NCBI GenBank assembly: GCA_038329965.1
Contig: JBBQNN010000006.1
Location: 26,357-90,356, forward strand
Reading direction: 5' to 3'
Length of the DNA: 64,000 nt
Source of the DNA: Mycobacteriales bacterium
Lineage (GTDB): Bacteria > Actinomycetota > Actinomycetes > Mycobacteriales > QHCA01
Shown here: positions 1 through 64,000 of the stretch, in pieces
Position numbering within the stretch: the first letter of the stretch is position 1
Layout: each line of letters starts with the position of its first letter
Notes under the pieces: generated by a model
Databases searched by the model: none
Seen by the model: the letters and a program-made list of their open reading frames with translations, nothing else
What the model was told of the DNA's origin: nothing
Program-made: the position numbers and the translations under genes

Positions 1-2
1 CG

Positions 3-1031
3 GTGCTCAACCAGCTCGAGCGACTGCTGAAGCAAGCCGAGTTGGCCAATGACTCTCGGCTCGCAGCGAGAATAGGCGCACACCTCGCCTACGTTAATGC
101 TCTCCTCGGAAAGCGGTACTCGCTGGGTGATTATGTCTTTAAAACCCAAGGGTGTCGACCCGCCGGCTGGCCTGAAGAATATGTGGTCGAGCGCGGCGAA
201 ATGGCACGAAGCTGCCTCAATGCGATGGGAATCGACTGGGGTGCGGACACAGAGACCCAAATTGATCAGGTAGAGGGTCGACTTGATGTTGAGTCCGCCT
301 CAGAGCTGATGCGGCAGACGGTAGCCGATCTCGATCCAGCGGTGCGGATGATGACTGGAACGAGCGCACCATACAAACTCAGCATTATCACGGCTCACGA
401 GGACGCCTATTGGGCGTATTGGCTTGACGGTGCCGGGCGTCACATACGACTGCGACTCAATCTGCGCAACGCTCGCTTTACGAAGGTACGAGCTCAACAG
501 TTCGGCCTGCACGAGGTGCTGGGGCACGGACTCCAAAGCGCCAGTTACGCCGAACAATGCGCGCAACGTGAAGTCCCCTGGGTACGCCTAATGTCCGTAC
601 ATGCCCAACACCAAGTCCTGCTCGAAGGTTTGGCTCAGGTTCTCCCACTGTTTGTCACACCCAAAGATGAAGCTTTGATTAGTCGGGTACGTCTGACCCA
701 CTACATCCAGCTCGTACGTGCCGAACTCCATATTGCCGTCAACTCGGGAACGCCAATTCAGGAGTGCGCGAGACACGCCCGGGCCCGAGTTCCATTCTGG
801 TCTGATGAAACGATCTCGGATGCACTTTCCGACAGAGGCAGCAATACACTTCTTCGCTCCTACCTCTGGTCGTACCCGGCAGGCATTGACTGGTTCGTCC
901 GACTCGCCGACGACAGCGACGCCGAAACGATCAAGCGGGTACTGCACGCCGCCTACCGCGACCCACTCACCCCGGATGACCTCACCGCCCTCTGGCCAGC
1001 CGGACCACCCGTCGGAGGCCCGGGGAAGTAG
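3..1031 (+). CDS. HEXXH-motif hypothetical protein (DUF885-like putative metallopeptidase, tentative); 5' end may lie outside window
   Basis: 342-codon ORF open to the window edge (GTG at 3). HEVLGHGLQ motif. Visibly lower GC and more A/T-ending codons than neighbours. Confidence 0.6.
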   Translation: MLNQLERLLKQAELANDSRLAARIGAHLAYVNALLGKRYSLGDYVFKTQGCRPAGWPEEYVVERGEMARSCLNAMGIDWGADTETQIDQVEGRLDVESASELMRQTVADLDPAVRMMTGTSAPYKLSIITAHEDAYWAYWLDGAGRHIRLRLNLRNARFTKVRAQQFGLHEVLGHGLQSASYAEQCAQREVPWVRLMSVHAQHQVLLEGLAQVLPLFVTPKDEALISRVRLTHYIQLVRAELHIAVNSGTPIQECARHARARVPFWSDETISDALSDRGSNTLLRSYLWSYPAGIDWFVRLADDSDAETIKRVLHAAYRDPLTPDDLTALWPAGPPVGGPGK

Positions 1032-1056
1032 CAGGCCGCCTGGCGGCGGGACGCGG

Positions 1057-3618
1057 CTAGCGGGCGATGACCGGCTGCGACCGGGACGAGGACACGCTGG
1101 TGTTCACCCCGTCGGTGGCCTGGACGACGAAGGCGTACTGCTGGCCGCTCACCAGGCCGGGGAATACCAGTGACGTGGCGGTGGGACCGGCCTGGCCGGT
1201 CTTCCTGGCCCCGCTGGAAACCCTGACGGCCACGACGATGTAGCTGGTGACGATGCAGCCGCTGTGCACGGCCGGCGTCCAGGTCGCCTTCGCCGACACG
1301 ATCTTGTCCGTCGTCGAGCCGCTGGCGGCGGTGCCGATGACGGGGGCCTTGCAACGCGTGCGCAGCGGGCTGGCCGAGCCTGGCGCGGACATGTCGGACT
1401 CGTTGCCGGCCCGGTCGGCCGCCGACACGACGTAGGTGTAGGTGGCGCCCGGGACCAACTGCCGGTCGACGAAGCTGAGGCCGGTCGGGGTGGCGATCGG
1501 GATCGGGTCGCCGTTGCGGTAGACGCGGTAGCCGCCAACGGCGACGTCGTCCGTACCGGCGGCCCAGGTCAGCCTGATCGTCGTCGAGTCGGTCGCCGTG
1601 GCCGTCAGGGCCTGCGGGGCCGACGGTGGGTTCGTGTCGGCAGACAGTACGGTCGTCGCCGGCACCTGCATCGAACGCGCGGACTCGTTGCCCGCGGCGT
1701 CGAAGGCCGACACCGAGTAGGCGTAGCTGGCACCCGAGGTGAGGCCGTTGTCGACGTAGCGCGGGCTGGTGACCCGGGCGATCGGGGTGGTCGCGCCGGC
1801 GCGGTAGACGTGGTACCCGGTGACCGCCGTGTCGTCGGTGCTGACCGTCCAGAAGAGCGTGACCCGGGTCGGGCTGTCCGCGACGGTGGTCACGGCGTCG
1901 GGTGTCGAGGGCGCGGTGACGTCATTGCTGACGACGGCCGGGGCCGTCGTGACGGTCACCGGGCTCGACCGGCCCGACAGGTTGCCGGCGCCGTCGAGTG
2001 CCTGGACCGAGTAGGCGTGCGACGAACCGGCGGCAAGGCCGGTGTCGTCGAAGATCAGTGTGGTGCTGCCCGTCGTCGCCAGCAGTACGTCGTCCCGGAA
2101 CAGGCGGTAGCCGGTCGGCCCGACGTTGTCCGCGGCAGCGTTCCAGGTGACGAGCACGCTGTTGACCCCGGTGGCCGCGGCCGCCAGCCCCGTCGGGGCC
2201 TCCGGCGCGGTGCCGTCAGGGACGCCTGCGGTGGACCCGCTCACCGGAACCGAGCCGGCGGACTCGTTGGCCGCGAAGTCGACGGCCGACACGCGGTAAC
2301 TGTGCGTCGATCCGGGAGCCACGTTGGTGTCGCTGAAGCCGGTCGCGCCCTCGACGAAGGTCAGCGGCGACGGCTGACCGTCTCGGTAGACCCGGTAGCC
2401 GCTGACACCGAAGGTGTCCGCGCTCTGCCCCCACGACAGGTCGATGCGGGTGGGCGCGACCGGCACGGCTGCGAGACCGGTCGGCGTGCTCGGCGGTGAG
2501 ACGTCCTGCGTGGCGGCCGTGGTCGCGCCGGTGACTGCGGGCGACGAGGCGTTGCCGGCCTGGTCGACCGCATCCACCGCGTAGCTGTGCGCCGACCCGG
2601 CGGCCAGTCCCGAATCGACGTACGTGGGGCTGGTGACGGTGGCAACCGGCGTAGCGGAGCCGTCCCGGAACACCCGGTAGGCGGGCCCGCCATAGGCGTC
2701 GGTAGAGGAGTCCCAGCTGAGCCGGACCGTGCCGGTGCCGGTCGCCGTGGCGACCAGGTTGACCGGCGCGGACGGCGCAACGCTGTCCGCGAGCGCCGGC
2801 CGCTCCACCTGGCCGTTGATCTGGAACAGGTTCGTCGAGATGGTGTCCACTCCTGCCCCGCCGACATCCGGGCCGGTGACGCGGAAGTAGTTGCCCGGCT
2901 GGTTGTCCGCGTCGACGATGCGGCTGCCGGTGATCGCGTGGCGGACCGGCCAACTGCCGAGGAAGCCGGCCGGAGCGGCCGGGGCGACCGCGGGATCCCA
3001 ACCGAGGAACGGGCTCGCCGGGCCGCCGAGAGCGAGTGCCGGGTTGCACCCGGCGGGTGCTCCGGGCGAGGCTGCACAACCGGCGTCCACGGTGTAGTCG
3101 ATGGACCGCAAGCCCGAGGCGGTAGCACGGAGCCGGGTCGACCCCCAGGGATAGGCGACCGTGTACAGCTGGCCAGGGACGAGGTTGTCGATGCGCAGGC
3201 GCAGCCGCCCGAAGACGGCCTGCTTGCCCGGCTCGGGACAGGCGCTCACCGTGCCGCAGTCGACGTGCCCGACGAATCCGCCGGAGAGTGACACCTGCAG
3301 GAAGGCGTTGCCGCCGCCGGCGGTCGGCATGTTGGCGTTGGCCGCGTAGTAGAAGGACTCCGTCGGCAGGTTGCCGGTGCTCACCGATGGCGGCAGGCTG
3401 GCGTTCGGGACGGTAGCGCCGGTGAAGCAGTTCGTGGTCGAGGTGATGCAGGGGCGCAGGCGCAGCCCGGTGGCGTCCTCGTACCAGGCCGGAAAGCCCG
3501 TGCTGGGGTCGATCGGGCCGATCGCCGACAGCACTGCATGCGCCGGTGCGAGCGTGGTGAGTTGCACGATGACGAGGCTGAGCAAGAGGGTCGCCAACGC
3601 GGCGGCAGTTCGCCGCAT
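1057..3618 (-). CDS. secreted fibronectin type III repeat protein (853 aa)
   Basis: Start moved to ATG 3616-3618 (MRRTAAALATLLLSLV...APAHA signal peptide; ATGA overlap with upstream stop). Five tandem ~95-aa Fn3 repeats (..L.W..S.D...V.GYRVYR.G..) plus a divergent C-terminal Fn3. The upstream part of the 1096-aa ORF is Arg/Pro-rich junk. Confidence 0.85.
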   Translation of the reverse strand: MRRTAAALATLLLSLVIVQLTTLAPAHAVLSAIGPIDPSTGFPAWYEDATGLRLRPCITSTTNCFTGATVPNASLPPSVSTGNLPTESFYYAANANMPTAGGGNAFLQVSLSGGFVGHVDCGTVSACPEPGKQAVFGRLRLRIDNLVPGQLYTVAYPWGSTRLRATASGLRSIDYTVDAGCAASPGAPAGCNPALALGGPASPFLGWDPAVAPAAPAGFLGSWPVRHAITGSRIVDADNQPGNYFRVTGPDVGGAGVDTISTNLFQINGQVERPALADSVAPSAPVNLVATATGTGTVRLSWDSSTDAYGGPAYRVFRDGSATPVATVTSPTYVDSGLAAGSAHSYAVDAVDQAGNASSPAVTGATTAATQDVSPPSTPTGLAAVPVAPTRIDLSWGQSADTFGVSGYRVYRDGQPSPLTFVEGATGFSDTNVAPGSTHSYRVSAVDFAANESAGSVPVSGSTAGVPDGTAPEAPTGLAAAATGVNSVLVTWNAAADNVGPTGYRLFRDDVLLATTGSTTLIFDDTGLAAGSSHAYSVQALDGAGNLSGRSSPVTVTTAPAVVSNDVTAPSTPDAVTTVADSPTRVTLFWTVSTDDTAVTGYHVYRAGATTPIARVTSPRYVDNGLTSGASYAYSVSAFDAAGNESARSMQVPATTVLSADTNPPSAPQALTATATDSTTIRLTWAAGTDDVAVGGYRVYRNGDPIPIATPTGLSFVDRQLVPGATYTYVVSAADRAGNESDMSAPGSASPLRTRCKAPVIGTAASGSTTDKIVSAKATWTPAVHSGCIVTSYIVVAVRVSSGARKTGQAGPTATSLVFPGLVSGQQYAFVVQATDGVNTSVSSSRSQPVIAR

Positions 3619-5144
3619 CAGCTGAGTTCGAGAAGTGGGAAGCTGCGCCGGGACCGCGACGGAGCAAGGAAGTTCTGCCGCCGCGTGGCCGTGATACGCG
3701 GCTCGAGTCCCACGTCGCCGGGCTCGACCTTGAACTCGGCGACGAGGTCCGTCGCAGCCTGGTTGACGCGCATCCGCCGGAAATGGTCGGCTGTGGGCAC
3801 GAACGCGGAGAAGTGCAGCTTGGGCTGCTTGGAGCCGTCGGGCACGTCGAGCTCGTCGTAGCCGGGGCCGTCCACCCGGATGTGGATCGGTGTGCCGTCG
3901 GCCGCCCGGGACGAGCGGTGCAGGCAGCTGATGTGACCCAGGATCTTGTGCGTGGAGACCTGCTGCGGGCCGCTGCCGCTGGGCAACCAGCTGCCGGCCG
4001 TGCAACCCGCGCGCGCGTCGTCGGTGCCCTTGTAGGTGTTCGGGAGAAAGGTCGGACCGCCACCGTCGGTGAACTGATCGTCGTTGCCGAACGACGGCGG
4101 GTCGTTGGGGCGGTACATGTACTGCACCCGTTCCAGGTATGCCAGGTCCGCTCCGAACTCCCCTGAGTCGTCGACGAGGTAGAAGGCCGCCAGGTCCAGG
4201 ATGTTGTGGTTCAGCACCTGGATCGAACCGTTGTAGAAGTAGTCGCCGGCGATGGTGTCGGTGAGCCTCGCCGACTTGTTGCCCTGGAACGTGCAGATGG
4301 GGGGTGGCCCGAACGCGTTCGCCACCTGGTCGGCGAATCCCATCCACATCGGGGAATCGGGGTGGATCCGATTGGCGTAAGGCAGTGCGTCCTTGTCGGC
4401 GATCCGCCGGGGCATGCCGGGGCCGCCGAACATCACGCGGGCCGTGGTGATGTTGAGCAGCCCCGTGAACTTCGGCGACTGCACCGTGACGGCGTTGAGC
4501 TGGTTGCTGCCCTGCAGCCAGGCCTGCACCTCGTACAGCTTGGTCAGCGAGTCACTGCGCAGGGTGATGAGCATGTCGTTGGCCTCGATCCGCACCGGTA
4601 CGCGGAAGAAGCGCTTGTTGACCCCGGGGTTGCTCGGATGGATGTCACTCGGCCCCGGCACCGCCTCTTCCAGGGCGAACCGGCTGCGGTCGCTGAGCAG
4701 CTTCGGCATCCGCGGGGACACGACCGGGCCGGTCATGCCGCCACGCAGGCGGTTGAAGTACGGGATGCCGTACGAGGTATGGACGTACACCCCGGCCGGG
4801 CTGTTGGGGTACCAGCTCTCGATGGAGGCGAGCGCCTTGGTCAGTACGGTCTTGTCGGCCAGGGTGGGCATCCGGGTCAGTGTCACCGTGAGGAACAACG
4901 TGTAGACCGGGCCGAACCCGAACATCGTGCCGTCGATGTTGACCGGCGGCGCGAGCGTGGCGCCGATGTCGAACTGGATCGGCGGCCGGGCAGCGGTGGC
5001 CGCCGTTGCCGCCAGGGCGGCCCGCAGAGGTCCCGGGCCGGCGACGTCGAGCAGGCTGAGGGCGGAGGCGGCGAGCCCCGCTCCCGCGAGCTTGAGAATC
5101 GTGCGCCTGGCGATATCGGTGCTCTCGGTCGTGGCCTGAGCCAT
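3618..5144 (-). CDS. Tat-signal secreted protein, DyP-type-peroxidase-like (tentative)
   Basis: Start at ATG 5142-5144 (MAQATTESTDIARRTILKLAGAGLAASAL, twin-arginine signal). 508 aa. Patchy by-eye resemblance to the DyP/EfeB layout (ANDMLITLRSD, MWMGFADQ, NGSIQVLNHNILDL, KLHFSAF). Confidence 0.75.
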   Translation of the reverse strand: MAQATTESTDIARRTILKLAGAGLAASALSLLDVAGPGPLRAALAATAATAARPPIQFDIGATLAPPVNIDGTMFGFGPVYTLFLTVTLTRMPTLADKTVLTKALASIESWYPNSPAGVYVHTSYGIPYFNRLRGGMTGPVVSPRMPKLLSDRSRFALEEAVPGPSDIHPSNPGVNKRFFRVPVRIEANDMLITLRSDSLTKLYEVQAWLQGSNQLNAVTVQSPKFTGLLNITTARVMFGGPGMPRRIADKDALPYANRIHPDSPMWMGFADQVANAFGPPPICTFQGNKSARLTDTIAGDYFYNGSIQVLNHNILDLAAFYLVDDSGEFGADLAYLERVQYMYRPNDPPSFGNDDQFTDGGGPTFLPNTYKGTDDARAGCTAGSWLPSGSGPQQVSTHKILGHISCLHRSSRAADGTPIHIRVDGPGYDELDVPDGSKQPKLHFSAFVPTADHFRRMRVNQAATDLVAEFKVEPGDVGLEPRITATRRQNFLAPSRSRRSFPLLELS

Positions 5145-5193
5145 GGTGCGTGCCCTTCGGATCGAGGAAGTGCCGGGGGCGGTCACGTGCCGA

Positions 5194-5862
5194 TCAGTGC
5201 TGGTGCGGGGCGGCGGGTGCCTTGACGACGTTGGTACGGCCCAGACCGATCCGAGTGAGGCCGCCACCTGCCGGGTCGGCGTACTGCAGCCACAGCGCCG
5301 AGCCGTTGGTCGCCGTCACGAAGGTGACGCGGGCGTCCACGCTGGTACCGGGAGCGAGCAGCCCCGCCTGCAGCGTCGTGTTGGTCGCTTTGATGGGCTT
5401 GCCGACGGGTGCCGTGCCGGGCCCGACCAGGAGCTTGAACTGCCCGGCGTCGAACCCCACGGCGCGCTTGCTGGTGTTGGTGAGGCTGACCACGACATCC
5501 ACCTCGACGCTGCCAGTGCCGACGAGGTTGGACACGCCGTGCGACATTCCGCCCAGATCCTCACTCGACAATCCATTGTTGAGCAGGGCCTCGGAGGCGG
5601 TGAGCGAGCCGAAACTGGTGCGGATCGGCTGACCGAGCGTGAGGCTGGTCGATGCAGGGTTGGCGAGCGTGATCGAAGTCGCTGTCCGGCCGGTGTGTCG
5701 AAGCAGGGGGACGGCGAGGCTGATGCCCGCCACCATCACCGTCACGAGGGCGAACATCGCGACGACCAGCAGCGCTGAGCCGGCCCTCGAAACGCTCTCG
5801 TGGGCACTGTTGCGGCTCGGCCCGGGGTTCGACCGGCGGGGACTCGTGGTGGTCAGCGCCAT
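5194..5862 (-). CDS. membrane-anchored DUF4352-like beta-sandwich protein
   Basis: Start at ATG 5860-5862 (MALTTTSPRR...). One TM helix (ALLVVAMFALVTVMVAGISLAV), then a pattern like VVVSLTNTSKRAVGFDAGQFKLL...ARVTFVTA. The longer 475-aa ORF upstream is compositionally junk. Confidence 0.65.
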   Translation of the reverse strand: MALTTTSPRRSNPGPSRNSAHESVSRAGSALLVVAMFALVTVMVAGISLAVPLLRHTGRTATSITLANPASTSLTLGQPIRTSFGSLTASEALLNNGLSSEDLGGMSHGVSNLVGTGSVEVDVVVSLTNTSKRAVGFDAGQFKLLVGPGTAPVGKPIKATNTTLQAGLLAPGTSVDARVTFVTATNGSALWLQYADPAGGGLTRIGLGRTNVVKAPAAPHQH

Positions 5863-5954
5863 GTGCAGTGTCTCCTCGAAGGTCTGTGTCGCAGACGGTG
5901 AGTGCTTCGAGGAGGACGATCCCGGATGGACCTTGTGGAAAGGTTCGGCTGAGG

Positions 5955-6551
5955 TCAGTGCAGGCGCCACGGTCCAGGGAGGTCGTGGGTCTGCTCGAAG
6001 TTGATCGTGTGGCCGGTCAGGCTGTCCGGCGTCACCCAGGTCACCCAGCCCCGGGCGCAGCCGGCCTTGGTGGACGCGTTGGGAAAGGCCGGCTGAGGGA
6101 ACTGCGGGTGCTGCACCTTGGTCGTCTGCGCGACGCGCCCGTCGGCAGCTTCGAGCACCCACGCCGGATAGTCGAAGACCACCGGCTTGGACCGGCACAC
6201 CAAGATGTCGGCGCTGGCCCAGTGCGTCGCGGGCGTTATCGGCCTGATGCCTGCTCCGGGCGCAACGTGGTCCCGGAAGGCGTAGACCGTGATGTGGATC
6301 GGCACGTCGCCGGTGCCAGGGCCGAATGCATTCGACGCCACGACGGCCTGCGTCGTGCCGAGCGGCACGGAGGGCACCTGCTGGGTGGCCGCCTGCGGCG
6401 GCTGCTTGGCAGCCGGGTCGGCCTTCGGGCCCCCACTGGAGCACGCGCTGAACAAGACGAGCACCGGCAGCAGGCAGGCGACGGTGCGCCGCAGCCGTCG
6501 ACCTTCGCGGGTGACCTGGCGATGCCTCTGGCCCGTTGTCTCGCGCGACAC
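5955..6551 (-). CDS. lipoprotein of unknown function
   Basis: GTG 6549-6551 preceded by AAGGAG at 7-nt spacing. Lipobox LVLFSAC|SSG. 198 aa. Confidence 0.65.
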   Translation of the reverse strand: MSRETTGQRHRQVTREGRRLRRTVACLLPVLVLFSACSSGGPKADPAAKQPPQAATQQVPSVPLGTTQAVVASNAFGPGTGDVPIHITVYAFRDHVAPGAGIRPITPATHWASADILVCRSKPVVFDYPAWVLEAADGRVAQTTKVQHPQFPQPAFPNASTKAGCARGWVTWVTPDSLTGHTINFEQTHDLPGPWRLH

Positions 6552-6663
6552 TCCTGAATCTCCTTTCGGTGGGTATGGCCGGATTCGCCGGCGTGAGCGG
6601 AGAGGCCGGGTGCCGTGGCACCCGGTCCTCTTCGCGGCTCTCCAGTGCGAGAGTCGTGCCGTT

Positions 6664-9600
6664 CTATCGTGCCGTGGTCTGGTTGGACGTGATCGAGTAG
6701 GCACTCGCACCCACCGCATTGATGGCCCTGACTCGGAACCGGTAGTTCTTGCCGGCGACCAGTCCGGTGAACTTGAGGCTAATCGCTGCCGCGGAAATCG
6801 GCTTCGCCCACACGGTGCTCGACACAAAAGTCGACCCGTTGTACTGGTCGGCAGCCACCAGATAGCCGGTGATAGCCGATCCACCATTATCCACCGGTGC
6901 TGTCCATTTCGCCGTTGCCGATATGACGGCATCTGTCGTCACGCCATTCGCGGCGCTGCCGATCGTCGGGGCCCCCGGAACGTTCACCGGGACGGCTGGG
7001 ATGACCGCATTGGACAGCTCCGACGGCGGCCCGGTGCCCACGGCGTTCGTCGCGGTCACCGTCAGCTGGTAGGCCGTCCCGTTGGTCAGGGCTGTGACCG
7101 TCCCCGCAAGGGCAGACCCGCCGACATCGGCCGTCTTCGTGTTGCCTGCGCCGTCCACGGCGGTGACCGTGTACCCGGTGATCGGGGAGCCCCCGTCACT
7201 GGCCGGGGCAGTCCAACTGGCACTGGCGGAGCCGTTGCCGGCCGTGGCGGTGCCGATCGTCGCCGCGTCCGGTGCTACCGCCGCGATCGGCGCAGCACCG
7301 CCGACGAGGCAGACCGGGTTGCCCGAGCCGACGTTGGCACAGTCGGCCGGCCGCGGCAGGAACCGCTGCAGTCCCCAGACACCGATCGCGGTGAACGGCC
7401 GCCGCAGGTCGCCGTAGAAGTAGTCGCCGACCGCCCAGCTCTTGCCCCCGCCTGCGCCGCCGACCATCTCCGCGTCGAAGGTCTGGCCGGGCCCCAGTTG
7501 CTGGTTGGCGGTCTGCTCGCTCTTGGGCACCCACCTGTCCCGAGGAGCCGACCAGCCGCCGAGGCTGAACACGTGCGGCTGCTCGCTGCCCGGGGTGACC
7601 ATCTCGTGGACCACCATCGGATCACCCACGTAGGCCTTCAGGACCGGCGTCGCCGGGTCGGAGCCCCCCGTGTGGAACGTGCCGGCGCTGTCACCGCTGG
7701 GTGCGTTGGCGTAGTTGATGTTCGTACCGCCCGGTTCCGCCTTGTCGGGGTAGGGCATGAAGTCCTGCGACATCGCCGGATCGTTGTCAGCCAGCAGCAG
7801 GCTGAAGTCGCGATAGTCCTTCTGTGGCGTCGTGCCGACAGCCGGCACGTGGACGTCTACCTGGGTCCCGATGTCCACCGCCGCGCCGGTCTGGGGGTCG
7901 GTGAAGGTGGCCCCCCTCTCGGCGACGACCACGGAGCCGTACAGGCCCTTCTTCTGACTGTTCGGGGTGACTGTCACACCGTCGGGGGCGACCCCACCGG
8001 TGCCGGCCATGTCCACGACCGATGCGGTGCCGACGTAGTGCGTGTCGGCATAATAGATGTAGTCACGCGTCGCACCCGGTGCGGTGTTGTTGTCCGGGCT
8101 GTAGCCCACGTTGACACCGGAGGAGTCGGCGTTGCGGTCAAGCTTGCCGACCGCGAACGACACCGGGAAAGGCCGGCCGTTGGTCAGGCTGACCTTGACG
8201 CACTCGCCCTCCGCCACGTGCATCACGAGCGGCTCGGGCTTGATGCTGCCGGCCTGGACCGCCGCGGCCCGGGAACTGTCGACGAAGACCGATCGAGCCG
8301 CCCCTGGCGTGTCCACCGCGCTGATGTTGAACGCGTGCGTCGGCGCATCGGTGGGACAGGGATTGCTCGGCGTGGTCACCGCCGGAAGGGTCGACGGGTT
8401 GGTGGCGGGAGTGCTCGGGAGCGAGGTCCCCGGTAGTGGCTTGAGGCTCGAAGAGCTGCCGCCCAGGACCCGGACGATGCCCCATGCGCCTTGCTGCAGC
8501 CGGCGGTCGTCGCCGTTGTAGTACAGGTAGTCACCTGGCTTGCTCCGACCGTTGGGGCCGTTGCCCTCCAGAGCGATCGTGTACTTCTCGCTCATGCCGT
8601 ACAGGATGGTGTCCTGCAGGGTGCCCACGGTGGATGGACTCCCGTATCCCGGATCACCCTGTGTCTTGCCGGATGCGTCATAGCTGATCCGGTTGTCGAT
8701 CGTGAACCGCTGCCCGGTGAAGTGCAGCGTGTCCATCGACGGGCCGACGTTGATCGTCCGCACCACGACCGGGTCACCGGGGTACGCGCGAGGCAACGGC
8801 GTGTTGGGGTCGCCGTACTTGTACGAGGAGAAGCGGTTGGCGGCATCCGGGCGGTCCTTGAGCGGGGCCGCCTTGAGGTTCAAGGTGGAGTAGTCGCCCC
8901 GGTCGTTGTCGTCGATCGTCCACAGCGCCAGCTCGCGGAAGCTGCCGTTGACCTTGCCGGGCAGCAGGGCCTGGTAGTTGGGCGCGCTGGGGTCGACCTG
9001 GATGTCGGCGATGGTGCCCGACGCGATCGCCTGGCCGGTGGCCGGGTCGGTGTACTTCGAGCCGGCCGGCTCGACGATCAGCTGCCCGACCAGGCCGTGG
9101 CCCCAGCCGTGGATGCCGTCGACATGGTCGTGCCAGAAGATGTTGTCGAGCTGGGTGTCGGCGTACCACTCGTACTGGATGAACTCGAAGCCGGAGTACT
9201 GCCCGGTGGCGTGGGCGTTGGACAGCGGCGCGTCGAGCGTCACCGTCTTGTTAGCCGCGTCCACCCCGACGACCTGGTGCACCTCGATGCTCTCGGTGCC
9301 CATGCCCGTACCGATGAACGGCTGGGCGGCGGCGCCGTCGGCGGTCTTGGTCTGGAATTTCGCCACGCTGGACAGGTGCAGCACGTTGTCGCCCACCGCT
9401 GCGGGCGCGGTCAGGGTCGGGTCCTCGGCCGCATACGGCCGGACCGAGTGCTCGTAGGCGAACCCGGTGGACACCCCGTCCGATCCCTGCACGTCGAACT
9501 GCACGTGGTGGATGTGGATGGTCGTCTTGGAGTTGCCGTCGAACGCGCCGACGTCGGGTAGTTCATTGGTCAGCGTGATCTTGCCGCAGTCACCGACGTT

Positions 9601-12228
9601 CATGCGCAGCGCCAGTGGGTCGGTGCGCAGGGTGCCGGCGAGCATGGCTGCCTTGTTCTGGGCCAGCACGAACAGCTTGCCCTCAGGATCGGTGACATTG
9701 CCACCGCCACCGCCGCCGCCGCCGCCACCGCCACCGCCACCGCGGACGGTGCGCAGGATGGTGACCGGAACGGCGACGATGTTGAAGTGCTTGATCGGGG
9801 TGTCGTGGCTCCCGTCAACCTGCTTGGACGGGCAGAGGCCGTCGGCGCGGTTGGCGTACGGGTCGACGGGATGCGTCGCGTCGATGACCGGTGCGGCACT
9901 GCCCCACTCGCCGAGGAACGGCGAGCCGGAGTGGCCCTTGGGACTGAACGGCGGCCGCTTCCCGACATGGGTCCGCAGCAACGGGTACGACGGGCGGCCG
10001 TCGACCGGGTTGAACAGGATCGCCGGCCGGTCGCCCACGATCTTGTCCAGCTGGTCGCCCGGCAGCAGCCCGGGATGACCGGGCACGTCGGACGCGTCCG
10101 CCCAGGCGGTCTTGTCCTCCGGCTCGCCGAGCGCCCGGTCGCCGTTGCCACCGGCGGAGGTGTCGAACTTCCAGTCCCACACCGACGGGTCCTGGCTGGT
10201 GGCCTTGACGCCCTGCGGCGGCACCTGCTGGCGCACCCAGGAGTCGAGCTTGGCGTGGCTGTCGATGGTCTGGCCGTTGTCGAACGTGCGGTTCATCAGC
10301 TGGTCGGAGGTCACCGGCGCGGCCAGCGGGGTGCGGTCCGGCAGCGGCGCGAAGTCGGGCTGGCGGGTGTTGTAGACCCGCCAGAAGCTCCACATGCCCG
10401 ACACGTAGTGCTTCGCGATGTGGCAATGGAACAGCAGGTCACCGACGGTGTGCTGCACGCCACCGGCGCCGCCTTCGAGCTCAAGGTTGTAGGACTCGCC
10501 CGGGCCGATCGACTGCGCGTCGAGCCGGTTGGAGGCGACCTCGTTCTGCGGGTGCTTGTTCAGCCGGGTGTCGGCGTAGTTCCACGACGGGTCGGCCACC
10601 GGGTTCAACCGCCACCGGTCACCACCACCGTGCAGGTGGAAGACGTGGAACTTCTCCCCGCTGGCGTGGCTGATCCGGAACTTCGTCGGGTCACCGATGT
10701 AGCCGCGGGGCATCGGCGTCGCCGGGTCACCGAAGGTGTAGGAGCTGTAGGCGTGCGACTTCTCCTTGCCGAAGGCCAGCAGCCGGTTGCGGAACGGCTC
10801 GGAGCGATAGCTCACCGCGAAGTGACCGGGGTTGTAGCTGCCGGTCAGGGAGTCGACCTGCGGGAGGGCGTGGTTGCTCTTGTCGTTGATCGTCTCGTTG
10901 TCGGAGCCGATCTCGTGGTGCATCAGGATGGCCTCGCGGAAAGCCGGCGTCGCGCCGGGGACGACGGTGGCCTCCCAGCCGGAGATCAGCGGCTGGCCAA
11001 CGACGCTGGCATTGAGGTAGGTCGAACCAGCGGGCTCGACGTTGAACATCCCGAACAGGCCGTGGTCCACCTGCGACCGGAAGCCGGGTCCTGGGTGGAT
11101 GTAGTGCGAGCCTTCCAGATTGGCATCGTTGGGAACGTAGTAGCGGTAGCTGGAGGTGTTGCCGCCGCTGACGGCCGAGTCGGCGTTCCGGCCGATCGAG
11201 TCCCCGGAGGAGGCCGTCGCGAACAACAGCCCGTCGATGTGCAGGCCGTAGCTACCGCCCGAGGCGCTGTTAGTGAAGTTGATGGTGACGCAGTCGCCCT
11301 CGTTGGCGCGGATCGACATGGGCTGGATCGGGTCGTCGCGCAGGCCGATGGAGACCTTCTGGCTGGCCTCCTCCTCGCGCACGGCCTGAAGGGCAGCCTT
11401 GGCGGTCCCTCCGGGGGCGGTCAGCAGGTTCTCCGAACGGACCCCGTTGTAGGTCGTGCTGGTGGCCACGAACATCTTGCCCTTGGGATCGTTGTCCCCG
11501 AACCGGTTGAGCGGCACCTTCACGTCGATCGCGGTGACGTCGAACGACCGCTGGTTGGCACCCGCCGGGCACGGGGCACCGGGATCGGCAACGGCAGCCG
11601 ATGCCGGCGAAGCCGCAAAGGGCATCAGGCTCAGCGTCCCGGCCGCCAGTGACACGGCAGCGATCCTGGCCGTCGGGCGGCGCCGGCCGTCGGTGCTGCC
11701 GCGTGGCCCGGTCAGTCGCGCGCGGAGTCGCGCAACGGCCGCTGTCGCACCCAGCGTGGCTGCCACCAGCGGCAGTGTCACGAGGAGCGCCAAGGCGACG
11801 TCGCGTCCGACGTTGGCGAGCACCGGCAGGTTGTTGGCCTCCGAGACGCCGAAAAGCCCCGCGTGTGCGGGGTTCGTGACGGCCAGGGCGACGGCGCCCA
11901 TCGTCGCGGCGAGCATCGCGAACATGGCGCTGCTCGCGGCGACGGTGAGCCGCTGAGCCGAGATCCGGGCGGTCAGGCTGGCGGCCGCCCAGACGGCGAC
12001 CAGCGCCAGCGGCAACGCGAGGCTGCCGTCCCGCAGCACCGTCGCGGCCAGCGGCGGCTGGCCGGTCGAGCCGCCGGCTGATGCCGTACGCAGCAGGACC
12101 ATCCAGAGACTGCCGCCGTACGCGAGCGCGACCGCCAGCGCGAGCAGTACGGCTAGGCGCGACCGGCCGGCGGGCAGGGCCCCGGCCTCGTGGTCCGGTG
12201 GCACGAGTCTGGCTACTGGTGGCCTCAT
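6664..12228 (-). CDS. giant multicopper-oxidase-domain protein with N-terminal TM domain and two C-terminal Fn3 domains (1854 aa)
   Basis: Cu-ligand motifs HVFHLHGGG, HCHIAKHYVSGMW, IHIHHVQ and WHDHVDGIHGWGHGLVG. About four N-terminal TM helices. Gly14 linker. Two terminal Fn3 domains. GAGGGA 7 nt upstream of the ATG. Confidence 0.9.
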   Translation of the reverse strand: MRPPVARLVPPDHEAGALPAGRSRLAVLLALAVALAYGGSLWMVLLRTASAGGSTGQPPLAATVLRDGSLALPLALVAVWAAASLTARISAQRLTVAASSAMFAMLAATMGAVALAVTNPAHAGLFGVSEANNLPVLANVGRDVALALLVTLPLVAATLGATAAVARLRARLTGPRGSTDGRRRPTARIAAVSLAAGTLSLMPFAASPASAAVADPGAPCPAGANQRSFDVTAIDVKVPLNRFGDNDPKGKMFVATSTTYNGVRSENLLTAPGGTAKAALQAVREEEASQKVSIGLRDDPIQPMSIRANEGDCVTINFTNSASGGSYGLHIDGLLFATASSGDSIGRNADSAVSGGNTSSYRYYVPNDANLEGSHYIHPGPGFRSQVDHGLFGMFNVEPAGSTYLNASVVGQPLISGWEATVVPGATPAFREAILMHHEIGSDNETINDKSNHALPQVDSLTGSYNPGHFAVSYRSEPFRNRLLAFGKEKSHAYSSYTFGDPATPMPRGYIGDPTKFRISHASGEKFHVFHLHGGGDRWRLNPVADPSWNYADTRLNKHPQNEVASNRLDAQSIGPGESYNLELEGGAGGVQHTVGDLLFHCHIAKHYVSGMWSFWRVYNTRQPDFAPLPDRTPLAAPVTSDQLMNRTFDNGQTIDSHAKLDSWVRQQVPPQGVKATSQDPSVWDWKFDTSAGGNGDRALGEPEDKTAWADASDVPGHPGLLPGDQLDKIVGDRPAILFNPVDGRPSYPLLRTHVGKRPPFSPKGHSGSPFLGEWGSAAPVIDATHPVDPYANRADGLCPSKQVDGSHDTPIKHFNIVAVPVTILRTVRGGGGGGGGGGGGGGNVTDPEGKLFVLAQNKAAMLAGTLRTDPLALRMNVGDCGKITLTNELPDVGAFDGNSKTTIHIHHVQFDVQGSDGVSTGFAYEHSVRPYAAEDPTLTAPAAVGDNVLHLSSVAKFQTKTADGAAAQPFIGTGMGTESIEVHQVVGVDAANKTVTLDAPLSNAHATGQYSGFEFIQYEWYADTQLDNIFWHDHVDGIHGWGHGLVGQLIVEPAGSKYTDPATGQAIASGTIADIQVDPSAPNYQALLPGKVNGSFRELALWTIDDNDRGDYSTLNLKAAPLKDRPDAANRFSSYKYGDPNTPLPRAYPGDPVVVRTINVGPSMDTLHFTGQRFTIDNRISYDASGKTQGDPGYGSPSTVGTLQDTILYGMSEKYTIALEGNGPNGRSKPGDYLYYNGDDRRLQQGAWGIVRVLGGSSSSLKPLPGTSLPSTPATNPSTLPAVTTPSNPCPTDAPTHAFNISAVDTPGAARSVFVDSSRAAAVQAGSIKPEPLVMHVAEGECVKVSLTNGRPFPVSFAVGKLDRNADSSGVNVGYSPDNNTAPGATRDYIYYADTHYVGTASVVDMAGTGGVAPDGVTVTPNSQKKGLYGSVVVAERGATFTDPQTGAAVDIGTQVDVHVPAVGTTPQKDYRDFSLLLADNDPAMSQDFMPYPDKAEPGGTNINYANAPSGDSAGTFHTGGSDPATPVLKAYVGDPMVVHEMVTPGSEQPHVFSLGGWSAPRDRWVPKSEQTANQQLGPGQTFDAEMVGGAGGGKSWAVGDYFYGDLRRPFTAIGVWGLQRFLPRPADCANVGSGNPVCLVGGAAPIAAVAPDAATIGTATAGNGSASASWTAPASDGGSPITGYTVTAVDGAGNTKTADVGGSALAGTVTALTNGTAYQLTVTATNAVGTGPPSELSNAVIPAVPVNVPGAPTIGSAANGVTTDAVISATAKWTAPVDNGGSAITGYLVAADQYNGSTFVSSTVWAKPISAAAISLKFTGLVAGKNYRFRVRAINAVGASAYSITSNQTTAR
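9701..9742 (-). repeat. (GGN)14 codon microsatellite encoding a Gly14 linker inside the oxidase gene
   Basis: Plus strand reads cca ccg cca ccg ccg ccg ccg ccg cca ccg cca ccg cca ccg. Translates as G14 in VRGGGGGGGGGGGGGGNVTD. Confidence 0.9.
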
Positions 12229-12322
12229 TGACCTGTCCCTCTATCTCTCGGTGATCCGCCTGATGAGTCAGCGCCGTCGAACCGCGGGAAGCGGACGCGG
12301 TGCATGCCGGAGAGATTGCGGG

Positions 12323-12351
12323 ACCGACCTTGCGGTGGCCTTCGGTCGACC
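12323..12351 (-). promoter_or_regulatory. three heptamer direct repeats at 11-bp periodicity (candidate SARP box upstream of the oxidase gene)
   Basis: Minus strand reads GGTCGAC cgaa GGCCACC gcaa GGTCGGT, 95-123 nt upstream of ATG 12228 and just downstream of the SARP stop codon. Confidence 0.3.
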
Positions 12352-12402
12352 TGTCGTCGGGGACTATTCGGACTTCCACCGTTGGTGCAGAAGCGCGACC
12401 GT

Positions 12403-14460
12403 TCAGCGTCCGGCGCTCGACCGAAATTCGCTCATGAGGACCGCCGGGGGTGGCGCCACGTCGGTGGCGCGAGCTACGGGCTGGCTCACGGGCTGCCGCG
12501 GGGACGGCCCGTCGGTGGAGCGGCGGGCCGGCCGGCTGACCAGCGGCGGGCCCTGGACGTCGGTCGCGCGCCGTCTCGGCTGGCCATCCTTGAGGGTCTC
12601 TGCGTGCAGGTTGATGATGAATCGGCGCGCCGGCGACAGGGTTTGCGCCAGTATGTGGACGACCCCGGGGTGCCGGAAGGCGAATGCCTGTCCGACGGTG
12701 ATCAGGAGGCGCTCTTCGACCAGCCGGTCCAGCTCCTCGGCGATGCCGTGCAAGTCGGTGCCCACGAGGCTGGCGAGCAGCTTGGGTTCGACCGGCTGGT
12801 CGAGTACGGAAGCCACCGACAGCAGGCGATAGGCCTGCGGGCCCAGATCCCAGCAACGAGTGAGAACCCACTCGCGCAGGTCGGCCGGAAAGGTCTCGGT
12901 CAGGTCCCGCCGCCGGGCCTCCAGGTAGCCGGCCACGAAAACCGGGTGGCCGCCGGTCGCGGTGTAGAGATCGTCATCGCCGAACTCGGACAGCTCGGCC
13001 GGCTCGAGCACGTCGAGATCGATGCGGAGATCAGGTCGCAACGAACGCACTGCCTCGCGCTGCATGCCGGCCCGGTCGCAGGTCATGATCACCGCAATCG
13101 GGAGCGTCGGGCACCGCCGCCGCAGATATCCCAGGGTGGTCAGCGTGTCGGCGTCGGCCCATTGCACATCGTCCAGCACGAGGATCGCCGGAGCCGCTGC
13201 TGCCAGTCCTGACGCAAGCTGCTCCATCGCGCGCATCCGGGCAAACTCGTCGAACGGCCGGTCTTGCTCGGATCGAACCAACAATTCGTCCAGGACCGGC
13301 AGCCCCTCGTCCGACCCACTGTCGAACATCGGCCGCAGCGCCATCGACAACGCCAGATAGGGCAAGCCCTGCTCGAGATCCGAACACCGGTTGGCGCCCA
13401 CTGCCACTCCGGCCGCGCCGGCAACCCTGTCCACGAGCCGGGTCTTGCCGATTCCCCGCTCCCCGGTCACCAACACCAGGGTGAATCGGCCGCCCAGCGC
13501 CGCCGCCACCGCCGACTCCAACTCAGCGAGTTCGGCCTTGCGGCCCACAAAGGGAACTCCGGCCGGCACATCGACACTGCCGGCCTGCGCAGCGGAACCC
13601 GATCCCAGCGCCGTCCCCGGCTTGCGCGGCGGCACGTTGGCGGTCTCCGGCAACCGTGGCAGCAGCGCCGCCACATCCTCGTGCCGCAGGATCGCGAGGT
13701 GCAGGGCCACCGTCTGACCCAACGGGTCGACGCCCAACTCGTCGGCCAACAAGCGCCGGCAGCGGTCGAAGGCCGCCAGGGCCTCCTCCTGTCGCCACAG
13801 TGAGTAGTAGGCGGTCATCAGCACCTGGTAGCCGGCCTCCGCCAGCGGCGCCAGCGCCACGGCGCGCTCGGCCAGCGTCAGCGCCGCGGCCGCCTCCCCC
13901 GTCAGCAACGACAACCGGCCCGCGTCGATCAGCACCTGCACCAGACGCTGCTGATACAGCGTCCGAAGATCCTCGGCCCACTCTGAATACGGTTCGTCCT
14001 CCAGAGCAGGCCCGCGGACCAGGCCCAGCGCCCGATTGAGCGTGGCCAGGGCCGCGGCCGGCTCGGCGCCCACGGCCGCCGCTACCAGGCCGTCGAACAC
14101 GTCCAGATCCACCTCCACCTGCGACACGTCCAGCCGGTAGCCGCCGGGCTCGGTCACGACCACCGAGCCGGACGCCCGGCCGCCGGGCTGCAGAGTTCGG
14201 CGCAACACAGAAATGTAGGTTTCGAGCGTGGCCACATGATTCTGTGGCAGCGCTTCACCCCAGAGGAGGTCCGCGAGCCGGGACTTCGACACGGCGTGGC
14301 CGCGCTCCGTCACGAGAATCTGCAGGACTTGCTTCGGTTTCAAACCCGGAAAGTCTCGACCAGCCAAAATGGCGGAGCCCGAAGACACCCGCAACTGGCC
14401 GAACACGTCAATGTGCAAACGAATCTCCCCAGGTCGCGCCCACCCGGAGCGACTCCCCAT
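12403..14460 (-). CDS. SARP/AfsR-family regulator (OmpR-type wHTH + BTAD + P-loop NTPase)
   Basis: N-terminal wHTH (KQVLQILVTERGHAVSKSRLADLLWGE). BTAD (YQVLMTAYYSLWRQEEALAAFDRCRRLLADELGVDP). Walker A (VTGERGIGKTRL). Confidence 0.85.
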   Translation of the reverse strand: MGSRSGWARPGEIRLHIDVFGQLRVSSGSAILAGRDFPGLKPKQVLQILVTERGHAVSKSRLADLLWGEALPQNHVATLETYISVLRRTLQPGGRASGSVVVTEPGGYRLDVSQVEVDLDVFDGLVAAAVGAEPAAALATLNRALGLVRGPALEDEPYSEWAEDLRTLYQQRLVQVLIDAGRLSLLTGEAAAALTLAERAVALAPLAEAGYQVLMTAYYSLWRQEEALAAFDRCRRLLADELGVDPLGQTVALHLAILRHEDVAALLPRLPETANVPPRKPGTALGSGSAAQAGSVDVPAGVPFVGRKAELAELESAVAAALGGRFTLVLVTGERGIGKTRLVDRVAGAAGVAVGANRCSDLEQGLPYLALSMALRPMFDSGSDEGLPVLDELLVRSEQDRPFDEFARMRAMEQLASGLAAAAPAILVLDDVQWADADTLTTLGYLRRRCPTLPIAVIMTCDRAGMQREAVRSLRPDLRIDLDVLEPAELSEFGDDDLYTATGGHPVFVAGYLEARRRDLTETFPADLREWVLTRCWDLGPQAYRLLSVASVLDQPVEPKLLASLVGTDLHGIAEELDRLVEERLLITVGQAFAFRHPGVVHILAQTLSPARRFIINLHAETLKDGQPRRRATDVQGPPLVSRPARRSTDGPSPRQPVSQPVARATDVAPPPAVLMSEFRSSAGR

Positions 14461-14748
14461 TGAAGCCTCGTATCCCCGGATAACGCCAGAACCGAAAGGG
14501 CACTTCTGGGCGTGCCCAACGACCTATTGACAAGTCTTGACCTATACGCCCAGTTTCCCTTCGTCACTATGAGTAGGTCGCCGGAGCCGCTTGGTACGGC
14601 ACCCGCACGCGCACACCGCACCCTTCTCGTCGGTCGGGCCGCAACAGGGCTGAAAGGTTTCCGAGAGTGGCTTTGCCGACAGTCGGGCGGCAGGTACCGG
14701 GCAACGGCACGAAGGTCGTAGGACCGTTCCGACCAGCGTGGGACACCA

Positions 14749-16680
14749 TTGTCCCGAAAGGCCACGAAGTCACCCGCCGCCGACGATGATGAAGGAGCGA
14801 CCAGACGTGGCGCAGGCAGTGAGGGGGCACGGCTTGTGGCGGACCTGCTCGGGACCGGCCTGGGCCGACCGGACGACGGCCTGGGCGCGCGCGTGTCGCG
14901 CTTCACCTTCCGCCACCGCCTCCTGGCCATCGGGCTGCTCGGCGTGCTCATGGCCGGCATCATCGCCCAGTCGGTTCTCGCCGGTCTCGGTCACGTCCGC
15001 CGGTCGGACGAGGCCGTCAGTCTGATCAGCCATGCTCAACGGCTCCAACAGGACGCGGACATGATGCACGACGCGTTGCGCGCGGACGTCTACATCGCCG
15101 TACACGTCGGGCCCGGAGGTACACCCGAGGCCCGTACGAAGATCAAAGGCGCGACCACGTTGCACGATGCCACGCTGCGGAGAGACCTCACCGACATCGC
15201 ATCGCTGCACCTGACCGGGCCGGCGGCGACGTCACTGGCGAGACTGCCGAAGCAGCTCGAGGTCTATGCCCAGGCCGCTGTTTCGCTGGTCGATACGGCA
15301 CTGGCCGAGCCGGTGACGACTGCCGACCTGCTCGGCTTCGAACGCAGCTTCGACCGCCTGGTCCGGACCCAGGCCGACGTGACGGGCCAGCTCGAGGTGG
15401 ACGCCCTGGGTACCCAGCGCGGCGCGGAGGACGCCGCCGCCGACGCGCAGCGGCAGATCCTGCTGGCCTCGACAGTGGCACTGGCCGTGCTCCTGTTCCT
15501 CGCGGGGATGCTGAGCCGCATGGGCGCGCGGCTGGTGCAGCTGGTCGCACGGCAACGGGGGATGGCCGAGACGTTGCAGCAGAGCCTGCTGCCCGACCGG
15601 CTGCCGGACCTGCACGGGCTGAGCCTGGCCGCTCGCTACGTCCCCAGCGGCACCGGCGTCGAAGTCGGTGGTGACTGGTACGACGTGATCACGCTGCCCA
15701 ACGGCATCGTCGGCCTGGTCATGGGCGACGTCGTCGGGCACGACCTGCGCGCCGCCTCGGTGATGGGCCAGTTGCGCAACGCGCTTCGCGCGTACGCCCT
15801 CGAAGGGCTGTCACCCGCCCTGGCCCTCGGCCGGCTGAATCATTTCGTCCGGCAGACCGACCCCGGCGAGATGGCGACGTGCGTCTTCGGCCTGTTCGAT
15901 CCACAGGCCTCGACCCTGCTGATATCCAACGCTGGGCACTACCCGCCGCTGATCGTGGGTCCGGACCGGCAGCCGACCTTCCTCGACTATGGCGAGTGTC
16001 CCCCGGTGGGCGGCCTCGACAAGACGGTCTACACCGAAACGCTCTTCCACGTACAGCCCGGCTCGACCGTCCTGCTGTACACCGACGGCCTCATCGAGCG
16101 TCGCGACGAGGATATCCAGTCGGGCATGGCGAGACTGCGCGCCTCGGCGACCGACGGGCCGGCTGACGTCGACGAGCTGTGCGAACACCTGCTTGCGAGC
16201 CTCCTGGTGAGCCGGGCACCGGCCGACGACGTGGCCGTCCTGGCGTTGAGCGCGCAACCCAAGCTCGGCGATGAGATACGGCTGAACGTACGGGCCATTC
16301 CGGCCGAGCTGGGCCCGATGCGACACACCATCACCCGGTGGCTGCAAGAGGCCCAGGCCACTCCCGACGAGGTCTTCGAGCTCACGGTGGCCACGTGCGA
16401 GGCTGCCAGCAACGCCATCGAGCACGCCTACGGTCCGGACGGCGCCGTCTTCGAGGTCGCGGCCGCGATCCACGGCCGGTCCGTCGACATCCGCGTCACC
16501 GACGCGGGACGATGGCGGCTGGCCCGTGGGATGGACCGCGGGCGTGGCTTTACCGTGATCGGTGAGTTCACCGACACCGTGAGCGTCGACACCACGGACA
16601 GCGGCACTACGGTACGAATGCGCCGCGAGTTGGCCGCGGTGAGGGCTCCGGAGCCCTTGCACACGACAGGAGCAGGGTAA
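14749..16680 (+). CDS. membrane-associated SpoIIE/PP2C phosphatase fused to an RsbW-like HATPase domain
   Basis: Two TM segments flank a helical sensor region. PP2C core (GDWYDVITLPNGIVGLVMGDVVGHD). C-terminal ATCEAASNAIEHAY...GRGFTVI. Start codon uncertain. Confidence 0.8.
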   Translation: MSRKATKSPAADDDEGATRRGAGSEGARLVADLLGTGLGRPDDGLGARVSRFTFRHRLLAIGLLGVLMAGIIAQSVLAGLGHVRRSDEAVSLISHAQRLQQDADMMHDALRADVYIAVHVGPGGTPEARTKIKGATTLHDATLRRDLTDIASLHLTGPAATSLARLPKQLEVYAQAAVSLVDTALAEPVTTADLLGFERSFDRLVRTQADVTGQLEVDALGTQRGAEDAAADAQRQILLASTVALAVLLFLAGMLSRMGARLVQLVARQRGMAETLQQSLLPDRLPDLHGLSLAARYVPSGTGVEVGGDWYDVITLPNGIVGLVMGDVVGHDLRAASVMGQLRNALRAYALEGLSPALALGRLNHFVRQTDPGEMATCVFGLFDPQASTLLISNAGHYPPLIVGPDRQPTFLDYGECPPVGGLDKTVYTETLFHVQPGSTVLLYTDGLIERRDEDIQSGMARLRASATDGPADVDELCEHLLASLLVSRAPADDVAVLALSAQPKLGDEIRLNVRAIPAELGPMRHTITRWLQEAQATPDEVFELTVATCEAASNAIEHAYGPDGAVFEVAAAIHGRSVDIRVTDAGRWRLARGMDRGRGFTVIGEFTDTVSVDTTDSGTTVRMRRELAAVRAPEPLHTTGAG

Positions 16681-16682
16681 CG

Positions 16683-17015
16683 ATGGTTCAGCTGCGCACA
16701 GAAGCCCGTGACTCGATGCTGCTGGCATGGCTGGATGGCGAGCTCGACATGTCCAGTACCGGTGGTCTCACAACCGAGCTGGCGGCGGCCGTGCCCAACA
16801 CGGCCGATGGTCTCGTCATGGACCTGTCAGGGCTGACCTATATGGACTCGGCCGGCCTCGGGATGCTCTTCGCGCTCGGCCGCCAGTTGCGCACACGGCA
16901 GCAGACGCTGCGCCTGGTCGTACCCGACGAGGCCCGGGTGCGGCGGCTGCTGGATGTCGGCAGCATCACGACGGTGGCGCAGATCTATCCGACCTTGGGT
17001 GCAGCACTGGCCTGA
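16683..17015 (+). CDS. STAS-domain anti-sigma-factor antagonist
   Basis: 110 aa; LSGLTYMDSAGLGMLF motif. Starts 3 nt after the phosphatase stop. Confidence 0.85.
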   Translation: MVQLRTEARDSMLLAWLDGELDMSSTGGLTTELAAAVPNTADGLVMDLSGLTYMDSAGLGMLFALGRQLRTRQQTLRLVVPDEARVRRLLDVGSITTVAQIYPTLGAALA

Positions 17016-17025
17016 CCACGGCCGT

Positions 17026-17511
17026 TCATCGGGTCCTCGTCACGGCGACCACAAGGTAGGTCTCGGTCGGGCTGTGGTCCCGGTTCTCCACGCCGATGGT
17101 GATGGCGAAGGGCGGTCTCCGCAGCATCGAGTCATTGACCGCCGTGAAGCCCTCGGCCAGGTAGAACGTGGCCGCGCTCCGCAACACGTCGCGCGCCGAG
17201 CCGATGGCAAGGATGAGCGCCGTCCACTGCCCAGCCGAACCGGCACTGCTCTGGAGCCGGCCGGCAGGGATCGGAATGTTCGACGGCCAGTCGAGCGGCA
17301 ACCGGGCGGCACCGGCCGCAGGGGCGCGGCCGGACCGGCCGCGCCCGTGTTGCCCGGTGCTCGGGGAGGCCGGTGCGACGGCCTGGCCCGCCGCCCCGGC
17401 CGGAGACGCAGGCGTGGCGGCCGGCGCCTGGCGGCCGCAACCGGCAGCCAAACAGCCACTGGCAAGCATTGCTGCCAGCAACAGCCTGGGGTGGGACCGT
17501 CGACGCATCAT
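17026..17511 (-). CDS. lipoprotein of unknown function
   Basis: Start at MMRRRSHPRLLLAAMLASGC (lipobox) with AGGAAG upstream. 161 aa. Confidence 0.6.
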   Translation of the reverse strand: MMRRRSHPRLLLAAMLASGCLAAGCGRQAPAATPASPAGAAGQAVAPASPSTGQHGRGRSGRAPAAGAARLPLDWPSNIPIPAGRLQSSAGSAGQWTALILAIGSARDVLRSAATFYLAEGFTAVNDSMLRRPPFAITIGVENRDHSPTETYLVVAVTRTR

Positions 17512-17550
17512 CGGTGGACTTCCTGTCGTCTGGTCGCATGGGGACAGCAA

Positions 17551-17580
17551 CAGGGCCGGGGCGCTTGGGCCCCGGCCCTG
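17551..17580 (-). terminator. stem-loop downstream of the 592-aa secreted-protein gene
   Basis: Perfect 12-bp GC-rich stem cagggccggggc / gccccggccctg with a 6-nt loop, 25 nt after the stop at 17605. No strong U-tract. Confidence 0.5.
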
Positions 17581-17604
17581 TCCGCTTATATTGCTAGCGG
17601 CGGC

Positions 17605-19383
17605 TTACCAGGGCCGTGGCTCCAGCGGGCCGACACCGTTCGGCGTCGTGACGCCTTCACCCTTGGTCAGGGCCGGCAGGTGCCACAGGTCGAACGGGAT
17701 GAGCAGGTCCCCGGGCTTGACGTTCTCCGGGAAGATGTACTCGAACACCGGCGCGGTGTAGATGCCGGCCACCAGGCCGTTGGCCACCGTGTTCGCCGTG
17801 TTGTTCATGCAGGTGTCGAGCGCCGTCAGGGTCGCACTTCCGGGGTTCCCCACGGGCGCTGACGGTGCGCACTTCGACCGGACGGCCACCCGCATGTTGC
17901 GGGTCGGTTGGCTGAGCACCAGGGGCGACGCCTTGGCCATCCGGATCCGGGCGCGCTGCGGCTGCGGCCCGGTGAACTGCGTGGTGATGCCTCCGCCGAT
18001 CGGAGTCACACCGTCGGCCTGCATCGGCCCGTTCTGCTCACCCGTCATCGCGAAGGGCGTCACCCACCGGTTCCGAAGGGTGCCGGTCAGCGGGTCGACG
18101 TCCTGCATGTAGATGTCCACCGGGTTGTTGATGTCGGTGGTCTCCGTCTCCAGGAACATCCGGTCCGCAGTCTCCACCGCGAGCCCGTTGATCGAGGTCG
18201 CAGCCGGGTCGGCCGTGCCGACGCCGAACTCGCCTATCGCCAGGTAGCTCGGCTGACCAGTGGATCCGTTGGCGGCGTTGGCCGGCTGGGTGTAGATGCC
18301 GATGTTGGCCTCGACGGTGTGCGCCGAAATGTAGTCGCCACTGTCGGCCTTGATGAGCGTGCCGGAGAACGAGATCGTGTCGCCGACCTCGAACGGTGCC
18401 TGCTGGCGCGAGTCAGGGTCGGTCACCGCCCGCCGCTGCGGGCTGTTCATGACGAACTGGCTGCAGTTGGCCTGTCCGATCGCCGGCCGGGTCAGCTCAC
18501 CGCTGGCCGGGAGCACGATGCCGGCAACACTGAAGTTGCGGCACCCACCCACGACTGGCGCAACGGCAACGCCGTTCACGGTCCTCGCGACGAGGTTCGG
18601 GCGGTTCTGCTGGGGGCACAGGAGGTCGTCGGCCACGGCCGGGTCGGTGCGCGGGACGCACATCGGGTAACCGGTGCCGGAGTGAATGGTCGGGTTGACG
18701 TCGTCCACGGAGAACCGCGGGTCAGGGCTCTGCGCCCGGCCGAACCGGCCGTTGGGATCGTTGATCTGCACGGTGGCAGGGTGCGTGGGGTCGCCGGTGT
18801 CCACCTTGAGGTTCCCGGTGGTGTAGTCGATGGCGGTGATCATGCCCGTGCTGGTGTTCGCGGACAGCTGCGAGGTGTACGCCAACCCGGCGATGCGCCG
18901 GTTGCCGACGATGTTGCCGACCACCCGGATCTCCAGGCCCTTGTTCGGCAGCGCGGTTGCCGGTCCACCCTTGGACGGATCGCCGTTGATGAAGTCGGCC
19001 CACGTGAAGGTGTTGGCCGGCATCTGGATGATGAGGTTGCACGGGATGACTACGGGCCCGTGGTTGAGCCTGACCGTACCGCCGAAGCGGTGCGCATCGG
19101 TCGTGTTCGGACAGCTGGCGTTGGTGGTGTCCACCGTCGCGTCCTGCAGGTATCCCGTGTCGTCGAACCCGTGGATCAGCGCGGGGTCCACGCTGGTCAC
19201 GGGGTCGCCCAGATTCGGCGTGGAGAACGGCGGAATTGCGCCCTTCACAGGCTTGGCCGTGCCTCCCCCGCCTTGCGCGAACGCGTTGGATGCCGTGAAC
19301 GGGAGCACCAGCAGGCCTGCCACCGCTACCGGCAGCATCGCCATCGCCGCTCGCCGTCCCTTCGTCTTCGTGACCCTTGTCAT
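17605..19383 (-). CDS. secreted protein of unknown function (592 aa)
   Basis: Start at ATG 19381-19383 (GGGGAGAG upstream). MTRVTKTKGRRAAMAMLPVAVAGLLVLPFTASNAFA signal peptide. No family recognised. Confidence 0.75.
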   Translation of the reverse strand: MTRVTKTKGRRAAMAMLPVAVAGLLVLPFTASNAFAQGGGGTAKPVKGAIPPFSTPNLGDPVTSVDPALIHGFDDTGYLQDATVDTTNASCPNTTDAHRFGGTVRLNHGPVVIPCNLIIQMPANTFTWADFINGDPSKGGPATALPNKGLEIRVVGNIVGNRRIAGLAYTSQLSANTSTGMITAIDYTTGNLKVDTGDPTHPATVQINDPNGRFGRAQSPDPRFSVDDVNPTIHSGTGYPMCVPRTDPAVADDLLCPQQNRPNLVARTVNGVAVAPVVGGCRNFSVAGIVLPASGELTRPAIGQANCSQFVMNSPQRRAVTDPDSRQQAPFEVGDTISFSGTLIKADSGDYISAHTVEANIGIYTQPANAANGSTGQPSYLAIGEFGVGTADPAATSINGLAVETADRMFLETETTDINNPVDIYMQDVDPLTGTLRNRWVTPFAMTGEQNGPMQADGVTPIGGGITTQFTGPQPQRARIRMAKASPLVLSQPTRNMRVAVRSKCAPSAPVGNPGSATLTALDTCMNNTANTVANGLVAGIYTAPVFEYIFPENVKPGDLLIPFDLWHLPALTKGEGVTTPNGVGPLEPRPW

Positions 19384-19594
19384 GAGCTCTCCCCTTGTTG
19401 GCCGCAGCCGAGTTGACGAGCGGTGCGCACACAATGGGTCCCGCACCTTGGGGATTTCTTTCAACGCCCTACTGGCGCGACCGGGGTGGGTAGTACGACC
19501 TTCGACGTATTGACCCGGCCGGTCCACCAGCTCACAGTCGACCTTCACGCGGCACCCGACCGCAGGTGCCGGAGAGCCGAGGAGTCTCACGAGA

Positions 19595-19960
19595 ATGAGG
19601 GTCAACCAGGCTGAGACGCCGCCGTGTCCCGCATGGTGCATCTACGGCGCGGCCCACGCCTTCGAGCCCAGCGATGATCCAACGGTCATGTGGCGCCAGC
19701 ACGACCACCCGGTCCGCTGGCTGCAGTGGTCCCACGTCGACGGTGGAATGCCGGCCGTCTCGGTATGGATGTCGCAGGCCGAACAGTCCGTCGCGGCCGA
19801 CGGCCCGATCCTCAGCCGACCCGTCGAGATCGTCATCGAAAGCAGCGAGCTAACCCGATTGACCGGCCCGCAGGCGCGCCAACTCGCCGCCGGCCTGATC
19901 GATGCAGCGAATCTCTGGGATGCGGCCGACCGGTCAGCCAACCTGCTGCGGGCGACCTGA
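19595..19960 (+). CDS. small hypothetical protein with CPAWC motif
   Basis: 121-aa ORF with plausible composition. 3' end overlaps the convergent DinB gene by 27 nt. Confidence 0.5.
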   Translation: MRVNQAETPPCPAWCIYGAAHAFEPSDDPTVMWRQHDHPVRWLQWSHVDGGMPAVSVWMSQAEQSVAADGPILSRPVEIVIESSELTRLTGPQARQLAAGLIDAANLWDAADRSANLLRAT

Positions 19961-20455
19961 GCCGTCGGCAGTCAGAATCTGTTCCCTGAGGATGTCGCCG
20001 TGTCCGGCGTGGCGGGCGAGCTCCTCGATCATGTGCACGTAGATCCATCGCAGGGAGAGCGGTCCGCGACGGTTGTGCACGGCCAGGTCGTCGAGTGAGT
20101 AGGCCGCGGCAATCTCGTCGGCGTCCGCCCAGGCTTGGCGGTAGCCCGCCAGAACCGACTCGACACTGTCGGTGTCGCTCAGGGCGAAGCTGTCCTCCGC
20201 CGCATCCGGCACGCCGACCTCTGCCCGAGTGCGCCCAGCGAGTGCGACGTCGAACCACACGCGCTCCACGAATGTCGCGTGCTTGACAAGTCCCAGCAGA
20301 GTCGTGAGCGACGGCACCAACCTCCGGGTGGCCTGCTCCTCGGTGAGCCCGTCCAGCAGGCCGACGATTTCAGCCCGGTTGTCGTGCAGAAACGACTCGA
20401 TCTGCTCGCGCTCGCCGCTGGTCAGGGCGGATTCAGTCCGGTACTCAAGGCCCAT
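19934..20455 (-). CDS. DinB/DUF664-family protein
   Basis: 173 aa. Four-helix-bundle pattern (LLGLVKHATFVERVWF ... IYVHMIEELARHAGHGDILRE). Confidence 0.8.
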   Translation of the reverse strand: MGLEYRTESALTSGEREQIESFLHDNRAEIVGLLDGLTEEQATRRLVPSLTTLLGLVKHATFVERVWFDVALAGRTRAEVGVPDAAEDSFALSDTDSVESVLAGYRQAWADADEIAAAYSLDDLAVHNRRGPLSLRWIYVHMIEELARHAGHGDILREQILTADGSGRPQQVG

Positions 20456-20497
20456 TCCCGGGAGACTACGTCGTGGCGCTTGACTCCGGTCGGGCGG

Positions 20498-21595
20498 CTA
20501 ATGCTCGGCCACGAGAGCACGTACCTCACGGGCGATCTGTAGATCCTCCCGGGAGGTGATGACCGCCGTACGCACAGCTGCACCGGAACGAGTGATATCG
20601 CCATCTTCTCGGACGGCCTCGTTGCGGTCGCTGTCGATTACAACGCCCAGGAATCTCAGCCGCTCGGCGGCTCGCATTCGGACCGCGGCTGAGTGCTCCC
20701 CCACGCCGCCGGTGAAGGCGAGCACATCCAGGCCGCCGGCTGCGGCGGCCATTGAGGCGATGCTGCCCACCAGGCGGTGGAGGTAGACGTCGAGGGCGAG
20801 CCGCGCCCTCGGCTCAGCGCGCCCCGCGGCGGCTTCGACCTCTCGCATGTCACCGGTGCCGGCGAGGGCGGTGAGTCCGGAGCGCTGCTCCAACGCGGTC
20901 GCGACTTCGTACGGTGAGAGGTGCGCATGCTGCTCGAGCCACAGGACGAGTCCGGGGTCGACACTGCCCGACCGGGTCGCCATGACCAGGCCGTCCAGCG
21001 GTGTGAAGCCCATCGTCGTGTCGACGCTACGGCCGCCGACGACAGCCGCGAGTGAAGCACCCGCCCCCAGATGACAGGTGACGGTCCGCAGTCCCTCCGT
21101 TGGCCGGTCGAGGAGCTCCGCGGCACGCCGGGAACAGTACGCATGTGACAAGCCGTGGAATCCGTAACGGCGGATCCCGTAGCGGTCGAGCCATTCGCGC
21201 GGCACCGCGTAGGTCGCCGCCGCGGCAGGGATGGTGGCGTGAAAGGCGGTGTCGAAGCAGGCGACCGCGGTGATGTCGGGCAGCTGCGCGGTCACCGAGT
21301 CCAGCGCGGCCAGGGACTTGGGCTGATGCAACGGGGCCAGGTCCGTCAGGCCCTGCAACTGCTGCCGTACCGCATCGTCGATCCGCACCGCACCGGTGAA
21401 AAGCCTCCCACCATGGACGATCCGGTGGCCGATCACCTCGGGCCGGTCCCACCCGGTCAGGGCTTCGGCGAGGGCCGAGGTATCGATGCCGTCCGGGCCG
21501 GCGGGTAGATCGGCGCTGCGCTCAAGGGTGTCCTGGCCGCCGAGCAGGCGCAGCTTGAGACTCGAGGAGCCGGCGTTGACGACCAGTACGCGCAC
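20498..21595 (-). CDS. ackA: acetate kinase
   Basis: GTG start at VRVLVVNAGSSSLKL. Also HRIVHGG, FDTAFH, RRYGFHGLSH and AFTGGVGE. 4 nt after the xfp stop. Confidence 0.9.
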   Translation of the reverse strand: MRVLVVNAGSSSLKLRLLGGQDTLERSADLPAGPDGIDTSALAEALTGWDRPEVIGHRIVHGGRLFTGAVRIDDAVRQQLQGLTDLAPLHQPKSLAALDSVTAQLPDITAVACFDTAFHATIPAAAATYAVPREWLDRYGIRRYGFHGLSHAYCSRRAAELLDRPTEGLRTVTCHLGAGASLAAVVGGRSVDTTMGFTPLDGLVMATRSGSVDPGLVLWLEQHAHLSPYEVATALEQRSGLTALAGTGDMREVEAAAGRAEPRARLALDVYLHRLVGSIASMAAAAGGLDVLAFTGGVGEHSAAVRMRAAERLRFLGVVIDSDRNEAVREDGDITRSGAAVRTAVITSREDLQIAREVRALVAEH

Positions 21596-21599
21596 CAGG

Positions 21600-23978
21600 T
21601 CAGTCCCCGACCGGCCAGGTCCACCCGGTGATCGCTGGGTCGTCCTCGCCGTGCTCGCGGGTGTAGGCCCGCGCGGCAAGGCGCGCGTCGGACATCTGCT
21701 GCCGCAGGATCGCCGCGCGGCTGCCGAGAGACGACACGCGGTCGATGACATCCATTACGAGATGGAAACGGTCAAGATCATTGAGCATGACCATGTCGAA
21801 CGGCGTGGTGGTGGTGCCCTCCTCCTTGTATCCGCGCACGTGCATGTTCCGGTGATTGTTGCGCCGGTAGGTCAGCCGGTGGATCAAGGACGGATAGCCG
21901 TGGTAGGCGAAGATCACCGGCTTGTCAGCGGTGAACAGCGCATCGAAGGCGCGCTCGGACATCCCGTGCGGGTGCTCGGTGTCCGGCTGAAGCCGCATGA
22001 GGTCGACAACGTTGATGACCCGGACCTTCAGAGCAGGCAGGTGCCGGCGCAGCAGGGCAGCGGCTGCGAGGGTCTCCAGCGTGGGAGTTTCTCCCGCACA
22101 GGCGAGCACGACGTCGGGCTCGCCGTCGGTGTTGCCGGCCCAGGGCCAGATGCCCAGCCCTCGGGTGCAGTGTGCGATCGCCTCGGCCATGTTCAGGTAC
22201 GTCAGCGCGGGCTGCTTGCCGGCCACGATGACGTTGACGTAGTTGCGGCTGCGTAGGCAGTGGTCGGCCACCGACAGCAGCGTATTGGCGTCGGGCGGTA
22301 GGTACACGCGCACGATCTCGGCCTTCTTGTTGACCACGTGATCGATGAATCCGGGGTCCTGGTGGGAGAAGCCGTTGTGGTCCTGTCGCCAGACGTGCGA
22401 CGAGAGCAGGTAGTTCAGTGACGCTATGGGGGCGCGCCAGGGAATCTCTCGTGTCGACTTGAGCCATTTCGCATGCTGGTTGAACATCGAGTCGATGATG
22501 TGGATGAACGCCTCGTAGCAGTTGAACAGGCCATGCCGACCGGTGAGCAGATAGCCCTCCAGCCAGCCCTGACAGAGGTGTTCGGACAACACCTCCATCA
22601 CCCGGCCGTCCGGGGAGAGGTGATCGTCGCCGGGCAGCGTGGCGGCGCTCCAGGTGCGGTTGGTCACCTCGAACACCGAGGTGAGCCGGTTGGAAACCGT
22701 CTCGTCCGGGCCCATGAGGCGAAATCGGTCCGGGTTTTCGACGATGATGTCGCGCAGGAACCCGCTCAGCACCCGCGTGGCTTCGCTCGACTCGACAGCC
22801 GGGCGCTCGACGGGAACCGCATAGGCACGGAAATCCGGCATGGCGAGATCACGCAGCAGGCGCCCGCCGTTCGCGTGCGGATTGGCGCTCATCCGCCGGG
22901 TCCCATGAGGCGCCAGCGCCTGCAGCTCGACGACCAACTTGCCGGCACTGTCGAACAACTCGTCCGGTCGATAGCTACGCATCCACTCCTCGAGCAGCCT
23001 GCGGTGCTCGGCATTCGTCCGAGTATCGGCCACCGGAACCTGGTGGGAGCGGAAGGTGCCTTCGACGGGGAGGCCGTCCACCTCCTTCGGCCCGGTCCAG
23101 CCCTTGGGCGTGCGGAGCACGATCATCGGCCAGGCCGGTCGGCGTGGCGTGCCGCCCGACCGGGCCGACGCCTGGATGCGGCTGATGTCGTCGAGCACCT
23201 CGTCGAGCGTGGCCGCGAGCTGCTGGTGGACGGTGGCCGGATCGTCACCGGCGACGAAGCACGGGCGGTATCCGTACCCCGTCATCAGCGCGGCGAGCTC
23301 GTCATCATCGATCCGGTCGAGAATGGTGGGATTGGCAATCTTGTAGCCGTTGAGGTGCAGCACCGGCAGCACGGCACCGTCGGTGGCCGGGTTCAGGAAC
23401 TTGTTGGAGTGCCAACTGGCCGCCAGCGGCCCGGTCTCGGCTTCGCCGTCACCCACGACGCACAGCACCAGCAGATCCGGGTTGTCGAACGCCGCGCCGT
23501 AGGCATGCACCAGCGCATAGCCCAACTCGCCGCCCTCGTGGATCGACCCGGGCGTCTCGGGTGCCACATGGCTGGGGATACCCCCCGGGAAGGAGAACTG
23601 CCGGAACAGCGCCCGCAGGCCGTCCTCGTCCTGGCCGATCGATGAGTAGACCTCGCTGTAGGTGCCTTCGAGGTAGGCGTTCGCGACCAGCCCGGGACCA
23701 CCGTGACCAGGGCCGGTCACGTACAGGACGTTGAGGTCACGCTGATTGATAGCCCGATTCATATGCGCGTACAGCAGGTTCAGCCCGGGAGTCGTTCCCC
23801 AATGCCCGAGGAGCCGCGGCTTGACGTGTTCTGCCCGTAACGGCTCTCGCAGCAACGGATTGTCCAACAGGTAGATCTGCCCGACGGACAGGTAGTTCGC
23901 GGCCCGCCAGTAGGCATCGATCAGGTCCAGGTCCAGCGGATCGTAGGTCCGGGTCGGTGTCGAGTCAGTACGTGTCAC
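21600..23978 (-). CDS. xfp: xylulose-5-P/fructose-6-P phosphoketolase
   Basis: 792 aa. [27 protein letters not shown] and EGGELGY signatures. Confidence 0.95.
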
Positions 23979-24120
23979 AAGGCGATCCTTGGGCGTATGA
24001 GGAGGGGCGACCGATGGACCACGTCATTATCGTTGAAGGTCGGGGACGACACCGGACCCCTGGTGACGGCCGTTCGCGTGGTGGGGGCATCCTGGGGGAT
24101 ATTGGCCTATCCTGAGCGAT

Positions 24121-25356
24121 ATGACCGTTGACGGCGGAGCAACACCGCCACCCCCCTCGCCATTCACCGAGACCACCGGACACGCCCGGCATGCGGCCGT
24201 AGCCGAACTGACGGCGACCGGTCCGGTGCAGCACGTCACCCTCTTCAACAATGTGCCGGCCTGGGTGATCACCGGGTATGCCGAGGCCCGTGAACTGTTG
24301 GCGCACCCTGACGTCGTCAAGACAGCGGGTAGCCCGGCGCGGCCTGCGCCGTACGGCTCCGCCATTCCCGACGACATTGCTGCCGCGATGGAGCAGCACA
24401 TGCTGAGCATGAACCCGCCGGATCACACTCGGCTGCGGCGGCTGGTGTCAGCGGCGTTCACCCGCCGGCGGATCGACGGGTTGGAACCCCGGATCCGAGA
24501 GATCACCGAGGCGCTGCTCGACGACCTCGCCGTCGCCGGCGTTGACGGGCAGCCGGTCGACCTCGTCGCGGGGTTCAGCTATCCGCTGCCCATCACCGTG
24601 ATCACCGAACTGCTGGGCGTGCCGGCGCGGCAGCGCGATGACTTCCGGGCCTGGTCGGCGGTCTTGGTGAACGTGTCGGCGTACCCGACCGAGATCTACG
24701 CCGGCGCGGCGAGGGAGATGGTCAGCTACGTCCGCGAGCTGATCGCCGACAAGCGCGCCACTCCCGCCGATGACCTGTTGTCGGATCTGATCGGGGTACG
24801 TGACGGCGGTGACCGGCTGTCGGAGGACGAGCTGAGCTCGATGGTCGTCTTGCTGCTCGTCGCCGGTCATGAGACAACCGTGAACTTGATCTCCCTCGGC
24901 ATGCACGCCCTGCTCACCCACCCCGACCAGCTGCGGCTGCTGCGCGCCGAGCCCGAACGGCTCCCGGCGGCCGTCGAGGAACTGCTTCGCTACGACGGGC
25001 CGCTGCAGGCGACCATCGCCGTGGTGACCAAGGAGCCCGTGCGGGTCGGCGGTGTCACGATCCCGGCGGGTGAGGTGGTGCTGCCCATCCTGCTCGCCGC
25101 CAATCGCGATCCGGACCGGTTCGACGAGCCGGACCGGCTCGACGTCACCCGCACGGCCGCATCGCACCTGGCGTTCGGTCACGGCATCCACCACTGCCTG
25201 GGTGCGCCGCTGGCCCGCTTGGAGGGCCGGATCGCGATCGGCTCGCTGATCGGCCGGTTCCCCCACCTGCGCCTGGCCGACCCGGCCAGCGAACCGGCCC
25301 GCAGTCCCGGGATGTTGATGAATGCGCTGACCGAGCTGCCCGTCGTCCTGGGCTGA
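24121..25356 (+). CDS. cytochrome P450
   Basis: I-helix LLVAGHETT, ELLRY (ExxR), heme loop FGHGIHHCLGAPLA. Confidence 0.9.
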   Translation: MTVDGGATPPPPSPFTETTGHARHAAVAELTATGPVQHVTLFNNVPAWVITGYAEARELLAHPDVVKTAGSPARPAPYGSAIPDDIAAAMEQHMLSMNPPDHTRLRRLVSAAFTRRRIDGLEPRIREITEALLDDLAVAGVDGQPVDLVAGFSYPLPITVITELLGVPARQRDDFRAWSAVLVNVSAYPTEIYAGAAREMVSYVRELIADKRATPADDLLSDLIGVRDGGDRLSEDELSSMVVLLLVAGHETTVNLISLGMHALLTHPDQLRLLRAEPERLPAAVEELLRYDGPLQATIAVVTKEPVRVGGVTIPAGEVVLPILLAANRDPDRFDEPDRLDVTRTAASHLAFGHGIHHCLGAPLARLEGRIAIGSLIGRFPHLRLADPASEPARSPGMLMNALTELPVVLG

Positions 25357-25374
25357 GCCCGGAGGACTGACGAG

Positions 25375-27831
25375 CTAGCGCACTATCGAAAGTTGCCTCG
25401 GGCTCGGCCGTCGGAGACGGTAGACCCCGGCGTCCTCGTTGTGGAACACCTCGGTCGCGAGCACCTTCAATTGAGGAGGGACCGGGAACGGCGGGCCGCC
25501 ACGGAAACTGGGGCGAGCATCGACAAGGAGGTAACGGACGCCATAGCGGAGGTACAGCGCGTCAAGGACGGCCGGTGTCGGGTTGGTGAAGGCCCGGTCG
25601 TTCAAGGCGGTCCGCTGCGGGAACGGTGAGGGAAGGCTCGGGTAGTACGCCTTGGCCCTGAGTGCGACGGCCAGCAACTCGTCGGTGTAGGACCAGCTCT
25701 CGATCAGGTATCGGCGCTCGCTGAATCCGGAGTAGTAGAACACCCGGTGGTCATCACAGCGCAAACGCTTGGTCCTCCTGTTGATCGATACCGCCAAGCA
25801 GTGGTTGTTCACCGCGACCACGTCGTCGGACCGAGTGTTCCCACGGATCCATTCCAGCGCGGCCATCAGCTCCGGCGTGACGTCGGGTCGTTTCCGATGG
25901 ATGTCTTCGGGAAGCACCTGCCTGCCATCGGTCAGTTGGGCCCTGACCGGTTGCCACAGCTTCAGCGGCACCCCGGCGAGGCACCCGCCGAGCACCATCG
26001 CCACGGTGAACGCCGCCGCCGCCGTCGGTCGCAGCCGCAGAGCGAGCGCCGCGAGCACCGTCGCCACGAGAGCCACCACGGCGAAGATCGCGTAGCGCTC
26101 GACAAATCGTCCCGGAGTGTCACCTCTCATGGTGTTCAGGCCCAATCCGAAGACCAGCACGGCGGCCGCCGCGGTGAGCGCCCCTACCGTCCACCGTGCT
26201 GCCCGGCGGGCCGTGATCCGATCGAGGAGCAGAGCCGTACCCCATCCGCCCAAGATCGCGCCCGCCGGCAATGCCATGACCAGGAACCAGTGCTCGCTGT
26301 GCGCCGGATCCACGACCAGCGACGACGCCGATATCCCGCCGATCATGATCCCGAGCAGAAACACCTGGGACACCCGGTTGCGAGGCACCCGAGCAAGTGC
26401 GAGTGCACCCAGGAACGGGGCGAGGAGTATCGCGAAAGCGAACGGTAGGCCGAGAACCTGCTCCAGCAGGGTGGGCCTGATGCCCGTGTAGTGAGGGTCG
26501 AGGAGCCTCCCGACCGCCGACATCGCCACGGTCTGCCACTGCAACAGGTGGTAGTCGAGCCGGACCCGGGCCGGTGACGAGCCACCGTACAAGGTCAGTT
26601 GGGCCAGCCCGAACGCGATCGCCGCGAGCGTTGCGCCGATCACCGGACCCACCCACAGTGGCCTGCGCCGGTGCAGGGCATAGGCGGCCGCGAGCCCGAA
26701 GCCGGCGGCCAACAGCGGCACGACCGGTAACTTCGCTCCCGCTGCCCCCACAAGCAGGATTGCCACTGCCAGCCATCGAATCCACCAGGCATTCGTCCGC
26801 ACGCCGTCCCGGAACTGGTCACAGGACACGAGTAGCAACGCGCAGAAGAAGAGCAGCCCGTACAAGTAGGTGGGGCTGTAGAACGCGTAGGCGCTGAAAC
26901 CGCCATAGGCGACCTGGGTCCGGACAGTGGAGATGCTCAGCTCGGCGGCCACGGTCCCGGTGAGCGCCGCGACCGGTCCCGCCCAGGGACGGCCCGACAA
27001 CCGGCTGGCCGTGAGCGCGAGCAGAACGGGAACCAACAGCAGCAGAGGTACGAGATACAGCCGGAACACCAGCCATGGCAGCTCGATACCGGTGATGGAT
27101 GCGGCCGAGGCAAGGTGACCGTAGAAGAACCAGTGGTACCTCTGCGTGACCCCGGACACGGAGGGGTCAGAGGGCGGGAAGTGGTGCATCGCGTCCGCCG
27201 CCCAGCCCAGCTGATTGCCCAGGTCGACACTCCAGGTGGCGGGGCCGGTCACCGGCCACGGTGACGCGGACCAATACCAGACGACCACGGCGGCGAGGGT
27301 GAACAGGCAACAGCCCGCGACGGCCCACGACCAGGTCGCGGGCAATGAGCAGGGCGCCTCCTCATCGGGCCCGACGGGCGCCGGTGCGGGCAGTGCCCGC
27401 CTACGCACGGACCGCCGCCGGAGCCATGGCACGGTAAGGGCGGCGACCACCGGCGGGTAGGCCCAGAGCAGGCCACGCGAGCCGGACCAGGCCGTCAGCA
27501 TCCAGGCCAGGACTTCCAGGGCGTAGCCCAAGGCCGCACCGACCGCGAACACGTACAGCGGGCCTCGCCGAGGGAGCAGGACCGCCGCGCAGAGGACGCC
27601 GGGGCCGGCGATAAAACCCGCCCAGTACAACTCGAAGCGGAACACGACACTCGCGGGCACGCCCGCGGCCAGCAGTCCCGCAGTGGCGATGCCGACGACT
27701 GCGATGGCCGGGGCTCCGACGGTCAGCGCGCGGCGCCCGCGGGCCAGCAGTCGCGTGGCCGGCGTGACTCGCGGCGGGAGATCGTGCGGCCGCCGTTGCC
27801 TGGCACGCACGTCGCGGACTTCGACCGTCAT
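25375..27831 (-). CDS. large polytopic membrane protein with C-terminal soluble domain (GT-C-like glycosyltransferase? tentative)
   Basis: Start at ATG 27829-27831 (MTVEVRD...). More than 12 hydrophobic segments, then a ~200-aa C-terminal domain. The 5' part of the 965-aa ORF is junk. Confidence 0.7.
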   Translation of the reverse strand: MTVEVRDVRARQRRPHDLPPRVTPATRLLARGRRALTVGAPAIAVVGIATAGLLAAGVPASVVFRFELYWAGFIAGPGVLCAAVLLPRRGPLYVFAVGAALGYALEVLAWMLTAWSGSRGLLWAYPPVVAALTVPWLRRRSVRRRALPAPAPVGPDEEAPCSLPATWSWAVAGCCLFTLAAVVVWYWSASPWPVTGPATWSVDLGNQLGWAADAMHHFPPSDPSVSGVTQRYHWFFYGHLASAASITGIELPWLVFRLYLVPLLLLVPVLLALTASRLSGRPWAGPVAALTGTVAAELSISTVRTQVAYGGFSAYAFYSPTYLYGLLFFCALLLVSCDQFRDGVRTNAWWIRWLAVAILLVGAAGAKLPVVPLLAAGFGLAAAYALHRRRPLWVGPVIGATLAAIAFGLAQLTLYGGSSPARVRLDYHLLQWQTVAMSAVGRLLDPHYTGIRPTLLEQVLGLPFAFAILLAPFLGALALARVPRNRVSQVFLLGIMIGGISASSLVVDPAHSEHWFLVMALPAGAILGGWGTALLLDRITARRAARWTVGALTAAAAVLVFGLGLNTMRGDTPGRFVERYAIFAVVALVATVLAALALRLRPTAAAAFTVAMVLGGCLAGVPLKLWQPVRAQLTDGRQVLPEDIHRKRPDVTPELMAALEWIRGNTRSDDVVAVNNHCLAVSINRRTKRLRCDDHRVFYYSGFSERRYLIESWSYTDELLAVALRAKAYYPSLPSPFPQRTALNDRAFTNPTPAVLDALYLRYGVRYLLVDARPSFRGGPPFPVPPQLKVLATEVFHNEDAGVYRLRRPSPRQLSIVR

Positions 27832-27965
27832 ATGACAGAAGGTAGTATCTGCCCCGTTCCCTCCCGGATCGCCTCCGGTTTCAATGCCGTAACAGTCGAG
27901 GGTCAACCTCGTACAGGCGTGCAGACAGGAACCCCCTAGACGTCGGTGATCGGCCCGGGACAGAT

Positions 27966-28620
27966 CTAGAAGCGTTCCCGTGCCGGCAGGGCAAGGTGGA
28001 CTGCGGCGGCGATGGCGGCGGCGACCAGGTTGTGGCCGGCGACGTCGGGGTGGTCCCCGTCCGAGCCCAGCAAGTCGGTGTCGTCTGCCGAGCCGTCCTC
28101 CTTGAACGCGGTATGGAGGTCGGCGTAGAGGTCCCGGCTGTTGAGCGACCCGCGCCAGCCGGACGGCCGGGAGGATGTTGATCAGGCCGCAGCCGTCCGA
28201 GGCGGCAGGTTGCGGCCACGGCAGGTCGAGGTCGCCACCGAGCATGGATCGTCGCAGGTGTCGCGACCGCATGACTCGGGGAGATCGCCACGTGACTGGT
28301 CCGATCGGGCAGGTAGCCCTCGAAGCCGGCCGGCTGCAGAGGCTCGGAAAGGACGTACAGCAGTCCGCTGGGCAACTCGGCGAGATCCGTGCGCAGGTTG
28401 AACGCCTCGCGCTGACGGTAGGCGATTTCGACCCGGTGGCACGGCGCCTCGGGCTGGCTCAGGGCTGCGTGGATCTCCAGCAGGCCATAGCTACGTCACT
28501 GCGCCAGGGCGAGGGGGCGACCGCAGCGCCCGGCGAGGTGATGGTCGCGGCTGTCGACGCCCACCAGGCAGCCGACCAGAATCTCGCCGCCGCAGTTGCC
28601 GCCCAGCCTGTTGGGTCCCG
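27966..28620 (-). pseudogene. possible decayed SGNH/GDSL-hydrolase gene (in-frame TGA plus at least 2 frameshifts)
   Basis: The frame ending at TAG 27966 reads ...LLGSDGDHPDVAGHNLVAAAIAAAV (block V DxxH-like). Upstream pieces read well in other frames (ELPSGLLYVLSEPLQPAGFEGYLP; ILVGCLVGVDSRD). By hand count, third-position GC is higher on this strand than for the overlapping + ORF. Confidence 0.35.
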
Positions 28621-28624
28621 ATGA
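28271..28624 (+). CDS. small helical hypothetical protein (doubtful; alternative reading of the same DNA)
   Basis: Intact 117-codon ORF whose TGA overlaps the ATG of the next gene (ATGA). However, codon position 1 is more GC-rich than position 3, which is atypical for this window. Confidence 0.3.
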   Translation: MTRGDRHVTGPIGQVALEAGRLQRLGKDVQQSAGQLGEIRAQVERLALTVGDFDPVARRLGLAQGCVDLQQAIATSLRQGEGATAAPGEVMVAAVDAHQAADQNLAAAVAAQPVGSR

Positions 28625-29346
28625 CGGCCCCTTCCGGGATTGCGGCGATGACGGCGCAACTCAACAAGGACCTCTCGACGATCGAGGTCGGCATGGCGGT
28701 AGCCAGCATCCCGGTGCCCCATTGGTGGGAAGAGCTTCGGGAGACGGTCATCGCGGCTCCCAAGACCGCTGGGCTCACCGCGGTCGCGGACCAGTTGGCG
28801 CGGGCCCAGAACAAGATCCAGCAGAGCCAGACCGCAGTTGGCCAGCACCGTGACGCGGTTCCGGCGGCGTGGGTCGGCCAAGCCGCTACCGTTGCGGTCC
28901 AGTCCTTCGATCAGCTGGACCAATCCCACGCAGTCCTCGCAGGAGTGCTCGGCGATTTCTCCACGTCGTTGTACGACTACATTCACGCCTGGATCAATTT
29001 CCTGAAACAAGCGTTCCCTACGGTCGCGGTGGCCGCTGCCTCCATCGCAGCCCTCCTCTACGTCACTGAGGCCGGCGGGACGATGGGCTCGGGGAAGATG
29101 TATGCCACGGAGGCCGCGGCGGACGCTGCCGCGAGGATGGCCGCGAGATTTTTCTGGCAAGTCATGATCGTGATCGGGGTGATCATCATCGGTTGCATAG
29201 CTGCTCTTGCCATCGAGTGGCACCACTTCGGATCCTTGGTGAGTATGGAGAGTCCGAAGGTCAGGGAGCTGACCGCGAGGGTCACCGACCAGGTGAAGTG
29301 GCCCACGTCGCCCGGTGCCGGCCCGCCCGCGCCGGCACCCCACTGA
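28621..29346 (+). CDS. WXG100-like N-terminal domain fused to a two-TM membrane region
   Basis: Helix-turn-helix with AAWVGQAATVAVQSF (W-x-G-x-AA...F) near residue 84. TM segments VAVAAASIAALLYV and VMIVIGVIIIGCIAALAI. Good GC3. Confidence 0.65.
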   Translation: MTAPSGIAAMTAQLNKDLSTIEVGMAVASIPVPHWWEELRETVIAAPKTAGLTAVADQLARAQNKIQQSQTAVGQHRDAVPAAWVGQAATVAVQSFDQLDQSHAVLAGVLGDFSTSLYDYIHAWINFLKQAFPTVAVAAASIAALLYVTEAGGTMGSGKMYATEAAADAAARMAARFFWQVMIVIGVIIIGCIAALAIEWHHFGSLVSMESPKVRELTARVTDQVKWPTSPGAGPPAPAPH

Positions 29347-30000
29347 GCGGGCCAGTCCCTTCCAGGCGTTCATCTGCCGTAGGCGCCGAACCGAAAGCCC
29401 TCAGATACCGACTCCTGGGCGTCCCGCCCGCCATGTCACGCCCGCCATCCCAGCAACACTGAAACCCGACGATCACACCCCTCGCGCACCACCGTGAATC
29501 ATTCAGGTAGATCCTCCCTTGAGAGCCTGGCGACTATCAAGCGGAACCTATTTCCGTCGTCATTTGCACCCAGGATGGGAGACGACTACTCCGCGCTGGT
29601 CGACATCGCTCTGCCAAGCTGACAGGTGATGGCGCAACTGCTCGGCCAGGTGTTCACCGGACGTCCCCCGTCCCCGCCGGTCATTGCACGCGCCGGTCCG
29701 GCAAGCTGGATGGATGGCCGCGGTAGTCGGCATCGGATAGACCGCATCCGGTGTCTCGAGTGGCACCCGAGTGTGAAGGCGGCTATTGCCGTCGTCGTCC
29801 AAGTCAAGCGGTCAGCCGCCGGCTCCAACGGCCATACGCTGACCCGCTTGATGGACCCGTCCCGGTGTCCTCCAGAGCGCAACCCTTCCGCCCTTCCGCC
29901 CATCTACACATCGACGCCCGCTGGAACTCGTACGCGTCCAGTCGAAGTGCCCCCGAACTCCCACACCGACCCGTCCCAGATGGCACACCGAACGCAATAC

Positions 30001-31269
30001 CTATCCCTGCTGCTGCCCTGGTGGGTTGATGTCTCGCTTGGGTTCGGCGTCGACGGCCGGCAGGGCCAGGAGGAATTCGGCGGGCCGAGACGACGAGATA
30101 GTCAGGCTACCCGATTCCGCGGCCGCCAGTGACCGGGCCAGGGCGAGCCCGATGCCGGTCCCGTGGCTGCCGCTGACGCGCCGGTTGAACACCGTCGAGA
30201 CGAGGTCCGCGGGTATCCCGGGACCGTCGTCGCTGACGCGCAGGACAGCGGTGTCCTCCACCTGCATGACGCTGAGCCTAACGTCGCCGTCCCCGTGCGC
30301 GAGAGCGTTGTCGAGCAGCGACGCCAGCACGCCAAGCAAGTGTTCCCGACGCGCGAGTACGTGGACTCCTGGCGCTAGCTCGCACCGCAGACGACGATCG
30401 TGGCGGGCGAGCACCCGCTCCCATGCAGCCGATCCGTCCTTCGCAAGCGCCCCGAGGTCGACGACGTCCGGTTCAGCCGAGTCGCCACGCGCCCGGGCGA
30501 GCAGTGAGGTGATGACATCGTCCAGCCGCCCAACCTGCGTCAGCGCATCCTCGGCCTCCTCGCGGACCGGTCCGTCCCCGATGCGGCTCAGCTCGTCTAG
30601 GTGCAGTCCGATGCTCGTTAGCGGCGTACGTAGCTGATGTGCCGCGTCGGAAGCAAAGTCGCGTTGCAGGTCCAGCAGCGTGCCGATCTGGCGGGCGCTG
30701 CGTTCCAGGACGTGAGAGATGCGGTCGATCTCCGGGGTACCAGTGGCGAGTGGTTCTGCGGTGAAGGCGCCGCGGCCGAGCATGTCGGCGCGGGTGACGA
30801 GGTCGGCGATTGGACGGGTGAGCCATCGTGCTTGCACTAGGGCGAGTCCGACGGCGGCGGCCGTGGACAGCAGTGCCAGTCCGATGACTACGGCGGTGAC
30901 CTCACGGCCGCGGGCGATGGTCGGGGCCCGCGGGGCGGCGACGGTGATGCTGTTGTCCGCGACCACCACCGTCGCGCTGATGACTGGCCGACCGGCAAGC
31001 GTGGGACCGGCCGTGACCGCCGGGCCGAGTGCGGGAGTGACGACAATTCGGCGGTCGGGCATCAGCCGCAGGTAGCCACGCAGGTCGATCGGCTTGCCCG
31101 CGTCGAGCCGGTCTTCCATGCCGGCGGCCACGCTGGCGGCCTGCTCCCGAACGCGCTCGCGGGCGGAGGTCCACACCTGATGCCGGGCCAGGATTGCCAG
31201 CGGTACGCCGAGGATGGCGACGCAGACGAAGGCTATCGCCAGCATGCTGGCCAGCAGTCGGCTCTTCAC
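30001..31269 (-). CDS. sensor histidine kinase (TM-HAMP-HisKA-HATPase)
   Basis: GTG 31267-31269 overlaps the regulator stop (GTGA). H-box AAHQLRTPLTSI. LDNALAHG, DDGPGIP, GTGIGLALA. Confidence 0.85.
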   Translation of the reverse strand: MKSRLLASMLAIAFVCVAILGVPLAILARHQVWTSARERVREQAASVAAGMEDRLDAGKPIDLRGYLRLMPDRRIVVTPALGPAVTAGPTLAGRPVISATVVVADNSITVAAPRAPTIARGREVTAVVIGLALLSTAAAVGLALVQARWLTRPIADLVTRADMLGRGAFTAEPLATGTPEIDRISHVLERSARQIGTLLDLQRDFASDAAHQLRTPLTSIGLHLDELSRIGDGPVREEAEDALTQVGRLDDVITSLLARARGDSAEPDVVDLGALAKDGSAAWERVLARHDRRLRCELAPGVHVLARREHLLGVLASLLDNALAHGDGDVRLSVMQVEDTAVLRVSDDGPGIPADLVSTVFNRRVSGSHGTGIGLALARSLAAAESGSLTISSSRPAEFLLALPAVDAEPKRDINPPGQQQG

Positions 31270-31931
31270 TCGGGATGATCGCGGAATCGGAAGCCCTTGC
31301 CGCGAACGGTAACGATGAGGTCGTCGCCGAGTTTCGACCGCAGCCACGACACGTGCTGGTCCAGCGTCCTGGTCGACCCTTGCCAGGATGTCTGCCACAC
31401 GTCACGGAGCAACCGCTCGCGGGTCACCACCTTTCCGGCGTCGGCGATCAGCCGCGCGAGCAGGTCGAACTCCTTCGGCGACAGCGCCAGCTCGCGGTCG
31501 TGCAGGAACGCCCGGCGCGACGCAATGCCAACGCGGACGCCGCAGGCGGCGAGCTCGCTCGGCTCGGCCCGGCGCGCGGCGGAGCGGACCCGCGCGAGGA
31601 GTTCTGCCAGCCGAAATGGCTTCGCGATGTAGTCATCCGCGCCGGCGTCAAGGCCGTCGACCGCGTGCACTTCCTCGGCAAGCGCGGTCAGGAGCAAGAT
31701 CTGCAACCGCGGCCGGGCGGCGCGCAGCCGCCGGCACACTTCGAGCCCGTCCAGATGCGGCAAGCCGACGTCGAGGATGACCAGCGACACCTGCGGATCG
31801 TGCCCGGACCGCAAACCGGACGGCCCGTCCCGCTCGGTGATCACGTCATAGCCCTCCCGCCGCAGACCGCGACTCAGCGGTGCGCTGATCGCGTCGTCGT
31901 CCTCAACCAGCAAGATCCGCAGCAACGGCAC
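31266..31931 (-). CDS. OmpR-family response regulator
   Basis: GTG start at VPLLRILLVEDD. ILDVGLPHLDG. C-terminal wHTH (LDQHVSWLRSKL...VRGKGFRF). Confidence 0.9.
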   Translation of the reverse strand: MPLLRILLVEDDDAISAPLSRGLRREGYDVITERDGPSGLRSGHDPQVSLVILDVGLPHLDGLEVCRRLRAARPRLQILLLTALAEEVHAVDGLDAGADDYIAKPFRLAELLARVRSAARRAEPSELAACGVRVGIASRRAFLHDRELALSPKEFDLLARLIADAGKVVTRERLLRDVWQTSWQGSTRTLDQHVSWLRSKLGDDLIVTVRGKGFRFRDHPE

Positions 31932-31980
31932 ATGATGATGCTGGCAGCCGCCAGCCGGCACGGCCAAATCTGACACCGAT

Positions 31981-32004
31981 CTTGACCTGCTCTTGACGTA
32001 AACT
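31981..32004 (+). promoter_or_regulatory. direct repeats CTTGACC/CTTGACG at 11-bp spacing followed by TAAACT (candidate regulator site and -10 for a leaderless transcript)
   Basis: cttgacc tgct cttgacg taaact cgccg ATG(32010). Lies in the 78-bp divergent region between the response regulator and the DUF347-like gene. Confidence 0.3.
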
Positions 32005-32009
32005 CGCCG

Positions 32010-32831
32010 ATGCTTGATGTCATGACCGCACCGATGACTACCCAGGCCCAGCATTCCGCCACCAATGCCCGGCAGATGCTCAACAAGGTCCCCGAGGTCA
32101 CCGCCTACTTCTGGATCATCAAGATCCTGTGCACGACAGTCGGTGAAAGCTTTGCGGACTACATCAATGCAACTCTCGGCGTCGGCCTGACCGATACCAC
32201 TATCATCTTCTCCGCAGCTCTCGTCGCGGTCCTTGTCGCCCAATTCCGGTTGCGGCGCTATGTCCCCGGCGTGTATTGGGCCGCCGTGGTCCTGATCAGC
32301 GTCGTGGGGACGCTGCTTACCGACATCCTCACTGACGGACTAGGCGTGCCGCTGTGGCTGAGCACCACCGTGTTCTCGGTGGTCCTCGCGGCGGTGTTCG
32401 GCATTTGGTACGCCCGCGAACGAACGCTGTCGATTCACTCGATCGTGACCACGCCCCGGGAGAGCTTCTACTGGCTCACCGTGCTGGTTACCTTCGCGCT
32501 TGGCACCGCCGCCGGCGACTGGACTCTCGAACTCACCGGCTGGGGGCCGGGCCCGTCCGTGCTCCTGCCCGCTGGGCTCATTGCGGCCGTGTTCGTCGCA
32601 TGGCGCCTTGGCGCCGGTCCGGTGCTGACCTTCTGGCTCGCCTACATCCTCACCCGCCCGCTCGGCGCCAACCTCGGCGACTTCCTCGGCTCGCCTCGCT
32701 CTGACGGGGGGCTCGGCCTCGGCACCCTGTGGACCAGCGTCCTGTTCCTCACGACGATTCTCGTAGTCGTCGCGTACCTGACGAGAACGAAGCAGGACCG
32801 CACCGAACGCGTTCACCACAGTACGGACTGA
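32010..32831 (+). CDS. DUF347/COG4705-like repeat membrane protein
   Basis: Four internal repeats of an [FY]W-x(8-10)-G-x3-D TM motif (YFWIIKILCTTVGESFAD, YWAAVVLISVVGTLLTD, FYWLTVLVTFALGTAAGD, FWLAYILTRPLGANLGD). Confidence 0.75.
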   Translation: MLDVMTAPMTTQAQHSATNARQMLNKVPEVTAYFWIIKILCTTVGESFADYINATLGVGLTDTTIIFSAALVAVLVAQFRLRRYVPGVYWAAVVLISVVGTLLTDILTDGLGVPLWLSTTVFSVVLAAVFGIWYARERTLSIHSIVTTPRESFYWLTVLVTFALGTAAGDWTLELTGWGPGPSVLLPAGLIAAVFVAWRLGAGPVLTFWLAYILTRPLGANLGDFLGSPRSDGGLGLGTLWTSVLFLTTILVVVAYLTRTKQDRTERVHHSTD

Positions 32832-32879
32832 ACCGGAGCCGGTAGTTGCGCTGCGCCGACACATCGGGTACCACCTCAA

Positions 32880-33704
32880 GTGGTGGGCCCCGAATCTGCC
32901 GAGCGCAGCGCGGCGGGTGTCGTCGTCGGCGTACATCGGGTCGCGACTGCCGATCCTCCCGTCAGGTGGGCAGCCGACGAAGCCCGACGACGGCACCTGC
33001 CGCTCACGCTGGTGCACGCCTGGCGGGAGCACCTCGACATCGAGGTCACGCTCAGTGCCGACGCTCTACCCGACCTGGACGGGCCGGTGGAGGCCCGCGC
33101 GGCACACGGTCGGGCGGCGGCGGTGCTGCTCGGCTACCCGGCCGATCTGCTCGTGCTGGGCGCGCATTCCGGCACGTTGCACCTCAGACACGTCACCCGG
33201 TTGTGCTTACATCAGGCAACGTGCCCCGTGGTGGTGGTGCCCGAGGCGGACCGGCCGCCGGTCGGACGCATCGTCGTCGGCGTCGACGGCGCTGACACGT
33301 CGCGAGAAGCGCTGCTCTGGGCGGCAGAGGCAGCCGCTCTGCGCGGCGTGACCCTAACGGTGGTGCAGGCCTGGCAGGTGCGCCCGCACTCGCCGACGGA
33401 CGTGCTCCATCCGCGCAGTGCCGTGCCCACCCAACAAGCGGCCGCCCAGGGACGGCTCCGCTCCTGGGCCGAGTCGGTCGTGGCGGACACCAGCGCCATC
33501 GACTTCTACACCCCCCACGGCGCGCCACTCGACATGCTCCTTGACTGCGCCGCTGACGCCGATTTGGTCGTCATCGGTCGACGGTCACACAGCGGCCTCA
33601 GGCGGGTACTGCATGGCGCGGCCGGTGACAGCCTCAGTGCCCTCGCGCCTTGCCCGGTCGCAGTCGTGCCAACCACGGCACGGCACGCGAAGCGGCCAGT
33701 CTGA
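32880..33704 (+). CDS. tandem-domain universal stress protein
   Basis: Two Usp halves, each ending in the ...CPVVVVP / ...CPVAVVP motif. Start codon uncertain. Confidence 0.8.
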   Translation: MVGPESAERSAAGVVVGVHRVATADPPVRWAADEARRRHLPLTLVHAWREHLDIEVTLSADALPDLDGPVEARAAHGRAAAVLLGYPADLLVLGAHSGTLHLRHVTRLCLHQATCPVVVVPEADRPPVGRIVVGVDGADTSREALLWAAEAAALRGVTLTVVQAWQVRPHSPTDVLHPRSAVPTQQAAAQGRLRSWAESVVADTSAIDFYTPHGAPLDMLLDCAADADLVVIGRRSHSGLRRVLHGAAGDSLSALAPCPVAVVPTTARHAKRPV

Positions 33705-33718
33705 TCCCGGGGGCCCCT

Positions 33719-33885
33719 TTACCTGCTGCGCCAGGTCAAGACCCCAGTGTCGAAGTCGACGTGTGACCAGCGCAGCGCAAACAAGTCGCCGCGCCGGATT
33801 CCGGTGTTCGTGGCGAGCAAGACGATGGCCCCCATGTCGCGGCCCTTCCACGACTCGTTGACGATCCGGGCAGCCCCCTCCGCGC
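33719..33885 (-). pseudogene. tyrosine-recombinase (phage integrase) fragment
   Basis: ...LLATNTGIRRGDLFALRWSHVDFDTGVLTWRSR* matches the region around the first catalytic Arg of integrases. There is no continuation in any frame. Confidence 0.6.
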
Positions 33886-34001
33886 TCGGTGGACTCGGAT
33901 CAGGTTGTGGCATTGCCGGCGGGATGCTCGACGCGGCCAGGGGTTTGCAAGCATGCGGCCTGCTTGCGTTTGAGCGCGCTCGAACTCTTACCGTCGTTGT
34001 C

Positions 34002-34883
34002 ATGACGACACAGACGACAGCGACTACCAACAACAGCGCTCAGACGTGGATCATCACCGGTGCGTCGAAGGGCTTCGGTCGGGCACTCGCCGAGGCCGCA
34101 CTCGCTGTCGGCGACCAGGTCGTGGTGGCAGTGCGGAATCCAGCGAGCGTGGCCGACCTGGCAGATGCACACCCGGACCGGTGTGCGGTGGCGCGGTACG
34201 ACGCACGGGACACCGCTGGCGCCGAGAACCTGGTGCGCAAGGCCGTGGATGGCTTCGGCCGGGTCGACGTGTTGGTGAACAATGCCGGCCGTGCGCTGAT
34301 CGGCGCCGCCGAGGAGACCAGCGACGAACAGCTGCGGGAGCTGATGGATCTGCATCTGTTCGGCCCCGCCGCGCTCGTGCGGGCCGCGTTGCCGCTGATG
34401 CGGTCGCAGGGTGGCGGGACGATCGTGCAGATGAGCAGCCAGGGCGGGCGCCTGTCGTTCCCGGGCGTGTCGACCTACTCGGCGTCGAAGTTCGCCCTGG
34501 AGGGGTGGTCCGAAGCGCTGGCCGGCGAGGTCGCGCCGTTCGGTATCCGGGTGATACTCGTGGAGCCGAGCCGGTTCCGCACCGCGTTCAACGCCGCCGA
34601 CGTCCTTGAGTTCACCGAAGCCGCTGACACTTACCGTGACACGCTGGCTGCCGTCCGTGCCGATATGGCCGGCGCCGACGGCGTTCAGGAGGGCGACCCG
34701 GCCAAGGCTGCCGACATTATCGTCGGGCTCGCGCACGCTGAGCAGGTGCCGCTGCGACTCCCGCTCGGGGCCGAAGCCGTCGACCGCCTGTCCGCCGCCT
34801 ACCGGCAAGGCCTAGCCGGCGTGCAGGCGTGGGCCGAGGTCGCCCGCAGCGCCGACTTCGCCGCGTCGGCCCGTCCGATTTAG
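34002..34883 (+). CDS. classical SDR oxidoreductase
   Basis: Start at MTTQTT.. (ATG 34002). TGASKGFG, NNAG, YSASK motifs. Confidence 0.85.
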   Translation: MTTQTTATTNNSAQTWIITGASKGFGRALAEAALAVGDQVVVAVRNPASVADLADAHPDRCAVARYDARDTAGAENLVRKAVDGFGRVDVLVNNAGRALIGAAEETSDEQLRELMDLHLFGPAALVRAALPLMRSQGGGTIVQMSSQGGRLSFPGVSTYSASKFALEGWSEALAGEVAPFGIRVILVEPSRFRTAFNAADVLEFTEAADTYRDTLAAVRADMAGADGVQEGDPAKAADIIVGLAHAEQVPLRLPLGAEAVDRLSAAYRQGLAGVQAWAEVARSADFAASARPI

Positions 34884-34891
34884 GATCAGGT

Positions 34892-35365
34892 ATGGCCACC
34901 GACGAGCTGATGACCAGGGCACTCGCGGCGCTCAGCGAGGCTGACGGGCCGCTGTCGGTAGAGGTGATCCACCGCCTCGCCGACACCAGCGAGGTCACCG
35001 AACCGATGACAATCACCGAGGTCGCCGACCTGCTCGACATCTCGGCGCACACGCTGCGCTACTACGAACGCGCCGGCCTCGTGCAGGTCGACCGCGACGC
35101 CAGCGGCCACCGCAGCTACGACCCCGAAGCCGTGCGCCGGCTGGTATTCCTGACCCGGATGCGGCTGTCCGGGATGGCGATGCGCGACCTGCAGCACTAC
35201 GTGGACCTCGTCGACGCGGGCGAGCAGACCGTGCCCGAACGCCTGGACATGCTGCTGGAGCACCGCGACACCATCCGCCGCCAGATCCGCGAACTGACCC
35301 TGTCCCTCGCCGCCACCGAATACAAGATCGCCACCTACGGCGGGCACACCGGAGAAACCCGATGA
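34892..35365 (+). CDS. MerR-family transcriptional regulator
   Basis: HTH MTITEVADLLDISAHTLRYYERAGLV plus a coiled-coil C-terminus. The N-terminal ~38 aa are uncertain. Confidence 0.8.
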   Translation: MATDELMTRALAALSEADGPLSVEVIHRLADTSEVTEPMTITEVADLLDISAHTLRYYERAGLVQVDRDASGHRSYDPEAVRRLVFLTRMRLSGMAMRDLQHYVDLVDAGEQTVPERLDMLLEHRDTIRRQIRELTLSLAATEYKIATYGGHTGETR

Positions 35366-35430
35366 CTCAAGTTCGGAGTGGGACGAGGTTGCCGGCGTGA
35401 GCGAGGAGATCACCGCACTGCTGATCGAGG

Positions 35431-35657
35431 TCAACCGGTCCCGCTCCGCCGCTGCGGGCGCCCGTCGGTGGGTGACGGTCGGCGAACGACGAGGCCGGCG
35501 GCTTCCAGCTTGCGGACGCTGCCGGTGACGGCGGGCGGTTCACAGCCGCTGGAGACGGCCAACTGGCTCGCGGGTGGCAGACGTCGCTGGCGTGGGCGTG
35601 TCTGCTCTTGCTTTCCGCTTCTGACATGATCGCGCCTCGTCGGTACGGGTGGGACAC
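35431..35657 (-). pseudogene. small winged-helix (MarR/ArsR-like) regulator, apparently frameshifted
   Basis: MSEAESKSRHAHASDV in one frame, then LASQLAVSSGCEPPAVTGSVRKLEAAGLVVRRPSPTDGR in another. Confidence 0.3.
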
Positions 35658-35701
35658 AGCCCGGCCTACACAGTGCGAGACGTGATCGTGGGAGGCGTTC
35701 G

Positions 35702-36457
35702 ATGAACCTGGCCGAGGCCATCGCTGGTAATCCTGGGGCCGTTTCTCTGCCGGGTCTGGACCAGGCCTGGCGCTGGCCTGGGATCATTCCTCGGTTCCAG
35801 AACGCGGCCACGGTCTCCACCGACGGTGAACGCATTCTCCAGACGTACACGCTTGACTCCTACGACGAACACGTCGTGCGAGACGTGCTGGCGCACGCCC
35901 GAGAATGCACCGGAGAGCTGTCGGCGGACGGACCCCCGTTGCGGATCCTTCCTGAGTTCACGACGCCGGGCCGCTACTTCAGCCTTGTTGTCCTCGTGTC
36001 ACCCGCAGTGCATCGGACATACAAGGCTGAGTGCCCGGAACTGCATCCGGTCACGTTCCTGGCTTTCCCGGCCTACACCGCCGAATACTCCGGAGCGGAA
36101 ACGCTCGTTGAGGCGGAGTTACGCACGTTAAACCCCCACGGCATTCTGCTATGCGACCTCAACCGTGCACCGAATAGATATGTGAAACTGCGCTACCAGA
36201 ATCTCACCACCAAGGGCCGGACCAGGGGTGACACGCGCGGCTTCAGCGACCCGCTGACCCTCGCGCGCGAGCTCGAACGGCTGGAGAACTCGCCGGGGAG
36301 CTTCATCGAGTTCGAGAACTACCTGGGTCAGGTCTGGCGGGCCGAATGGGACGGTCAGTGGGTGCTGACCGGCACCACCGACCGCCGGTTCGGCACCGCC
36401 GAGGACGTGCTCCTCTTCGCCGAGGACGCACTTGCCGGTCGTGCCCTACCACACTGA
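35702..36457 (+). CDS. hypothetical protein (251 aa)
   Basis: Intact ORF with lower GC than surroundings. No family recognised. A degenerate partial copy lies just downstream. Confidence 0.6.
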   Translation: MNLAEAIAGNPGAVSLPGLDQAWRWPGIIPRFQNAATVSTDGERILQTYTLDSYDEHVVRDVLAHARECTGELSADGPPLRILPEFTTPGRYFSLVVLVSPAVHRTYKAECPELHPVTFLAFPAYTAEYSGAETLVEAELRTLNPHGILLCDLNRAPNRYVKLRYQNLTTKGRTRGDTRGFSDPLTLARELERLENSPGSFIEFENYLGQVWRAEWDGQWVLTGTTDRRFGTAEDVLLFAEDALAGRALPH

Positions 36458-36540
36458 ATACTCGGGACCAGAAACAGGCATCGAGGCGAAGTCACACACG
36501 TTGGACCCACGGGCATCTTGCTCGATGATCTGAAGTGTGA

Positions 36541-36700
36541 GCCGAAAAAATACGTGAAAGATGCGCTTCAACAACCCGACCACCAAGATCTCGGACCGAG
36601 GGCGACACGCGCGGCTTCAGCGACCTGGCTCGTATAGGCCCGGCCGCAGAGTTCATCAAGCCCTTCGTCGTCAGGTCGTCCAGGTGGAAAGGGCTAGAAC
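36541..36700 (+). pseudogene. degenerate partial duplicate of the 35702-36457 gene
   Basis: tacgtgaaagatgcgcttcaacaacccgaccaccaag...ggcgacacgcgcggcttcagcgacc parallels 36179-36250 (tatgtgaaactgcgctaccagaatctcaccaccaag...ggtgacacgcgcggcttcagcgacc). The reading frame is broken. Confidence 0.45.
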
Positions 36701-36708
36701 CGTCTCGG

Positions 36709-37203
36709 TCAGGGATGGCTGAGCGGGCCGCCCGCCCAACCCGACTTGTCATCGATGCGAGCGCGTTGGGCGCGCTGGGGCCTCGATCCCGCGGGCGGCG
36801 ACTTGCGACGGTCCGCGCCGACCTCAGTGGAGAGTTCGTCAAGGAGGCGGTGGAGGTCCCCGATACGGTTTTGCAGGTCGTCCTTCAGACGCCGCGACAG
36901 CCGCTGCCAGTCGTCCGGGCCGGGAGGCTGGCCGGCGGGTAGTTCGGCCAGCGCGTCGCGGATTTCGGCAATGGATAGTCCAACGCGTTGTGACACTCGA
37001 ATCATGGCAACGCGGCACAGGACATCACCGCGGTAGCGGCGCTGGTTGCCTCCGGTGCGGTCACTGGTGATCAAGCCCTGTGCTTCGTAGAAGCGGACAG
37101 CTGAGCCGGATATGTGCATGCGCTGAGCGACCTGGCCGACGGTGAGGCCGGCCGCATGCCAGTCGAACGCGTTGGACTCGGCCGGCCCGCTGGTGCGCTC
37201 CAC
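36709..37203 (-). CDS. MerR-family transcriptional regulator
   Basis: LTVGQVAQRMHISGSAVRFYEAQGLI HTH. No SoxR-type Cys cluster. Confidence 0.85.
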   Translation of the reverse strand: MERTSGPAESNAFDWHAAGLTVGQVAQRMHISGSAVRFYEAQGLITSDRTGGNQRRYRGDVLCRVAMIRVSQRVGLSIAEIRDALAELPAGQPPGPDDWQRLSRRLKDDLQNRIGDLHRLLDELSTEVGADRRKSPPAGSRPQRAQRARIDDKSGWAGGPLSHP

Positions 37204-37228
37204 GGGTCTTGTCTACGCCTGCCACGGC

Positions 37229-37259
37229 TTGACTTCAACCTCTGTTGAAGTCTTAACGT
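37229..37259 (+). promoter_or_regulatory. MerR-type promoter: TTGACT - 19-bp spacer with perfect 9-bp dyad - TAACGT
   Basis: ttgact tcaacctctgttgaagtct taacgt. The dyad is gacttcaac (37231-37239) / gttgaagtc (37244-37252). It points at the NmrA-like gene and lies in the divergent region next to the MerR gene. Confidence 0.6.
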
Positions 37260-37335
37260 CGGTGTCTCAACCGGCGGACGCACGCTGGCCTCACGGCGGG
37301 ACGACCCGCTGCGACCAGGGAAGCAGGAATTCTTC

Positions 37336-38196
37336 ATGACAACGAACAGCACGATTCTGGTCACCGGAGCAACCGGCCGGGTCGGCGGCCAGGTGATCAG
37401 CCAACTCACGGGAACGGGCGCTGCCGTCCGTGCGCTCACCCGCAATCCCGATACCACCGCGCTGCCAGGCGGCGTCGAGGTCGTCGGCGGCGACCTGTCC
37501 GACGCGGACACCCTGGACGCCGCCCTCGAAGGCGTCGATGCAGTGTTCCTGGTCTTCCCCACCCTTCAAGCCGACGGGGCCGCGCCCACGGTCGTCGCCA
37601 AAATCGCGGAACACGTTGGCCGTATCGGCTACCTGTCGGCGGCAGGCGTGGCAGACAATCCCGACAAGCACGTCGGCGGGATCATCGGGTCCCACGCCCG
37701 CGTCGAACGCCTGATCGAACAGTCCGGTATGGAGTGGACTTTCCTGCGCCCCAGCGGGTTCGCGGCGAACACCCTGATGTGGGCCGACCAGATTCGTGCC
37801 GGGAGTGTGGTGCGCTGGTTTTACGGGGCGGCCACGCGGACCCTGATCCACGAGCACGACATCGGCGCCGTGGCGGTCCGCACGCTCACCGAGCACGGCC
37901 ACGGCGGGCAGAGGTACCACCTGACCGGGCCCAGCCAGCTCACCCAGGTCGAACAAGCTCACGCGATCGGCGAGGCGATCGGCCACCCCGTGCGCTTTGA
38001 GGAACTCGCACCCGAGATCGCGCGTACGGAACTGTTCGCCGGCATGCCCGCCACGGTCGTGGACTCCATCCTCAACGGCCACGCCGAGATGGTGAGGCAC
38101 CCCGAACCGGTCACCTCAACGGTGGCGGACCTCACCGGAACCAGGGCGCGGACCTTTGCGCAATGGGCCATCGACCACGCCAACGACTTCCGTTGA
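37336..38196 (+). CDS. NmrA-like NAD(P)H-binding protein
   Basis: ILVTGATGRVGGQV glycine loop. 286 aa. Confidence 0.85.
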   Translation: MTTNSTILVTGATGRVGGQVISQLTGTGAAVRALTRNPDTTALPGGVEVVGGDLSDADTLDAALEGVDAVFLVFPTLQADGAAPTVVAKIAEHVGRIGYLSAAGVADNPDKHVGGIIGSHARVERLIEQSGMEWTFLRPSGFAANTLMWADQIRAGSVVRWFYGAATRTLIHEHDIGAVAVRTLTEHGHGGQRYHLTGPSQLTQVEQAHAIGEAIGHPVRFEELAPEIARTELFAGMPATVVDSILNGHAEMVRHPEPVTSTVADLTGTRARTFAQWAIDHANDFR

Positions 38197-38209
38197 GCGC
38201 AATGAACGG

Positions 38210-38830
38210 GCCGCGCCGCCGAACAGGTCGGCCTGGACGGCGTGTGGGCCGGGGACCATCTGACCACGGGATCGCCGATCCTGGATAGCACGGCAGATCG
38301 CCTCACTCCACTACCTGTCCGGTAGCCACCTCCAGCTCGGGATGGGCGTCGGAGCGGTGGGAACGCCCTACGAATGGCAGGCCGCCGGCGTCCCGACCCG
38401 CGGCCGCGGCGAACGCACCGACGCGATCTTGGCGACCCTGCCGAGGCTGCTGGGCGGTCGACCCACCGCCCCGCCGAACGAGCCCGGCCAGCCCGTCGTC
38501 ACTCTCGAACCTGCCGTCCCGATGCCCCCCCAGTCTGGATCGGAGGCGTCTCGAACGCCGCGCTCCGACGGGCCGTCACCTACGGGCAAGGGTGGCTTGC
38601 CGCACTGCTCAGCCCGGACGAACTGGCGGACCGCGTCGCTGAGCTCACCGCACTGGCCCAACAGCGGGGAGTTCCAACGCCCCAGACCGGCACCATGGTG
38701 TTCGCGACACTGACCACGCAGCCAGCGCGCAGCCGCTGTCGCCATCGGAGGCAGCCCCGGTCAGGTCGCCGAACGGCTCGCGGAGTACAAAACAGCGGGA
38801 GCCGGCACCGTCGTGGTCGTTCCCTTCGAC
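38210..38830 (+). pseudogene. luciferase-like (LLM/F420-type) oxidoreductase, N-terminally truncated and multiply frameshifted
   Basis: Pieces in three frames: AEQVGLDGVWAGDHL; PVWIGGVSNAALRRAVTYGQGWLAALLSPDELADRV; IGGSPGQVAERLAEYKTAGAGTVVVVPFD. Confidence 0.6.
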
Positions 38831-39206
38831 CTGACAACCTACCGGCACGCGGGACGGCACCTCCCCGAGTGCGGGGTCTACCTGCTCAACAAGCGGCCGG
38901 AGCCCACGCCGTGGGAGCCCGGTGGGGTCCGCTGGCCGGACTTCCGCTTGCCCATGGACCGCGGCAAGTCCGAAGGCGCCCTGCGCGAGGCTTGGCGCCG
39001 CCCCGTGAATGAGCGGGTGGAGATCGCCTACGTGCGCGACCAACTTTCACCCACGGGCCGTCAAGACGCCTTCACGGCACCGCTACGTCACCCGCTTCGC
39101 CACGTCGGAGGCGACGTGCCGGAAGCCGATGGTCAAGCGGTACAGAGATCAGCGGTACAGATTGGTCTCGCTCGCTCCTGGGCCCAGGCATGGGCCGTTC
39201 GTTCGC

Positions 39207-39785
39207 TCAGCCGATGCCGGTGGGTACCGCGACCCGGTAATGGCTGCTTGTCATGCCGGTGTCGTTGAACGTCGTGGCGAGGTGGATCAGATGGACGTCG
39301 GTGTCGAGGGGTCCGAACAGCGGGATACCGCGTCCCAGGAGAACCGGCGCGCGGGTGAGGACGATGTCGTCGATCAGGCCGCGGCGGAGCCAGTCCTGAA
39401 TGACCTTGCCGCCGTCGACGTAGACCGCTGTCGAGCCTCGCTCAGCGAGCAGCGTCAGCGCTTCCTCGGTGGATGTCGCCACGGTGACTCGCGAGTCGTC
39501 GGTCGCCAGCGTGCGGCTGAGGACGATGACTTGCTGCTGCGGGTAGGGCCAGAAGCCGAAGGTCAGGACCTTCTCGTACGTCCCGCGACCCATGACAAGA
39601 TGATCAACGCTGGCGAGGTGCTCCTCGTACCCCGGGATCACCGGCTGACCCGCGTGAGGCTTCGCGTGTCCGGCGTTCGGTGGCGGATCGGTAAGCCAGG
39701 CGATGTCCCCGTCGACTCGGGCGATGTAGCCGTCCAGACTCGTTGCGATGAAAACCTTGCCCTGCCAGCTTCGATGAGCACTCAT
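39207..39785 (-). CDS. dihydrofolate-reductase-family (RibD C-terminal domain) protein
   Basis: GKVFIATSLDGYIA...HLVMGRGTYE...VYVDGGKVIQ pattern. 192 aa. Confidence 0.85.
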   Translation of the reverse strand: MSAHRSWQGKVFIATSLDGYIARVDGDIAWLTDPPPNAGHAKPHAGQPVIPGYEEHLASVDHLVMGRGTYEKVLTFGFWPYPQQQVIVLSRTLATDDSRVTVATSTEEALTLLAERGSTAVYVDGGKVIQDWLRRGLIDDIVLTRAPVLLGRGIPLFGPLDTDVHLIHLATTFNDTGMTSSHYRVAVPTGIG

Positions 39786-39948
39786 TCGCCCTGCCTACCA
39801 GCAGGCGCCGACATGAGACGAGCCGGCGTCGGCCTCGAAGCCGGTCTCGCCGACGAGCCCGCTGTACATCCGACCTGGTCGGGCTGCAAGATCACGTCGA
39901 CTTCCCTGGCGCGCTCGGACCATCGACGGTTCTGTGCTGCCCGCCAGG

Positions 39949-40455
39949 TCAGGGGGACAGCTGCCAGCCTTTGGAGTCGGTGACCGCCCGCTGTTCGGGC
40001 GGTGGTTGGACGGGCCTGCCGTGGTATTGGGTGGATAGGACGATGTGGGTGCGCATCTCTCCGTGTCGGCCGAGCCGTTCCACGAGGCCTTCGAGGTGCG
40101 CGAGTGAGGCCGCCCTGGCTTTGAGCATGGTGCAGGATTCGCCGGAGAGTTTATGGATCTCGATGAGTTCCGGGTAGTCCTCGGATGTGGTGGTGCGTAG
40201 CAGGCAGTCCGCCGGGCGGCAGCGCAGCTGAATGAAGGCGAGCAGGGGCTGCCCGGCCTGAGCGGCGTTGACCTCGGCGCCGTAGCCGGTGATCACCGCG
40301 TTGCGTTCGAGGCGTCGGACGCGTTCTGCCACGGCGGGTGGGGACAGGTGCACCCGGCGGGCGAGTTCCTTGTAGGAGAGCCGACCGTCGGCTTGCAGTT
40401 CGGCCAGGATGCGCCAGTCGGTGTCGTCGAGTTCGATCGACCGCAAAGTGCTCAT
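39949..40455 (-). CDS. Lrp/AsnC-family transcriptional regulator
   Basis: LDDTDWRILAELQADGRLSYKELARRVHLSPPAVAERVRRLE plus a C-terminal RAM-like domain. Confidence 0.9.
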   Translation of the reverse strand: MSTLRSIELDDTDWRILAELQADGRLSYKELARRVHLSPPAVAERVRRLERNAVITGYGAEVNAAQAGQPLLAFIQLRCRPADCLLRTTTSEDYPELIEIHKLSGESCTMLKARAASLAHLEGLVERLGRHGEMRTHIVLSTQYHGRPVQPPPEQRAVTDSKGWQLSP

Positions 40456-40784
40456 GGTGTTTCCCGTATCGTCTGGAAGGTGAATTGGCGCTTATGCCGT
40501 TCCTTTGCCCTTCCCTGGGCTGCACGAGTTTCCTAGCGTAGATGCCATGTGGTCGCGCGGCCAGAACCCGTCCGTGCATCGTGCTCGGCGGCTTGAGCCC
40601 AGCAACCGGCTGGGCCCCCGGGGACGGTTCCTGGCGCGACGGGTCGCCGTCGCGGACCGGGGTACGGGTCAGCCTCGGCCGACCGCTCGTGCTGGGTGTG
40701 CTGCCCCGCAGCGATGCCGATCGTTCCCGCGCCGTGGGGCGACCGCACAACTGACGAGCCGCAGACAGGAAGGAGAGTCGAACC

Positions 40785-41252
40785 ATGCCCGAACTCTCGG
40801 TGAAACCCAGCCTCAATGCGCATGTGGTCGATGAGGTCATGGCTGCTGCCCGTCAACGGGCGGCGATGCTGGGTGCCACCTTCACGATCGCGATCGTGGA
40901 CGACAGCGCTACCCCGAGAGCGCTGTTCAGGATGGACTCGGCCGACCTGCTCACGGTCGGGCTCGCCTTGGGCAAGGCCCGTCTGGTGGCGTCCAACGGC
41001 ATGCCATCGAAGATGTGGCGAGGCCTCGTCGCCGACGACGCCTACCTGGGCTTGACGGTGCCGATCGCGCTCGACCGGGTCCTGGGCGGGGCGGTGCTCT
41101 TCGCCGGCGGCTATCCGTTTCAGGTGGACGGAACAGTCGTCGGCGCGATTGGCGTCAGCGGCGGCAGCGAAGCCCAGGACGACGAGGTGGCCCGAGCCGG
41201 GCTCGCGGCCCTCACGCAGGCGAAGCAATTCACCGGCGATGACGCGCCGTGA
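40785..41252 (+). CDS. GlcG/HbpS-like (DUF336) heme-binding protein
   Basis: GGYPFQVDGTVVGAIGVSGGSEAQDDEVA signature. 155 aa. Confidence 0.8.
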   Translation: MPELSVKPSLNAHVVDEVMAAARQRAAMLGATFTIAIVDDSATPRALFRMDSADLLTVGLALGKARLVASNGMPSKMWRGLVADDAYLGLTVPIALDRVLGGAVLFAGGYPFQVDGTVVGAIGVSGGSEAQDDEVARAGLAALTQAKQFTGDDAP

Positions 41253-42646
41253 CGGAGCACGCTGAAGACAAACGTGGTCCGGCGGCGCCGGCGACGGCCG
41301 ACTGGAAGGCGTTGGCTGCGGACCTGGCCGGCGCTGTGGTGCTCCCCGGATCGGACGAGTACGAGTTGGTACGGAAGCCGGCTATCGCGCGCTTCCACGA
41401 CGCGCGACCCCAGGCAGTGCTGCGATGTCGATCGGCGGCCGATGTGGTGCAGGCCGTCTCGTTCGCGCGGCGCTTCCGACTCACGATCGCGATCCGCAGC
41501 GGCGGCCACGATTTCGCCGGACGCTCCTCGACCGGCGATGTCGTCATCGATGTCAGCCTCATGGACAGCGTCTGCCTGTCGGGGAACGTGGCGATCATCG
41601 CAGCGGGGGCGACGCTCGCTGATGTTTACGCCAGCCTGCACGCGCACGGCCGGACCATTCCGGGTGGGTGCGGCCCGACGGTGGGTATCGCTGGGCTCAC
41701 GCTCGGCGGTGGCCTCGGTGTCCTCGGGCGTAGCTACGGGCTGACCTGCGACCGTCTCGTCCAGGCCCAGGTCGTGTTGGCCGACGGCCGCACTGTCGCA
41801 TGCGACGAGCAGCGCGAGCCCGAGCTGTTTTGGGCGTTGCGCGGCGCTGGAGCGGGCCAGTTCGGGGTGGTCACCGAGCTCGTCTTCGACACCGTCCCCG
41901 CGCCCCGCTGCACCGTGTTCGAGCTCACCTGGGACTACCGGCACGCGGCGCACGTCCTCGATGCGTGGCAGGCCTGGGCGCCCAAGGCGCCCGACCAGCT
42001 GGCCGCAAGCCTGCTCCTCAACGCACCGGCCGACCCGAAGCGCCCCCCGCGGGTCACCCTGCTCGGAGCAGCGGTCGCGCTGTCGCCCGAGGCCACCGAC
42101 GAGCTCCTTCACGTCCTCATCGCCCGCGCCGCCGCCCGACCCCGGGCATGGTGGCGCGAGGGGATGTCCTGGCTGGACACCAAGCGTTGTCTGGCCGAAC
42201 GCGCACCAGGCGACGACGAAGGCCGTCTGTTCAGCAAGTCCGAGTTCTTCCAGCGACTGCTCCCCACAAAGGTGATCGCCGACGTGGTCGACCAGCTCGC
42301 CGCGACCCGCAGCCCCGGCGAGGCCCGCGAGCTCGACTTCTCGCCGTGGGGCGGCGCCTACAATCGCGCCCCCGTCGACGCCACAGCGTTCCCGCACCGC
42401 GGCGAGCGGTTTTTGCTCAAGTACGCCGCCACGGTGAAACTCGACGCCTCCGGCGCTGGCAGGGTGGCCCCGGGCGAATGGCTCGCGCGGTCGTGGCAGT
42501 CCGTTCGGCCCTGGGGCACCGGCCGGGTCTACCCCAACTTCCCCGACCCGGATCTCGACGATCCCGGGCGGGCGTACTTCGGTGCGAACTTCGAGCGCGT
42601 GAGCCAGGCCAAGGCTACCTACGACCCGGACGGCGTCTTCGCGTGA
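41249..42646 (+). CDS. FAD-linked oxidase with BBE-like C-terminus
   Basis: GTG overlaps the GlcG stop (GTGA). IRSGGHDF; GGGLGVLGRSYGLTCD; C-terminal YPNFPD...NFERV...YDPDGVF. Confidence 0.85.
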   Translation: MTEHAEDKRGPAAPATADWKALAADLAGAVVLPGSDEYELVRKPAIARFHDARPQAVLRCRSAADVVQAVSFARRFRLTIAIRSGGHDFAGRSSTGDVVIDVSLMDSVCLSGNVAIIAAGATLADVYASLHAHGRTIPGGCGPTVGIAGLTLGGGLGVLGRSYGLTCDRLVQAQVVLADGRTVACDEQREPELFWALRGAGAGQFGVVTELVFDTVPAPRCTVFELTWDYRHAAHVLDAWQAWAPKAPDQLAASLLLNAPADPKRPPRVTLLGAAVALSPEATDELLHVLIARAAARPRAWWREGMSWLDTKRCLAERAPGDDEGRLFSKSEFFQRLLPTKVIADVVDQLAATRSPGEARELDFSPWGGAYNRAPVDATAFPHRGERFLLKYAATVKLDASGAGRVAPGEWLARSWQSVRPWGTGRVYPNFPDPDLDDPGRAYFGANFERVSQAKATYDPDGVFA

Positions 42647-42669
42647 CATCCGGTCCAACACAAGACGGG

Positions 42670-43389
42670 ATGCCCGTCGCCGTCGTGACCGGAGCCAGCC
42701 GCGGCATCGGGCTTGAGTTGGTGCGTCACCTGCTGATGCGAGGGTTCGTGGTCCATGCCGGGTGCCGCCGGCCCGGTCAGGCCGGTGAGCTGACCGAGCT
42801 GATCGCAGCGTCGGGTCGCGGCAGCGTGCTGGCGCTGGACGTCGCAGACCCCGCCTCGATACGTGCCGCCGCGGCAACCCTCGCCGGCAATGCCGCGGCA
42901 GTGCACCTGCTGATCAACAACGCCGGCATCGGCCGGCCCGCCGGCGTCGACCCCGCCGCCGCGGAAGGACCACTGGCCGCGCTGCACGGCGACGCGATGA
43001 CCGAAGTGTTGCGCGTCAACAGCATCGGGCCAGCCCTCGTGACGCAGGCACTCGCGCCTATGCTCCACCGAGCGACGCCCGACGCTCAGGTCCTCAACGT
43101 GACATCCGACCTCGGATCGGTGACCCGGCCGGTCACGGCCGGCAGCTACGCCTACGCAATGAGCAAGGCCGCGCTGAACATGCTGACCCGCAAACTCGCC
43201 GTCGAGCTGCGACCTCACGTGACCGTGATCGCGATGCACCCAGGCTCGGTGCGCACCCGACTCGGCGGCCCGTCGGCCGACCTCGCCCCAGCCGACGCCG
43301 CCCGCGGAATGCTCGACGTCCTCGACCGCATCACCACCACCGACGCCGGCCACGCCCTCACCCACACCGGGCAACACCTGCCGTGGTGA
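42670..43389 (+). CDS. SDR oxidoreductase
   Basis: Start at MPVAVVTGASRGIGLE (ATG 42670). NNAG, YAMSK motifs. The longer ORF upstream is junk. Confidence 0.85.
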   Translation: MPVAVVTGASRGIGLELVRHLLMRGFVVHAGCRRPGQAGELTELIAASGRGSVLALDVADPASIRAAAATLAGNAAAVHLLINNAGIGRPAGVDPAAAEGPLAALHGDAMTEVLRVNSIGPALVTQALAPMLHRATPDAQVLNVTSDLGSVTRPVTAGSYAYAMSKAALNMLTRKLAVELRPHVTVIAMHPGSVRTRLGGPSADLAPADAARGMLDVLDRITTTDAGHALTHTGQHLPW

Positions 43390-43462
43390 CCGCAGACTCC
43401 CGGCGAGCGACGGTGGCGAGACAACCAAGACCTCCCTGGCACGACAAGGAACGGAAGCGTAG

Positions 43463-43779
43463 ATGACCCAGACCCTGAAGATCGCCGTGCTGGCCGGCAG
43501 CAGCCGACCAACCGTCGTTCACGCGACGTCGCGCAGTGGATGTGCACCGCCGACGCTCCCAAGCAGGAGCTCACGCTGGCTGACCTCGATGAAGTCGCGC
43601 TGCCGCCGCTGGCCGAACCGAGCGCGGCCGCGTTCGGTTACTACACCTTGGCGCACACGCGGGACTGGTACCACTCCACCACCGCCACACTGAAGAACGC
43701 GCTGGATCACCCGTACCGAGAGTGGCACGACAAGGCCGTCGAGTTCGCCGACGCCGCGGGTCAGGCCGGGCCGGGCTGA
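43463..43779 (+). pseudogene. NADPH-dependent FMN reductase remnant (frameshifted, internally deleted)
   Basis: MTQTLKIAVLAGSSRP in one frame. A different frame continues ...APKQELTLADLDEVALPPL...TLKNALDH...EWHDKAV. Far too short for the family. Confidence 0.5.
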
Positions 43780-45551
43780 TGACGGCGCAGTGGTGGCGCT
43801 CGGCGGTGATCTATCAGATTTACCCGCGCAGCTTCGCCGACGCCGATGGCGACGGCCATGGCGATCTGGACGGCATCACCAGCCGACTGGACCACCTCTC
43901 GTCGCTCGGCGTCGACGCGCTGTGGCTGAACCCGTTCTACGTCTCGCCGATGGCCGACGGTGGCTATGACATCGCCGACCACACCGACGTCGACCCACTG
44001 TTCGGGGATCTGGCCGCCTTCGACCGGCTGCTCAAGGCTGCGCACGCTCAGCGTCTGCGGGTGATCATCGACTTCGTCCCCAACCACACAAGCAGCCGCC
44101 ACCAGTGGTTTCAAGAGTCGACCCGCTCCCGACAGGACCTGCGCCGCGACTGGTACATCTGGCACGCCGGACGACCGGGCACGGTCGACGGCGCCGGGGA
44201 AATGGCCCCACCCAACAACTGGGTCAGCGCCTTTGGCGGCTCGGCCTGGACCTACCACCCCGAAACCGGCCAGTGGTACCTGCACACCTTCCTGCCCGAC
44301 CAACCCGACCTGAACTGGCGCAACCCGCAGGTCGAGGCGGCGATGTTCGACGTGCTGCGCTTCTGGCTGAACCGCGGCGTCGACGGTTTCCGTGTCGACG
44401 TCGCCAACTTCATCCTCAAAGACCCCGAGCTGCGCGACAACCCTCCCCGCGACCCAGACAGCCCCACCGCCTACCGGGCACTGGGCCCCTACGATGCCCA
44501 GATCCACCTGCACGACAAGGGCCATCCCGACACGCACCCGCTCTACCGGCGACTGCGGGGACTGCTCGACCAGTACCGCCACACGCCGGACGCGGGAGGG
44601 CTGCCGGCCGGTGACCGCGTCGCGCTGGGCGAACTGCACACTTTCGACTGGCCCGACTGGCTCCGCGCCTGGGCCTCTTACTACGGAGCTACCATCGATG
44701 GACGGCTTGATCCCGACGCCCAGGAGTTGCACCTGCCGCTCAACCTGGCGCTCATCGGCATCCCGTTCAACGCTAGCGCCTGGCGAGAAGCCATCGACGC
44801 CGTCGAAGCCGCACTCCCGCACGGCGCATGGCCGACGCTGATCCTCGGCAGCCACGACGAGTCACGCGTCGCCTCCCGGGTCGGCTCACCCGCTGCCGCC
44901 CGGCTAGCCATGACCGCGTTACTGACCCTGCGCGGCACACCGATCCTGTACTACGGCGAGGAGATCGCCATGACCGACGTCCCGGTCACCTCCGACCAAG
45001 CCCACGACCGCTGGGGCGCCCAGGACGCCGAAGATGATCGCGCCCCGTCGCTGGGGCCCAGCGGCGGCTCCAGCGTCGGCTCCAGTCGCGGCCTGGGCCG
45101 CGACCCCCAACGCACCCCGATGCGCTGGCACGACGGCCACGGTGCCGGCTTCACCGCACCCGGCGCCGCGCCCTGGCTGCCGCTGGGTCTGGACACGGCA
45201 CACTCCAACGTTGCTAGCCAGACCGACGACCCCACCTCGATGCTCACCCTTACCCGCACCCTGCTCACCCTGCGCCGCGCCTACCCCGCGCTCGCAATCG
45301 GCGACTATGAACCCCTCGACGACCTCCCCGACGGCGTGCTCGGCTACCTGCGCGTCTCTCCCGACGCCAGCCCCTCCGTGATCGTGCTGCTCAACTTCAC
45401 CGACACCGAGCTGACTCTCGACCCCGACCGACTGCCGATGCCCCCGCTCCCGGACGGTCGGCGACCGCTCCTGTCGACGATCGGCGGCACCAGCACCACC
45501 GTGCCGTCCCGGCTCTCAGCGCACCAAGGCCTGCTGATCGCCCTCCCCTGA
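43779..45551 (+). CDS. GH13 alpha-glucosidase / oligo-1,6-glucosidase-type glycosidase
   Basis: Start at MTAQWWRSAVIYQIYPRSF. Conserved regions VIIDFVPNHTS, DGFRVDVANF, YYGEEIAM, ILGSHDESR. Confidence 0.9.
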   Translation: MTAQWWRSAVIYQIYPRSFADADGDGHGDLDGITSRLDHLSSLGVDALWLNPFYVSPMADGGYDIADHTDVDPLFGDLAAFDRLLKAAHAQRLRVIIDFVPNHTSSRHQWFQESTRSRQDLRRDWYIWHAGRPGTVDGAGEMAPPNNWVSAFGGSAWTYHPETGQWYLHTFLPDQPDLNWRNPQVEAAMFDVLRFWLNRGVDGFRVDVANFILKDPELRDNPPRDPDSPTAYRALGPYDAQIHLHDKGHPDTHPLYRRLRGLLDQYRHTPDAGGLPAGDRVALGELHTFDWPDWLRAWASYYGATIDGRLDPDAQELHLPLNLALIGIPFNASAWREAIDAVEAALPHGAWPTLILGSHDESRVASRVGSPAAARLAMTALLTLRGTPILYYGEEIAMTDVPVTSDQAHDRWGAQDAEDDRAPSLGPSGGSSVGSSRGLGRDPQRTPMRWHDGHGAGFTAPGAAPWLPLGLDTAHSNVASQTDDPTSMLTLTRTLLTLRRAYPALAIGDYEPLDDLPDGVLGYLRVSPDASPSVIVLLNFTDTELTLDPDRLPMPPLPDGRRPLLSTIGGTSTTVPSRLSAHQGLLIALP

Positions 45552-45668
45552 ACTGGCGGGCGCCGATCACATCGCGACACCGCACCAGCCGGCCATCCGG
45601 CGACCCAATCTCACTCGCACACGCGGAACGGCTAACGGGATCAGTCCGACTGGTCAGCGGCGCGTAGG

Positions 45669-46271
45669 TCAGCCGTCCCGCTGCGTCGGCCGGAGGGAAG
45701 TGAGTGCGAGCGCCAGCAGTCCGTCGAGCCCGGTGTCGCCGTCGATCGTGCGAGGCTCGTGCAGGTGTTTCGTGATCTGTAGTTGCGCGAGGCCATGCAG
45801 GAGCACCCACACGACGGTCGCGAGTTCGCGCGCCGGGCCGGTGCCGAGCTCACCCTCAGTTTGGGCGCGCTCGACAAGCTCGCGGATGGCGAGCATTGCG
45901 TCGTCGGCGGCGGACTCGAGCTCCTGGTCGGGCTGGTCGATCGGGGTGTCGCCAAAGATGAGCTGGTAATGGTGGGGCTGCTCCAGCGCGTGGGCAAGGT
46001 AGGCGGAACAGCCGCGGTGCAGGCGCGAGTGTCGACCGCCACCTTCGGCTGCGCTGCGGATACGTGCCGCGAGTTCGGTGAGGGTCTGCGCTGCGAGCAC
46101 GCGCAGCAGGTCGGCCTTATCGACATAATGCCGGTAGGCCGCTGATCTCGAGACTCCGGCCGCCGCGCCGACCGAGCGGAGCGTGACCGCGTCCGGGCCG
46201 CCGGACTCGAGCAGCGCGCCAGCCGCGGCGATGATCGCCGCGCGGGTCGGAGCGGCGTCGCGGGGGCTCAC
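45669..46271 (-). CDS. TetR-family transcriptional regulator
   Basis: VTLRSVGAAAGVSRSAAYRHYVDKADLL HTH. 200 aa. Confidence 0.9.
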   Translation of the reverse strand: MSPRDAAPTRAAIIAAAGALLESGGPDAVTLRSVGAAAGVSRSAAYRHYVDKADLLRVLAAQTLTELAARIRSAAEGGGRHSRLHRGCSAYLAHALEQPHHYQLIFGDTPIDQPDQELESAADDAMLAIRELVERAQTEGELGTGPARELATVVWVLLHGLAQLQITKHLHEPRTIDGDTGLDGLLALALTSLRPTQRDG

Positions 46272-46293
46272 AGCGCCAGACTAGGACCGAACG

Positions 46294-46321
46294 TTGACAA
46301 CGTCCACATTCGTCTTATGCT
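46294..46321 (+). promoter_or_regulatory. sigma70-like promoter TTGACA-N16-TATGCT flanked by inverted repeat GTTGACA/TGTCAAC (candidate TetR operator)
   Basis: ttgaca(46294-46299) acgtccacattcgtct tatgct(46316-46321). The IR partner tgtcaac lies at 46327-46333. The site is 39 nt upstream of the SnoaL-like gene, in the region divergent from the TetR gene. Confidence 0.45.
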
Positions 46322-46359
46322 GACGGTGTCAACAGACCCGAACGGACAGGGACGACCCC

Positions 46360-46734
46360 ATGATTTCCCAAACCCCAAGTGAGTTCTCCCGGCAGTACCT
46401 CGAGACCTGGACCGAGCCGGACCCGGAACGACGGCGCGCGAACCTCGAGCGGATGTGGTCAGCGGATGGCCGCATGGTGGTCTCGTCCATCGGCGTGACC
46501 CCTTGCGGCATCGACGAGATCGCCGCGCACATCGCGCGTGTGCACGAGCAGAACATCGCCGGGCGAGGGCTGCGCTTCGTTTACGACCAGGACGTCGAGG
46601 CGGACGACGCGCTGCTGTTGCGCTGGTCGATGCTCGCGTCCGATGACAGCGCCGTCGGCCGCGGCGTCGACGTGGTGTTCCGCGATGCCGACGGCCGAGT
46701 GCAGACCGTCTACATGTTCATGGGCATCGACTGA
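46360..46734 (+). CDS. SnoaL-like / NTF2-fold protein
   Basis: 124 aa. YLETWTEPDPERRRANLERMWSADG pattern. Confidence 0.75.
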   Translation: MISQTPSEFSRQYLETWTEPDPERRRANLERMWSADGRMVVSSIGVTPCGIDEIAAHIARVHEQNIAGRGLRFVYDQDVEADDALLLRWSMLASDDSAVGRGVDVVFRDADGRVQTVYMFMGID

Positions 46735-46764
46735 ACCTGATCGACATCCAGAAAGGCAATCGTC

Positions 46765-47553
46765 ATGGATCTCCATCTCGCCGGCAAGACCGCCGTCGTG
46801 ACCGGAGCCAGCCGCGGCATCGGCTTGGCCGTCACCGAGGCATTCACGAAGGAAGGGGTGCGTGTGGTTGGAGCCGCGCGCACGGTGACCCCGGAGCTGA
46901 ACGCATCGGCTGCCGTGGTCGTTTCCGCCGATCTGTCCACCCGTGGAGGAACCGAGGCCGTCGTCGCGGCCGCGATGACGGAACTGGGCGGCGTCGACAT
47001 TCTCGTGAACAACGTCGGCGCCGGCGATGCCAACAGTCTGAGCCTGGCTGGCTTCCTCGACGTCGATGACGAGCAGTGGCACCGTCTGTTCGACCTCAAC
47101 CTGTTCAGCGCGGTCTGGACAACCCGCGCGGCGCTACCAAGCCTGCTCGCCCGGGGTGGCGTCATCGTGAACATCTCCTCGATCAACTCCCGAGTACCCG
47201 CAACCGGTCCCGTCGGCTACAGCGAGGCCAAGGCAGCCTTGACTGCGTTCGGCAAGAGATTGAGCGAGGAGTTCGGACCCCAGGGGGTACGCGTCAATAC
47301 CGTGTCGCCCGGAGTGGTCGGCACCGCATTGTGGCGCGGCCCAGACGGCATCGGCGCTCAACTCGCGGCCACCCACGGACTCGGCCAGGAGGAGTTCCTG
47401 TCGGCGCTCCCCGAGCAGTTCGGGATGGCCTCGCCGAGGATTACCGAGCCCGAAGAAGTCGCCGCACTTGTCACCTTCATCGTCTCCGCTGCCGCGACCA
47501 ACATCGTCGGCTCCGACATCGTGATCGACGGCGGCACCATCAAGACGTCCTGA
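46765..47553 (+). CDS. SDR oxidoreductase (FabG-like)
   Basis: GKTAVVTGASRGIGLA, NNVG, YSEAK, IVIDGG. Confidence 0.9.
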   Translation: MDLHLAGKTAVVTGASRGIGLAVTEAFTKEGVRVVGAARTVTPELNASAAVVVSADLSTRGGTEAVVAAAMTELGGVDILVNNVGAGDANSLSLAGFLDVDDEQWHRLFDLNLFSAVWTTRAALPSLLARGGVIVNISSINSRVPATGPVGYSEAKAALTAFGKRLSEEFGPQGVRVNTVSPGVVGTALWRGPDGIGAQLAATHGLGQEEFLSALPEQFGMASPRITEPEEVAALVTFIVSAAATNIVGSDIVIDGGTIKTS

Positions 47554-47792
47554 CCCAGACGAGCGACGGATCGGCGGACGTCGGCCTGGACGGGTGTCCG
47601 TAAGCCGATCGAAGGATCCCCTATCAGCGCTCGCCTACGTTGACGGGTCGGCGGAGGAAGGCGACGATTCGCTCGATGGCGGGTGCGTGGTCAGCGACCA
47701 TTTGGGCCGGGCCGGGCCGGGTGGGTGCGGTGTCGGGATCGGTCAACGATGACTCGACTCGCCCGATCGGCGCAGCTCAAAGGAACTGGCCA

Positions 47793-48128
47793 TCACGGGG
47801 CGTGGCGTGCCGGATGTGGCTGGACTACCGCGTCAGATGGCGGGACCTCATCGTTGGTCCGTTCTGGTTCGCGGGTCTGCGGCCGGTTGATCACTCGGCG
47901 GGTGACGGCCACATTCACCATCGGCATCACCAGGTTTCCCATCAGTGGGACGAGCAAGCCAGTGAAAACCAGTGCGTTGAGCGTGGGCGGAAGCGATTCC
48001 AGCTTGTGACCCAAGAAGACCAGCAGCGCGAGCACGATCAGGTACGCGACAGCCCACGCCGCCAGCGTCGTGGCCACCCGCACCCGAATCCGTTGAGCTC
48101 GGGACAGAACGTTCAGATTCTCACTCAC
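47793..48128 (-). CDS. small membrane protein
   Basis: GTG start at VSENLNV. Two or three TM helices. Divergent from the LysR gene. Start uncertain. Confidence 0.5.
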   Translation of the reverse strand: MSENLNVLSRAQRIRVRVATTLAAWAVAYLIVLALLVFLGHKLESLPPTLNALVFTGLLVPLMGNLVMPMVNVAVTRRVINRPQTREPERTNDEVPPSDAVVQPHPARHAP

Positions 48129-48267
48129 GTGGTGTCTCCAAGCCCGCCGGATAGCTGAGGCCGACCTCACGATCAATAGCTTCAGGCCAAGGTAGGCTGC
48201 CAAGCTGCGATAAGGCAAAGACGGAGTTGTTATGCTCATCAGAGCGATCGGTTATGGGAGGTCGAAC

Positions 48268-49149
48268 ATGGATCTGAGGCAGCTGTCCTACTTCGTGGCC
48301 GTGGCCGAGGAGGGGCAAGTCACCCGTGCCGCCGCCAGAGTCTCGGTGGCACAACCCGCGGTGAGCGCGCAGATCCGCCACCTGGAGCGCGAAGTCGGGG
48401 AGACCCTGTTTCACCGCGATCCCCGCGGTGTCAGCCTCACCGCCGCCGGTGAGGCCTTGTTACCCCACGCCCGGGCGGCCCTCGCTGCCGCCGAGCGCGG
48501 CCGCGCCACGATCATGTCCTTGCGCGGCATGCTGCACGGGCGACTGCGCATCGGCGTGTCGCGCCCAGTGGATCCTCGCCTGGCCGAAACCCTCGGCGAA
48601 TTCCACCGCGCCCACCCCGCGATCGAAATAGTACTGGCCGAGCAACACAACGAACGCCTGCTCGAGGCGCTCACCGACGGAGACATCGACGCCGCGCTGA
48701 TCGGCATCCATGACCAGCCACTGCCCGCCCAGATCCGCATCCGGAATATCGGAACCGAACCGCTGGTGCTCGCCACGCCCCGCGCCCACCCGCTCGCCGG
48801 CCGCAAGAGCATCACCGTGGCGCAGCTGCGCGAGGAACCGATCATCACCCTCACCCGCGGCAGCGGTCTGCGCACCGTGCTCGACGACGCATGCCGAAGC
48901 GCCGGATTCGCCCCCCGCATCACCGCCGAGACCAGCGAACTCGCCTCGCTGGTCGAGCTCACCACCGCCGGACTCGGCGTCGCCGTGCTACCGCGCTCCG
49001 CGCTCGGCCAGGCCGACCTCGCCATCCTCCAGATAACCCGCCCACGCCTGCACCGACGCACCGCACTGGCCTGGAACCAAGCAACCACCACGCCCGCGGG
49101 CCGTGCCTTCCTCACCCTCGCCGCCAAACACTTCTCCACTGCTCGGTGA
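48268..49149 (+). CDS. LysR-family transcriptional regulator
   Basis: Start at MDLRQLSYFVAVAEEGQVTRAAARVSVAQPAVSAQIRHLE with GGGAGG upstream. Confidence 0.9.
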   Translation: MDLRQLSYFVAVAEEGQVTRAAARVSVAQPAVSAQIRHLEREVGETLFHRDPRGVSLTAAGEALLPHARAALAAAERGRATIMSLRGMLHGRLRIGVSRPVDPRLAETLGEFHRAHPAIEIVLAEQHNERLLEALTDGDIDAALIGIHDQPLPAQIRIRNIGTEPLVLATPRAHPLAGRKSITVAQLREEPIITLTRGSGLRTVLDDACRSAGFAPRITAETSELASLVELTTAGLGVAVLPRSALGQADLAILQITRPRLHRRTALAWNQATTTPAGRAFLTLAAKHFSTAR

Positions 49150-49259
49150 CCCTCGATCAGAAGGGGAGCAACCGCAGCCCTGGGTCCCCAACCACGAGAC
49201 GTGCGGACAAATCGGGCAGCCGTGTCGCGGAGCCTACTAGTGATCAACCGCGCCCCGGG

Positions 49260-49820
49260 TCACCGGTCAGCCGACTCCTCACCGACCACAGCGCCCGTAA
49301 CGGCCTGCGGGGCGTCAACGCCCGCACCAGGAGAAACCCCGAGTCCAATGCGATAGACGAGTTTGCCGCCCAAGGCACCGCCGGCCACCGTTAGCACCAA
49401 CAAGACCACGGTGACCACCAAGACAGCTGCAGGCGTGTGCCGTGCATCCCCGTAGCCCTGCCGGCGCAGCAAGATATCCGCGACCGCAACGACGCCGACC
49501 GCGGCCATCAACAAGGCGTGTACGTTGACCTTCGAGCGAGCCTCGCTGCCCGCGCTCGTCGTCCGAGACCGATCAGCCAAGCCGGTGGCGATCGCAACAA
49601 TCAACACCGCGGTACCGATCATCAGGGCAAACGTTCCCGCCCGGTACACCTCCCGCGCCCACGTATGGCCCGATCCGGCAGCCGAGGCCACATCCAGCAC
49701 CGCGGTGATAGCCATCGCCCCGATCGGGACATCGGTGAGCGGAGGATGCACCGGTGTGCCCAGCAATCGCGCCGACGAACCTGATCCCTGATCCACCATC
49801 GCGTTCTCCTCGTGGTCCAC
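49260..49820 (-). CDS. DUF2231-like membrane protein
   Basis: HPPLTDVPIGAMAI motif and four TM segments. Confidence 0.7.
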   Translation of the reverse strand: MDHEENAMVDQGSGSSARLLGTPVHPPLTDVPIGAMAITAVLDVASAAGSGHTWAREVYRAGTFALMIGTAVLIVAIATGLADRSRTTSAGSEARSKVNVHALLMAAVGVVAVADILLRRQGYGDARHTPAAVLVVTVVLLVLTVAGGALGGKLVYRIGLGVSPGAGVDAPQAVTGAVVGEESADR

Positions 49821-50555
49821 GCCAGTCCGCCATAACTACTGTGGCCATCACCAGGTGCAAAAGTCCAAGACCTAGCCGATCTCATACCCAGAAGGAACGC
49901 TTATGTCGTCGTCCTAGACGACGTTGAGCCGGCCCTCTACACGCGGTAGCCGCAGCTCCTCAGTTCTAGCCAGCCGAGGGCTGGCCGCGAACCGGTCAGC
50001 CGCGTACTCACTGCGTCTGCTCACCGCGGCATCAGCCAGCGGACACGCCACCGTGCACACCGCAACCGCGCTCAACACCACCGCGACGGCCCAGTGGCGC
50101 TGCTGGATCGCCCGGACGACGGCAACCACCACCCCGGCCGCCATGACAAGCGCGAGGAGGCGCATGGCTGCCGCCGACCGACAGTCGCCAACCCGACCCC
50201 GGTCACGAATCGCGACGCGGCCCGCCACCGGATGGCCAGCCAACCCCGTCACGGTAGAGCCACATCGGGTTGACATCGCCACCCAACTCTTATCTACACC
50301 AGTGGCTGTCCCGGCGATGGACCGACCGTCCCGTACGACGCACCCGAGTGAAATTTCTGTGCGGGCGGGTCAACTGGAACTGCCCTTGCCGCCCCGGGCT
50401 TGGCGCGGGGCTTGCGCCTTGCGGCGTGTCAGGACACCTTCCTTACGCGGGCGCCTGCCCGGTCACGGGTCGTCCAGCGGCACGCAAGGTTCGGGGCCGT
50501 GTGGTCTCCCGCCTTATCGCGCTGCCGTCACGACCACGCAGTCCTGAGAGCGTCG

Positions 50556-51194
50556 CTAGTCCTTGCGGCCGCTGATAGCCAGGCCAGCTCCGATACCAAT
50601 CATCGCTAGGCCTCCCGCGCCGCCAATCGCAGCCAGCCGTTGTGGACGGCGGGCGAACCAATTCCGTGCGGTGCCGGCGATGAACGCCCATGCGCTATTG
50701 GACAGCAACGCGATTGCCGGGAACAGTGCCCCTACGATCAGCAACTGGATCGGCAACTCACCCGCGCCAGAATCGACGAAATGCGGCAGCGCGACGACGA
50801 AGAAGATGACCGTCTTTGGGTTGGCCACGCCGACCGCAAAACCGTCGAGAACCGCGCGCCGGCCAGGAGCTGCCGCCACCGGCACGGTCGCGGACACGCT
50901 GAGACCGTGCCGGTGGCGGATCGCTTGCACCCCCAGGTAGATCAGATATGCGGCACCCACCAGCTTGATCACGTTGAAGGCATACACCGACCGAGCGACC
51001 AACGTTCCAATCCCGATGGCCACCGCGACGACCTGTGCGTACACGCCCATCGAGTTGCCCACCACGGTCAACAGCGCGGTTCGCCGACCCGCACCCAGAG
51101 CCCGGCTGATGGTGAACAGGACGCTGGGGCCGGGCACGGCGATCAAGATGAGCGACGTCAGAGCAAACGCCATCAAGTGGCTCGTAGACACCAT
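50556..51194 (-). CDS. LysE/RhtB-family amino-acid exporter
   Basis: FALTSLILIAVPGPSVLFTISRAL start. Six TM segments. 212 aa. Confidence 0.9.
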   Translation of the reverse strand: MVSTSHLMAFALTSLILIAVPGPSVLFTISRALGAGRRTALLTVVGNSMGVYAQVVAVAIGIGTLVARSVYAFNVIKLVGAAYLIYLGVQAIRHRHGLSVSATVPVAAAPGRRAVLDGFAVGVANPKTVIFFVVALPHFVDSGAGELPIQLLIVGALFPAIALLSNSAWAFIAGTARNWFARRPQRLAAIGGAGGLAMIGIGAGLAISGRKD

Positions 51195-51486
51195 GCCACA
51201 AAGCTAACCCAGGTGCCGTCGCAGTGATGGTTGGTGTCGTTGGCGACGAAGTCCCGCAGCGCGCATCGACCGCCGACAGTTCGCTCGGTGATCATGCTCG
51301 TCTCGTCGGGCGCCCTCCCCCGGCGCTCGTCGGGTGCCGCCGGTACCGGGAATCGATCCGCTTGCGAGAACTCAAGCTAGGCGGCCCTTGGACGGCCGAG
51401 TCGTCGCCGTAAGCAGTTCCATTGGTGAACATCCCTCCCCAGCCTGGTTCGTCAGGTCGCCGGCCGTCGCCCCGCTCTGCCACCGC

Positions 51487-51882
51487 CCCGTTGTCGACCC
51501 CGAAGAGGCCGACTACCGAGCCGAAGCGGCCGCGGCGCGAGAAGCTATGCGATTGATGTCACCCGAGGATTACCTGCGCGAGGTCGACCATCAGCTCGGC
51601 CAGATCCTGAGGCCCACCGGGTTCGACCCGGATGCAATCATTGCGACGGTGATCGTGAACCGCTGGCCCCACACCTACTCGCCGACCCTCAACACCCTTA
51701 CCGACGATTCGGTCAGCTACGCCAGCGAGATGCTCCTATCACGACAACCCTTCGGTCGCATCGCGATCGCCAGCGTCGATTCGCATCGCTTCGGCTGGGC
51801 ACAGGCCGCCGTGGACGCGGTAGAACGAGCCGCAAATGAGTTGCCTAGCGGTGGCCGCCAGATGCGATTCGACGAGCACTAG
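51487..51882 (+). pseudogene. C-terminal fragment of an FAD-dependent amine-oxidase/spermidine-dehydrogenase-like gene
   Basis: ...VNRWPHTYSP...GRIAIASVDSHRFGWAQAAVDAVERAANEL reads like the C-terminus only. No N-terminal FAD-binding part is present. Confidence 0.4.
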
Positions 51883-51978
51883 GTCGCCGGCACCTAGCCT
51901 GTCCATTGAAGGATCCGCGTACGGAACGGCGGATTGGCTCGACATGTCGTAGCCGGGTCTCTCCGTGCCGTCGTTGGG

Positions 51979-52356
51979 TTACGCGTCCAGGAAGCTCACC
52001 AGCTGGCGGATAAACGCGTCGGGCTCTGTCGCGTGCACGAAATGACCAGCGTCGACGGTGACCATGCGACCGTCAGGAAGGAGGCGGACCAGGTCGTCGA
52101 TCTGTTTCTGCGGGATAGGGCTGCGTGGGCCGCCGGCCACCGCCAGGGTGAGAGCTGTGATCGACGCGACCACGCCGGCCCAGCCAGGGTCGAAGTTGTC
52201 GATCTCTGGGCGCACCTGCTCGACGACACGCCAGTCGAACGGCAGGACGCCTTTGGGCTTGGCCGGCGGATCGGCTGGACGGGGCTTGAGCGGCCCGACG
52301 TCTTCGAGCACAAGCCGGCGCACCGTCACCCCGAACATGACCAAGGCCATGGCCAA
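51979..52356 (-). pseudogene. alpha/beta-hydrolase gene lacking its N-terminal (nucleophile) half
   Basis: VRRLVLEDVGP...LLPDGRMVTVDAGHFVHATEPDAFIRQLVSFLDA*. No GxSxG segment upstream. Confidence 0.5.
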
Positions 52357-52777
52357 TAGCCCCGCCCTGCTGCAGGGTTACCTCGACCTGTCCGGCGCGT
52401 TGAACGGCGGCAAGCTGGACCCCGCGACCCGGGAAAAGATCGCCCTGGCCGTCGCGCAGGACAACGCCTGCTCCTACTGCCTGTCCGCGCACGCCTACCC
52501 CGCCGAACACGTGGCGAAGATCGACCCCGCAGACATCGCCGCCGCGCGTAAGTCCGCCTCCACCGACGCCAAGACCGCAGCGATCCTGGGCTTGGCCACC
52601 GCGGTCAACAACGGCCGCGGGGACATCGGCGGCGCCGAGTTCGACGCCGTACGCGCGGCCGGGGCCACCGACGAGGAGATCGCCGAGACGATCGGCCACG
52701 TCGCCCTCAACGTGCTGACCAACTACTTCAACAAGTCCGCGGGCGTCGAGATCGACTTCCCCGTCGTCGCGGCATAA
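52337..52777 (+). CDS. carboxymuconolactone-decarboxylase/AhpD-family protein (possibly N-terminally shortened)
   Basis: [21 protein letters not shown] (CxxC) core. First usable ATG is at 52337. Confidence 0.7.
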
Positions 52778-52781
52778 GGCC

Positions 52782-53270
52782 GTGGCCGACCAGCCCGCGG
52801 CCCGGCCGCCGCTCCCGCCCCGGCCGCCGCTCCCGCCCTTCGACGAGGTGGGAGCGCTTGCGAAGGTCCAGGCCGCTGAGGACGCCTGGAACAGCCGCGA
52901 CCCCGAAAGGGTCGCCGCCGCGTACACACCGGACTCCCGGTGGCGCAACCGCACCGAGTTCATCACCGGCCGGCGGGAGATCGTCGCGTTTCTGACCGGC
53001 AAGTGGGAACGCGAGCAGGACTACGCACTCCGCAAGAGCCTCTGGGGATTCCGCGGCAACCGCATCGCCGTCCGCTTCCACTACGAATGGCACAACGACA
53101 GCGGCCAGTGGTGGCGCAGCTACGGCAACGAGACGTGGGAGTTCGACGACCGCGGCTTCATGAGCCGCCGCGAGGCCAGCATCAACGACCTGCCCATCGA
53201 AGAGACGCACCGCCGCATATTCGGTCCACGTCCACCGCAGGACCGAGACCACGTCATCCCGCTGCAATAG
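52782..53270 (+). CDS. DUF1348 (NTF2-fold) protein
   Basis: [30 protein letters not shown]...[18 protein letters not shown]-terminus carries an 18-bp tandem duplication. Confidence 0.8.
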
Positions 53271-53329
53271 CCAAGCCCCTACCCGAGGCGCGACGGACGG
53301 AGCCCACCGTGCACGCACAGGCGCTGTGT

Positions 53330-53535
53330 CGGTATCCGGTCAAGTCCGCCGACCGCGCAGGCGATCAGCTCGTCATCACCAAGCTCGACCGGCTCGGCCG
53401 CTCCCTCGAGCACCTCATCGAACTGTCCAAACTCCTGCGGACCCGCGGCGTGGACCTCGTCGTCATCGACCAGGGCATCGACACCGCTACCGCAGTCGGC
53501 CGGCTGTTCTTCCAGATCCTCGGCTCCGCAGCGGA
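53330..53535 (+). pseudogene. serine-recombinase (resolvase/invertase) internal fragment
   Basis: GDQLVITKLDRLGRSLEHLIELSKLLRTRGVDLVVIDQGIDTATAVGRLFFQILGSAA. The catalytic N-terminus and HTH C-terminus are absent. Confidence 0.6.
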
Positions 53536-53599
53536 TTGCGTGCAACGACCTACCGCGGCATCGCCGCCACGCTGCTTCGTTCTTAGCGAGCCTGGACCC

Positions 53600-54682
53600 C
53601 CTCGGCAAGGGCTGCGCCGAACCGCACACCCAGGCAGGACCGTCGGTGAGGAAGCTGACGATGCGGTAGGCGGCTTGCTCGACGAGGTCGGGTTCGGTGG
53701 CAAAGTTGAATCGCACAAAGCCTTCACCGCCGCGCCCGTGCCCGGGACCCGGTTGGGTCGCGACCCGATGGCGGTCGAGCAGCGGCTGGGCGGGATCCGC
53801 GTGTCCTGCCCGGAAGGGTCCAGCCAGGCGAGGTAGGTGCCTTGTGGCGGCGTCCAGATGTCGTGCACACCGGCGCCATCGAAGATGCGTCCGAGGGTGG
53901 CTCGTTGATCGGTGAGGTACTCGAGGGTGATCGCGAGCCACGCCTTGCCGTCCTGGAAGGCGGCAGCGGAGGCGGCGATGCCCAGAGGGCTGATGCCGGC
54001 GGTGGCTGCATCGGGCAGAGTTGCCCACGCAGCATGAAGCGTGGGATTCGTCACGGCGATGAATCCGAGGCACAATCCCGGGATGTTCCAGGCCTTGCTC
54101 GCGCCGAACAACGTTACCGAGTGGTGTCGGGTGCGCTCATCGATCTCCGCGTAGGGGGTGAATGCGACGCCGTATCGCAGCGGGGCGTGGATCTCGTCGC
54201 TGATGACGAACGCTCGAGATCCAGGACGTAGCCATCTCCGGTGCGCAGCATCGGGGTCTCGACGACTTGGTGCCCGGCGTCCTGGAGTCCTGGGGTCCAC
54301 CGAAAAAGCTGCGGTACGTAGGCGTGGGCACTACCGCCGGGCTGGCTTCCGGCGTGTAGAGGCGCGGGCTGTTCGAGATACCGCGCATCAACTGCGGAAG
54401 CAGATGGATTGCCTCGAGCTCCGTGCTCAGGCCGAGAGTGTCGGCCAACCACTTCGTCGCGATCTCGGGAAGGGCGGAACGAACGCCGGGGATCGGATAA
54501 CCGAAGGACTGTCGCTGCGCCGCGTCGCTGACCGCGTCGAGAACCGGTTGAGCGACCGGTAGGTCCATCTCCGCGACGGTGAGATCGATGACGTCTTCGT
54601 CGTACACCGGCCAACGCTTGGTCGCGCGGCCGCGGGAGCGGCCAAGATCCCAGTCGAGCGAGGGTGAGCGCCCATGCGTCAC
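53600..54682 (-). pseudogene. PatB/MalY-type class I/II aminotransferase (C-S lyase), at least 3 frameshifts
   Basis: The GTG start overlaps the isochorismatase stop (GTGA). Pieces in three frames: LDWDLGRSRGRATKRWPVYDEDVIDLTVAEMDL; VISDEIHAPLRYG...TLFGASKAWNIPGL; GEGFVRFNFATEPDLVEQAAYRIVSFL. Confidence 0.65.
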
Positions 54683-55221
54683 GCGGGTTGCTGAGCCTCG
54701 AGCGCATCGACGAGTTCCGCCGCCGTACATACCGTGCCGAGGCGGGGAAGCACGTAGCCGACAGCGAACTCGTGAGCCTCGGCGTCGAGTCCGCTCATCG
54801 CGTCCACCGGGTAGACCGTCGCGTAGCCAAGATCGTCAGCGACACGAGCAGTCGATTCGACACCCCAGTTCGTGACCAGCCCCGCGATCACGACGGTCTC
54901 GATTCCGCGGCGTCGTAGTTGCTCGTCCAGCTGGGTGGTTGCGAAGGCGCCGACGCTGCGCTTGACGAGCACGAGGTCATCCGGCCCGGGGTCGCACTCG
55001 GGGGCCAGCTCGCTACCAGGAGGTTGATCCACCAGGTTAGGTCGTTCCACGCGGACGAACACCACGAGCCCACCGGCCGCGCGCATCCGCTCGGCAAGCA
55101 TGGTGCACCGCGACAGAACCTGATCGCCGGTGTTGGGTCGTGTGTCGAGCGAAATGATGCGCGGCATCAGATCGATCAGGACGAGTGCGGTCCTTCGCGG
55201 CTTGATGCTGATCGTGGTCAC
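54679..55221 (-). CDS. isochorismatase-family hydrolase (Gly at the usual nucleophile Cys position)
   Basis: ALVLIDLM (Asp), VLVKRSVGAF (Lys), IAGLVTNWGVESTARVA where family members such as PncA have Cys. Confidence 0.85.
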   Translation of the reverse strand: MTTISIKPRRTALVLIDLMPRIISLDTRPNTGDQVLSRCTMLAERMRAAGGLVVFVRVERPNLVDQPPGSELAPECDPGPDDLVLVKRSVGAFATTQLDEQLRRRGIETVVIAGLVTNWGVESTARVADDLGYATVYPVDAMSGLDAEAHEFAVGYVLPRLGTVCTAAELVDALEAQQPA

Positions 55222-56116
55222 GACTCCGGAGCGTACGCACCGGGTCCGACATCAAATCCGGGACGATCGGGTTAGGGCGGCCTCGGCCTCGGCGGCGATT
55301 CGTTCGACGATCCGCGCGGCCGGCCCGATCGTATGCACGAGTCTTACCGACTGCCCGGCGTACAGGGCGAGCCCTTCGAGATCGCCGGCCATGCTCTGCA
55401 GGCCGTCATGGGCGGCGGCACCAAGATCGCACCACCCTGGACGCCTGTGACGAGCTGGTCGCTCGTTGGTGTTGAGGGTAGCTGGCTGGGTCAGTGGCGG
55501 GCGCTGGTACGGGCCGGCATGCCCACGCGTCAAGGGCGCTGCGCGTCCCTTCGGGACCGGTCTGCGGCCGGCTCTTGACCCGCGGGACCTCCGACCCTGG
55601 GCCGGGAACTGCGGGCAGAGCCACGGCCCTGCCCGTCTTACGCCGGTGTCGAGGATGATCCCCGAAACACCTACTCACCGCCGAAGACCCCCTCCCCGAC
55701 GACCTCAAGACCGCCCTCGCGCTCATCAACTGACGTGGGATGCGCACTAGGTTGGCCGAAGTCGGGTCTCAGCAGCGTCTTCCCCATCGGCATGGCCGTT
55801 GACGACTCACGACAGCGCCCCTGATCGGGCGACGCCCGCTGGTTCCCATCGCGGCGATGCTCACAGCGGCTGGTTCGCTGCTCGTCGCCGTCGGCACCAC
55901 CACGACGCCTGTCACCATCGGGCTGGTCGTGGCCGGGCTCGGCGTCGTTGGGCGGCCAGCGGGACCCACGTCCCCTGCCGGAGCTCGATCGGCTGGCCCG
56001 TACCGATGATGCGATGGTGCCAGGCTGGTGGTCGGTGCGAGCCGAGGCGAGCAAGGCGATCCGCCTGATACGGCAGGCGATCGACGACGAGTAGTCGCCG
56101 GCGACCGGATCCTTTG

Positions 56117-57488
56117 GGCTCTTGTGACTCATCCTTGGGTGGGTTCATGCTGCGGGGCGGGCGGGTAGGGGTGGGCACAGTCCGCCGAGGTCGAGCATGG
56201 CCAGAGCGACGAGGGCTTCGGGGGATCGGAAGCCGAAGGCGATGCGGGTCAGCAGCCGCAGTTTCGTGTTGACGCTCTCGACCCGGGCGTTGGACGGTCG
56301 GTGGGTGAGGGCGGCGTCGATGCCTGCGCGGTGCTAACGGATCGACCGGGCGAGGTTGACGAACGCCGGGAGCCGGCAGCGCCAGGCCCATTTCAGCCAG
56401 GCGTCGAGCAGTGTGATCTCCTCGGTGCCTTTGAGTTGGAACACCTGACGGAGTTGCTCTTTGACCGGGTACGCGCGGTAGAGCGGCGCGTTGGTCTTGG
56501 CGATCCCGGCAAGCCTGGCGGCCTGTCCTTCGGTGAGATCGCCGGGGTTCTTCCACAGCGCGTAGCGGGCGTTCTTCAGGTCCTTCGCCACCGCCTTCTG
56601 ACCGCCCTTGCGGGCCGCGTTCCACACCCCGCGGCGTACCTCGTCCAGTGCCTTGGTGGCCCAGGCCACGATGTGGAACGGATCCAGGCAGGCACAGCTC
56701 GGCGTTGGGGCACCGGTCAGCGACGACGTTGACGATCCACTCGGGCGCAGCGGCGCTGACCAAGGTGATCTGGGCGCAGCGCGCCTCACCGAGGCGGTCG
56801 AAGAATGATCCCCAACGTCTTCATGTCCCGGCCCGATGTGCCCACAGCGACACCCCGGTGTCGTGCTCCACCACGACGGTGAGGTACTTGTGGCCGCGCT
56901 TGTAGGAGATCTCATCGATCCCGATCTGGCGCAGGTTCGCGAACCGGTTGATGGTGGCCTCGGCGTCGGCGACCACCCGGGTCACGATCGACCCGACCGT
57001 GCGCCAGGCGATCCGCAGCAGATCCCGGACCGCGGACTTCGAGCAGTGCGTGACCAGCCACGCGGCGGTGTCATCGAAGGCGCGAGTGTGGCCAGCGCCG
57101 TGCCGAGCCCACGGGACCTGCGCGGCGATGACCCCATGCTCGGCGCAGTTCACCCGCCGGCGGGTCGGCCCCCACAAACGCCTGGATGGTGCCCAGGTCC
57201 AGCGCCCGCCAGCGCCGCCGGCCCGCACCCTGGTCATGGCCCGGACAACGCTTCCCACACCGGCCGCACCGGCCGCACCGACACGACGACGGCCTGCTCG
57301 GCCTCGTCGAACTCGACGCCCTCCACAACGACCTTGACCAACCCCAGCAGCCCAGCCCATAACCTTGCAGAACGCACGCCGTTCCCCCCACCCACGATTC
57401 CGGTCTTTGACAACGGGAACCGTAGGCGGGGAACGGCATGTGATCCGTCAAGGCAGGCGCAGGCACCCACGGATCAGTCACAAGAGCC
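56117..57488 (-). mobile_element. ISL3-family insertion sequence (1372 bp) with terminal inverted repeats and 8-bp target-site duplication
   Basis: IRL ggctcttgtgactcatcc (56117-56134) matches the reverse complement of 57471-57488 (ggctcttgtgactgatcc) at 17/18 positions. Flanked by atcctttg at 56109-56116 and 57489-57496. Confidence 0.85.
56145..57380 (-). pseudogene. ISL3 transposase, disrupted (several frameshifts, in-frame TAG and TGA)
   Basis: Pieces in different frames: LLGLVKVVVEGVEFDE; RCGRCGKRCPGHDQGAGRRRWRALDLG; VNCAEHGVIAAQVPWARHGAGHTRAFDD...IDEISYKRGHKYLTVVVEHDTG; DPFHIVAWATKALDEVRR; ARSIR*HRAGIDAAL...SNARVESVNTKLRLLTRIAFGFRS. Confidence 0.75.
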
Positions 57489-57513
57489 ATCCTTTGTCGT
57501 GCCTGCGCTGTGA

Positions 57514-58035
57514 TCAAGCAGGCGCCGGAAACACCAGTCCGTGTCGCTGGCACAGTCGCTGGATGCTGGCGGGATCCGCCTGACTGCCGTAGCGCACCTG
57601 CTGCTCGTCCGGAGATATGCGACCGGTGATCAGCTCGTCGAAGAAGTGCTCGAAGCCCGCAGGCGAGATCATTTCGAGAATGCGGCAGGTGGTGTCGCCG
57701 GCGTTCCAGAACGTGTGCCACTGGTCGCGCGGCTTGAACACCAGGTCACCGACCTCGGCGTAGACCACGTCGTCGCCGAGCTGCGCTCCCAATCGGCCCT
57801 CGATCACATAGCTGTACTCATCTTCCCGGCCGTGCCGGTGCAGCGGCGCGCAAAGGTGACGTGGCGGGATAGGGTGCTCTACGAGGGAGAAGCCGCCACC
57901 GGATTCTTCACCCCAGACCATGAACCGCACCCCGCACCCGCCGAGGTCGCCGTGCTGCCCATCCCGCGGGCCGACGATGCGCGGCCCTTGGGATGCCTCG
58001 AAGCGCTGCTTCCGCTGGGCGCTCGACTCTTGCAT
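57514..58035 (-). CDS. cupin-domain protein
   Basis: Start at MQESSAQ (ATG 58033-58035, AAGGAG 7 nt upstream). HRHGREDEYSYVIEG...GDLVFKPRDQWHTF cupin motifs. Confidence 0.8.
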   Translation of the reverse strand: MQESSAQRKQRFEASQGPRIVGPRDGQHGDLGGCGVRFMVWGEESGGGFSLVEHPIPPRHLCAPLHRHGREDEYSYVIEGRLGAQLGDDVVYAEVGDLVFKPRDQWHTFWNAGDTTCRILEMISPAGFEHFFDELITGRISPDEQQVRYGSQADPASIQRLCQRHGLVFPAPA

Positions 58036-58433
58036 CGGACTGCTCCTTTCGGGCGGGGTGCGACCACGGGTACGACGAATATTCTGCCTCTGAATGGGAC
58101 AGCGACCGGCTCGGCTGCCGCGCCGCCACCGGAGGGAGTTGCTGGGTGGACGCACGGTTTCCGCACGACGTCGCCGATCAGTGACCACCACCCACCCTGC
58201 AGGGGTCAACCGCTGGCCAAACCTCAAGGCGCCGAACGCCGCAGCGGACAGCACACCAGGCCCAGTCCGGTCCCCAACTGCCGGTCTCCCCCTCTCATCC
58301 GACCGATCCGCCCGGCCCCGGCAGGAGGCCTCCGCCTCCGAGCCACCGGTCGCATTCAGCTCTCATCGAAAAGGACACGCACGGCGTTCTTGGCGACGGT
58401 GGACGACACGTAGAACGGCGGCTTCCACCGAAG

Positions 58434-60482
58434 TCAAGGGAACGGGTGCGGAAACGGATTGATTTCCTCGTACCGCAACGGGTGATTGCAATAGCCGAGC
58501 TGATAGGGCGTCTCCAACAGCCGGGGGAGGCCGTCGACCCGGCGATAGTCGTGGCCGAAAGTCATCGGCAAAGCGCCGGGGACAAGCACCTTCACGCAAG
58601 CGAACCCTCCGTGGCGGTGCTCGGGGGTGGTCTGGTCCACCACGATGACATCCATCCCGGCGCTCACGAGGCGGTGTATCACCTGTCTCAGGTCTGCCGT
58701 GAGGTCGTCGTGCTGGAACGCGCTTCCCACGGCCGCGCGCATTTCCGGAAGGGTGCGCATCCCCGGCGACCCGGTGAGGAAGTCCAGTCGAGGAAATACA
58801 TCCGCCACGCCGTACAACGTGGAGTGGTCGTGCATGCTGGCCACCAAGCTCGAGTCGGCGGCCAGTCGGTGCGCATGCTCGGTCTCACTGGGGAATGAGC
58901 GGACGCTGCTGAAGAGTATCGATCCGAGCTCGCCCAAGGCGTTGAGGACTGCATGTTCCGGGTCGAGGTGGGAGCCGGCGCAGGAGAGTGCCTTGAACGC
59001 ATCCCCGGCGTCGTGGGGATTCACCGCCATCGCCCATATGCACGGGATTCCCTGTTGCAGGGTGGTGTCGAAGGCTAGGACTTCGTAGCCGGTCTCGGCG
59101 GTGATGGCTGCCGCTTGCAGCGGTACGACACGGTTGTGGGCGCTGGACAGGTCGATGCGGGGCGCCGGCATCTGGGCATACCAGGTCATCAGGAAGGCGT
59201 CGCGTTCGGCGACCTCCAGGATCCCGTAGAGGATGGCTTCTTCCAGGCAGCCGCCGATGGCGTCGCCGTTCGACAACTCGTACAGGAAGGGCCGTTCGGA
59301 CGGTGTGTCGTGCGGCACGCGGTAGTAGGCGACGTCCTCGGGCACCAGGATCGGTTCGGCGTTGGCAAAGGAATATCCCCACACCCACCGGGTGGTGACC
59401 GTCTCGTCGAACGGTTGGAACGCGAACCCGGGCAACGCGTAACTTGCCGCCGGGTGCACACCGAGAGTGCGCGGATCCAGTGCCTGGCCGGCCAGCTCGG
59501 CGTAGCTGCCGCTCGTGACGGTGCGCTTTCCGCCTGGCTCGATTCCGCCGTAGCGTTCCAGTGCCTCCAGTATCGCTATCAGCTCACTGGTCCGGTAGCT
59601 GCGAGATCGGCCCCAGCCGAACTCGCCGTGCTTGCCGCGTCGTTGCGGCATCACCGCGGCCGCTATGGCGAGGCCACCCTTGGTGTCACGCCGGAGCGCG
59701 CTGATCAGCCCGGTTTCGGCATCGACATAGCCGTCGACGAGCTTGTCGAGCTCCCGTATCGTCGGCCGCACCCGGTAGGTGTCGGGAGTGGCTTTGGGAT
59801 GCGCGACGAGCGTGATCGCCGCGAGTTCGGCGGTGTCCGCCGGCAAGCTGCCGCACACCGGGCACAAGGGCTCCGGTAGGAACCGGTGCCGGCTGACCGT
59901 GAGGTTTTCGAGATCGAGATGCAACGTCGCGCGCCAGGTTTGTGCTGTGGCGGGGCCGGCCGTCAGCAGTGACACCTCGTGCACCACAAGGGCGGCGACG
60001 GTGTCGCTGGCCAGGCCGGTCAACCAGGACGACGGACGTTCGGCTATGGCCGGCCGGTGTTGATCCCACGCCGACGCGTTGCCCTCGGGGTCGGACCGGG
60101 CCCGCCGACGGCGAAGTTCCATACAGTGCAGGCAGCCGGCAATGCCAGGTCGTTCGAGAGGGCCGATGACGACCGTACCGAGCTCGGCGTGCACAGTGAG
60201 CCACGGCACTCCGCGCTCGGTGCATACCTTGCGGATGTCGGGATAGCCGGAGGTGCCCCAACTGTCAGTTGCGGCCACGAGCACAGCGGTGTCAGCCGGC
60301 AACCCTTCGGGATTCAACCCCGGCTGGCTGTGGACCGTGCCGCTCGCGGAAAGCGCCCGGCCGATTTCGCGGTGCAGGATGCCTTCCCCCAACACGGCAC
60401 ACGCGAATCCGCCCGATTCCGCACGGCGCGATTGTTCGGGATCGCGAATCTCAAGCATCGAGCAACAGCACCCGGACGACAT
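58434..60482 (-). CDS. fused E1-like cyclodehydratase domain + YcaO cyclodehydratase (azoline-forming type)
   Basis: N-terminal domain with GCLHC...CPVCG. YcaO landmarks SELIAILEALERYGG, WVWGYSF, EAILYGILEVAERDAF. C-terminus ...NPFPHPFP (PxPxP). The start may be ATG 60458 instead of 60482. Confidence 0.85.
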   Translation of the reverse strand: MSSGCCCSMLEIRDPEQSRRAESGGFACAVLGEGILHREIGRALSASGTVHSQPGLNPEGLPADTAVLVAATDSWGTSGYPDIRKVCTERGVPWLTVHAELGTVVIGPLERPGIAGCLHCMELRRRRARSDPEGNASAWDQHRPAIAERPSSWLTGLASDTVAALVVHEVSLLTAGPATAQTWRATLHLDLENLTVSRHRFLPEPLCPVCGSLPADTAELAAITLVAHPKATPDTYRVRPTIRELDKLVDGYVDAETGLISALRRDTKGGLAIAAAVMPQRRGKHGEFGWGRSRSYRTSELIAILEALERYGGIEPGGKRTVTSGSYAELAGQALDPRTLGVHPAASYALPGFAFQPFDETVTTRWVWGYSFANAEPILVPEDVAYYRVPHDTPSERPFLYELSNGDAIGGCLEEAILYGILEVAERDAFLMTWYAQMPAPRIDLSSAHNRVVPLQAAAITAETGYEVLAFDTTLQQGIPCIWAMAVNPHDAGDAFKALSCAGSHLDPEHAVLNALGELGSILFSSVRSFPSETEHAHRLAADSSLVASMHDHSTLYGVADVFPRLDFLTGSPGMRTLPEMRAAVGSAFQHDDLTADLRQVIHRLVSAGMDVIVVDQTTPEHRHGGFACVKVLVPGALPMTFGHDYRRVDGLPRLLETPYQLGYCNHPLRYEEINPFPHPFP

Positions 60483-62559
60483 AGGGCATCACCTGGTGCA
60501 CCTCCGGATCGTGATCGAGGGGAATGGCCACCGGCTGACGGCCACCGCGCGCCAGCCTCGCCACGAGTCCCGAACTGTCGAGGACCGGATCTGTAGGCAG
60601 CTCGCGAGCGTCGGCCGCAGCCGGTCGCGGAGGACGGGCCGGCTCTTCGGTCGGGGCATAGGCTGGCTCGTCGTTGACGCGGGCCTGATAGCAGAGCAGC
60701 AGCTGCTGTAGGCCGTCCTGCAGTGCCTCAAGGGCCGAAACGCCGCACCCGTACGCAGCGAAATCCTGCCCGAGGAAGCAGGCGAACGTCGGCACGCCGA
60801 GGTCGCCGGTGATGTCGTGGATCGTCACCAGTTGGCCGGTGGCGACGAGCATCGCTATGCAGTCGTCGACGTGTTTGTCGGGTGGGCGTCGGCCGAGGTC
60901 CACAAGTGGGAAAACCCGAGCAGGCGCCGCCTCGTACTCAGTGATTGTGAGCCGGCGGCAGTGCTGAACGAGCCCAGCGATCAGCGCGCCCGACCAGCTG
61001 TACGCGGCCGCCACACCGCAAGGGGTCGCGTAGGGAACGACGGCTGCCCGCAGCGCGGGGAACACCGCCGCCGCGGGTAGAAGCACGGGTCGGCCGTCGC
61101 TCAACCGCAGCGCCCGCATCCAGCCTTCGAGTTCGCCCGATCGGAGTTGGGCCAACGCGTGAGTGCGATCGTGGCCGGCCGGCAGCAGGGCGCGCCCGTC
61201 ACTGGTCAGCAGCCGGCCAGGGTCGACCATCAGTGAGCCGTAGCTGCCCAGTGCCAGCAAGGCAGTCCGGTAGCGGGCCGTGGCGAATTCGTGGCCGGCC
61301 CCCGCAGCGACCGGGCGGGGGGCATCCGCTCCGAGGAGGCTCACCGGATCGGAAACCGTTGTCCGGCTGACACTTAACGGAAGTTGGGTGATGTCTCGCT
61401 CGGTGATGTCTCCGAATATGCCCAGCTGGCCGTTCACAAGAGCGGCCGCTCGTTGGGAGAACTCTTCCTCGGGGAGCGGCTCTCCAGCGTCCAACGCGGC
61501 GATCCGGGCCAGGAACTCGCTCTCGCTCTGCGGTGTGACGGGTGCGGCGAAAGGATGCGGCAGAAAGTCGTGCAGCTCGCCGTGCAGGGTGTCCAGGACG
61601 ATTCGGTTCAGCCCAGGCCAGTCCGGCCGCCGGTGCGTACCAGTCGTGTGACGGAACAGGCTGTGGATGAGGTGATTCGCCACTATGGCCGCTTGCGTGG
61701 TGGTCACGTTGCTCGCTGAGCCAGCTTCCGCGGCGGCCGATCCGGCCCATCCCGGGCCTTGCAGGGCGATCCGCCGCTGCCATCCGGACCACCAGCCGGA
61801 CCCACTGCCGTGCGGACAACCGGCGGTACTCAGCCACGCCTCGTCGCCGGCAACCAAGGCGTGCACCAGCGGGATGCGGCGCTGGGCACAGAACTGATCG
61901 AGCAACCCGGCCCGAGACACCATCGGCCGACTCGACACGTGGGCGACCAGGTCGACGCCGGACAACCACCCGAGTAGCTCGGCTGCATCATCCGAGCCGA
62001 CGGCATGTTGCTCGAGTTGCTGTCCCGAATCCCGGCGCGGAGCGCCTTGCCGGGATGCGTTCCAGCGCGAGACGTCGGTCGGGCACTCCGCCGTGAGTAT
62101 GGCGTGCACAGTCGCCAACCCTGACCGGAAGCTCGCGTTGACCGCCGCAGTGAGAAGCGGACCTGCACCCACCACGGCGACGACACCGTTTCGATATTGC
62201 TCGAAGGTTGACTCAGCCGACTCGCGGAAGCACTCGATGAAACCGATCTCGGATCGATAGGTGTCCAGCAGCCCAGCCGCGAGACCGTGCGGTTGGCCGT
62301 CGCGGACCTCTCGCAGCACATCTGAGTCGAGCAACATCGTGACGATCTGCTCCACCAACGCCGCCCGCTCCGGGGGCAGCGCCGTCGTCAGTTGCGCTAG
62401 CGAGTAGCGGCCGTCCAGGTAGGGGGTGAGCCGCTCGATCCACCGGTAGATCGATTCACCAGCCAGCGAGATCGCACCCCGATGGGTCAGGAAAGCCGCG
62501 CCACGAAGTGTTTCGACCAGATGAGCGTCTGCCCGCATTGTCAACCGAGCCGTGCTCAC
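60451..62559 (-). CDS. RRE-like + E1-like (ThiF-fold) + divergent YcaO-like domain protein (leader-binding/docking partner)
   Basis: GTG overlaps the upstream stop (GTGA). wHTH-like LDGRYSLAQLTTALPPERAALVEQIVTMLLDSDVL. VAVVGAGPLL loop. C-terminal half has AGHEFATARYRTALLALGSYGS and DITGDLGVPTFACF. No PxPxP end. Confidence 0.8.
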   Translation of the reverse strand: MSTARLTMRADAHLVETLRGAAFLTHRGAISLAGESIYRWIERLTPYLDGRYSLAQLTTALPPERAALVEQIVTMLLDSDVLREVRDGQPHGLAAGLLDTYRSEIGFIECFRESAESTFEQYRNGVVAVVGAGPLLTAAVNASFRSGLATVHAILTAECPTDVSRWNASRQGAPRRDSGQQLEQHAVGSDDAAELLGWLSGVDLVAHVSSRPMVSRAGLLDQFCAQRRIPLVHALVAGDEAWLSTAGCPHGSGSGWWSGWQRRIALQGPGWAGSAAAEAGSASNVTTTQAAIVANHLIHSLFRHTTGTHRRPDWPGLNRIVLDTLHGELHDFLPHPFAAPVTPQSESEFLARIAALDAGEPLPEEEFSQRAAALVNGQLGIFGDITERDITQLPLSVSRTTVSDPVSLLGADAPRPVAAGAGHEFATARYRTALLALGSYGSLMVDPGRLLTSDGRALLPAGHDRTHALAQLRSGELEGWMRALRLSDGRPVLLPAAAVFPALRAAVVPYATPCGVAAAYSWSGALIAGLVQHCRRLTITEYEAAPARVFPLVDLGRRPPDKHVDDCIAMLVATGQLVTIHDITGDLGVPTFACFLGQDFAAYGCGVSALEALQDGLQQLLLCYQARVNDEPAYAPTEEPARPPRPAAADARELPTDPVLDSSGLVARLARGGRQPVAIPLDHDPEVHQVMPYVVRVLLLDA

Positions 62560-63956
62560 AGGTCCCTCGTTTCGGATCCCGCAGCGCTGCCGACGACGAA
62601 CTCACCGACGCTGCATTCGATGAAGGGGTCCCTGCCAGTGGCCTCGGTGAAAGCCGCGGCGTCACCGCCGCCGAGGGCACAGGGTGCCAGTCCCATCGCC
62701 GTGGCCACGCAGTACATGGTCTGGTACAGCACTCCCACGTGCTTGAGGATCAACGCGTACGCCATGGCCTCGTAGTTCCACATCACCCGACCCACCCGGG
62801 CGGCGACCACGATGAGCACCTGCGGCGAACCGTCCATGGCAAACTTGGCGACCCTAAGCAACCGGCGCACTGATTGATGGGACGCTTCTCGCACCAGGCG
62901 AAGCTGACGCTCGTGTGAGTCGTAGTGGTACATGCCTGCGGGCAGCCCCTCGGCGTGGCGAACCACCGGATACAGCTCGAGTTCGTAGACCGAGCCACCC
63001 GACGGATGCGGGCGGCTGACGTATTCCACGCCGCCGATGTCGCGGACTCCCCGAGTGCGGGAACACCGGTACAACAGCTCGCCAAGCTGATCGAGGGAAA
63101 CTGGATTGTCTTCGTCATGCGCTCGAATCGTGCGACGATCTTCAAGCACCGCGGTCAGCGTGGGATCGGTGCGGCGTAACAAGGCGAGATCGGGTTCGGG
63201 CAGGTCGATTGCCGGCCCGGGATACGGGTCCGGCCGTGCCGGCAGCGGGTCGAAGCTTCCCTTGGCCCAAGACGTCCGGCCGAACCCGTCTGCCGACCCG
63301 CCCTGCCGCCCTGACCTGCTGCGCTCGTGGAACCACAACTCGTGGGAACTCCACTGGCGAAGCCGGAACTCGGTGTCCTCAGCACCCCGTGTGGGCACCA
63401 TCAACTCCGCCCAGCGCAGATCATGCAGCACCCGCTCGACCACGTCAGCCGGCAGGTCGTGCACCGCGCGGCCGTCACGCCAGTCGCCCGACCCACCGAG
63501 GGCCGCTAACACCAGCGGATCACACACCCGCACGGCGCACCAGGAACGTGGTGACTCCAGCAGCATTTGGTGCCCAATCCGGCGCAAAGCCGCGAACCGC
63601 GAAAACACTAGGTCGGACTCCGGGCGCACCGGCGGTGGCGGTGGCGGTCGCCGTGGATGTATGGAATACAGCTCTCGGTCTCGATCGGCCACCGTGATCA
63701 TCAGCCAGCCACCGGTCCGTAGATCACTAAGGAACCGAAGGAGCCGGCCGATGCCCTCGCCGTGGCCCACACCCAGGGCGCACAATTCCGCTTCGCTGTG
63801 CGGCCGCTCGGCGAGGCAGCGCAGTACAGCATCTAGAGCAGTGTTGAACGGGCCAAACGATTCCGAGTACGGCCATGCCACCAGCCGGACTTCGCCGTCG
63901 GGTGACACCACAAGGTATACGCCCGGACGGAGGGCCAGCAGCTCTCTCAAGCCCAT
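62556..63956 (-). CDS. SagB/ThcOx-type FMN-dependent azoline dehydrogenase with long N-terminal extension
   Basis: C-terminal nitroreductase-like half (TIRAHDEDNPVSLDQLGELLY, RPHPSGGSVYELELYPVV, APCALGGGD). ~230-aa N-terminal extension containing a PPPPPPP run. Confidence 0.85.
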   Translation of the reverse strand: MGLRELLALRPGVYLVVSPDGEVRLVAWPYSESFGPFNTALDAVLRCLAERPHSEAELCALGVGHGEGIGRLLRFLSDLRTGGWLMITVADRDRELYSIHPRRPPPPPPVRPESDLVFSRFAALRRIGHQMLLESPRSWCAVRVCDPLVLAALGGSGDWRDGRAVHDLPADVVERVLHDLRWAELMVPTRGAEDTEFRLRQWSSHELWFHERSRSGRQGGSADGFGRTSWAKGSFDPLPARPDPYPGPAIDLPEPDLALLRRTDPTLTAVLEDRRTIRAHDEDNPVSLDQLGELLYRCSRTRGVRDIGGVEYVSRPHPSGGSVYELELYPVVRHAEGLPAGMYHYDSHERQLRLVREASHQSVRRLLRVAKFAMDGSPQVLIVVAARVGRVMWNYEAMAYALILKHVGVLYQTMYCVATAMGLAPCALGGGDAAAFTEATGRDPFIECSVGEFVVGSAAGSETRDL

Positions 63957-64000
63957 GTCATCTGCGCGGCGGCAATTCTTGGCGAGCTGCCGATCTTGCG
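63947..64000 (-). CDS. 3' end of an upstream operon gene (17 codons visible, truncated by window edge)
   Basis: The frame reads ...RKIGSSPRIAAAQMTWA* with TGA 63947-63949 overlapping the SagB-like ATG. Identity unknown. Confidence 0.4.
   Translation of the reverse strand, partial: RKIGSSPRIAAAQMTWA

Follow-up and report, generated by a model that had tools for sequence, protein, structure and literature searches.

The 64-kb stretch of actinobacterial DNA analysed here (hereafter the window) carries a giant open reading frame (ORF) whose product contains the copper-binding motifs of a multicopper oxidase in an order that is not that of the laccases. This raises the questions of what kind of oxidase the gene encodes, how motifs spread over such a long chain could build a copper centre, and which substrate the enzyme might oxidise.

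A giant oxidase gene of the MnxG type

Judged from its sequence, the 1854-aa protein is an actinobacterial six-domain multicopper oxidase of the MnxG type, an uncharacterised member of the bacterial manganese oxidase family (Table 1). The GC content at the three codon positions of the ORF (0.64, 0.53 and 0.89) follows the pattern typical of real genes in DNA of 68% GC, the value of the surrounding sequence, and we therefore consider the gene to be real; the high third-position value, together with homology, rules out an artefact of high GC content. More than 1271 homologs were found (>1,200 sequence clusters), with the genome matches coming almost entirely from Actinomycetota and relatives present in 182 stretches of species-representative genomes. 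Several homologs have been named 'manganese oxidase' by JGI, and actinobacterial homologs of the Bacillus-type MnxG had been counted earlier (bioRxiv 10.1101/2022.11.10.515945).

The protein is colinear with MnxG of Bacillus sp. PL-12 (Mnx complex, PDB 9BXA), the stretches of domains D1 to D6 matching 9bxa_A in order with an E-value of 2.5e-82 at about 22% identity. Among NCBIfam models the best was that of MnxG, NF041487, with 99.4 bits in five matched stretches; since the curated cut-off of this model is 3100, the protein is not an NF041487 equivalog. The Pseudomonas-type MnxG that this model represents is comparably large, the profile spanning 1894 positions, and belongs to a different clade.

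Table 1. Features of the oxidase gene and its immediate neighbours (positions in the window; aa, residues of the oxidase).
Feature	Nucleotides	Residues	Strand	Basis or remark
MnxG-like six-domain multicopper oxidase gene	6664..12228	1854 aa	-	ORF and translation; stop codon included
N-terminal membrane region	11587..12228	1-214	-	Hydropathy scan
Cupredoxin domain 1, degenerate N-terminal-type	11014..11586	215-405	-	Pfam Cu-oxidase_3, 33-47 bits
Cupredoxin domain 2	10354..11013	406-625	-	Pfam Cu-oxidase_2, 30 bits; aligned to MnxG up to residue 363
HVFHLHGGG (HxxHxH)	10621-10647	528-536	-	Ligands invariant in 74/74; aligns with HVFHYH of Bacillus MnxG
HCHIAKHYVSGMW (HCHxxxHxxxxM)	10390-10428	601-613	-	Ligands invariant in 74/74; aligns with HCH..GMW of MnxG
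Conserved linker D2-D3, about 170 aa	9838..10353	626-797	-	Many invariant residues
Cupredoxin domain 3	9049..9837	798-1060	-	Predicted to supply the remaining four trinuclear His
IHIHHVQ (HxH)	9499-9519	904-910	-	Ligands invariant in 74/74; aligns with FHIHFV of MnxG
WHDHVDGIHGWGHGLVG (WHxH)	9085-9135	1032-1048	-	Ligands invariant in 74/74; aligns with FFHDH of MnxG
Cupredoxin domain 4, copper-free	8443..9048	1061-1262	-	Unit alignment; colinear with MnxG 558-826
Cupredoxin domain 5, copper-free	7909..8361	1290-1440	-	Unit alignment and model; HxH position is AVG
Cupredoxin domain 6, copper-free	7294..7908	1441-1645	-	Unit alignment, model and MnxG alignment; H1552 alone retained
Two C-terminal fibronectin type III (FN3) domains	6667..7281	~1650-1854	-	Pfam fn3, E 1e-21, two stretches
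Putative lipoprotein, about 186 aa	5955..6510 (start approximate)		-	Lipobox LFSAC; directly downstream of the oxidase
Small single-pass membrane protein, 222 aa	5197..5862		-	DUF4352-like domain; motif LGGMSHGV
SARP/AfsR-type regulator	12403..14460		-	Trans_reg_C, BTAD and AAA_16; directly upstream of the oxidase

Copper ligands and their order

An exact motif scan of the protein returned HxxHxH (528), HCHxxxHxxxxM (601), HxH (905) and WHxH (1032), in an order that, like the presence of six domains, sets it apart from the three-domain laccase type, whose single chain of three cupredoxin domains carries HxH, WHxH, HxxHxH and HCHxxxHxxxxM in that sequence. The non-canonical order reported in the preliminary description is thus real, with motif coordinates right to within about 20 nt at most, and it recurs unchanged in 120/120 listed homologs. 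With 46 histidines in 1854 residues about 1.1 HxH motifs would be expected at random, whereas four were observed, and these are exactly the four ligand motifs. The pattern is not due to chance.

Following the canonical (textbook) assignment for multicopper oxidases, we take H528, C602, H607 and M612 to be the type-1 ligands, H601 and H603 to be type-3 ligands and H531, H533, H905, H907, H1033 and H1035 to be trinuclear ligands. The protein thereby has a full type-1 set (His, Cys, His, Met) and eight trinuclear histidines, as a multicopper oxidase should, and it scores above the cut-offs of both Pfam Cu-oxidase_3 and Cu-oxidase_2. In the alignment to 9bxa, H607 is matched by residue 340, at which the H340A mutation was made. 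All 12 residues are invariant in the 74 aligned homologs, as is H1040 in the last motif, and H1044 of the same motif is found in 73/74.

This invariance bears on the possibility that the copper motifs are relics in a non-catalytic surface or adhesion protein, comparable to coagulation factors V and VIII. The loss of ligands from four of the six domains, the FN3 domains and the fold matches to factors V and VIII would fit such a protein; however, the retention of 12/12 ligands among 74 homologs that are 55–85% identical over D1–D4 argues for strong selection on catalysis, and we regard loss of activity as very improbable.

Domain layout and ligand loss

The proposal of three tandem laccase-like units held up well, as D1-D2, D3-D4 and D5-D6 align pairwise with 24–26% identity and E-values of about 1e-16, and the structure models match both 9bxa_A and ceruloplasmin. 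Pfam alone detected cupredoxin domains D1 to D3 and no further ones. The AlphaFold models had a pLDDT of 79 and a pTM of 0.82 for D1–D4 and values of 86.5 and 0.88 for D3–D6, with domain 2 modelled at low confidence (pLDDT about 50–65). In Foldseek searches the best match of both models was 9bxa_A (E 4e-52 and 2e-54, TM 0.62 and 0.67), followed by ceruloplasmin and factors V/VIII and then by two-domain laccases, with TM-scores, normalised to the laccase, of 0.57–0.76. There is thus little doubt that the protein has a six-domain architecture of three tandem two-domain units with a single copper set.

Ungapped alignment of the units bore out the selective ligand loss, with full ligand sets kept in D2 and D3 alone. 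The degenerate counterparts named beforehand were all located. Those upstream lie in domain 1, where the HxH position reads LHIDG (aa 329–333, with H330 and D332) and the WHxH position reads IHPG (H378, within YIHPG..NVEP, aa 376–399). Those downstream are LHFTGQRF (aa 1168–1175), YLYYNGDD (1234–1241) and GAWGIVRV (1247–1254), followed by PHVFSLGGW (1551–1559), YFYGDLRR (1603–1610) and GVWGLQRF (1616–1623). D4 and D6 retain just the first His of HxxHxH (H1169 and H1552, respectively) and no ligand of HCHxxxHxxxxM, the HCH position being YNG in domain 4; D1 retains H330 and H378, and D5 retains no ligand. Several of these vestiges are well conserved: H330 and D332 are invariant, H1552 is found in 73/74 homologs, H1169 in 64/74 and H378 in 56/74.

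Domain 2 would thus hold the sole type-1 copper site as well as four of the eight trinuclear ligands. We propose that the three units, each resembling a two-domain small laccase, pack as a pseudo-threefold ring, with the blue copper bound by H528, C602, H607 and M612 in domain 2 alone, and with the trinuclear cluster built at the D2/D3 interface alone by H531, H533, H601 and H603 from D2 and H905, H907, H1033 and H1035 from D3. This interface would set the C-terminal-type domain of unit 1 against the N-terminal-type domain of unit 2, which accounts for a motif order of HxxHxH, HCH..M, HxH and WHxH instead of that of laccases; the equivalent interfaces D4/D5 and D6/D1 have lost their ligands. 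A substrate would pass single electrons, one by one, to the type-1 copper, from which the His601-Cys602-His603 bridge would carry them to the trinuclear cluster, where O2 would be reduced to water. The convergence of the D2 and D3 histidines is predicted from homology and from fold superposition (9bxa, TM 0.62), not from geometry. For architecture and mechanism taken jointly, leaving the substrate aside, we estimate a probability of about 0.8.

A single trinuclear site across the boundary of units 1 and 2 had been anticipated, and its predicted placement agrees with the alignment to Bacillus MnxG and with the literature. According to a paper of 2013, all bacterial six-domain oxidases analysed there, and the algal Fox1, have their trinuclear site at the border of domains 2 and 3, and the mononuclear site of the bacterial enzymes analysed lies in domain 2 only (PMC3600357). 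We adopted this ligand placement as the mark of the MnxG type, and the protein has it: a type-1 site in domain 2 only and trinuclear ligands shared by domains 2 and 3. Romano 2017 (PMC5622069) is silent on domain placement. The motif order itself is therefore not new: it has been published as the signature of six-domain oxidases of the MnxG/Fox1 type. As the arrangement has already been described, the protein does not represent a novel class of oxidase.

How the order arose is a separate matter. In a pseudo-threefold ring D2/D3 and D6/D1 are geometrically equivalent, so that a ceruloplasmin-like gene rearranged or circularly permuted by one unit would yield the same order as differential loss from an ancestor with a trinuclear site at each of the three unit boundaries. 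Differential loss predicts vestigial ligands at the other boundaries, and these are present (H330, D332, H378, H1169 and H1552). The units share an identity of only about 25%, which indicates that the triplication is old. Differential loss is also favoured by PMC3600357, and we consider a permutation improbable.

The segments between and around these domains differ in part from those of Bacillus MnxG. The D2-D3 linker, at about 170 aa, is longer than that of Bacillus MnxG (about 100 aa; the alignment to 9bxa skips from residue 363 to 465) and was modelled with a pLDDT of 74–94 per 10-residue block, save two blocks at 65–69. Domain 3 contains a run of 14 glycines (nt 9700–9741) and, between its two motifs, an insert of about 85 aa that is absent from Bacillus MnxG. 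The C-terminal region also matched the FN3 domains of titin and contactin in a PDB sequence search.

Comparison with other oxidases

In ceruloplasmin domains 1 and 6 share the trinuclear cluster, and domains 2, 4 and 6 each have a type-1 site. Together with hephaestin and factors V/VIII, the second-best fold matches, ceruloplasmin shares with the actinobacterial protein a six-domain pseudo-threefold cupredoxin ring, but sequence identity to this group is about 10%, and the ceruloplasmin ligands are missing: instead of the HCHxxxHxxxxM ligands D6 has G, D, L, F and V and D4 has Y, N, G, R and A, and D1 keeps two of its four histidines. In the two-domain laccases SLAC and Ssl1 adjoining subunits share the cluster, one contributing its domain 2 and the next its domain 1, and the same geometry is proposed for D2/D3; those enzymes are homotrimers with three active sites, whereas here a single chain would bear a single surviving site. 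Chlamydomonas Fox1, whose trinuclear ligands likewise lie in domains 2 and 3, is a eukaryotic ferroxidase that retains further mononuclear sites (PMC3600357).

Bacillus MnxG is the closest counterpart, with the same six cupredoxin domains and the same motif order; its type-1 site likewise belongs to domain 2 and its HxH/WHxH pair to domain 3. It differs in having 1227 aa and neither the membrane region nor the FN3 domains that are both found in the actinobacterial protein, and in acting together with MnxE and MnxF. A Bacillus Mnx structure is already in the PDB, and the motif order alone adds nothing new; the interest of the gene lies in its representing a large, mainly actinobacterial, uncharacterised clade that has a membrane anchor of its own and, nearly always, a small partner gene.

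Membrane region and location

In the N-terminal region there is an Arg-rich loop (RLRARLTGPRGSTDGRRRPTAR) besides four hydrophobic helices; a fifth helix, of a signal-like or anchor kind, ends in ASPASA. The region had no match in Pfam or NCBIfam. A mis-called start was ruled out, as the region is kept in the family consensus and homologs have comparable lengths before the first motif. The hydrophobic segments and the Arg-rich loop agree with the positive-inside rule, and conserved Cys pairs are seen in the family consensus of D1, D3 and D5, both of which support a body of the enzyme outside the cytoplasmic membrane, presumably tethered by the N-terminal helices and with the two FN3 domains at its tail. 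An extracytoplasmic, membrane-tethered metal oxidase is accordingly the most likely function that we infer for the protein.

In Pedococcus a gene of 195 aa lies upstream of the oxidase homolog. Considered as a possible source of the N-terminal 215 aa, it showed no similarity to them and proved to be a homolog of the DUF4352-like protein encoded in the window.

Gene neighbourhood and possible substrate

The DUF4352-like small membrane protein is a near-universal neighbour across the oxidase family, with a near-invariant His (G-x-x-H-G/N), whereas the putative lipoprotein, which had no match in Pfam, NCBIfam or PDB, is conserved in the closest loci only (L002, L004, L006, L008 and L013). No homolog of MnxE or MnxF was found beside the gene: compared by sequence similarity only, the two small downstream proteins match no chain of 9bxa at E-values up to 10. 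In related loci with full flanks, a MopA-like animal haem peroxidase lies less than 10 kb from the oxidase in 16 of 40 cases and copper-handling genes (CopC/CopD and DUF1775) lie nearby in 8 of 40; neither the peroxidase nor CopC/CopD occurs within the window.

By analogy with the family and from the gene neighbourhood in relatives, the most likely substrate would be Mn(II) or a different metal ion, although we put Mn(II) itself at somewhat below even odds. The JGI names, the MopA-like neighbours in relatives and the earlier count of actinobacterial Bacillus-type MnxG homologs are hints in this direction. The same six domains could alternatively serve a different substrate, in a ferroxidase or cuprous oxidase (compare Fox1, ceruloplasmin and CueO) or a cell-surface oxidase of phenolic or humic compounds. 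Fox1 and ceruloplasmin, both six-domain relatives, are ferroxidases (PMC3600357), the score against the MnxG model lies below its equivalog cut-off, and the CopC/CopD and DUF1775 genes of some loci, like the His/Met motif of the small neighbour, suggest the handling of copper. Yet the closest characterised relatives in both sequence and fold are the manganese oxidases MnxG, and the MopA-like peroxidase recurs near the gene, so that a substrate other than Mn(II) seems to us rather doubtful.

If Mn(II) is indeed oxidised, biological formation of manganese oxides would extend to many common soil actinomycetes, and the enzyme would be a Mnx-like one that does not require MnxE/F. A more speculative suggestion, and on balance an unlikely one, is that the actinobacterial clade forms a distinct machine for the oxidation of Mn or another metal, with its own N-terminal tether, with the DUF4352-like protein as a copper donor or subunit replacing MnxE/MnxF, and often clustered with a MopA-like peroxidase. 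Were this true, manganese oxidation would have gone unrecognised in many soil Actinomycetota.

As for the remaining neighbours, the DUF7405 gene (3618–5267), which had no PDB match, was rejected as a conserved partner since only two related loci besides the window have DUF7405, and the ORFs at 17605–19641 and 25375–28272 matched no Pfam or NCBIfam model. BTAD regulators, such as the one encoded directly upstream of the oxidase, recur at related loci.

Domain architecture and copper ligands

The oxidase belongs to the known MnxG-type family of six-domain multicopper oxidases, of which it is a new and uncharacterised member. Its gene lies in a window of 65–71% GC, and GC contents of 0.64, 0.53 and 0.89 at the three codon positions mark it as a real gene. 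Pfam places Cu-oxidase_3 at residues 304–400 and Cu-oxidase_2 at 527–614, with a pair of fn3 domains at the C-terminal end. The tandem arrangement of three laccase-like units proposed in the preliminary description is borne out by internal alignment: the two-domain units spanning residues 215–630 (cupredoxin domains D1–D2), 845–1262 (D3–D4) and 1290–1640 (D5–D6) are pairwise 24–26% identical (E ∼ 1e-16). Applied to one domain at a time, Pfam recovered D1 with Cu-oxidase_3 (33 bits) and D2 with Cu-oxidase_2, whereas the Cu-oxidase_3 score of D3 (16 bits) fell below threshold. There was no Pfam match to D4–D6, which are recognized solely through the internal alignment and the fold.

All four copper-ligand motifs described earlier were found, in the same order and at most ∼20 nt from the positions reported, as was every degenerate counterpart quoted with them. 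The oxidase has 46 His residues and exactly four HxH triplets, which coincide with the four motifs; by our own arithmetic ∼1.1 would be expected at random. The ligand positions of the three units match up without gaps, as judged from the unit alignment and direct reading, and unit-by-unit comparison thus reveals a single complete type-1 site (D2) and a single full set of eight trinuclear His (D2/D3 boundary), whereas D4/D5 retains none of the eight and D6/D1 two. The suspected selective loss of ligands is therefore real, the complete set being confined to D2 and the D2/D3 boundary.

Residues at the copper-ligand positions of the three units
Position	D1–D2	D3–D4	D5–D6
HxH, odd domain	H330-I-D332	H905-I-H907	A1359-V-G1361
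WHxH, odd domain	H378-P-G380	H1033-D-H1035	lost
HxxHxH, even domain	H528/H531/H533	H1169/G1172/R1174	H1552/S1555/G1557
HCHxxxHxxxxM, even domain	H601/C602/H603/H607/M612	Y/N/G/R/A	G/D/L/F/V

Relationship to MnxG

The best NCBIfam model was manganese-oxidising multicopper oxidase MnxG (NF041487), with a score of only 99 bits where the cut-off is 3100, and the best PDB match was 9BXA chain A, MnxG of Bacillus sp. PL-12 (E 2.5e-82), with matching stretches in domains 1–2, 3, 3–4 and 5–6, in order. The motifs of the oxidase and Bacillus MnxG pair one to one (HVFHLH with HVFHYH, HCHIAKHYVSGMW with HCHLYPAFGIGMW, IHIHHV with FHIHFV and FWHDH with FFHDH). In multicopper oxidases the final His of HCHxxxH is a canonical type-1 copper ligand. 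Entry 9BXA is titled "Mnx H340A complex", and residue 340 of chain A, an Ala, aligns with H607 at this position, so the Bacillus protein has a motif of the same form in the same domain.

Among six-domain copper proteins, the ferroxidases of Chlamydomonas and Dunaliella carry trinuclear His in domains 2 and 3, with leftover ligands recorded at the remaining interfaces, a pattern attributed to differential loss from an ancestor bearing three trinuclear sites (Vasin et al., 2013; PMC3600357). The ligand pattern of the oxidase is exactly as described there; the seemingly non-canonical motif order is thus the known signature of the MnxG-type family. Assembly of a single trinuclear site across a unit boundary, suggested earlier, is supported by the ligand set at D2/D3, placed as in MnxG, and was already known. 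A specialist would find the motif order unsurprising, and the interest rests on candidate features of the actinobacterial clade. Within Actinobacteria, a preprint from 2022 tallied 29 homologs of Bacillus-type MnxG and 47 of MopA (10.1101/2022.11.10.515945).

The oxidase is about 22% identical to Bacillus MnxG and, unlike it, has an N-terminal membrane region of ∼214 residues, a longer D2–D3 linker, an insert of ∼85 residues in D3 (between HxH and WHxH) with a weak SWM_repeat match, and two C-terminal FN3 domains that vary among homologs. No MnxE or MnxF, the accessory subunits of the Bacillus complex, was detectable by sequence similarity among its neighbours. The first hairpin loop of D3 contains a run of 14 Gly residues, encoded by mixed GGT and GGC codons, that could be slippage-prone; around it, most homologs in the alignment have a gap (57 of the 74, counted at the H808 column, 22 residues upstream).

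Predicted structure, location and activity

AlphaFold2 models from an alignment of 74 sequences had pLDDT 79.4 and pTM 0.82 for residues 215–1270, and 86.5 and 0.88 for residues 845–1645; confidence was low in D2 (pLDDT about 50–65). Foldseek searches of the PDB ranked 9bxa_A first for both (E 3.8e-52, TM 0.62 and E 2.3e-54, TM 0.67, respectively), followed by ceruloplasmin and factors V/VIII and then by two-domain laccases (laccase-normalised TM-score 0.57–0.76). Two-domain laccases assemble as trimers in which each trinuclear site is built where domain 2 of one subunit meets domain 1 of its neighbour. By this geometry and homology to MnxG, the eight trinuclear His would converge at D2/D3.

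The type-1 and trinuclear ligand set is complete, conserved and positioned as in MnxG: motif order is identical in all 120 homologs listed, and all 12 copper ligands are invariant in the 74-sequence alignment. So are H330, D332, H375, H438, H766, H908, H1006 (in the D3 insert) and H1040, and residues 389 and 1044 are His in 73 of 74 sequences. H330 and D332 fall outside the canonical set, at the vestigial D6/D1 site. The extra conserved residues at 330, 332, 375, 389, 438, 766, 908, 1040 and 1044 could form an additional metal or substrate site.

Hydropathy analysis indicated four N-terminal hydrophobic helices (about residues 24–46, 66–88, 95–118 and 141–165), followed by a loop rich in Arg and then by a fifth segment, hydrophobic and signal-like, that ends in ASPASA. 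Under the positive-inside rule, the helices and loop would place the body of the oxidase outside the membrane, and the conserved Cys pairs C220/C313, C799/C881, C1291/C1343 and C1630/C1640 are consistent with an extracytoplasmic protein. The N-terminal region, which shares one chain with the oxidase and is conserved throughout the actinobacterial family, had no Pfam or NCBIfam match.

By the general multicopper oxidase mechanism, the D2 type-1 copper would oxidise the substrate, with the H601-C602-H603 bridge carrying electrons on to the trinuclear cluster at D2/D3, where O2 would be reduced to water. Mn(II) is our best guess for the substrate, at somewhat less than even odds, because the sole characterised relatives are Mn oxidases and a MopA-type peroxidase is encoded near many relatives.

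Phylogenetic distribution and gene neighbourhoods

Homologs form at least 1271 protein clusters at E ≤ 1e-10, named "multicopper oxidase domain-containing protein", "FtsP/CotA-like multicopper oxidase" or "manganese oxidase". Relatives are encoded by 182 stretches of species-representative genomes, 80 of which were kept as loci. Nearly all are from Actinomycetota (Frankiaceae, Mycobacteriales, Pseudonocardiales, Dermatophilaceae/Intrasporangiaceae, Nocardioidaceae, Ilumatobacteraceae, Solirubrobacterales, Gaiellales and Rubrobacteraceae), with a few from Chloroflexota. The nearest genome match is a Frankiaceae MAG (65% identity) and the nearest protein (82%) comes from a JGI metagenome.

In 16 of the 40 full-flank loci, a large animal haem peroxidase that carries Ca-binding repeats of the hemolysin type and represents the MopA class of Mn oxidases is encoded no more than 10 kb from the oxidase gene. 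CopC/CopD is encoded nearby in eight of the 40, and the window has neither.

The most interesting by-product of this analysis is a small DUF4352-like protein whose homologs are encoded beside the oxidase gene, on the same strand, in 71 of the 80 loci; the other nine are mostly short contigs or have almost no upstream flank. The His of its G-x-x-H-[GN]-[VI] motif is nearly invariant, with a Met-rich stretch instead in three loci. The protein shows no similarity to MnxE/F and may be a copper donor or subunit of the oxidase.

Features of the window and of related loci (L001, L003)
Feature	Nucleotides	Strand	Residues	Remarks
Oxidase ORF	6664–12228	minus	1854 aa	
N-terminal region	11587–12228	minus	1–214	
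HVFHLHGGG	10621–10647	minus	528–536	
HCHIAKHYVSGMW	10390–10428	minus	601–613	
Gly14 run	9700–9741	minus	830–843	
IHIHHVQ	9499–9519	minus	904–910	
D3 insert	∼9184–9435	minus	∼932–1015	
WHDHVDGIHGWGHGLVG	9085–9135	minus	1032–1048	
Putative lipoprotein	∼5955–6510	minus	∼186 aa	lipobox LFSAC; downstream, between oxidase and small His-motif genes
Small single-pass membrane protein	5197–5862	minus	222 aa	weak DUF4352 match; LGGMSHGV
DUF7405 protein	3618–5267	minus		further downstream
RGI-lyase-like beta-sheet domain + two FN3 protein	1057 to ∼3600	minus		beyond DUF7405 gene
SARP/AfsR-type regulator	12403–14460			upstream of oxidase gene
SpoIIE phosphatase/anti-sigma kinase-like gene	14749–16680			beyond the regulator
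Long ORF	17605–19641	minus	678 aa	coding-like GC3
Long ORF	25375–28272	minus	965 aa	coding-like GC3
Small-protein homolog	L001 7022–7609			same strand as oxidase gene
MopA-like peroxidase with FN3 domains	L001 1–5259; L003 3688–9267			

The DUF7405 protein was found, besides the window, in two related loci only. The putative lipoprotein, with no Pfam or PDB match, is conserved in the closest loci only (L002, L004, L006, L008 and L013), and the regulator and SpoIIE-like set recurs in L002, a locus 68% identical. Neither long ORF had a Pfam or NCBIfam match; copies of the 678-aa one, ∼62% identical, are present in two related loci (L043 and L053).

Follow-up and report, generated by a model that had tools for sequence, protein, structure and literature searches.

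An A-E-F-G operon from a Mycobacteriales bacterium, a probable linear-thiazole offshoot of thiomuracin-type thiopeptide clusters

The minus strand at the end of the window (the whole 64,000-nucleotide stretch analysed here) carries three genes of an azole-installing RiPP operon, designated E, F and G, and the fourth gene, which encodes the precursor peptide (A), lies wholly outside, 19 nt past the window end. The A-E-F-G set is probably a minimal functional cluster that makes a linear peptide with thiazole rings (LAP/TOMM type), descended from a thiomuracin/GE2270-type thiopeptide cluster that lost the Ser dehydratase and pyridine-synthase genes. Taken alone, the enzyme and domain identities are close to certain. 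As an uncharacterised branch of a known system, the operon does not represent a new kind of machinery.

An earlier note on this sequence had described four chained minus-strand open reading frames running off the window at position 64000. Three of these, at 62556-63956 (E, 466 aa), 60451-62559 (F, 702 aa) and 58434-60482 (G, 682 aa), have exactly the coordinates proposed, and are real, translationally coupled genes. As the note had stated, the stop codon of E overlaps the GTG start of F in the sequence GTGA (62556-62559), and the stop codon of F (60451-60453) falls within the start region of G. The GTG start is supported by the N-terminus of the 702-aa product, which aligns without gaps with residues 3-84 of PbtF. 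For G, the JGI gene call uses the ATG at 60456-60458, giving a product of 674 aa, and the alternative ATG at 60480-60482 gives 682 aa.

The sequence past the window end was read from a metagenome contig, L001, that is 99.9% identical across window positions 58013-64000. The frame ending in the TGA at 63947-63949, the putative fourth open reading frame, was rejected as a gene, as in L001 it spans only 24 codons from stop to stop and is closed upstream by the stop that ends the precursor gene, 19-21 nt beyond position 64000. From the L001 alignment and the sequence, positions 63957-64000 (minus strand) were assigned to a non-coding spacer of 62 nt that separates the precursor and dehydrogenase genes, and make up its 3' part. 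No stable RNA fold was found here (z = +1.18).

The precursor had been expected close by, outside the window, and the gene found there, 62 nt upstream of E (contigs L001, L002, L059 and L060), encodes a 62-aa peptide, MSLDMLVGPDVADLPLDVFELENEGFAVESLTADHGFTMPDGRLSTKTFGFCCNCCVVCDGP, and is preceded by a Shine-Dalgarno-like AGAAGGG 5 nt ahead of its ATG. The core, STKTFGFCCNCCVVCDGP, includes five Cys (positions 52, 53, 55, 56 and 59) and one Ser (S45), with no Ser C-terminal to the Cys block. The only NCBIfam match of the precursor is that of its leader to NF033399 (thiazolyl_GetA, thiomuracin/GE37468-type; 51.7 bits, cutoff 29), and a 58-aa version is named 'GE37468 family thiazolyl peptide' by NCBI. 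The leader carries an Lx4F motif (L14-x4-F19), the experimentally defined recognition sequence of TbtF and PbtF (PMC12710340). The canonical 'GHGM.E.GA|S' leader-core junction has been lost, and the C-terminal part of the leader, nearest the core, has diverged.

E is a SagB/ThcOx-type FMN-dependent azoline dehydrogenase, with significant matches to TIGR03605 (1e-43; 148.8 bits, cutoff 78.4), PF22767 (2e-17) and PF00881 (2e-13). Its ThcOx-type N-terminal domain (PF22767) covers residues 117-218 (63303-63608), and its SagB-type nitroreductase-fold FMN domain, residues 288-457 (62586-63095), spans positions 2-173 of the 173 in TIGR03605.

G is a fused E1-like/YcaO ATP-dependent cyclodehydratase with the C-terminal sequence PFPHPFP. 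An E1-like domain with a CxxC...CxxC pattern occupies residues 93-260 (59703-60206) and matches TIGR03882 (3e-40; 138 bits, cutoff 36.9), and the catalytic YcaO domain, residues 291-682 (58437-59612), covers positions 1-377 of the 377 in TIGR03604 (1e-104; 350 bits, cutoff 219) and also matches PF02624 (1e-81). Residues 33-681 align with residues 124-781 of TruD; as the alignment with TruD begins only at its residue 124, G has no RiPP recognition element (RRE). The earlier reading of an azole-installing operon combining a SagB-type dehydrogenase with two distinct proteins of E1-like/YcaO ancestry is borne out, and the short motifs that it quoted (GCLHC, CPVCG, ILEALERYGG, the terminal PFPHPFP, RPHPSGGSVYELELYPVV and CALGGGD) are all present in the sequence.

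F is an Ocin-ThiF-like leader-binding scaffold, or TOMM F protein, although it matches TIGR03693 (E-value 1e-40) with 139 bits, short of the 562 bits set as the equivalog cutoff. The RRE missing from G is found here, as a winged helix predicted to bind the leader at residues 3-84 (62308-62553), which aligns gaplessly with the PbtF RRE in crystal structure 8t19 (E-value 4.5e-15). The position of PbtF Phe68, whose TbtF equivalent is important for leader binding, is occupied by Leu, a point against the proposed function. An E1/ThiF-like Rossmann domain follows at residues ~123-345 (61525-62193), as indicated by an hhalign comparison with the G family, fold matches to MccB, ThiF and MoeB, and PF00899 in homologues. 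The same comparison shows the two families to be colinear paralogues (hhalign probability 99.7%, E-value 2e-25), with nothing in G corresponding to residues 1-122 of F. An AlphaFold2 model of F (pLDDT 87.7) gave full-length LynD and TruD as the best PDB fold matches (E-value ~4e-25).

The remainder of F, residues ~377-680 (60520-61431), is a degenerate YcaO-like domain that is predicted to be catalytically inactive. That it is detectable at all (PF02624, 1.3e-11; hhalign probability 99.7% against the YcaO domain of G), and that NCBI calls its homologues 'YcaO-like family protein', could suggest that both YcaO proteins are active with different chemistry, for example cyclodehydration and thioamide or amidine formation, a reading for which the earlier note leaves room. 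However, the acidic EALERYGG and E..ERDAF motifs of G, which are conserved in YcaO enzymes and include the catalytic Glu residues, are replaced throughout the F family, the C-terminal PxPxP motif is missing from F, and the F proteins HcaF, TbtF and TclI are non-catalytic leader binders (PMC4603692, PMC12596934), making two active YcaO enzymes very improbable. Of the two fusions, only G is thus predicted from its sequence to be an enzyme, with F, which lacks the YcaO acidic motifs, a predicted leader-binding scaffold. The two paralogues have undergone complementary losses, G having no RRE and F no catalytic motifs.

The earlier note could not match this pair to a characterised pathway. However, the pair is the F-protein-dependent cyclodehydratase of thiopeptides and heterocycloanthracin, represented by TbtE/F/G and PbtE/F/G (thiomuracin/GE2270), TclN/I/J (micrococcin) and HcaB/F/D (heterocycloanthracin), systems in which the role of the F protein is established (PMC4603692, PMC7470986, bioRxiv 10.1101/2023.10.23.563616). 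The closest genomic relatives of the operon are the thiomuracin/GE2270/GE37468-type clusters (TbtA with TbtE/TbtF/TbtG; PbtA/PbtF), which share with it the enzyme trio in the order E-F-G, the NF033399 leader family with Lx4F, and an F protein with a homologous RRE. Heterocycloanthracin, a LAP-type product of the Bacillus cereus group, also uses the same three-enzyme set (HcaB, HcaF and HcaD), its universally conserved enzymes being only the dehydrogenase, the Ocin-ThiF-like F protein and a fused cyclodehydratase that is truncated at the N-terminus and depends on F (PMC4603692). However, that system belongs to Firmicutes and has a precursor of another family, with Cys-Xaa-Xaa repeats, that is often encoded elsewhere. 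The proteins and leader described here are much nearer to actinobacterial thiopeptide systems. The precursor matches only NF033399, and F falls short of the TIGR03693 cutoff that an HcaF equivalog would pass.

In micrococcin biosynthesis, the RRE-bearing Ocin-ThiF-like scaffold alternates between offering the core to the YcaO cyclodehydratase and offering it to the dehydrogenase, and in AlphaFold2 models TclI consists of the RRE and one C-terminal domain while TclJ has a short E1-like domain only (bioRxiv 10.1101/2023.10.23.563616). Unlike the operon studied here, the Tcl genes belong to a full thiopeptide pathway. The cyanobactin enzymes LynD and TruD (PDB 4v1t and 4bs9), which combine RRE, E1-like and YcaO domains and also include the best PDB sequence match of G, bind the leader and catalyse within one polypeptide, whereas here binding is predicted to fall to F and catalysis to its paralogue G. 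Microcin B17 (McbBCD) exemplifies the product class predicted here, a linear peptide in which adjacent Cys and Ser have become mono-azoles and fused bis-azoles, but it is made by discrete B, C and D proteins with no F protein, has an unrelated leader, and comes with genes for export and immunity.

The genes that define a thiopeptide pathway were sought by tblastn with ~100 query proteins (LanB-N, ~45; LanB-C/pyridine-synthase; and '111-aa' proteins) from more than 40 related thiopeptide loci. None of these queries matched anything in the whole 64-kb window or in L001, whereas the positive control, the complete thiopeptide cluster L054, was matched, and no Lant_dehydr Pfam annotation was present among the L001 genes. 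Thus, compared with the thiomuracin-type clusters, the split LanB dehydratase (B/C) and pyridine synthase (D) are missing both between A and E and within the reach of the search. As this reach was 58 kb on one side but just 6.9 kb upstream of the precursor on the other, and as gene order is fluid within the clade (A-E-G-B-C-D-F in L054), the missing genes could lie further away in a split thiopeptide cluster, as the family of the leader and the name given to the peptide by NCBI would suggest. However, pyridine formation needs two Ser-derived dehydroalanines, so the single Ser of the core, which makes the class-defining pyridine impossible, counts against a thiopeptide; the cores of the LanB-positive relatives compared each have at least two. 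Together with the divergence of the leader near the core and the lack of any LanB or Lant_dehydr_C homologue over the distances searched, this makes a split cluster quite improbable. The product is instead likely to be a linear penta-thiazole peptide.

Among 51 genomic relatives, the majority are arranged A-B-C-D-E-F-G, and the relatives place the operon inside a thiopeptide clade, where it groups with L055, L056 and L054. L055 and L056 have the same A-E-F-G order, but their apparent lack of LanB genes applies to contigs that end ~0.8-1 kb after G. The grouping of the operon with a complete cluster is also what would be expected of a silent or non-functional relic, decaying after the loss of the dehydratase and pyridine-synthase genes. 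Such decay is demonstrated by L018 (Halostreptopolyspora alba), in which an N-terminal LanB remnant is fused beside a truncated E. The earlier note had placed any export or immunity genes beyond position 64000, but no protease, transporter or immunity gene was found adjoining the operon on either side. The downstream flank includes a split ISL3 transposase, a resolvase fragment and an aminotransferase fragment, with IS and pseudogene debris 1-5 kb downstream, consistent with a decaying region. E differs at three positions that do not vary among 36 relatives, one of the changes turning RRSIR into RRTIR, and the canonical precursor junction is lost.

However, E, F and G are full length and coupled, and retain 60 of 63, 31 of 33 and 87 of 88 family-conserved columns, respectively (94-99%), proportions also seen among intact thiopeptide clusters. 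The core has stayed rich in Cys, which would not be expected of a drifting sequence, and an identical precursor is found in at least four independent samples. The four-gene layout also recurs in other lineages (F-protein identity 37-54%). A relic is therefore unlikely, though less so than the other alternatives, and a functional cluster for a linear peptide is the preferred reading.

By analogy with TbtE/F/G, TclI/J/N and HcaB/D/F, from which the binding, step order, azole number, expression and function of the cluster are inferred, the N-terminal RRE of F would bind the precursor through L14-x4-F19 of the leader. F, with its E1-like and dead YcaO-like domains, would then dock on G and present the core, and G, as an ATP-using cyclodehydratase with no RRE of its own, would convert Cys 52, 53, 55, 56 and 59 into thiazolines. 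Oxidation to thiazoles by E would follow, with an expected mass change of -100 Da, and each of the two CC pairs would become a bis-thiazole in the product. Finally, the leader would be cut off by a protease that must be encoded elsewhere, as the pyridine synthase, which removes the leader in thiopeptides, is absent.

Apparently LanB-less loci occur in at least two lineages, the first comprising the operon in the window with L055 and L056, and the second L003, L004 and L007, which have Cys-rich, Ser-poor cores and in which L003 is available with full 10-kb flanks. It may be, though we put this at slightly less than an even chance, that thiomuracin-type clusters have dropped the genes for dehydratase and pyridine synthase, perhaps on more than one occasion, and have retained the leader/RRE/azole module. 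The outcome would be a family, so far unrecognised, of minimal but functional A-E-F-G clusters for linear poly-thiazole peptides with bis-thiazole units, whose leader is removed by a housekeeping protease. If so, the A-E-F-G family would be a natural case of one RiPP class becoming another.

Three minus-strand ORFs were found to make up the part of the operon that lies in the window. They encode E, a SagB/ThcOx-type FMN dehydrogenase of 466 aa (coordinates 62556 to 63956), F, an Ocin-ThiF-like protein of 702 aa with a GTG start (coordinates 60451 to 62559), and G, a fused E1-like/YcaO cyclodehydratase of 682 aa (coordinates 58434 to 60482). The strand and coordinates agree with those in an earlier note made from the sequence alone, and all of the motifs quoted there were found in the sequence. 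E overlaps F at a GTGA, and the start region of G contains the stop codon of F. An exact look-up of E retrieved a 13 kb JGI metagenome contig (L001), 99.9% identical to positions 58013–64000, and a Logan contig (L002), 100% identical to positions 59671–64000. Window position 64000 corresponds to position 7104 in L001. A fourth overlapping ORF that had been proposed was ruled out as a gene, as its frame is closed by a TGA 18 nt past the window end which, in L001, is the stop codon of the precursor gene. The window end therefore falls inside a 62 nt spacer between the precursor gene (A) and E, in which no stable RNA fold or attenuator hairpin was found. No terminator was found 3' of G.

The precursor had been expected beyond position 64000, and a 62-aa ORF (MSLDMLVGPDVADLPLDVFELENEGFAVESLTADHGFTMPDGRLSTKTFGFCCNCCVVCDGP) was indeed located 19 nt outside the window (L001; coordinates 6897 to 7085), with AGAAGGG 5 nt upstream of its ATG. 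The peptide matches NF033399, 'thiomuracin/GE37468 family thiazolyl RiPP peptide' (51.7 bits; cutoff 29), and a 58-aa version from a Pseudonocardiales MAG (PZS31266.1) carries the NCBI name 'GE37468 family thiazolyl peptide'. A peptide identical to the precursor is present in four or more independent samples. The Lx4F leader motif recognised by the TbtF/PbtF RRE (PMC12710340) is retained as L14-P-L-D-V-F19. When a leader HMM was run against all six frames of the window, only noise was obtained (best E 0.93), and no second precursor or leader-like peptide was found.

The models suggested in the earlier note for the dehydrogenase and cyclodehydratase all gave significant matches. E matched TIGR03605 (SagB; 1e-43, above cutoff), as well as PF22767 (ThcOx) and PF00881, and G scored above cutoff for both TIGR03882 (3e-40) and TIGR03604 (1e-104) and also matched PF02624 (1e-81). 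Alignment of G with the cyanobactin heterocyclase TruD starts only at TruD residue 124, and G therefore has no N-terminal RRE. From its sequence, G is an E1-like protein with a predicted active YcaO domain and the C-terminus PFPHPFP.

F matched TIGR03693 ('ocin_ThiF_like') at 1e-40, well below the equivalog cutoff, and its C-terminal part gave a weak YcaO match (PF02624; 1.3e-11). Residues 3–84 aligned without gaps to the PbtF RRE crystal structure 8t19 (E 4.5e-15). Profile–profile comparison, built on 49 F and 47 G orthologues, matched F 123–680 with G 24–616 over 506 columns (probability 99.7%, E 2e-25), and F and G are therefore paralogues over their E1-like and YcaO parts. The EALERYGG and E..ERDAF motifs of G are replaced throughout the F family. 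The best PDB matches to an AlphaFold2 model of F (pLDDT 87.7, pTM 0.83) were full-length LynD and TruD (E ~4e-25, TM ~0.55), followed by MusD, MccB and stand-alone YcaOs. Thus, F consists of an RRE, an E1-like domain and a degenerate YcaO domain, and the work is divided between F and G. The earlier reading of F and G as two E1-YcaO fusions holds for their shared ancestry but not for the YcaO motifs, which are lost in F, making it highly improbable that both proteins are active YcaO enzymes. An explicit statement that F proteins contain a degenerate YcaO domain was not found in the literature searched, though it is implicit in Pfam and NCBI names. In micrococcin biosynthesis, TclI offers the core by turns to a YcaO enzyme and a dehydrogenase (bioRxiv 10.1101/2023.10.23.563616). 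The two 'E1-YcaO fusions' are the known F-protein-dependent cyclodehydratase, and a packaging that had been left unmatched to any characterised pathway has the same architecture as TbtE/F/G and HcaB/F/D. The enzyme identities, taken alone, are close to certain.

An alignment of eight F sequences, run against one genome per species, identified 51 actinobacterial loci containing F. Gene calling and clustering gave a usual layout of A, LanB-N (~900 aa), two Lant_dehydr_C genes, E, F, G and a 111-aa protein. This is a thiomuracin-type thiopeptide cluster, an assignment confirmed by precomputed Pfam annotation for L054 and L058. In the window's cluster, A is followed directly by E-F-G. Using proteins from the related loci in tblastn searches, no LanB-N, Lant_dehydr_C or '111-aa' homologue, and so no LanB or pyridine-synthase gene, was found in the 64 kb window or L001; L054, the positive control, was matched. 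A split thiopeptide cluster, with the dehydratase and cyclase encoded in trans, is improbable, and the single Ser in the core of the precursor speaks against it.

The closest homologues of F are metagenomic (52–54% identity). Among them, L054 (ENA ERZ25039550 contig_81629; coordinates 1354 to 12094) holds a full set of thiopeptide genes in the unusual order A-E-G-B-C-D-F, where B/C are a split LanB dehydratase and D a pyridine synthase, and its F is 52% identical to that in the window. A second, divergent ThcOx-type dehydrogenase gene was seen at the start of this locus. L055 and L056 carry a LuxR/LAL regulator followed by A-E-F-G and a GNAT gene, with cores ...SSACLLCCPPS... and SADICCVICSQPSRTS, on contigs that stop soon after G. 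Neighbour-joining trees of F and G agree on ((L055,L056),L054),window, within thiopeptide clusters, and as this clade is nested among thiopeptide clusters the LanB-less state is derived. A second, separate LanB-less A-E-F-G clade was found in actinobacterial MAGs (L003, coordinates 7983 to 14174; L007, coordinates ~8500 to 13916; L004); a Pyr_redox_2 gene and regulators of the ECF-sigma or LuxR type lie close by, and the cores are very Cys-rich and Ser-poor, for instance CSCEGPCCHFCACPCVCC. L003 has full 10 kb flanks and is neighboured by both kinds of regulator, ECF sigma factor and LuxR, as well as by the Pyr_redox_2 protein. Another precursor family (VDKLRLDLxxLEVExLD...GMGHxxxE...SC...), often in tandem, was observed in six Pseudonocardiaceae/Egibacteraceae MAGs (L008, L014, L015, L017, L033 and L053), upstream of F-G-LanB clusters with no E homologue adjacent.

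In the Halostreptopolyspora alba locus (L018; NZ_RJMB01000021.1; coordinates 8846 to 9969), a thiopeptide-type precursor whose core has a single Cys is followed by a LanB dehydratase cut short at approximately residue 250 and then by a dehydrogenase reduced to its last ~80 residues; F and G, both full length, come next. It was ruled out as a fellow minimal cluster, as the LanB remnant and truncated E mark a decayed thiopeptide cluster, and it shows decay as an alternative fate. The window's operon could likewise be what is left of a thiopeptide cluster in decay, though this is unlikely. Of columns at least 95% conserved among relatives, E keeps 60 of 63, F 31 of 33 and G 87 of 88, values that fall in the range seen for complete thiopeptide clusters. 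The deviations are L118F, S276T (RRSIR to RRTIR) and H350R in E, which is slightly atypical, R448G and V698L in F, and V323T in G; judged from sequence, none of these is obviously inactivating, nor is the replacement of PbtF Phe68 by Leu in F.

Upstream in L001 are genes for an ECF sigma factor, a YCII protein, DUF6069, two methyltransferases and a GNAT. Downstream in the window are those for a cupin, a split ISL3 transposase, an isochorismatase, an aminotransferase fragment, a resolvase fragment, DUF1348 and a CMD-family protein. No protease, transporter or obvious immunity gene was found among these, and the export or immunity genes anticipated beyond position 64000 were absent from the upstream genes in L001. 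The cupin gene (coordinates 57514 to 58254) was ruled out as a cluster member, as it is separated by a 180 nt gap and is not conserved; relatives carry GNAT or unrelated genes at this position. Gene debris lies 1–5 kb downstream of the operon (coordinates 53279 to 57470), including HTH (56821 to 57360) and DDE (56334 to 56915) parts of the ISL3 transposase, a resolvase fragment within 52940–53836 (only profile positions 62–122 of 145) and the aminotransferase fragment (53365 to 54300; only profile positions 179–313), suggesting that mobile elements were once active, and deletions took place, beside the cluster. Elsewhere in the window, also on the minus strand, are a polytopic membrane protein of 965 aa that gave no Pfam match (coordinates 25375 to 28272) and whose coding strand is rich in T, the probable cause of the AT-skew spike (0.29) at 26–28 kb, and two very large, probably secreted proteins that both contain fn3 domains, one of 1096 aa that also has a rhamnogalacturonan-lyase-like domain (coordinates 1057 to 4347) and one of 1854 aa that also has multicopper-oxidase domains (coordinates 6664 to 12228). 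The latter two have no relation to the RiPP operon.

The cluster has the genes that define LAP clusters and, in contrast to thiopeptide clusters, has no two-Ser core and no pyridine synthase or LanB dehydratase in the window or L001. It is probably a thiopeptide-derived minimal LAP cluster. For the binding, activity and product of A-E-F-G, we infer that the leader would be bound by the RRE of F, which would then dock on G. ATP-driven conversion of five Cys to thiazolines by G would be followed by their oxidation to thiazoles by E, with a total change of -100 Da and two bis-thiazoles arising from CC pairs, and the leader would be cleaved by an unlinked protease. This explanation of the operon as a whole is favoured, though with considerable reserve.

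The TbtE/F/G leader/RRE/azole module is in use as an engineering tool. By 2015, only two orphan cases were on record of an F protein that was not part of an HCA or thiopeptide cluster (PMC4603692), and a characterised one was not found in the literature searched. There is no new enzymology here, as all of the proteins fall in described families and the precursor was already flagged by public annotation; the interest of the cluster lies in genome mining and RiPP evolution. If functional, it would be a compact means, with four genes, of making a new linear penta-thiazole peptide in an uncultured Pseudonocardiales bacterium and a natural test of the reach of the stand-alone thiopeptide leader/RRE/azole module. 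F and G would then be a clean case of duplicated cyclodehydratases divided between binding (F) and catalysis (G), and the cluster an instance of RiPP class identity shifting from thiopeptide to LAP via gene loss.

Follow-up and report, generated by a model that had tools for sequence, protein, structure and literature searches.

F proteins (TIGR03693, IPR022291), represented by TbtF and PbtF from the thiopeptides thiomuracin and GE2270 and by HcaF from heterocycloanthracin, bind the leader peptide and assemble with a fused cyclodehydratase that is truncated at its N-terminus and relies on their presence (PMC4603692); the HcaF:HcaD ratio is 1:1 (PMC10634744). In these systems, the neighboring genes encode a SagB dehydrogenase and a fused cyclodehydratase with no RRE of its own. 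The RRE of TbtF/PbtF recognises an Lx4F motif of the leader, and the crystal structure 8T19 shows the PbtF RRE with leader bound (PMC12710340). The literature on F proteins that we consulted describes them only as 'ThiF-like' partners, and no mention of a YcaO-fold domain was found there. Non-catalytic partners also occur in other systems. In the microcin B17 synthetase McbBCD, McbB holds the leader in a clamp while a separate YcaO protein is the enzyme, and its two E1-like copies are used asymmetrically (PMC6395948). In micrococcin biosynthesis, the Ocin-ThiF-like scaffold TclI, which contains an RRE, binds the leader and brings in the cyclodehydratase as well as the dehydrogenase (PMC10634744). 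The fused cyanobactin heterocyclases LynD and TruD act as homodimers, are catalytically active, retain their ATP/Mg2+ sites and end in PxPxP. In the leader clamp of LynD, domain 1 comes from one subunit and domain 2 from the other (PMC6395948).

We analyzed a 64,000-nucleotide stretch of DNA from a Mycobacteriales bacterium, hereafter the window, in which a 702-aa protein is encoded between a fused cyclodehydratase and a dehydrogenase (Table 1). Its ORF opens with GTG and shares 4 nt with the stop of the upstream dehydrogenase gene. All the peptide strings quoted in the initial annotation were recovered from its minus-strand translation, namely SIYRWIERL...VLREV (residues 36–85), VAVVGAGPLLTAAV (126–139), GIFGDITERDITQLPL (380–395), AGHEFATARYRTALLALGSYGS (421–442), GVAAAYSWSGALIAGLVQHCRR (515–536) and DITGDLGVPTFACF (582–595). 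Judged from the sequence, this is a real gene, given its GC3 of 0.76, its strong homologues and the large family retrieved by the profile search. The public annotation (P0001) starts the protein at Met8 (695 aa). The GTG start appears better supported, because residues 3–7, which the family conserves, correspond in the alignment to the first strand of the PbtF RRE.

Table 1. Genes and protein domains at the F-protein locus (window coordinates)
Feature	Coordinates	Strand	Extent	Evidence
F-protein gene	60451..62559	minus	702 aa	ORF and translation, TIGR03693, family, AF2 model/fold match
RRE (winged helix), predicted leader-peptide-binding domain	62290..62559	minus	residues 1–90	PbtF RRE match, AF2 secondary structure
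E1/ThiF-like Rossmann-type domain	61555..62277	minus	residues 95–335	TIGR03693, Foldseek, alignment to E1-like half of 682-aa enzyme
YcaO-fold pseudo-enzyme domain	60454..61434	minus	residues 376–702	Pfam YcaO, fold, profile-profile alignment, residue table
Active fused E1-like/YcaO cyclodehydratase	58434..60482	minus		YcaO 274.9 bits, TIGR03604 350 bits, TIGR03882 138 bits
SagB/ThcOx-type FMN dehydrogenase	62556..63956	minus	466 aa	PF22767 ThcOx, PF00881 nitroreductase, TIGR03605 148.8 bits
Cupin-domain ORF, directly downstream of cyclodehydratase	57514..58362	minus		Cupin_2, E 7.8e-14

The 702-aa protein is a TOMM F protein (Ocin-ThiF-like), and thus no oddity but a member of a known family with hundreds of full-length relatives. 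Homologues were found with E values of 0 to 1e-219, and a profile search returned 2396 relatives at E <= 1e-3, of which 732 reached E <= 1e-30. The relatives form at least 732 clusters and are located mainly in thiopeptide gene clusters, where the closest ones also lie (L040); the identity of the 702-aa protein to relatives from such clusters is only 33–54%. TIGR03693 (ocin_ThiF_like) is matched with an E value of 1.2e-40 (residues 3–443 against profile positions 7–436) at 139.4 bits versus an NCBIfam equivalog cut-off of 561.9, which is tuned to Bacillus heterocycloanthracin proteins. Because the score falls below this cut-off, the protein belongs to the wider family only and is not an HcaF equivalog. 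The homologues from thiopeptide clusters and the PbtF-like protein P0047 score equally or lower. P0047 is 77% identical to the PbtF RRE and has the same full-length three-domain layout and length class as the 702-aa protein.

The domains are arranged in the order RRE, E1/ThiF-like and YcaO-fold, as in the fused heterocyclases LynD, TruD and PatD (PDB 4v1t, 4bs9). The stack of three domains proposed in the initial annotation is borne out far beyond chance for each of them, with the RRE matched by 8t19, the E1-like domain by TIGR03693 and Foldseek, and the YcaO-like domain by Pfam and by fold. With the AF2 model (pLDDT 87.7, pTM 0.83) as a query, the best Foldseek matches in the PDB were LynD and TruD over the full length (about 810 alignment columns, E 4e-25 to 3e-23), at an identity of only 13–14%. 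Profile-profile comparison (hhalign) of the F family, built from 158 relatives, with the family of the 682-aa cyclodehydratase gave a probability of 100% and an E value of 7.5e-43, aligning residues 93–702 of the F protein with residues 1–645 of its partner. The 702-aa protein is a full-length paralogue of the LynD/TruD-type fused RRE/E1-like/YcaO heterocyclases, and its partner is presumably not a second copy of itself but another subunit that is active. This layout sets it apart from McbB, which has RRE and E1-like domains only, binds Zn, carries no YcaO-like domain and assembles as B4C2D2, and from TclI, which is described as an RRE plus one C-terminal domain with no YcaO-like domain indicated (PMC10634744).

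The N-terminal domain matches the PbtF RRE crystal structure (PDB 8T19) with E values of 1.5e-13 for the single sequence and 1.7e-29 for the profile, and residues 1–90 of the AF2 model form a winged-helix beta3-alpha3 unit, in agreement with the PqqD-type RRE that had been read from the N-terminus. One residue counts against the F-protein assignment: in the single-sequence PbtF alignment, the 702-aa protein has Leu in place of TbtF Phe68, for which stacking against the Phe of the leader has been reported.

The E1-like part is matched in Foldseek by MccB, PaaA, ThiF and MoeB. The dinucleotide-fold loop noted earlier is retained, with the two glycines of its GxG motif, G131 and G133, conserved in 96% and 89% of the F family, respectively. 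Since MccB and PaaA, which share the fold of the first two domains and combine an RRE with an E1-like adenylating enzyme, are matched at E ~1e-12, we considered whether this domain could likewise activate a peptide carboxylate, which would make the F protein an enzyme rather than a scaffold. MccB and PaaA themselves are active, have their ATP sites intact and carry no YcaO domain. At the motif positions known from MoeB and ThiF, Ser210 takes the place of the 'TDN' Asp, and the segment corresponding to the DxDxVxxSNLxRQ arginine-finger region is unrelated in sequence to ThiF/MoeB and wholly deleted in several relatives (P0009, P0012–P0015 and P0017). By alignment and residue frequencies, the partner family has four invariant cysteines and the F family none, and the Zn cysteines are absent from the 702-aa protein. 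By reading of the sequence, the E1-like domain appears to lack the adenylation motifs. According to reviews, moreover, the ThiF-like partners of YcaO enzymes catalyze no reaction (PMC12596934), and we consider a working adenylating enzyme very improbable.

The YcaO homology of the C-terminal half, recognized in the initial annotation, is clear from both the Pfam match (PF02624, 44.9 bits versus a cut-off of 25.7, E 1.3e-11) and the fold, which Foldseek places with LynD, TruD, MusD and the stand-alone YcaOs 6peu and 6ci7. Close inspection of the alignment revealed that the catalytic residues are gone. Twelve residues are invariant in the partner family (E306, E309, R310, S404, N405, E415, E423, E426, R427, D428, E509 and E518), a set to which the S-N-G turn belongs, as do the glutamates that coordinate Mg2+/ATP in the two ExxE(R) helices. 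In the 702-aa protein, E306, E309, R310, S404 and N405 are replaced by L435, G438, S439, P513 and C514, and E423, E426, D428, E509 and E518 by Q532, R535, L537, L610 and Q619, respectively, and these ten positions are variable across the 158 F relatives. G524 also stands at a position invariant in the active family. All the substituted residues are non-equivalent apart from R427, which aligns with R536, and no more than 31% of the F family has arginine there. At none of the twelve is the invariant residue the majority residue in the F family, E415 excepted (E in 49%). The 37-residue tail of the partner (residues 646–682, ...PFPHPFP) has no counterpart in the profile-profile alignment, and the translation ends in ...VRVLLLDA with PxPxP absent, as had been noted. 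The initial annotation had offered two readings of this domain, and that of a leader-binding, catalytically dead YcaO paralogue working with the 682-aa enzyme is supported by the retained RRE, the replaced ATP/Mg2+ residues, the missing tail and the lack of an RRE in the neighbor.

The other reading, a second active YcaO performing a different ATP-dependent backbone chemistry (thioamide or amidine formation, or a second azoline round) on the same substrate, finds no support because no ATP/Mg2+ ligand survives. The domain does pass the Pfam gathering score and is clearly under purifying selection, and active YcaOs without PxPxP exist, such as E. coli YcaO (PMC6395948). The C-terminal Pro has also been found important for catalysis (PMC6395948). 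Nevertheless, mutation of a Mg2+-coordinating Glu to Ala at one of the replaced positions nearly abolishes McbD activity (PMC6395948), and neither TfuA nor any other YcaO partner was found nearby, so that we give a second YcaO chemistry hardly any credence.

Loss of the catalytic residues could also mark a decaying, functionless duplicate of the cyclodehydratase, but this is contradicted by the intact 702-aa frame, by the hundreds of full-length relatives and by the kept synteny, with the gene order dehydrogenase, F, cyclodehydratase found in most of 35 genomes. In addition, conservation reaches at least 85% in 46 columns of the F family, 21 of which fall in the dead YcaO domain, and experiments on related systems have shown that F proteins are required there (PMC4603692). 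The chance that the gene is a decaying copy is negligible. The YcaO-like domain is in fact about as conserved as the RRE (mean pairwise identity of 35% versus 37%), and it carries strongly conserved motifs specific to F proteins (R429, Y440, W522 and PLDHD at 680–684), a conservation that is not explained by a purely passive scaffold.

The 682-aa neighbor supplies what the F protein has lost, its E1-like/YcaO catalytic part being intact. It starts at the first ATG or, as a 674-aa protein, at Met9, overlapping the F gene by 32 or 8 nt, and its C-terminus is PFPHPFP. No RRE is present in this enzyme, whose alignment begins only at residue 124 of TruD and residue 148 of LynD, and the two proteins are therefore complementary. 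On the other side, the SagB/ThcOx-type dehydrogenase is predicted from sequence to oxidize azolines to azoles. The start of the cupin ORF is uncertain, and the public gene call (L038) is 173 aa. The precursor gene lies 19 nt past the window end, just upstream of the dehydrogenase gene, and encodes 62 aa with a thiopeptide-type leader, LPLDVFE...ESLTADHG, containing the Lx4F motif, and a Cys-rich core, ...STKTFGFCCNCCVVCDGP, with one Ser.

The operon differs from those of TbtF and PbtF in having no LanB-type dehydratase and no pyridine synthase. No LanB_N or LanB_C homologues were found in the 64-kb window or in 6.9 kb upstream in L037, and genes for a lanthipeptide-type dehydratase and a pyridine synthase were not found in the operon. 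Set against a thiopeptide cluster, the locus has no LanB-type split dehydratase, no [4+2] pyridine synthase and one core Ser instead of two, and this places the F protein in a pathway context unlike that of its characterized relatives. The missing dehydratase and pyridine synthase genes, together with the thiopeptide-type leader and the Cys-rich core, suggest a linear polythiazole as the product.

The 702-aa protein is very probably the F protein of an F-protein-dependent azoline-forming cyclodehydratase. Its RRE would bind the 62-aa precursor at the Lx4F motif of the leader, and, from the characterized F systems (PMC4603692, PMC10634744), we infer that the F protein docks onto the 682-aa enzyme, probably through the E1-like domains. 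Such a pairing would rebuild the LynD homodimer asymmetrically, one subunit contributing the 'peptide clamp' and the other the active site. The Cys-rich core would then be fed to the active YcaO domain for ATP-dependent cyclodehydration, and the resulting thiazolines would be oxidized to thiazoles by the SagB/ThcOx dehydrogenase, with the dead YcaO domain serving as a structural or docking module rather than a catalytic one.

What this domain docks could, alternatively, be chiefly the SagB/ThcOx dehydrogenase, such that the F protein shuttles the bound precursor between both enzymes in the manner of TclI, which binds the leader, the cyclodehydratase and the dehydrogenase, the enzymes TclJ and TclN mutually exclusively (PMC10634744). 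The three genes are adjacent in most of the 35 genomes and overlap in the window, the overlap suggesting translational coupling, and the F-specific invariant motifs of the YcaO-like domain suggest a specific interface. TclI, however, has only two domains by the published model (PMC10634744), and the analogy may not map onto the YcaO-like domain. We regard this possibility as rather unlikely; it is compatible with docking onto the 682-aa enzyme and would refine that explanation rather than replace it.

Beyond this assignment, long F proteins and RRE-less active copies may be obligate partners in a pseudo-symmetric heterodimer that has a single clamp and a single active site, and the dead YcaO domain, with its own invariant motifs, may be a specific interface or an allosteric module. 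The operon of precursor, dehydrogenase, F, cyclodehydratase and cupin genes may likewise have dispensed with the dehydratase and pyridine synthase and convert the core FCCNCCVVC into a linear polythiazole peptide. These two readings, of long F proteins as complete, dead LynD-type copies and of the operon as an offshoot of thiopeptide machinery making a new linear polythiazole, are tentative proposals to which we give slightly less than an even chance.

These findings overturn nothing in current understanding. For annotation, TOMM F protein (leader-peptide-binding partner) is the proper name, not second cyclodehydratase, and the automated name 'YcaO-like family protein', which is carried by homologues, overstates the chemistry. 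For genome mining, the locus offers a compact four-gene candidate (precursor, dehydrogenase, F and cyclodehydratase) that may make a linear polythiazole peptide from a precursor whose leader is of the thiopeptide type. For RiPP enzymology, the F family cleanly illustrates how a pseudo-enzyme subunit arose from duplication and division of labor, in which one copy kept the RRE and the other kept catalysis, and its strongly conserved dead YcaO domain offers an obvious starting point for mapping the activation of partner enzymes by F proteins.

ORF calling and translation placed the F gene on the minus strand as a 702-codon frame with a GTG start, and all the peptide strings quoted in the initial annotation, including the ...VRVLLLDA terminus, are present in the translation. 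A plus-strand reading of the same interval was rejected because it contains stops throughout, and the reading as a pseudogene was rejected as well. The dehydrogenase, F and cyclodehydratase genes form one operon, in which the GTG start of the F gene overlaps the stop codon of the dehydrogenase gene by 4 nt, and its 3' end overlaps the cyclodehydratase start by 32 nt (8 nt if the second Met is the start). In the public annotation, an identical protein from a Pseudonocardiales MAG (P0001) begins at Met8 and has 695 aa. We favour the GTG start (62539-62559 region, seven codons upstream of Met8) as the probable one, on the basis of family conservation and of homology to the first strand of the PbtF RRE.

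Coordinates of the features in the window and in related loci
Feature	Position	Strand	Remarks
SagB/ThcOx-type FMN dehydrogenase, 466 aa	62556-63956	minus	Pfam ThcOx and Nitroreductase; TIGR03605
F protein, 702 aa	60451-62559	minus	operon middle gene
Fused E1-like/YcaO cyclodehydratase, 682 aa	58434-60482	minus	PF02624 274.9 bits, TIGR03604 350 bits, TIGR03882 138 bits; C-terminus PFPHPFP
Cupin ORF	57514-58362		downstream of cyclodehydratase
ISL3-family transposase fragment	56821-57447	minus	HTH_Tnp_ISL3 and first 30 residues of DDE domain; two genes downstream of cyclodehydratase
Precursor peptide gene, 62 codons/62 aa	~64019-64207, beyond window end; L037:6897-7085	minus	MSLDMLVGPDVADLPLDVFELENEGFAVESLTADHGFTMPDGRLSTKTFGFCCNCCVVCDGP
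Very large ORF, 1858 aa	6664-12240	minus	fibronectin type III repeats
Very large ORF, 1164 aa	1057-4551	minus	fibronectin type III repeats
SARP/BTAD-AAA regulator	12403-14523		
Compact relative locus	L041:2851-8653		
Compact relative locus	L042:3323-9501		
Repeat-core precursor	L011:9651-9821		Pseudonocardiaceae MAG
Repeat-core precursor	L012:1254-1427		Pseudonocardiaceae MAG
Second YcaO	L009:15747-16829		
Second YcaO	L016:15942-17021		
Second YcaO	L017:11823-12911		
Second YcaO	L031:16036-17118		
Second YcaO	L032:16333-16785		

The two very large ORFs, one with multicopper-oxidase domains and the other with a rhamnogalacturonan-lyase-like domain, and the SARP/BTAD-AAA regulator gene have no relation to the RiPP operon.

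Each third of the F protein was found to resemble the domain originally assigned to it. Residues 3-84 match the crystal structure of the PbtF RRE (8t19, 86 residues) with an E value of 1.5e-13 for the single sequence and 1.7e-29 for the family profile, in support of the N-terminal winged helix; 8T19 is an RRE with bound leader peptide, from the F protein of a GE2270-type thiopeptide pathway (PMC12710340). The E1-like Rossmann domain is covered by the match of residues 3-443 to NCBIfam TIGR03693 (ocin_ThiF_like, E 1.2e-40), and the divergent YcaO-like domain by the match of residues 436-624 to Pfam YcaO (44.9 bits, against a gathering score of 25.7). AlphaFold2, given 17 homologues, produced a confident model (mean pLDDT 87.7, pTM 0.83). 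Its top PDB matches in Foldseek were LynD (4v1t/u/v) and TruD (4bs9), with alignments of about 810 columns and E values of 4e-25 to 3e-23, then MusD. MccB and PaaA (RRE plus E1-like) came next, followed by the stand-alone YcaOs 6peu and 6ci7, ThiF and MoeB. The profile matches together with those of the model point to an RRE, E1-like, YcaO arrangement, which is the domain order of LynD and TruD.

The same comparison can be drawn with the adjoining cyclodehydratase. BLASTP aligned residues 220-611 of the F protein collinearly with partner residues 83-507 (24% identity, E 0.006), and a profile-profile comparison (hhalign) of 158 F relatives with 34 partner cyclodehydratases from the same genomic loci equated F residues 93-702 with partner residues 1-645 (probability 100%, E 7.5e-43). 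It follows from the span of this alignment that the F protein carries the RRE as an N-terminal extension of about 92 residues and lacks the last 37 residues of the partner, the tail with PxPxP, whose absence had been noted from the terminus. The ATP/Mg-binding residues were then scored at positions 100% conserved in the partner family, where the invariant Glu, Asp, Ser and Asn are replaced in the F protein.

Positions 100% conserved in the partner family (n = 34) and their state in the F protein and its family (n = 158)
Partner	F protein	F family
E306	L435	R 55%, A 14%
E309	G438	A 61%, E 27%
R310	S439	variable
S404	P513	P 58%
N405	C514	variable
E415	G524	E 49%
E423	Q532	D 25%, A 19%, G 19%
E426	R535	R 36%, L 14%
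R427	R536	R 31%, A 23%
D428	L537	L 68%
E509	L610	A 36%
E518	Q619	Q 32%, R 28%

These positions sit on the helices that build the YcaO ATP/Mg2+ coordination sphere. At two former Mg2+-Glu positions, Arg is the commonest residue in the F family. In McbD, mutating one Glu of this sphere nearly abolished activity, and the C-terminal proline is also important for catalysis (PMC6395948). A second YcaO chemistry on the same substrate, one of two readings put forward initially, is thus very unlikely given the replaced ATP/Mg2+ positions, and a second active YcaO was rejected for this protein. The other reading, a dead leader-binding paralogue serving the 682-aa enzyme, is supported by the 12 invariant partner positions not conserved in the F family and by the lack of an RRE in the partner.

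The E1-like domain was likewise considered as an active adenylase. Four cysteines are invariant in the partner family (C117, C120, C207 and C210), which we read as a probable structural Zn site, and the F family has none of the four. The GxG loop is the sole motif surviving in this domain, the segment after it is deleted in several relatives, and the position that we take to be equivalent to the catalytic Asp of MoeB is occupied by Ser210. An active E1 adenylase was rejected on these grounds.

Because the alignment of the 682-aa enzyme begins only at residue 124 with TruD and at residue 148 with LynD, the enzyme has no RRE of its own. Cox et al. give a fused C-D enzyme short of about 100 N-terminal residues as the signature of an F-protein-dependent cyclodehydratase, and describe such truncated enzymes as failing to recognise the precursor and relying on an ocin-ThiF-like F protein that binds the leader and complexes the enzyme (PMC4603692). 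The present analysis establishes the architecture of the F protein, its loss of catalytic residues and its complementarity with the neighbour, as well as a conserved gene order and a matching precursor. Its RRE would bind the leader at the Lx4F motif (L-P-L-D-V-F in the precursor), a motif defined for TbtA and PbtA (PMC12710340), and the protein would pair with the 682-aa enzyme. HcaF and HcaD are reported to have a 1:1 stoichiometry (PMC10634744). In LynD and TruD, identical subunits lie head to tail and the peptide clamp is made of domain 1 of one and domain 2 of the other, and in McbB an asymmetric dimer serves the same purpose (PMC6395948). Based on these arrangements, the simplest model would be an F:enzyme heterodimer that rebuilds one clamp beside a single active YcaO site. 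The dehydrogenase, with its ThcOx-type N-terminal domain, would then oxidise the thiazolines.

The dead domain is not drifting. Mean pairwise identity across the F family is 35% in the YcaO-like domain, 37% in the RRE and 30% in the E1-like domain, and 21 of the 46 columns conserved to at least 85% fall in the dead domain, among them R429, Y440, W522, the 680-684 motif and P692. Its family-specific near-invariant residues, R429 (98%), Y440 (96%), W522 (89%), P692 (98%), P680-L-D-H-D684 (84-97%) and Q392/P394, have no counterpart in active YcaOs. From conservation comparable to that of the RRE and the share of highly conserved columns, we take the domain to be a specific interface that would contact the cyclodehydratase, the dehydrogenase or both of them.

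An exhaustive profile search over representatives of clusters at 50% identity returned 2396 relatives at E <= 1e-3, of which 732 reach E <= 1e-30, and the 150 best hits, with few exceptions, span the whole profile. One homologue of 661 aa (P0047) shares 77% identity with the PbtF RRE, matches profile positions 5-693 and has its own Pfam YcaO match (32.7 bits); therefore, the PbtF/TbtF-type F proteins of thiopeptide pathways share the complete domain layout, with the dead YcaO domain as its last part. Some family members carry the public name 'YcaO-like family protein', and F proteins are called 'ThiF-like' or 'Ocin-ThiF-like' in the literature consulted. In 2012, a NosH-like equivalent without a Pfam match was guessed to aid six-membered ring formation (PMC3454323); it was shown later to be the leader-binding partner. 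Our literature search met no explicit mention of a YcaO-fold pseudo-enzyme domain in F proteins; key papers lay outside that search, and prior publication is possible.

A related-locus search with an alignment of a 9-sequence subset as query showed that dehydrogenase, F, cyclodehydratase is the rule of gene order across 35 genome loci, most of which also encode a LanB-type dehydratase, its C-terminal partner and a pyridine synthase homologue. The precursor leaders of these loci read LP(M/L/V)DVF(E/D)...ESLTAGHG. A homologue with 52% identity (P0004) is encoded in a classic thiopeptide cluster whose precursor matches Pfam Thiopep_pre, and another locus (L026) is one that we take to be thiomuracin-like from its core SCNCFCYICCSCSSA, for which a literature text search found no paper. 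Among the thiopeptide loci, several whose core reads SLPFCSCSATCSCC... encode a second YcaO, a divergent one with about 26-32% identity to the cyclodehydratase of the window over the YcaO domain; its gene is found a few kb downstream and, except in L017, on the opposite strand. In two Pseudonocardiaceae MAGs, a precursor whose core has heterocycloanthracin-like repeats (...GGCYCSCSCSCSCSCSCSCSCCD) is directly upstream of the F and cyclodehydratase genes; LanB genes are absent from these two loci, and the dehydrogenase of the window has no clear homologue there.

The precursor of our operon was found on a near-identical metagenome contig (L037) that runs past the window end (window 64000 = L037 7104). 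The window ends 19 nt short of the stop codon of this gene and therefore cuts the cluster. The leader of the peptide is of the thiopeptide type, with Lx4F and ESLTxxHG, and its core contains five Cys but a single Ser; the peptide gave no match to Pfam Thiopep_pre. Whereas most relatives' loci carry LanB-type and pyridine synthase genes, no homologue of either was found near the operon in the 64-kb window, in the 6.9 kb upstream (L037:1-6896) or among the larger window genes. The loci of the two closest relatives (53-54% identity) share a compact layout of LuxR-type regulator, precursor, dehydrogenase, F, cyclodehydratase and GNAT acetyltransferase, on contigs of only 9-10 kb beyond which LanB genes may lie; their precursor cores are ...SADICCVICSQPSRTS and ...ACLLCCPPS.... 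The ISL3 transposase fragment may mark a cluster boundary or a past rearrangement, and we considered that the operon may once have been a thiopeptide cluster and have lost its LanB genes through an ISL3-mediated deletion; however, a core with one Ser makes pyridine ring formation impossible anyway. Given the missing LanB genes, the one-Ser core and the compact layout of the closest relatives, the operon (precursor, dehydrogenase, F, cyclodehydratase, cupin) resembles the azole-forming part of a thiopeptide pathway that works with neither the dehydration nor the pyridine step, and its predicted product is a linear polythiazole peptide. Such a context is uncommon and not unprecedented, since Cox et al. 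2015 reported just two cases of an F protein from a cluster of neither the thiopeptide nor the heterocycloanthracin kind (PMC4603692).

The 702-aa protein is a TOMM F protein, as specialists would expect. The value that remains lies in the cluster context without LanB and in a clear demonstration that partners of this class are entire dead copies of the fused heterocyclase.
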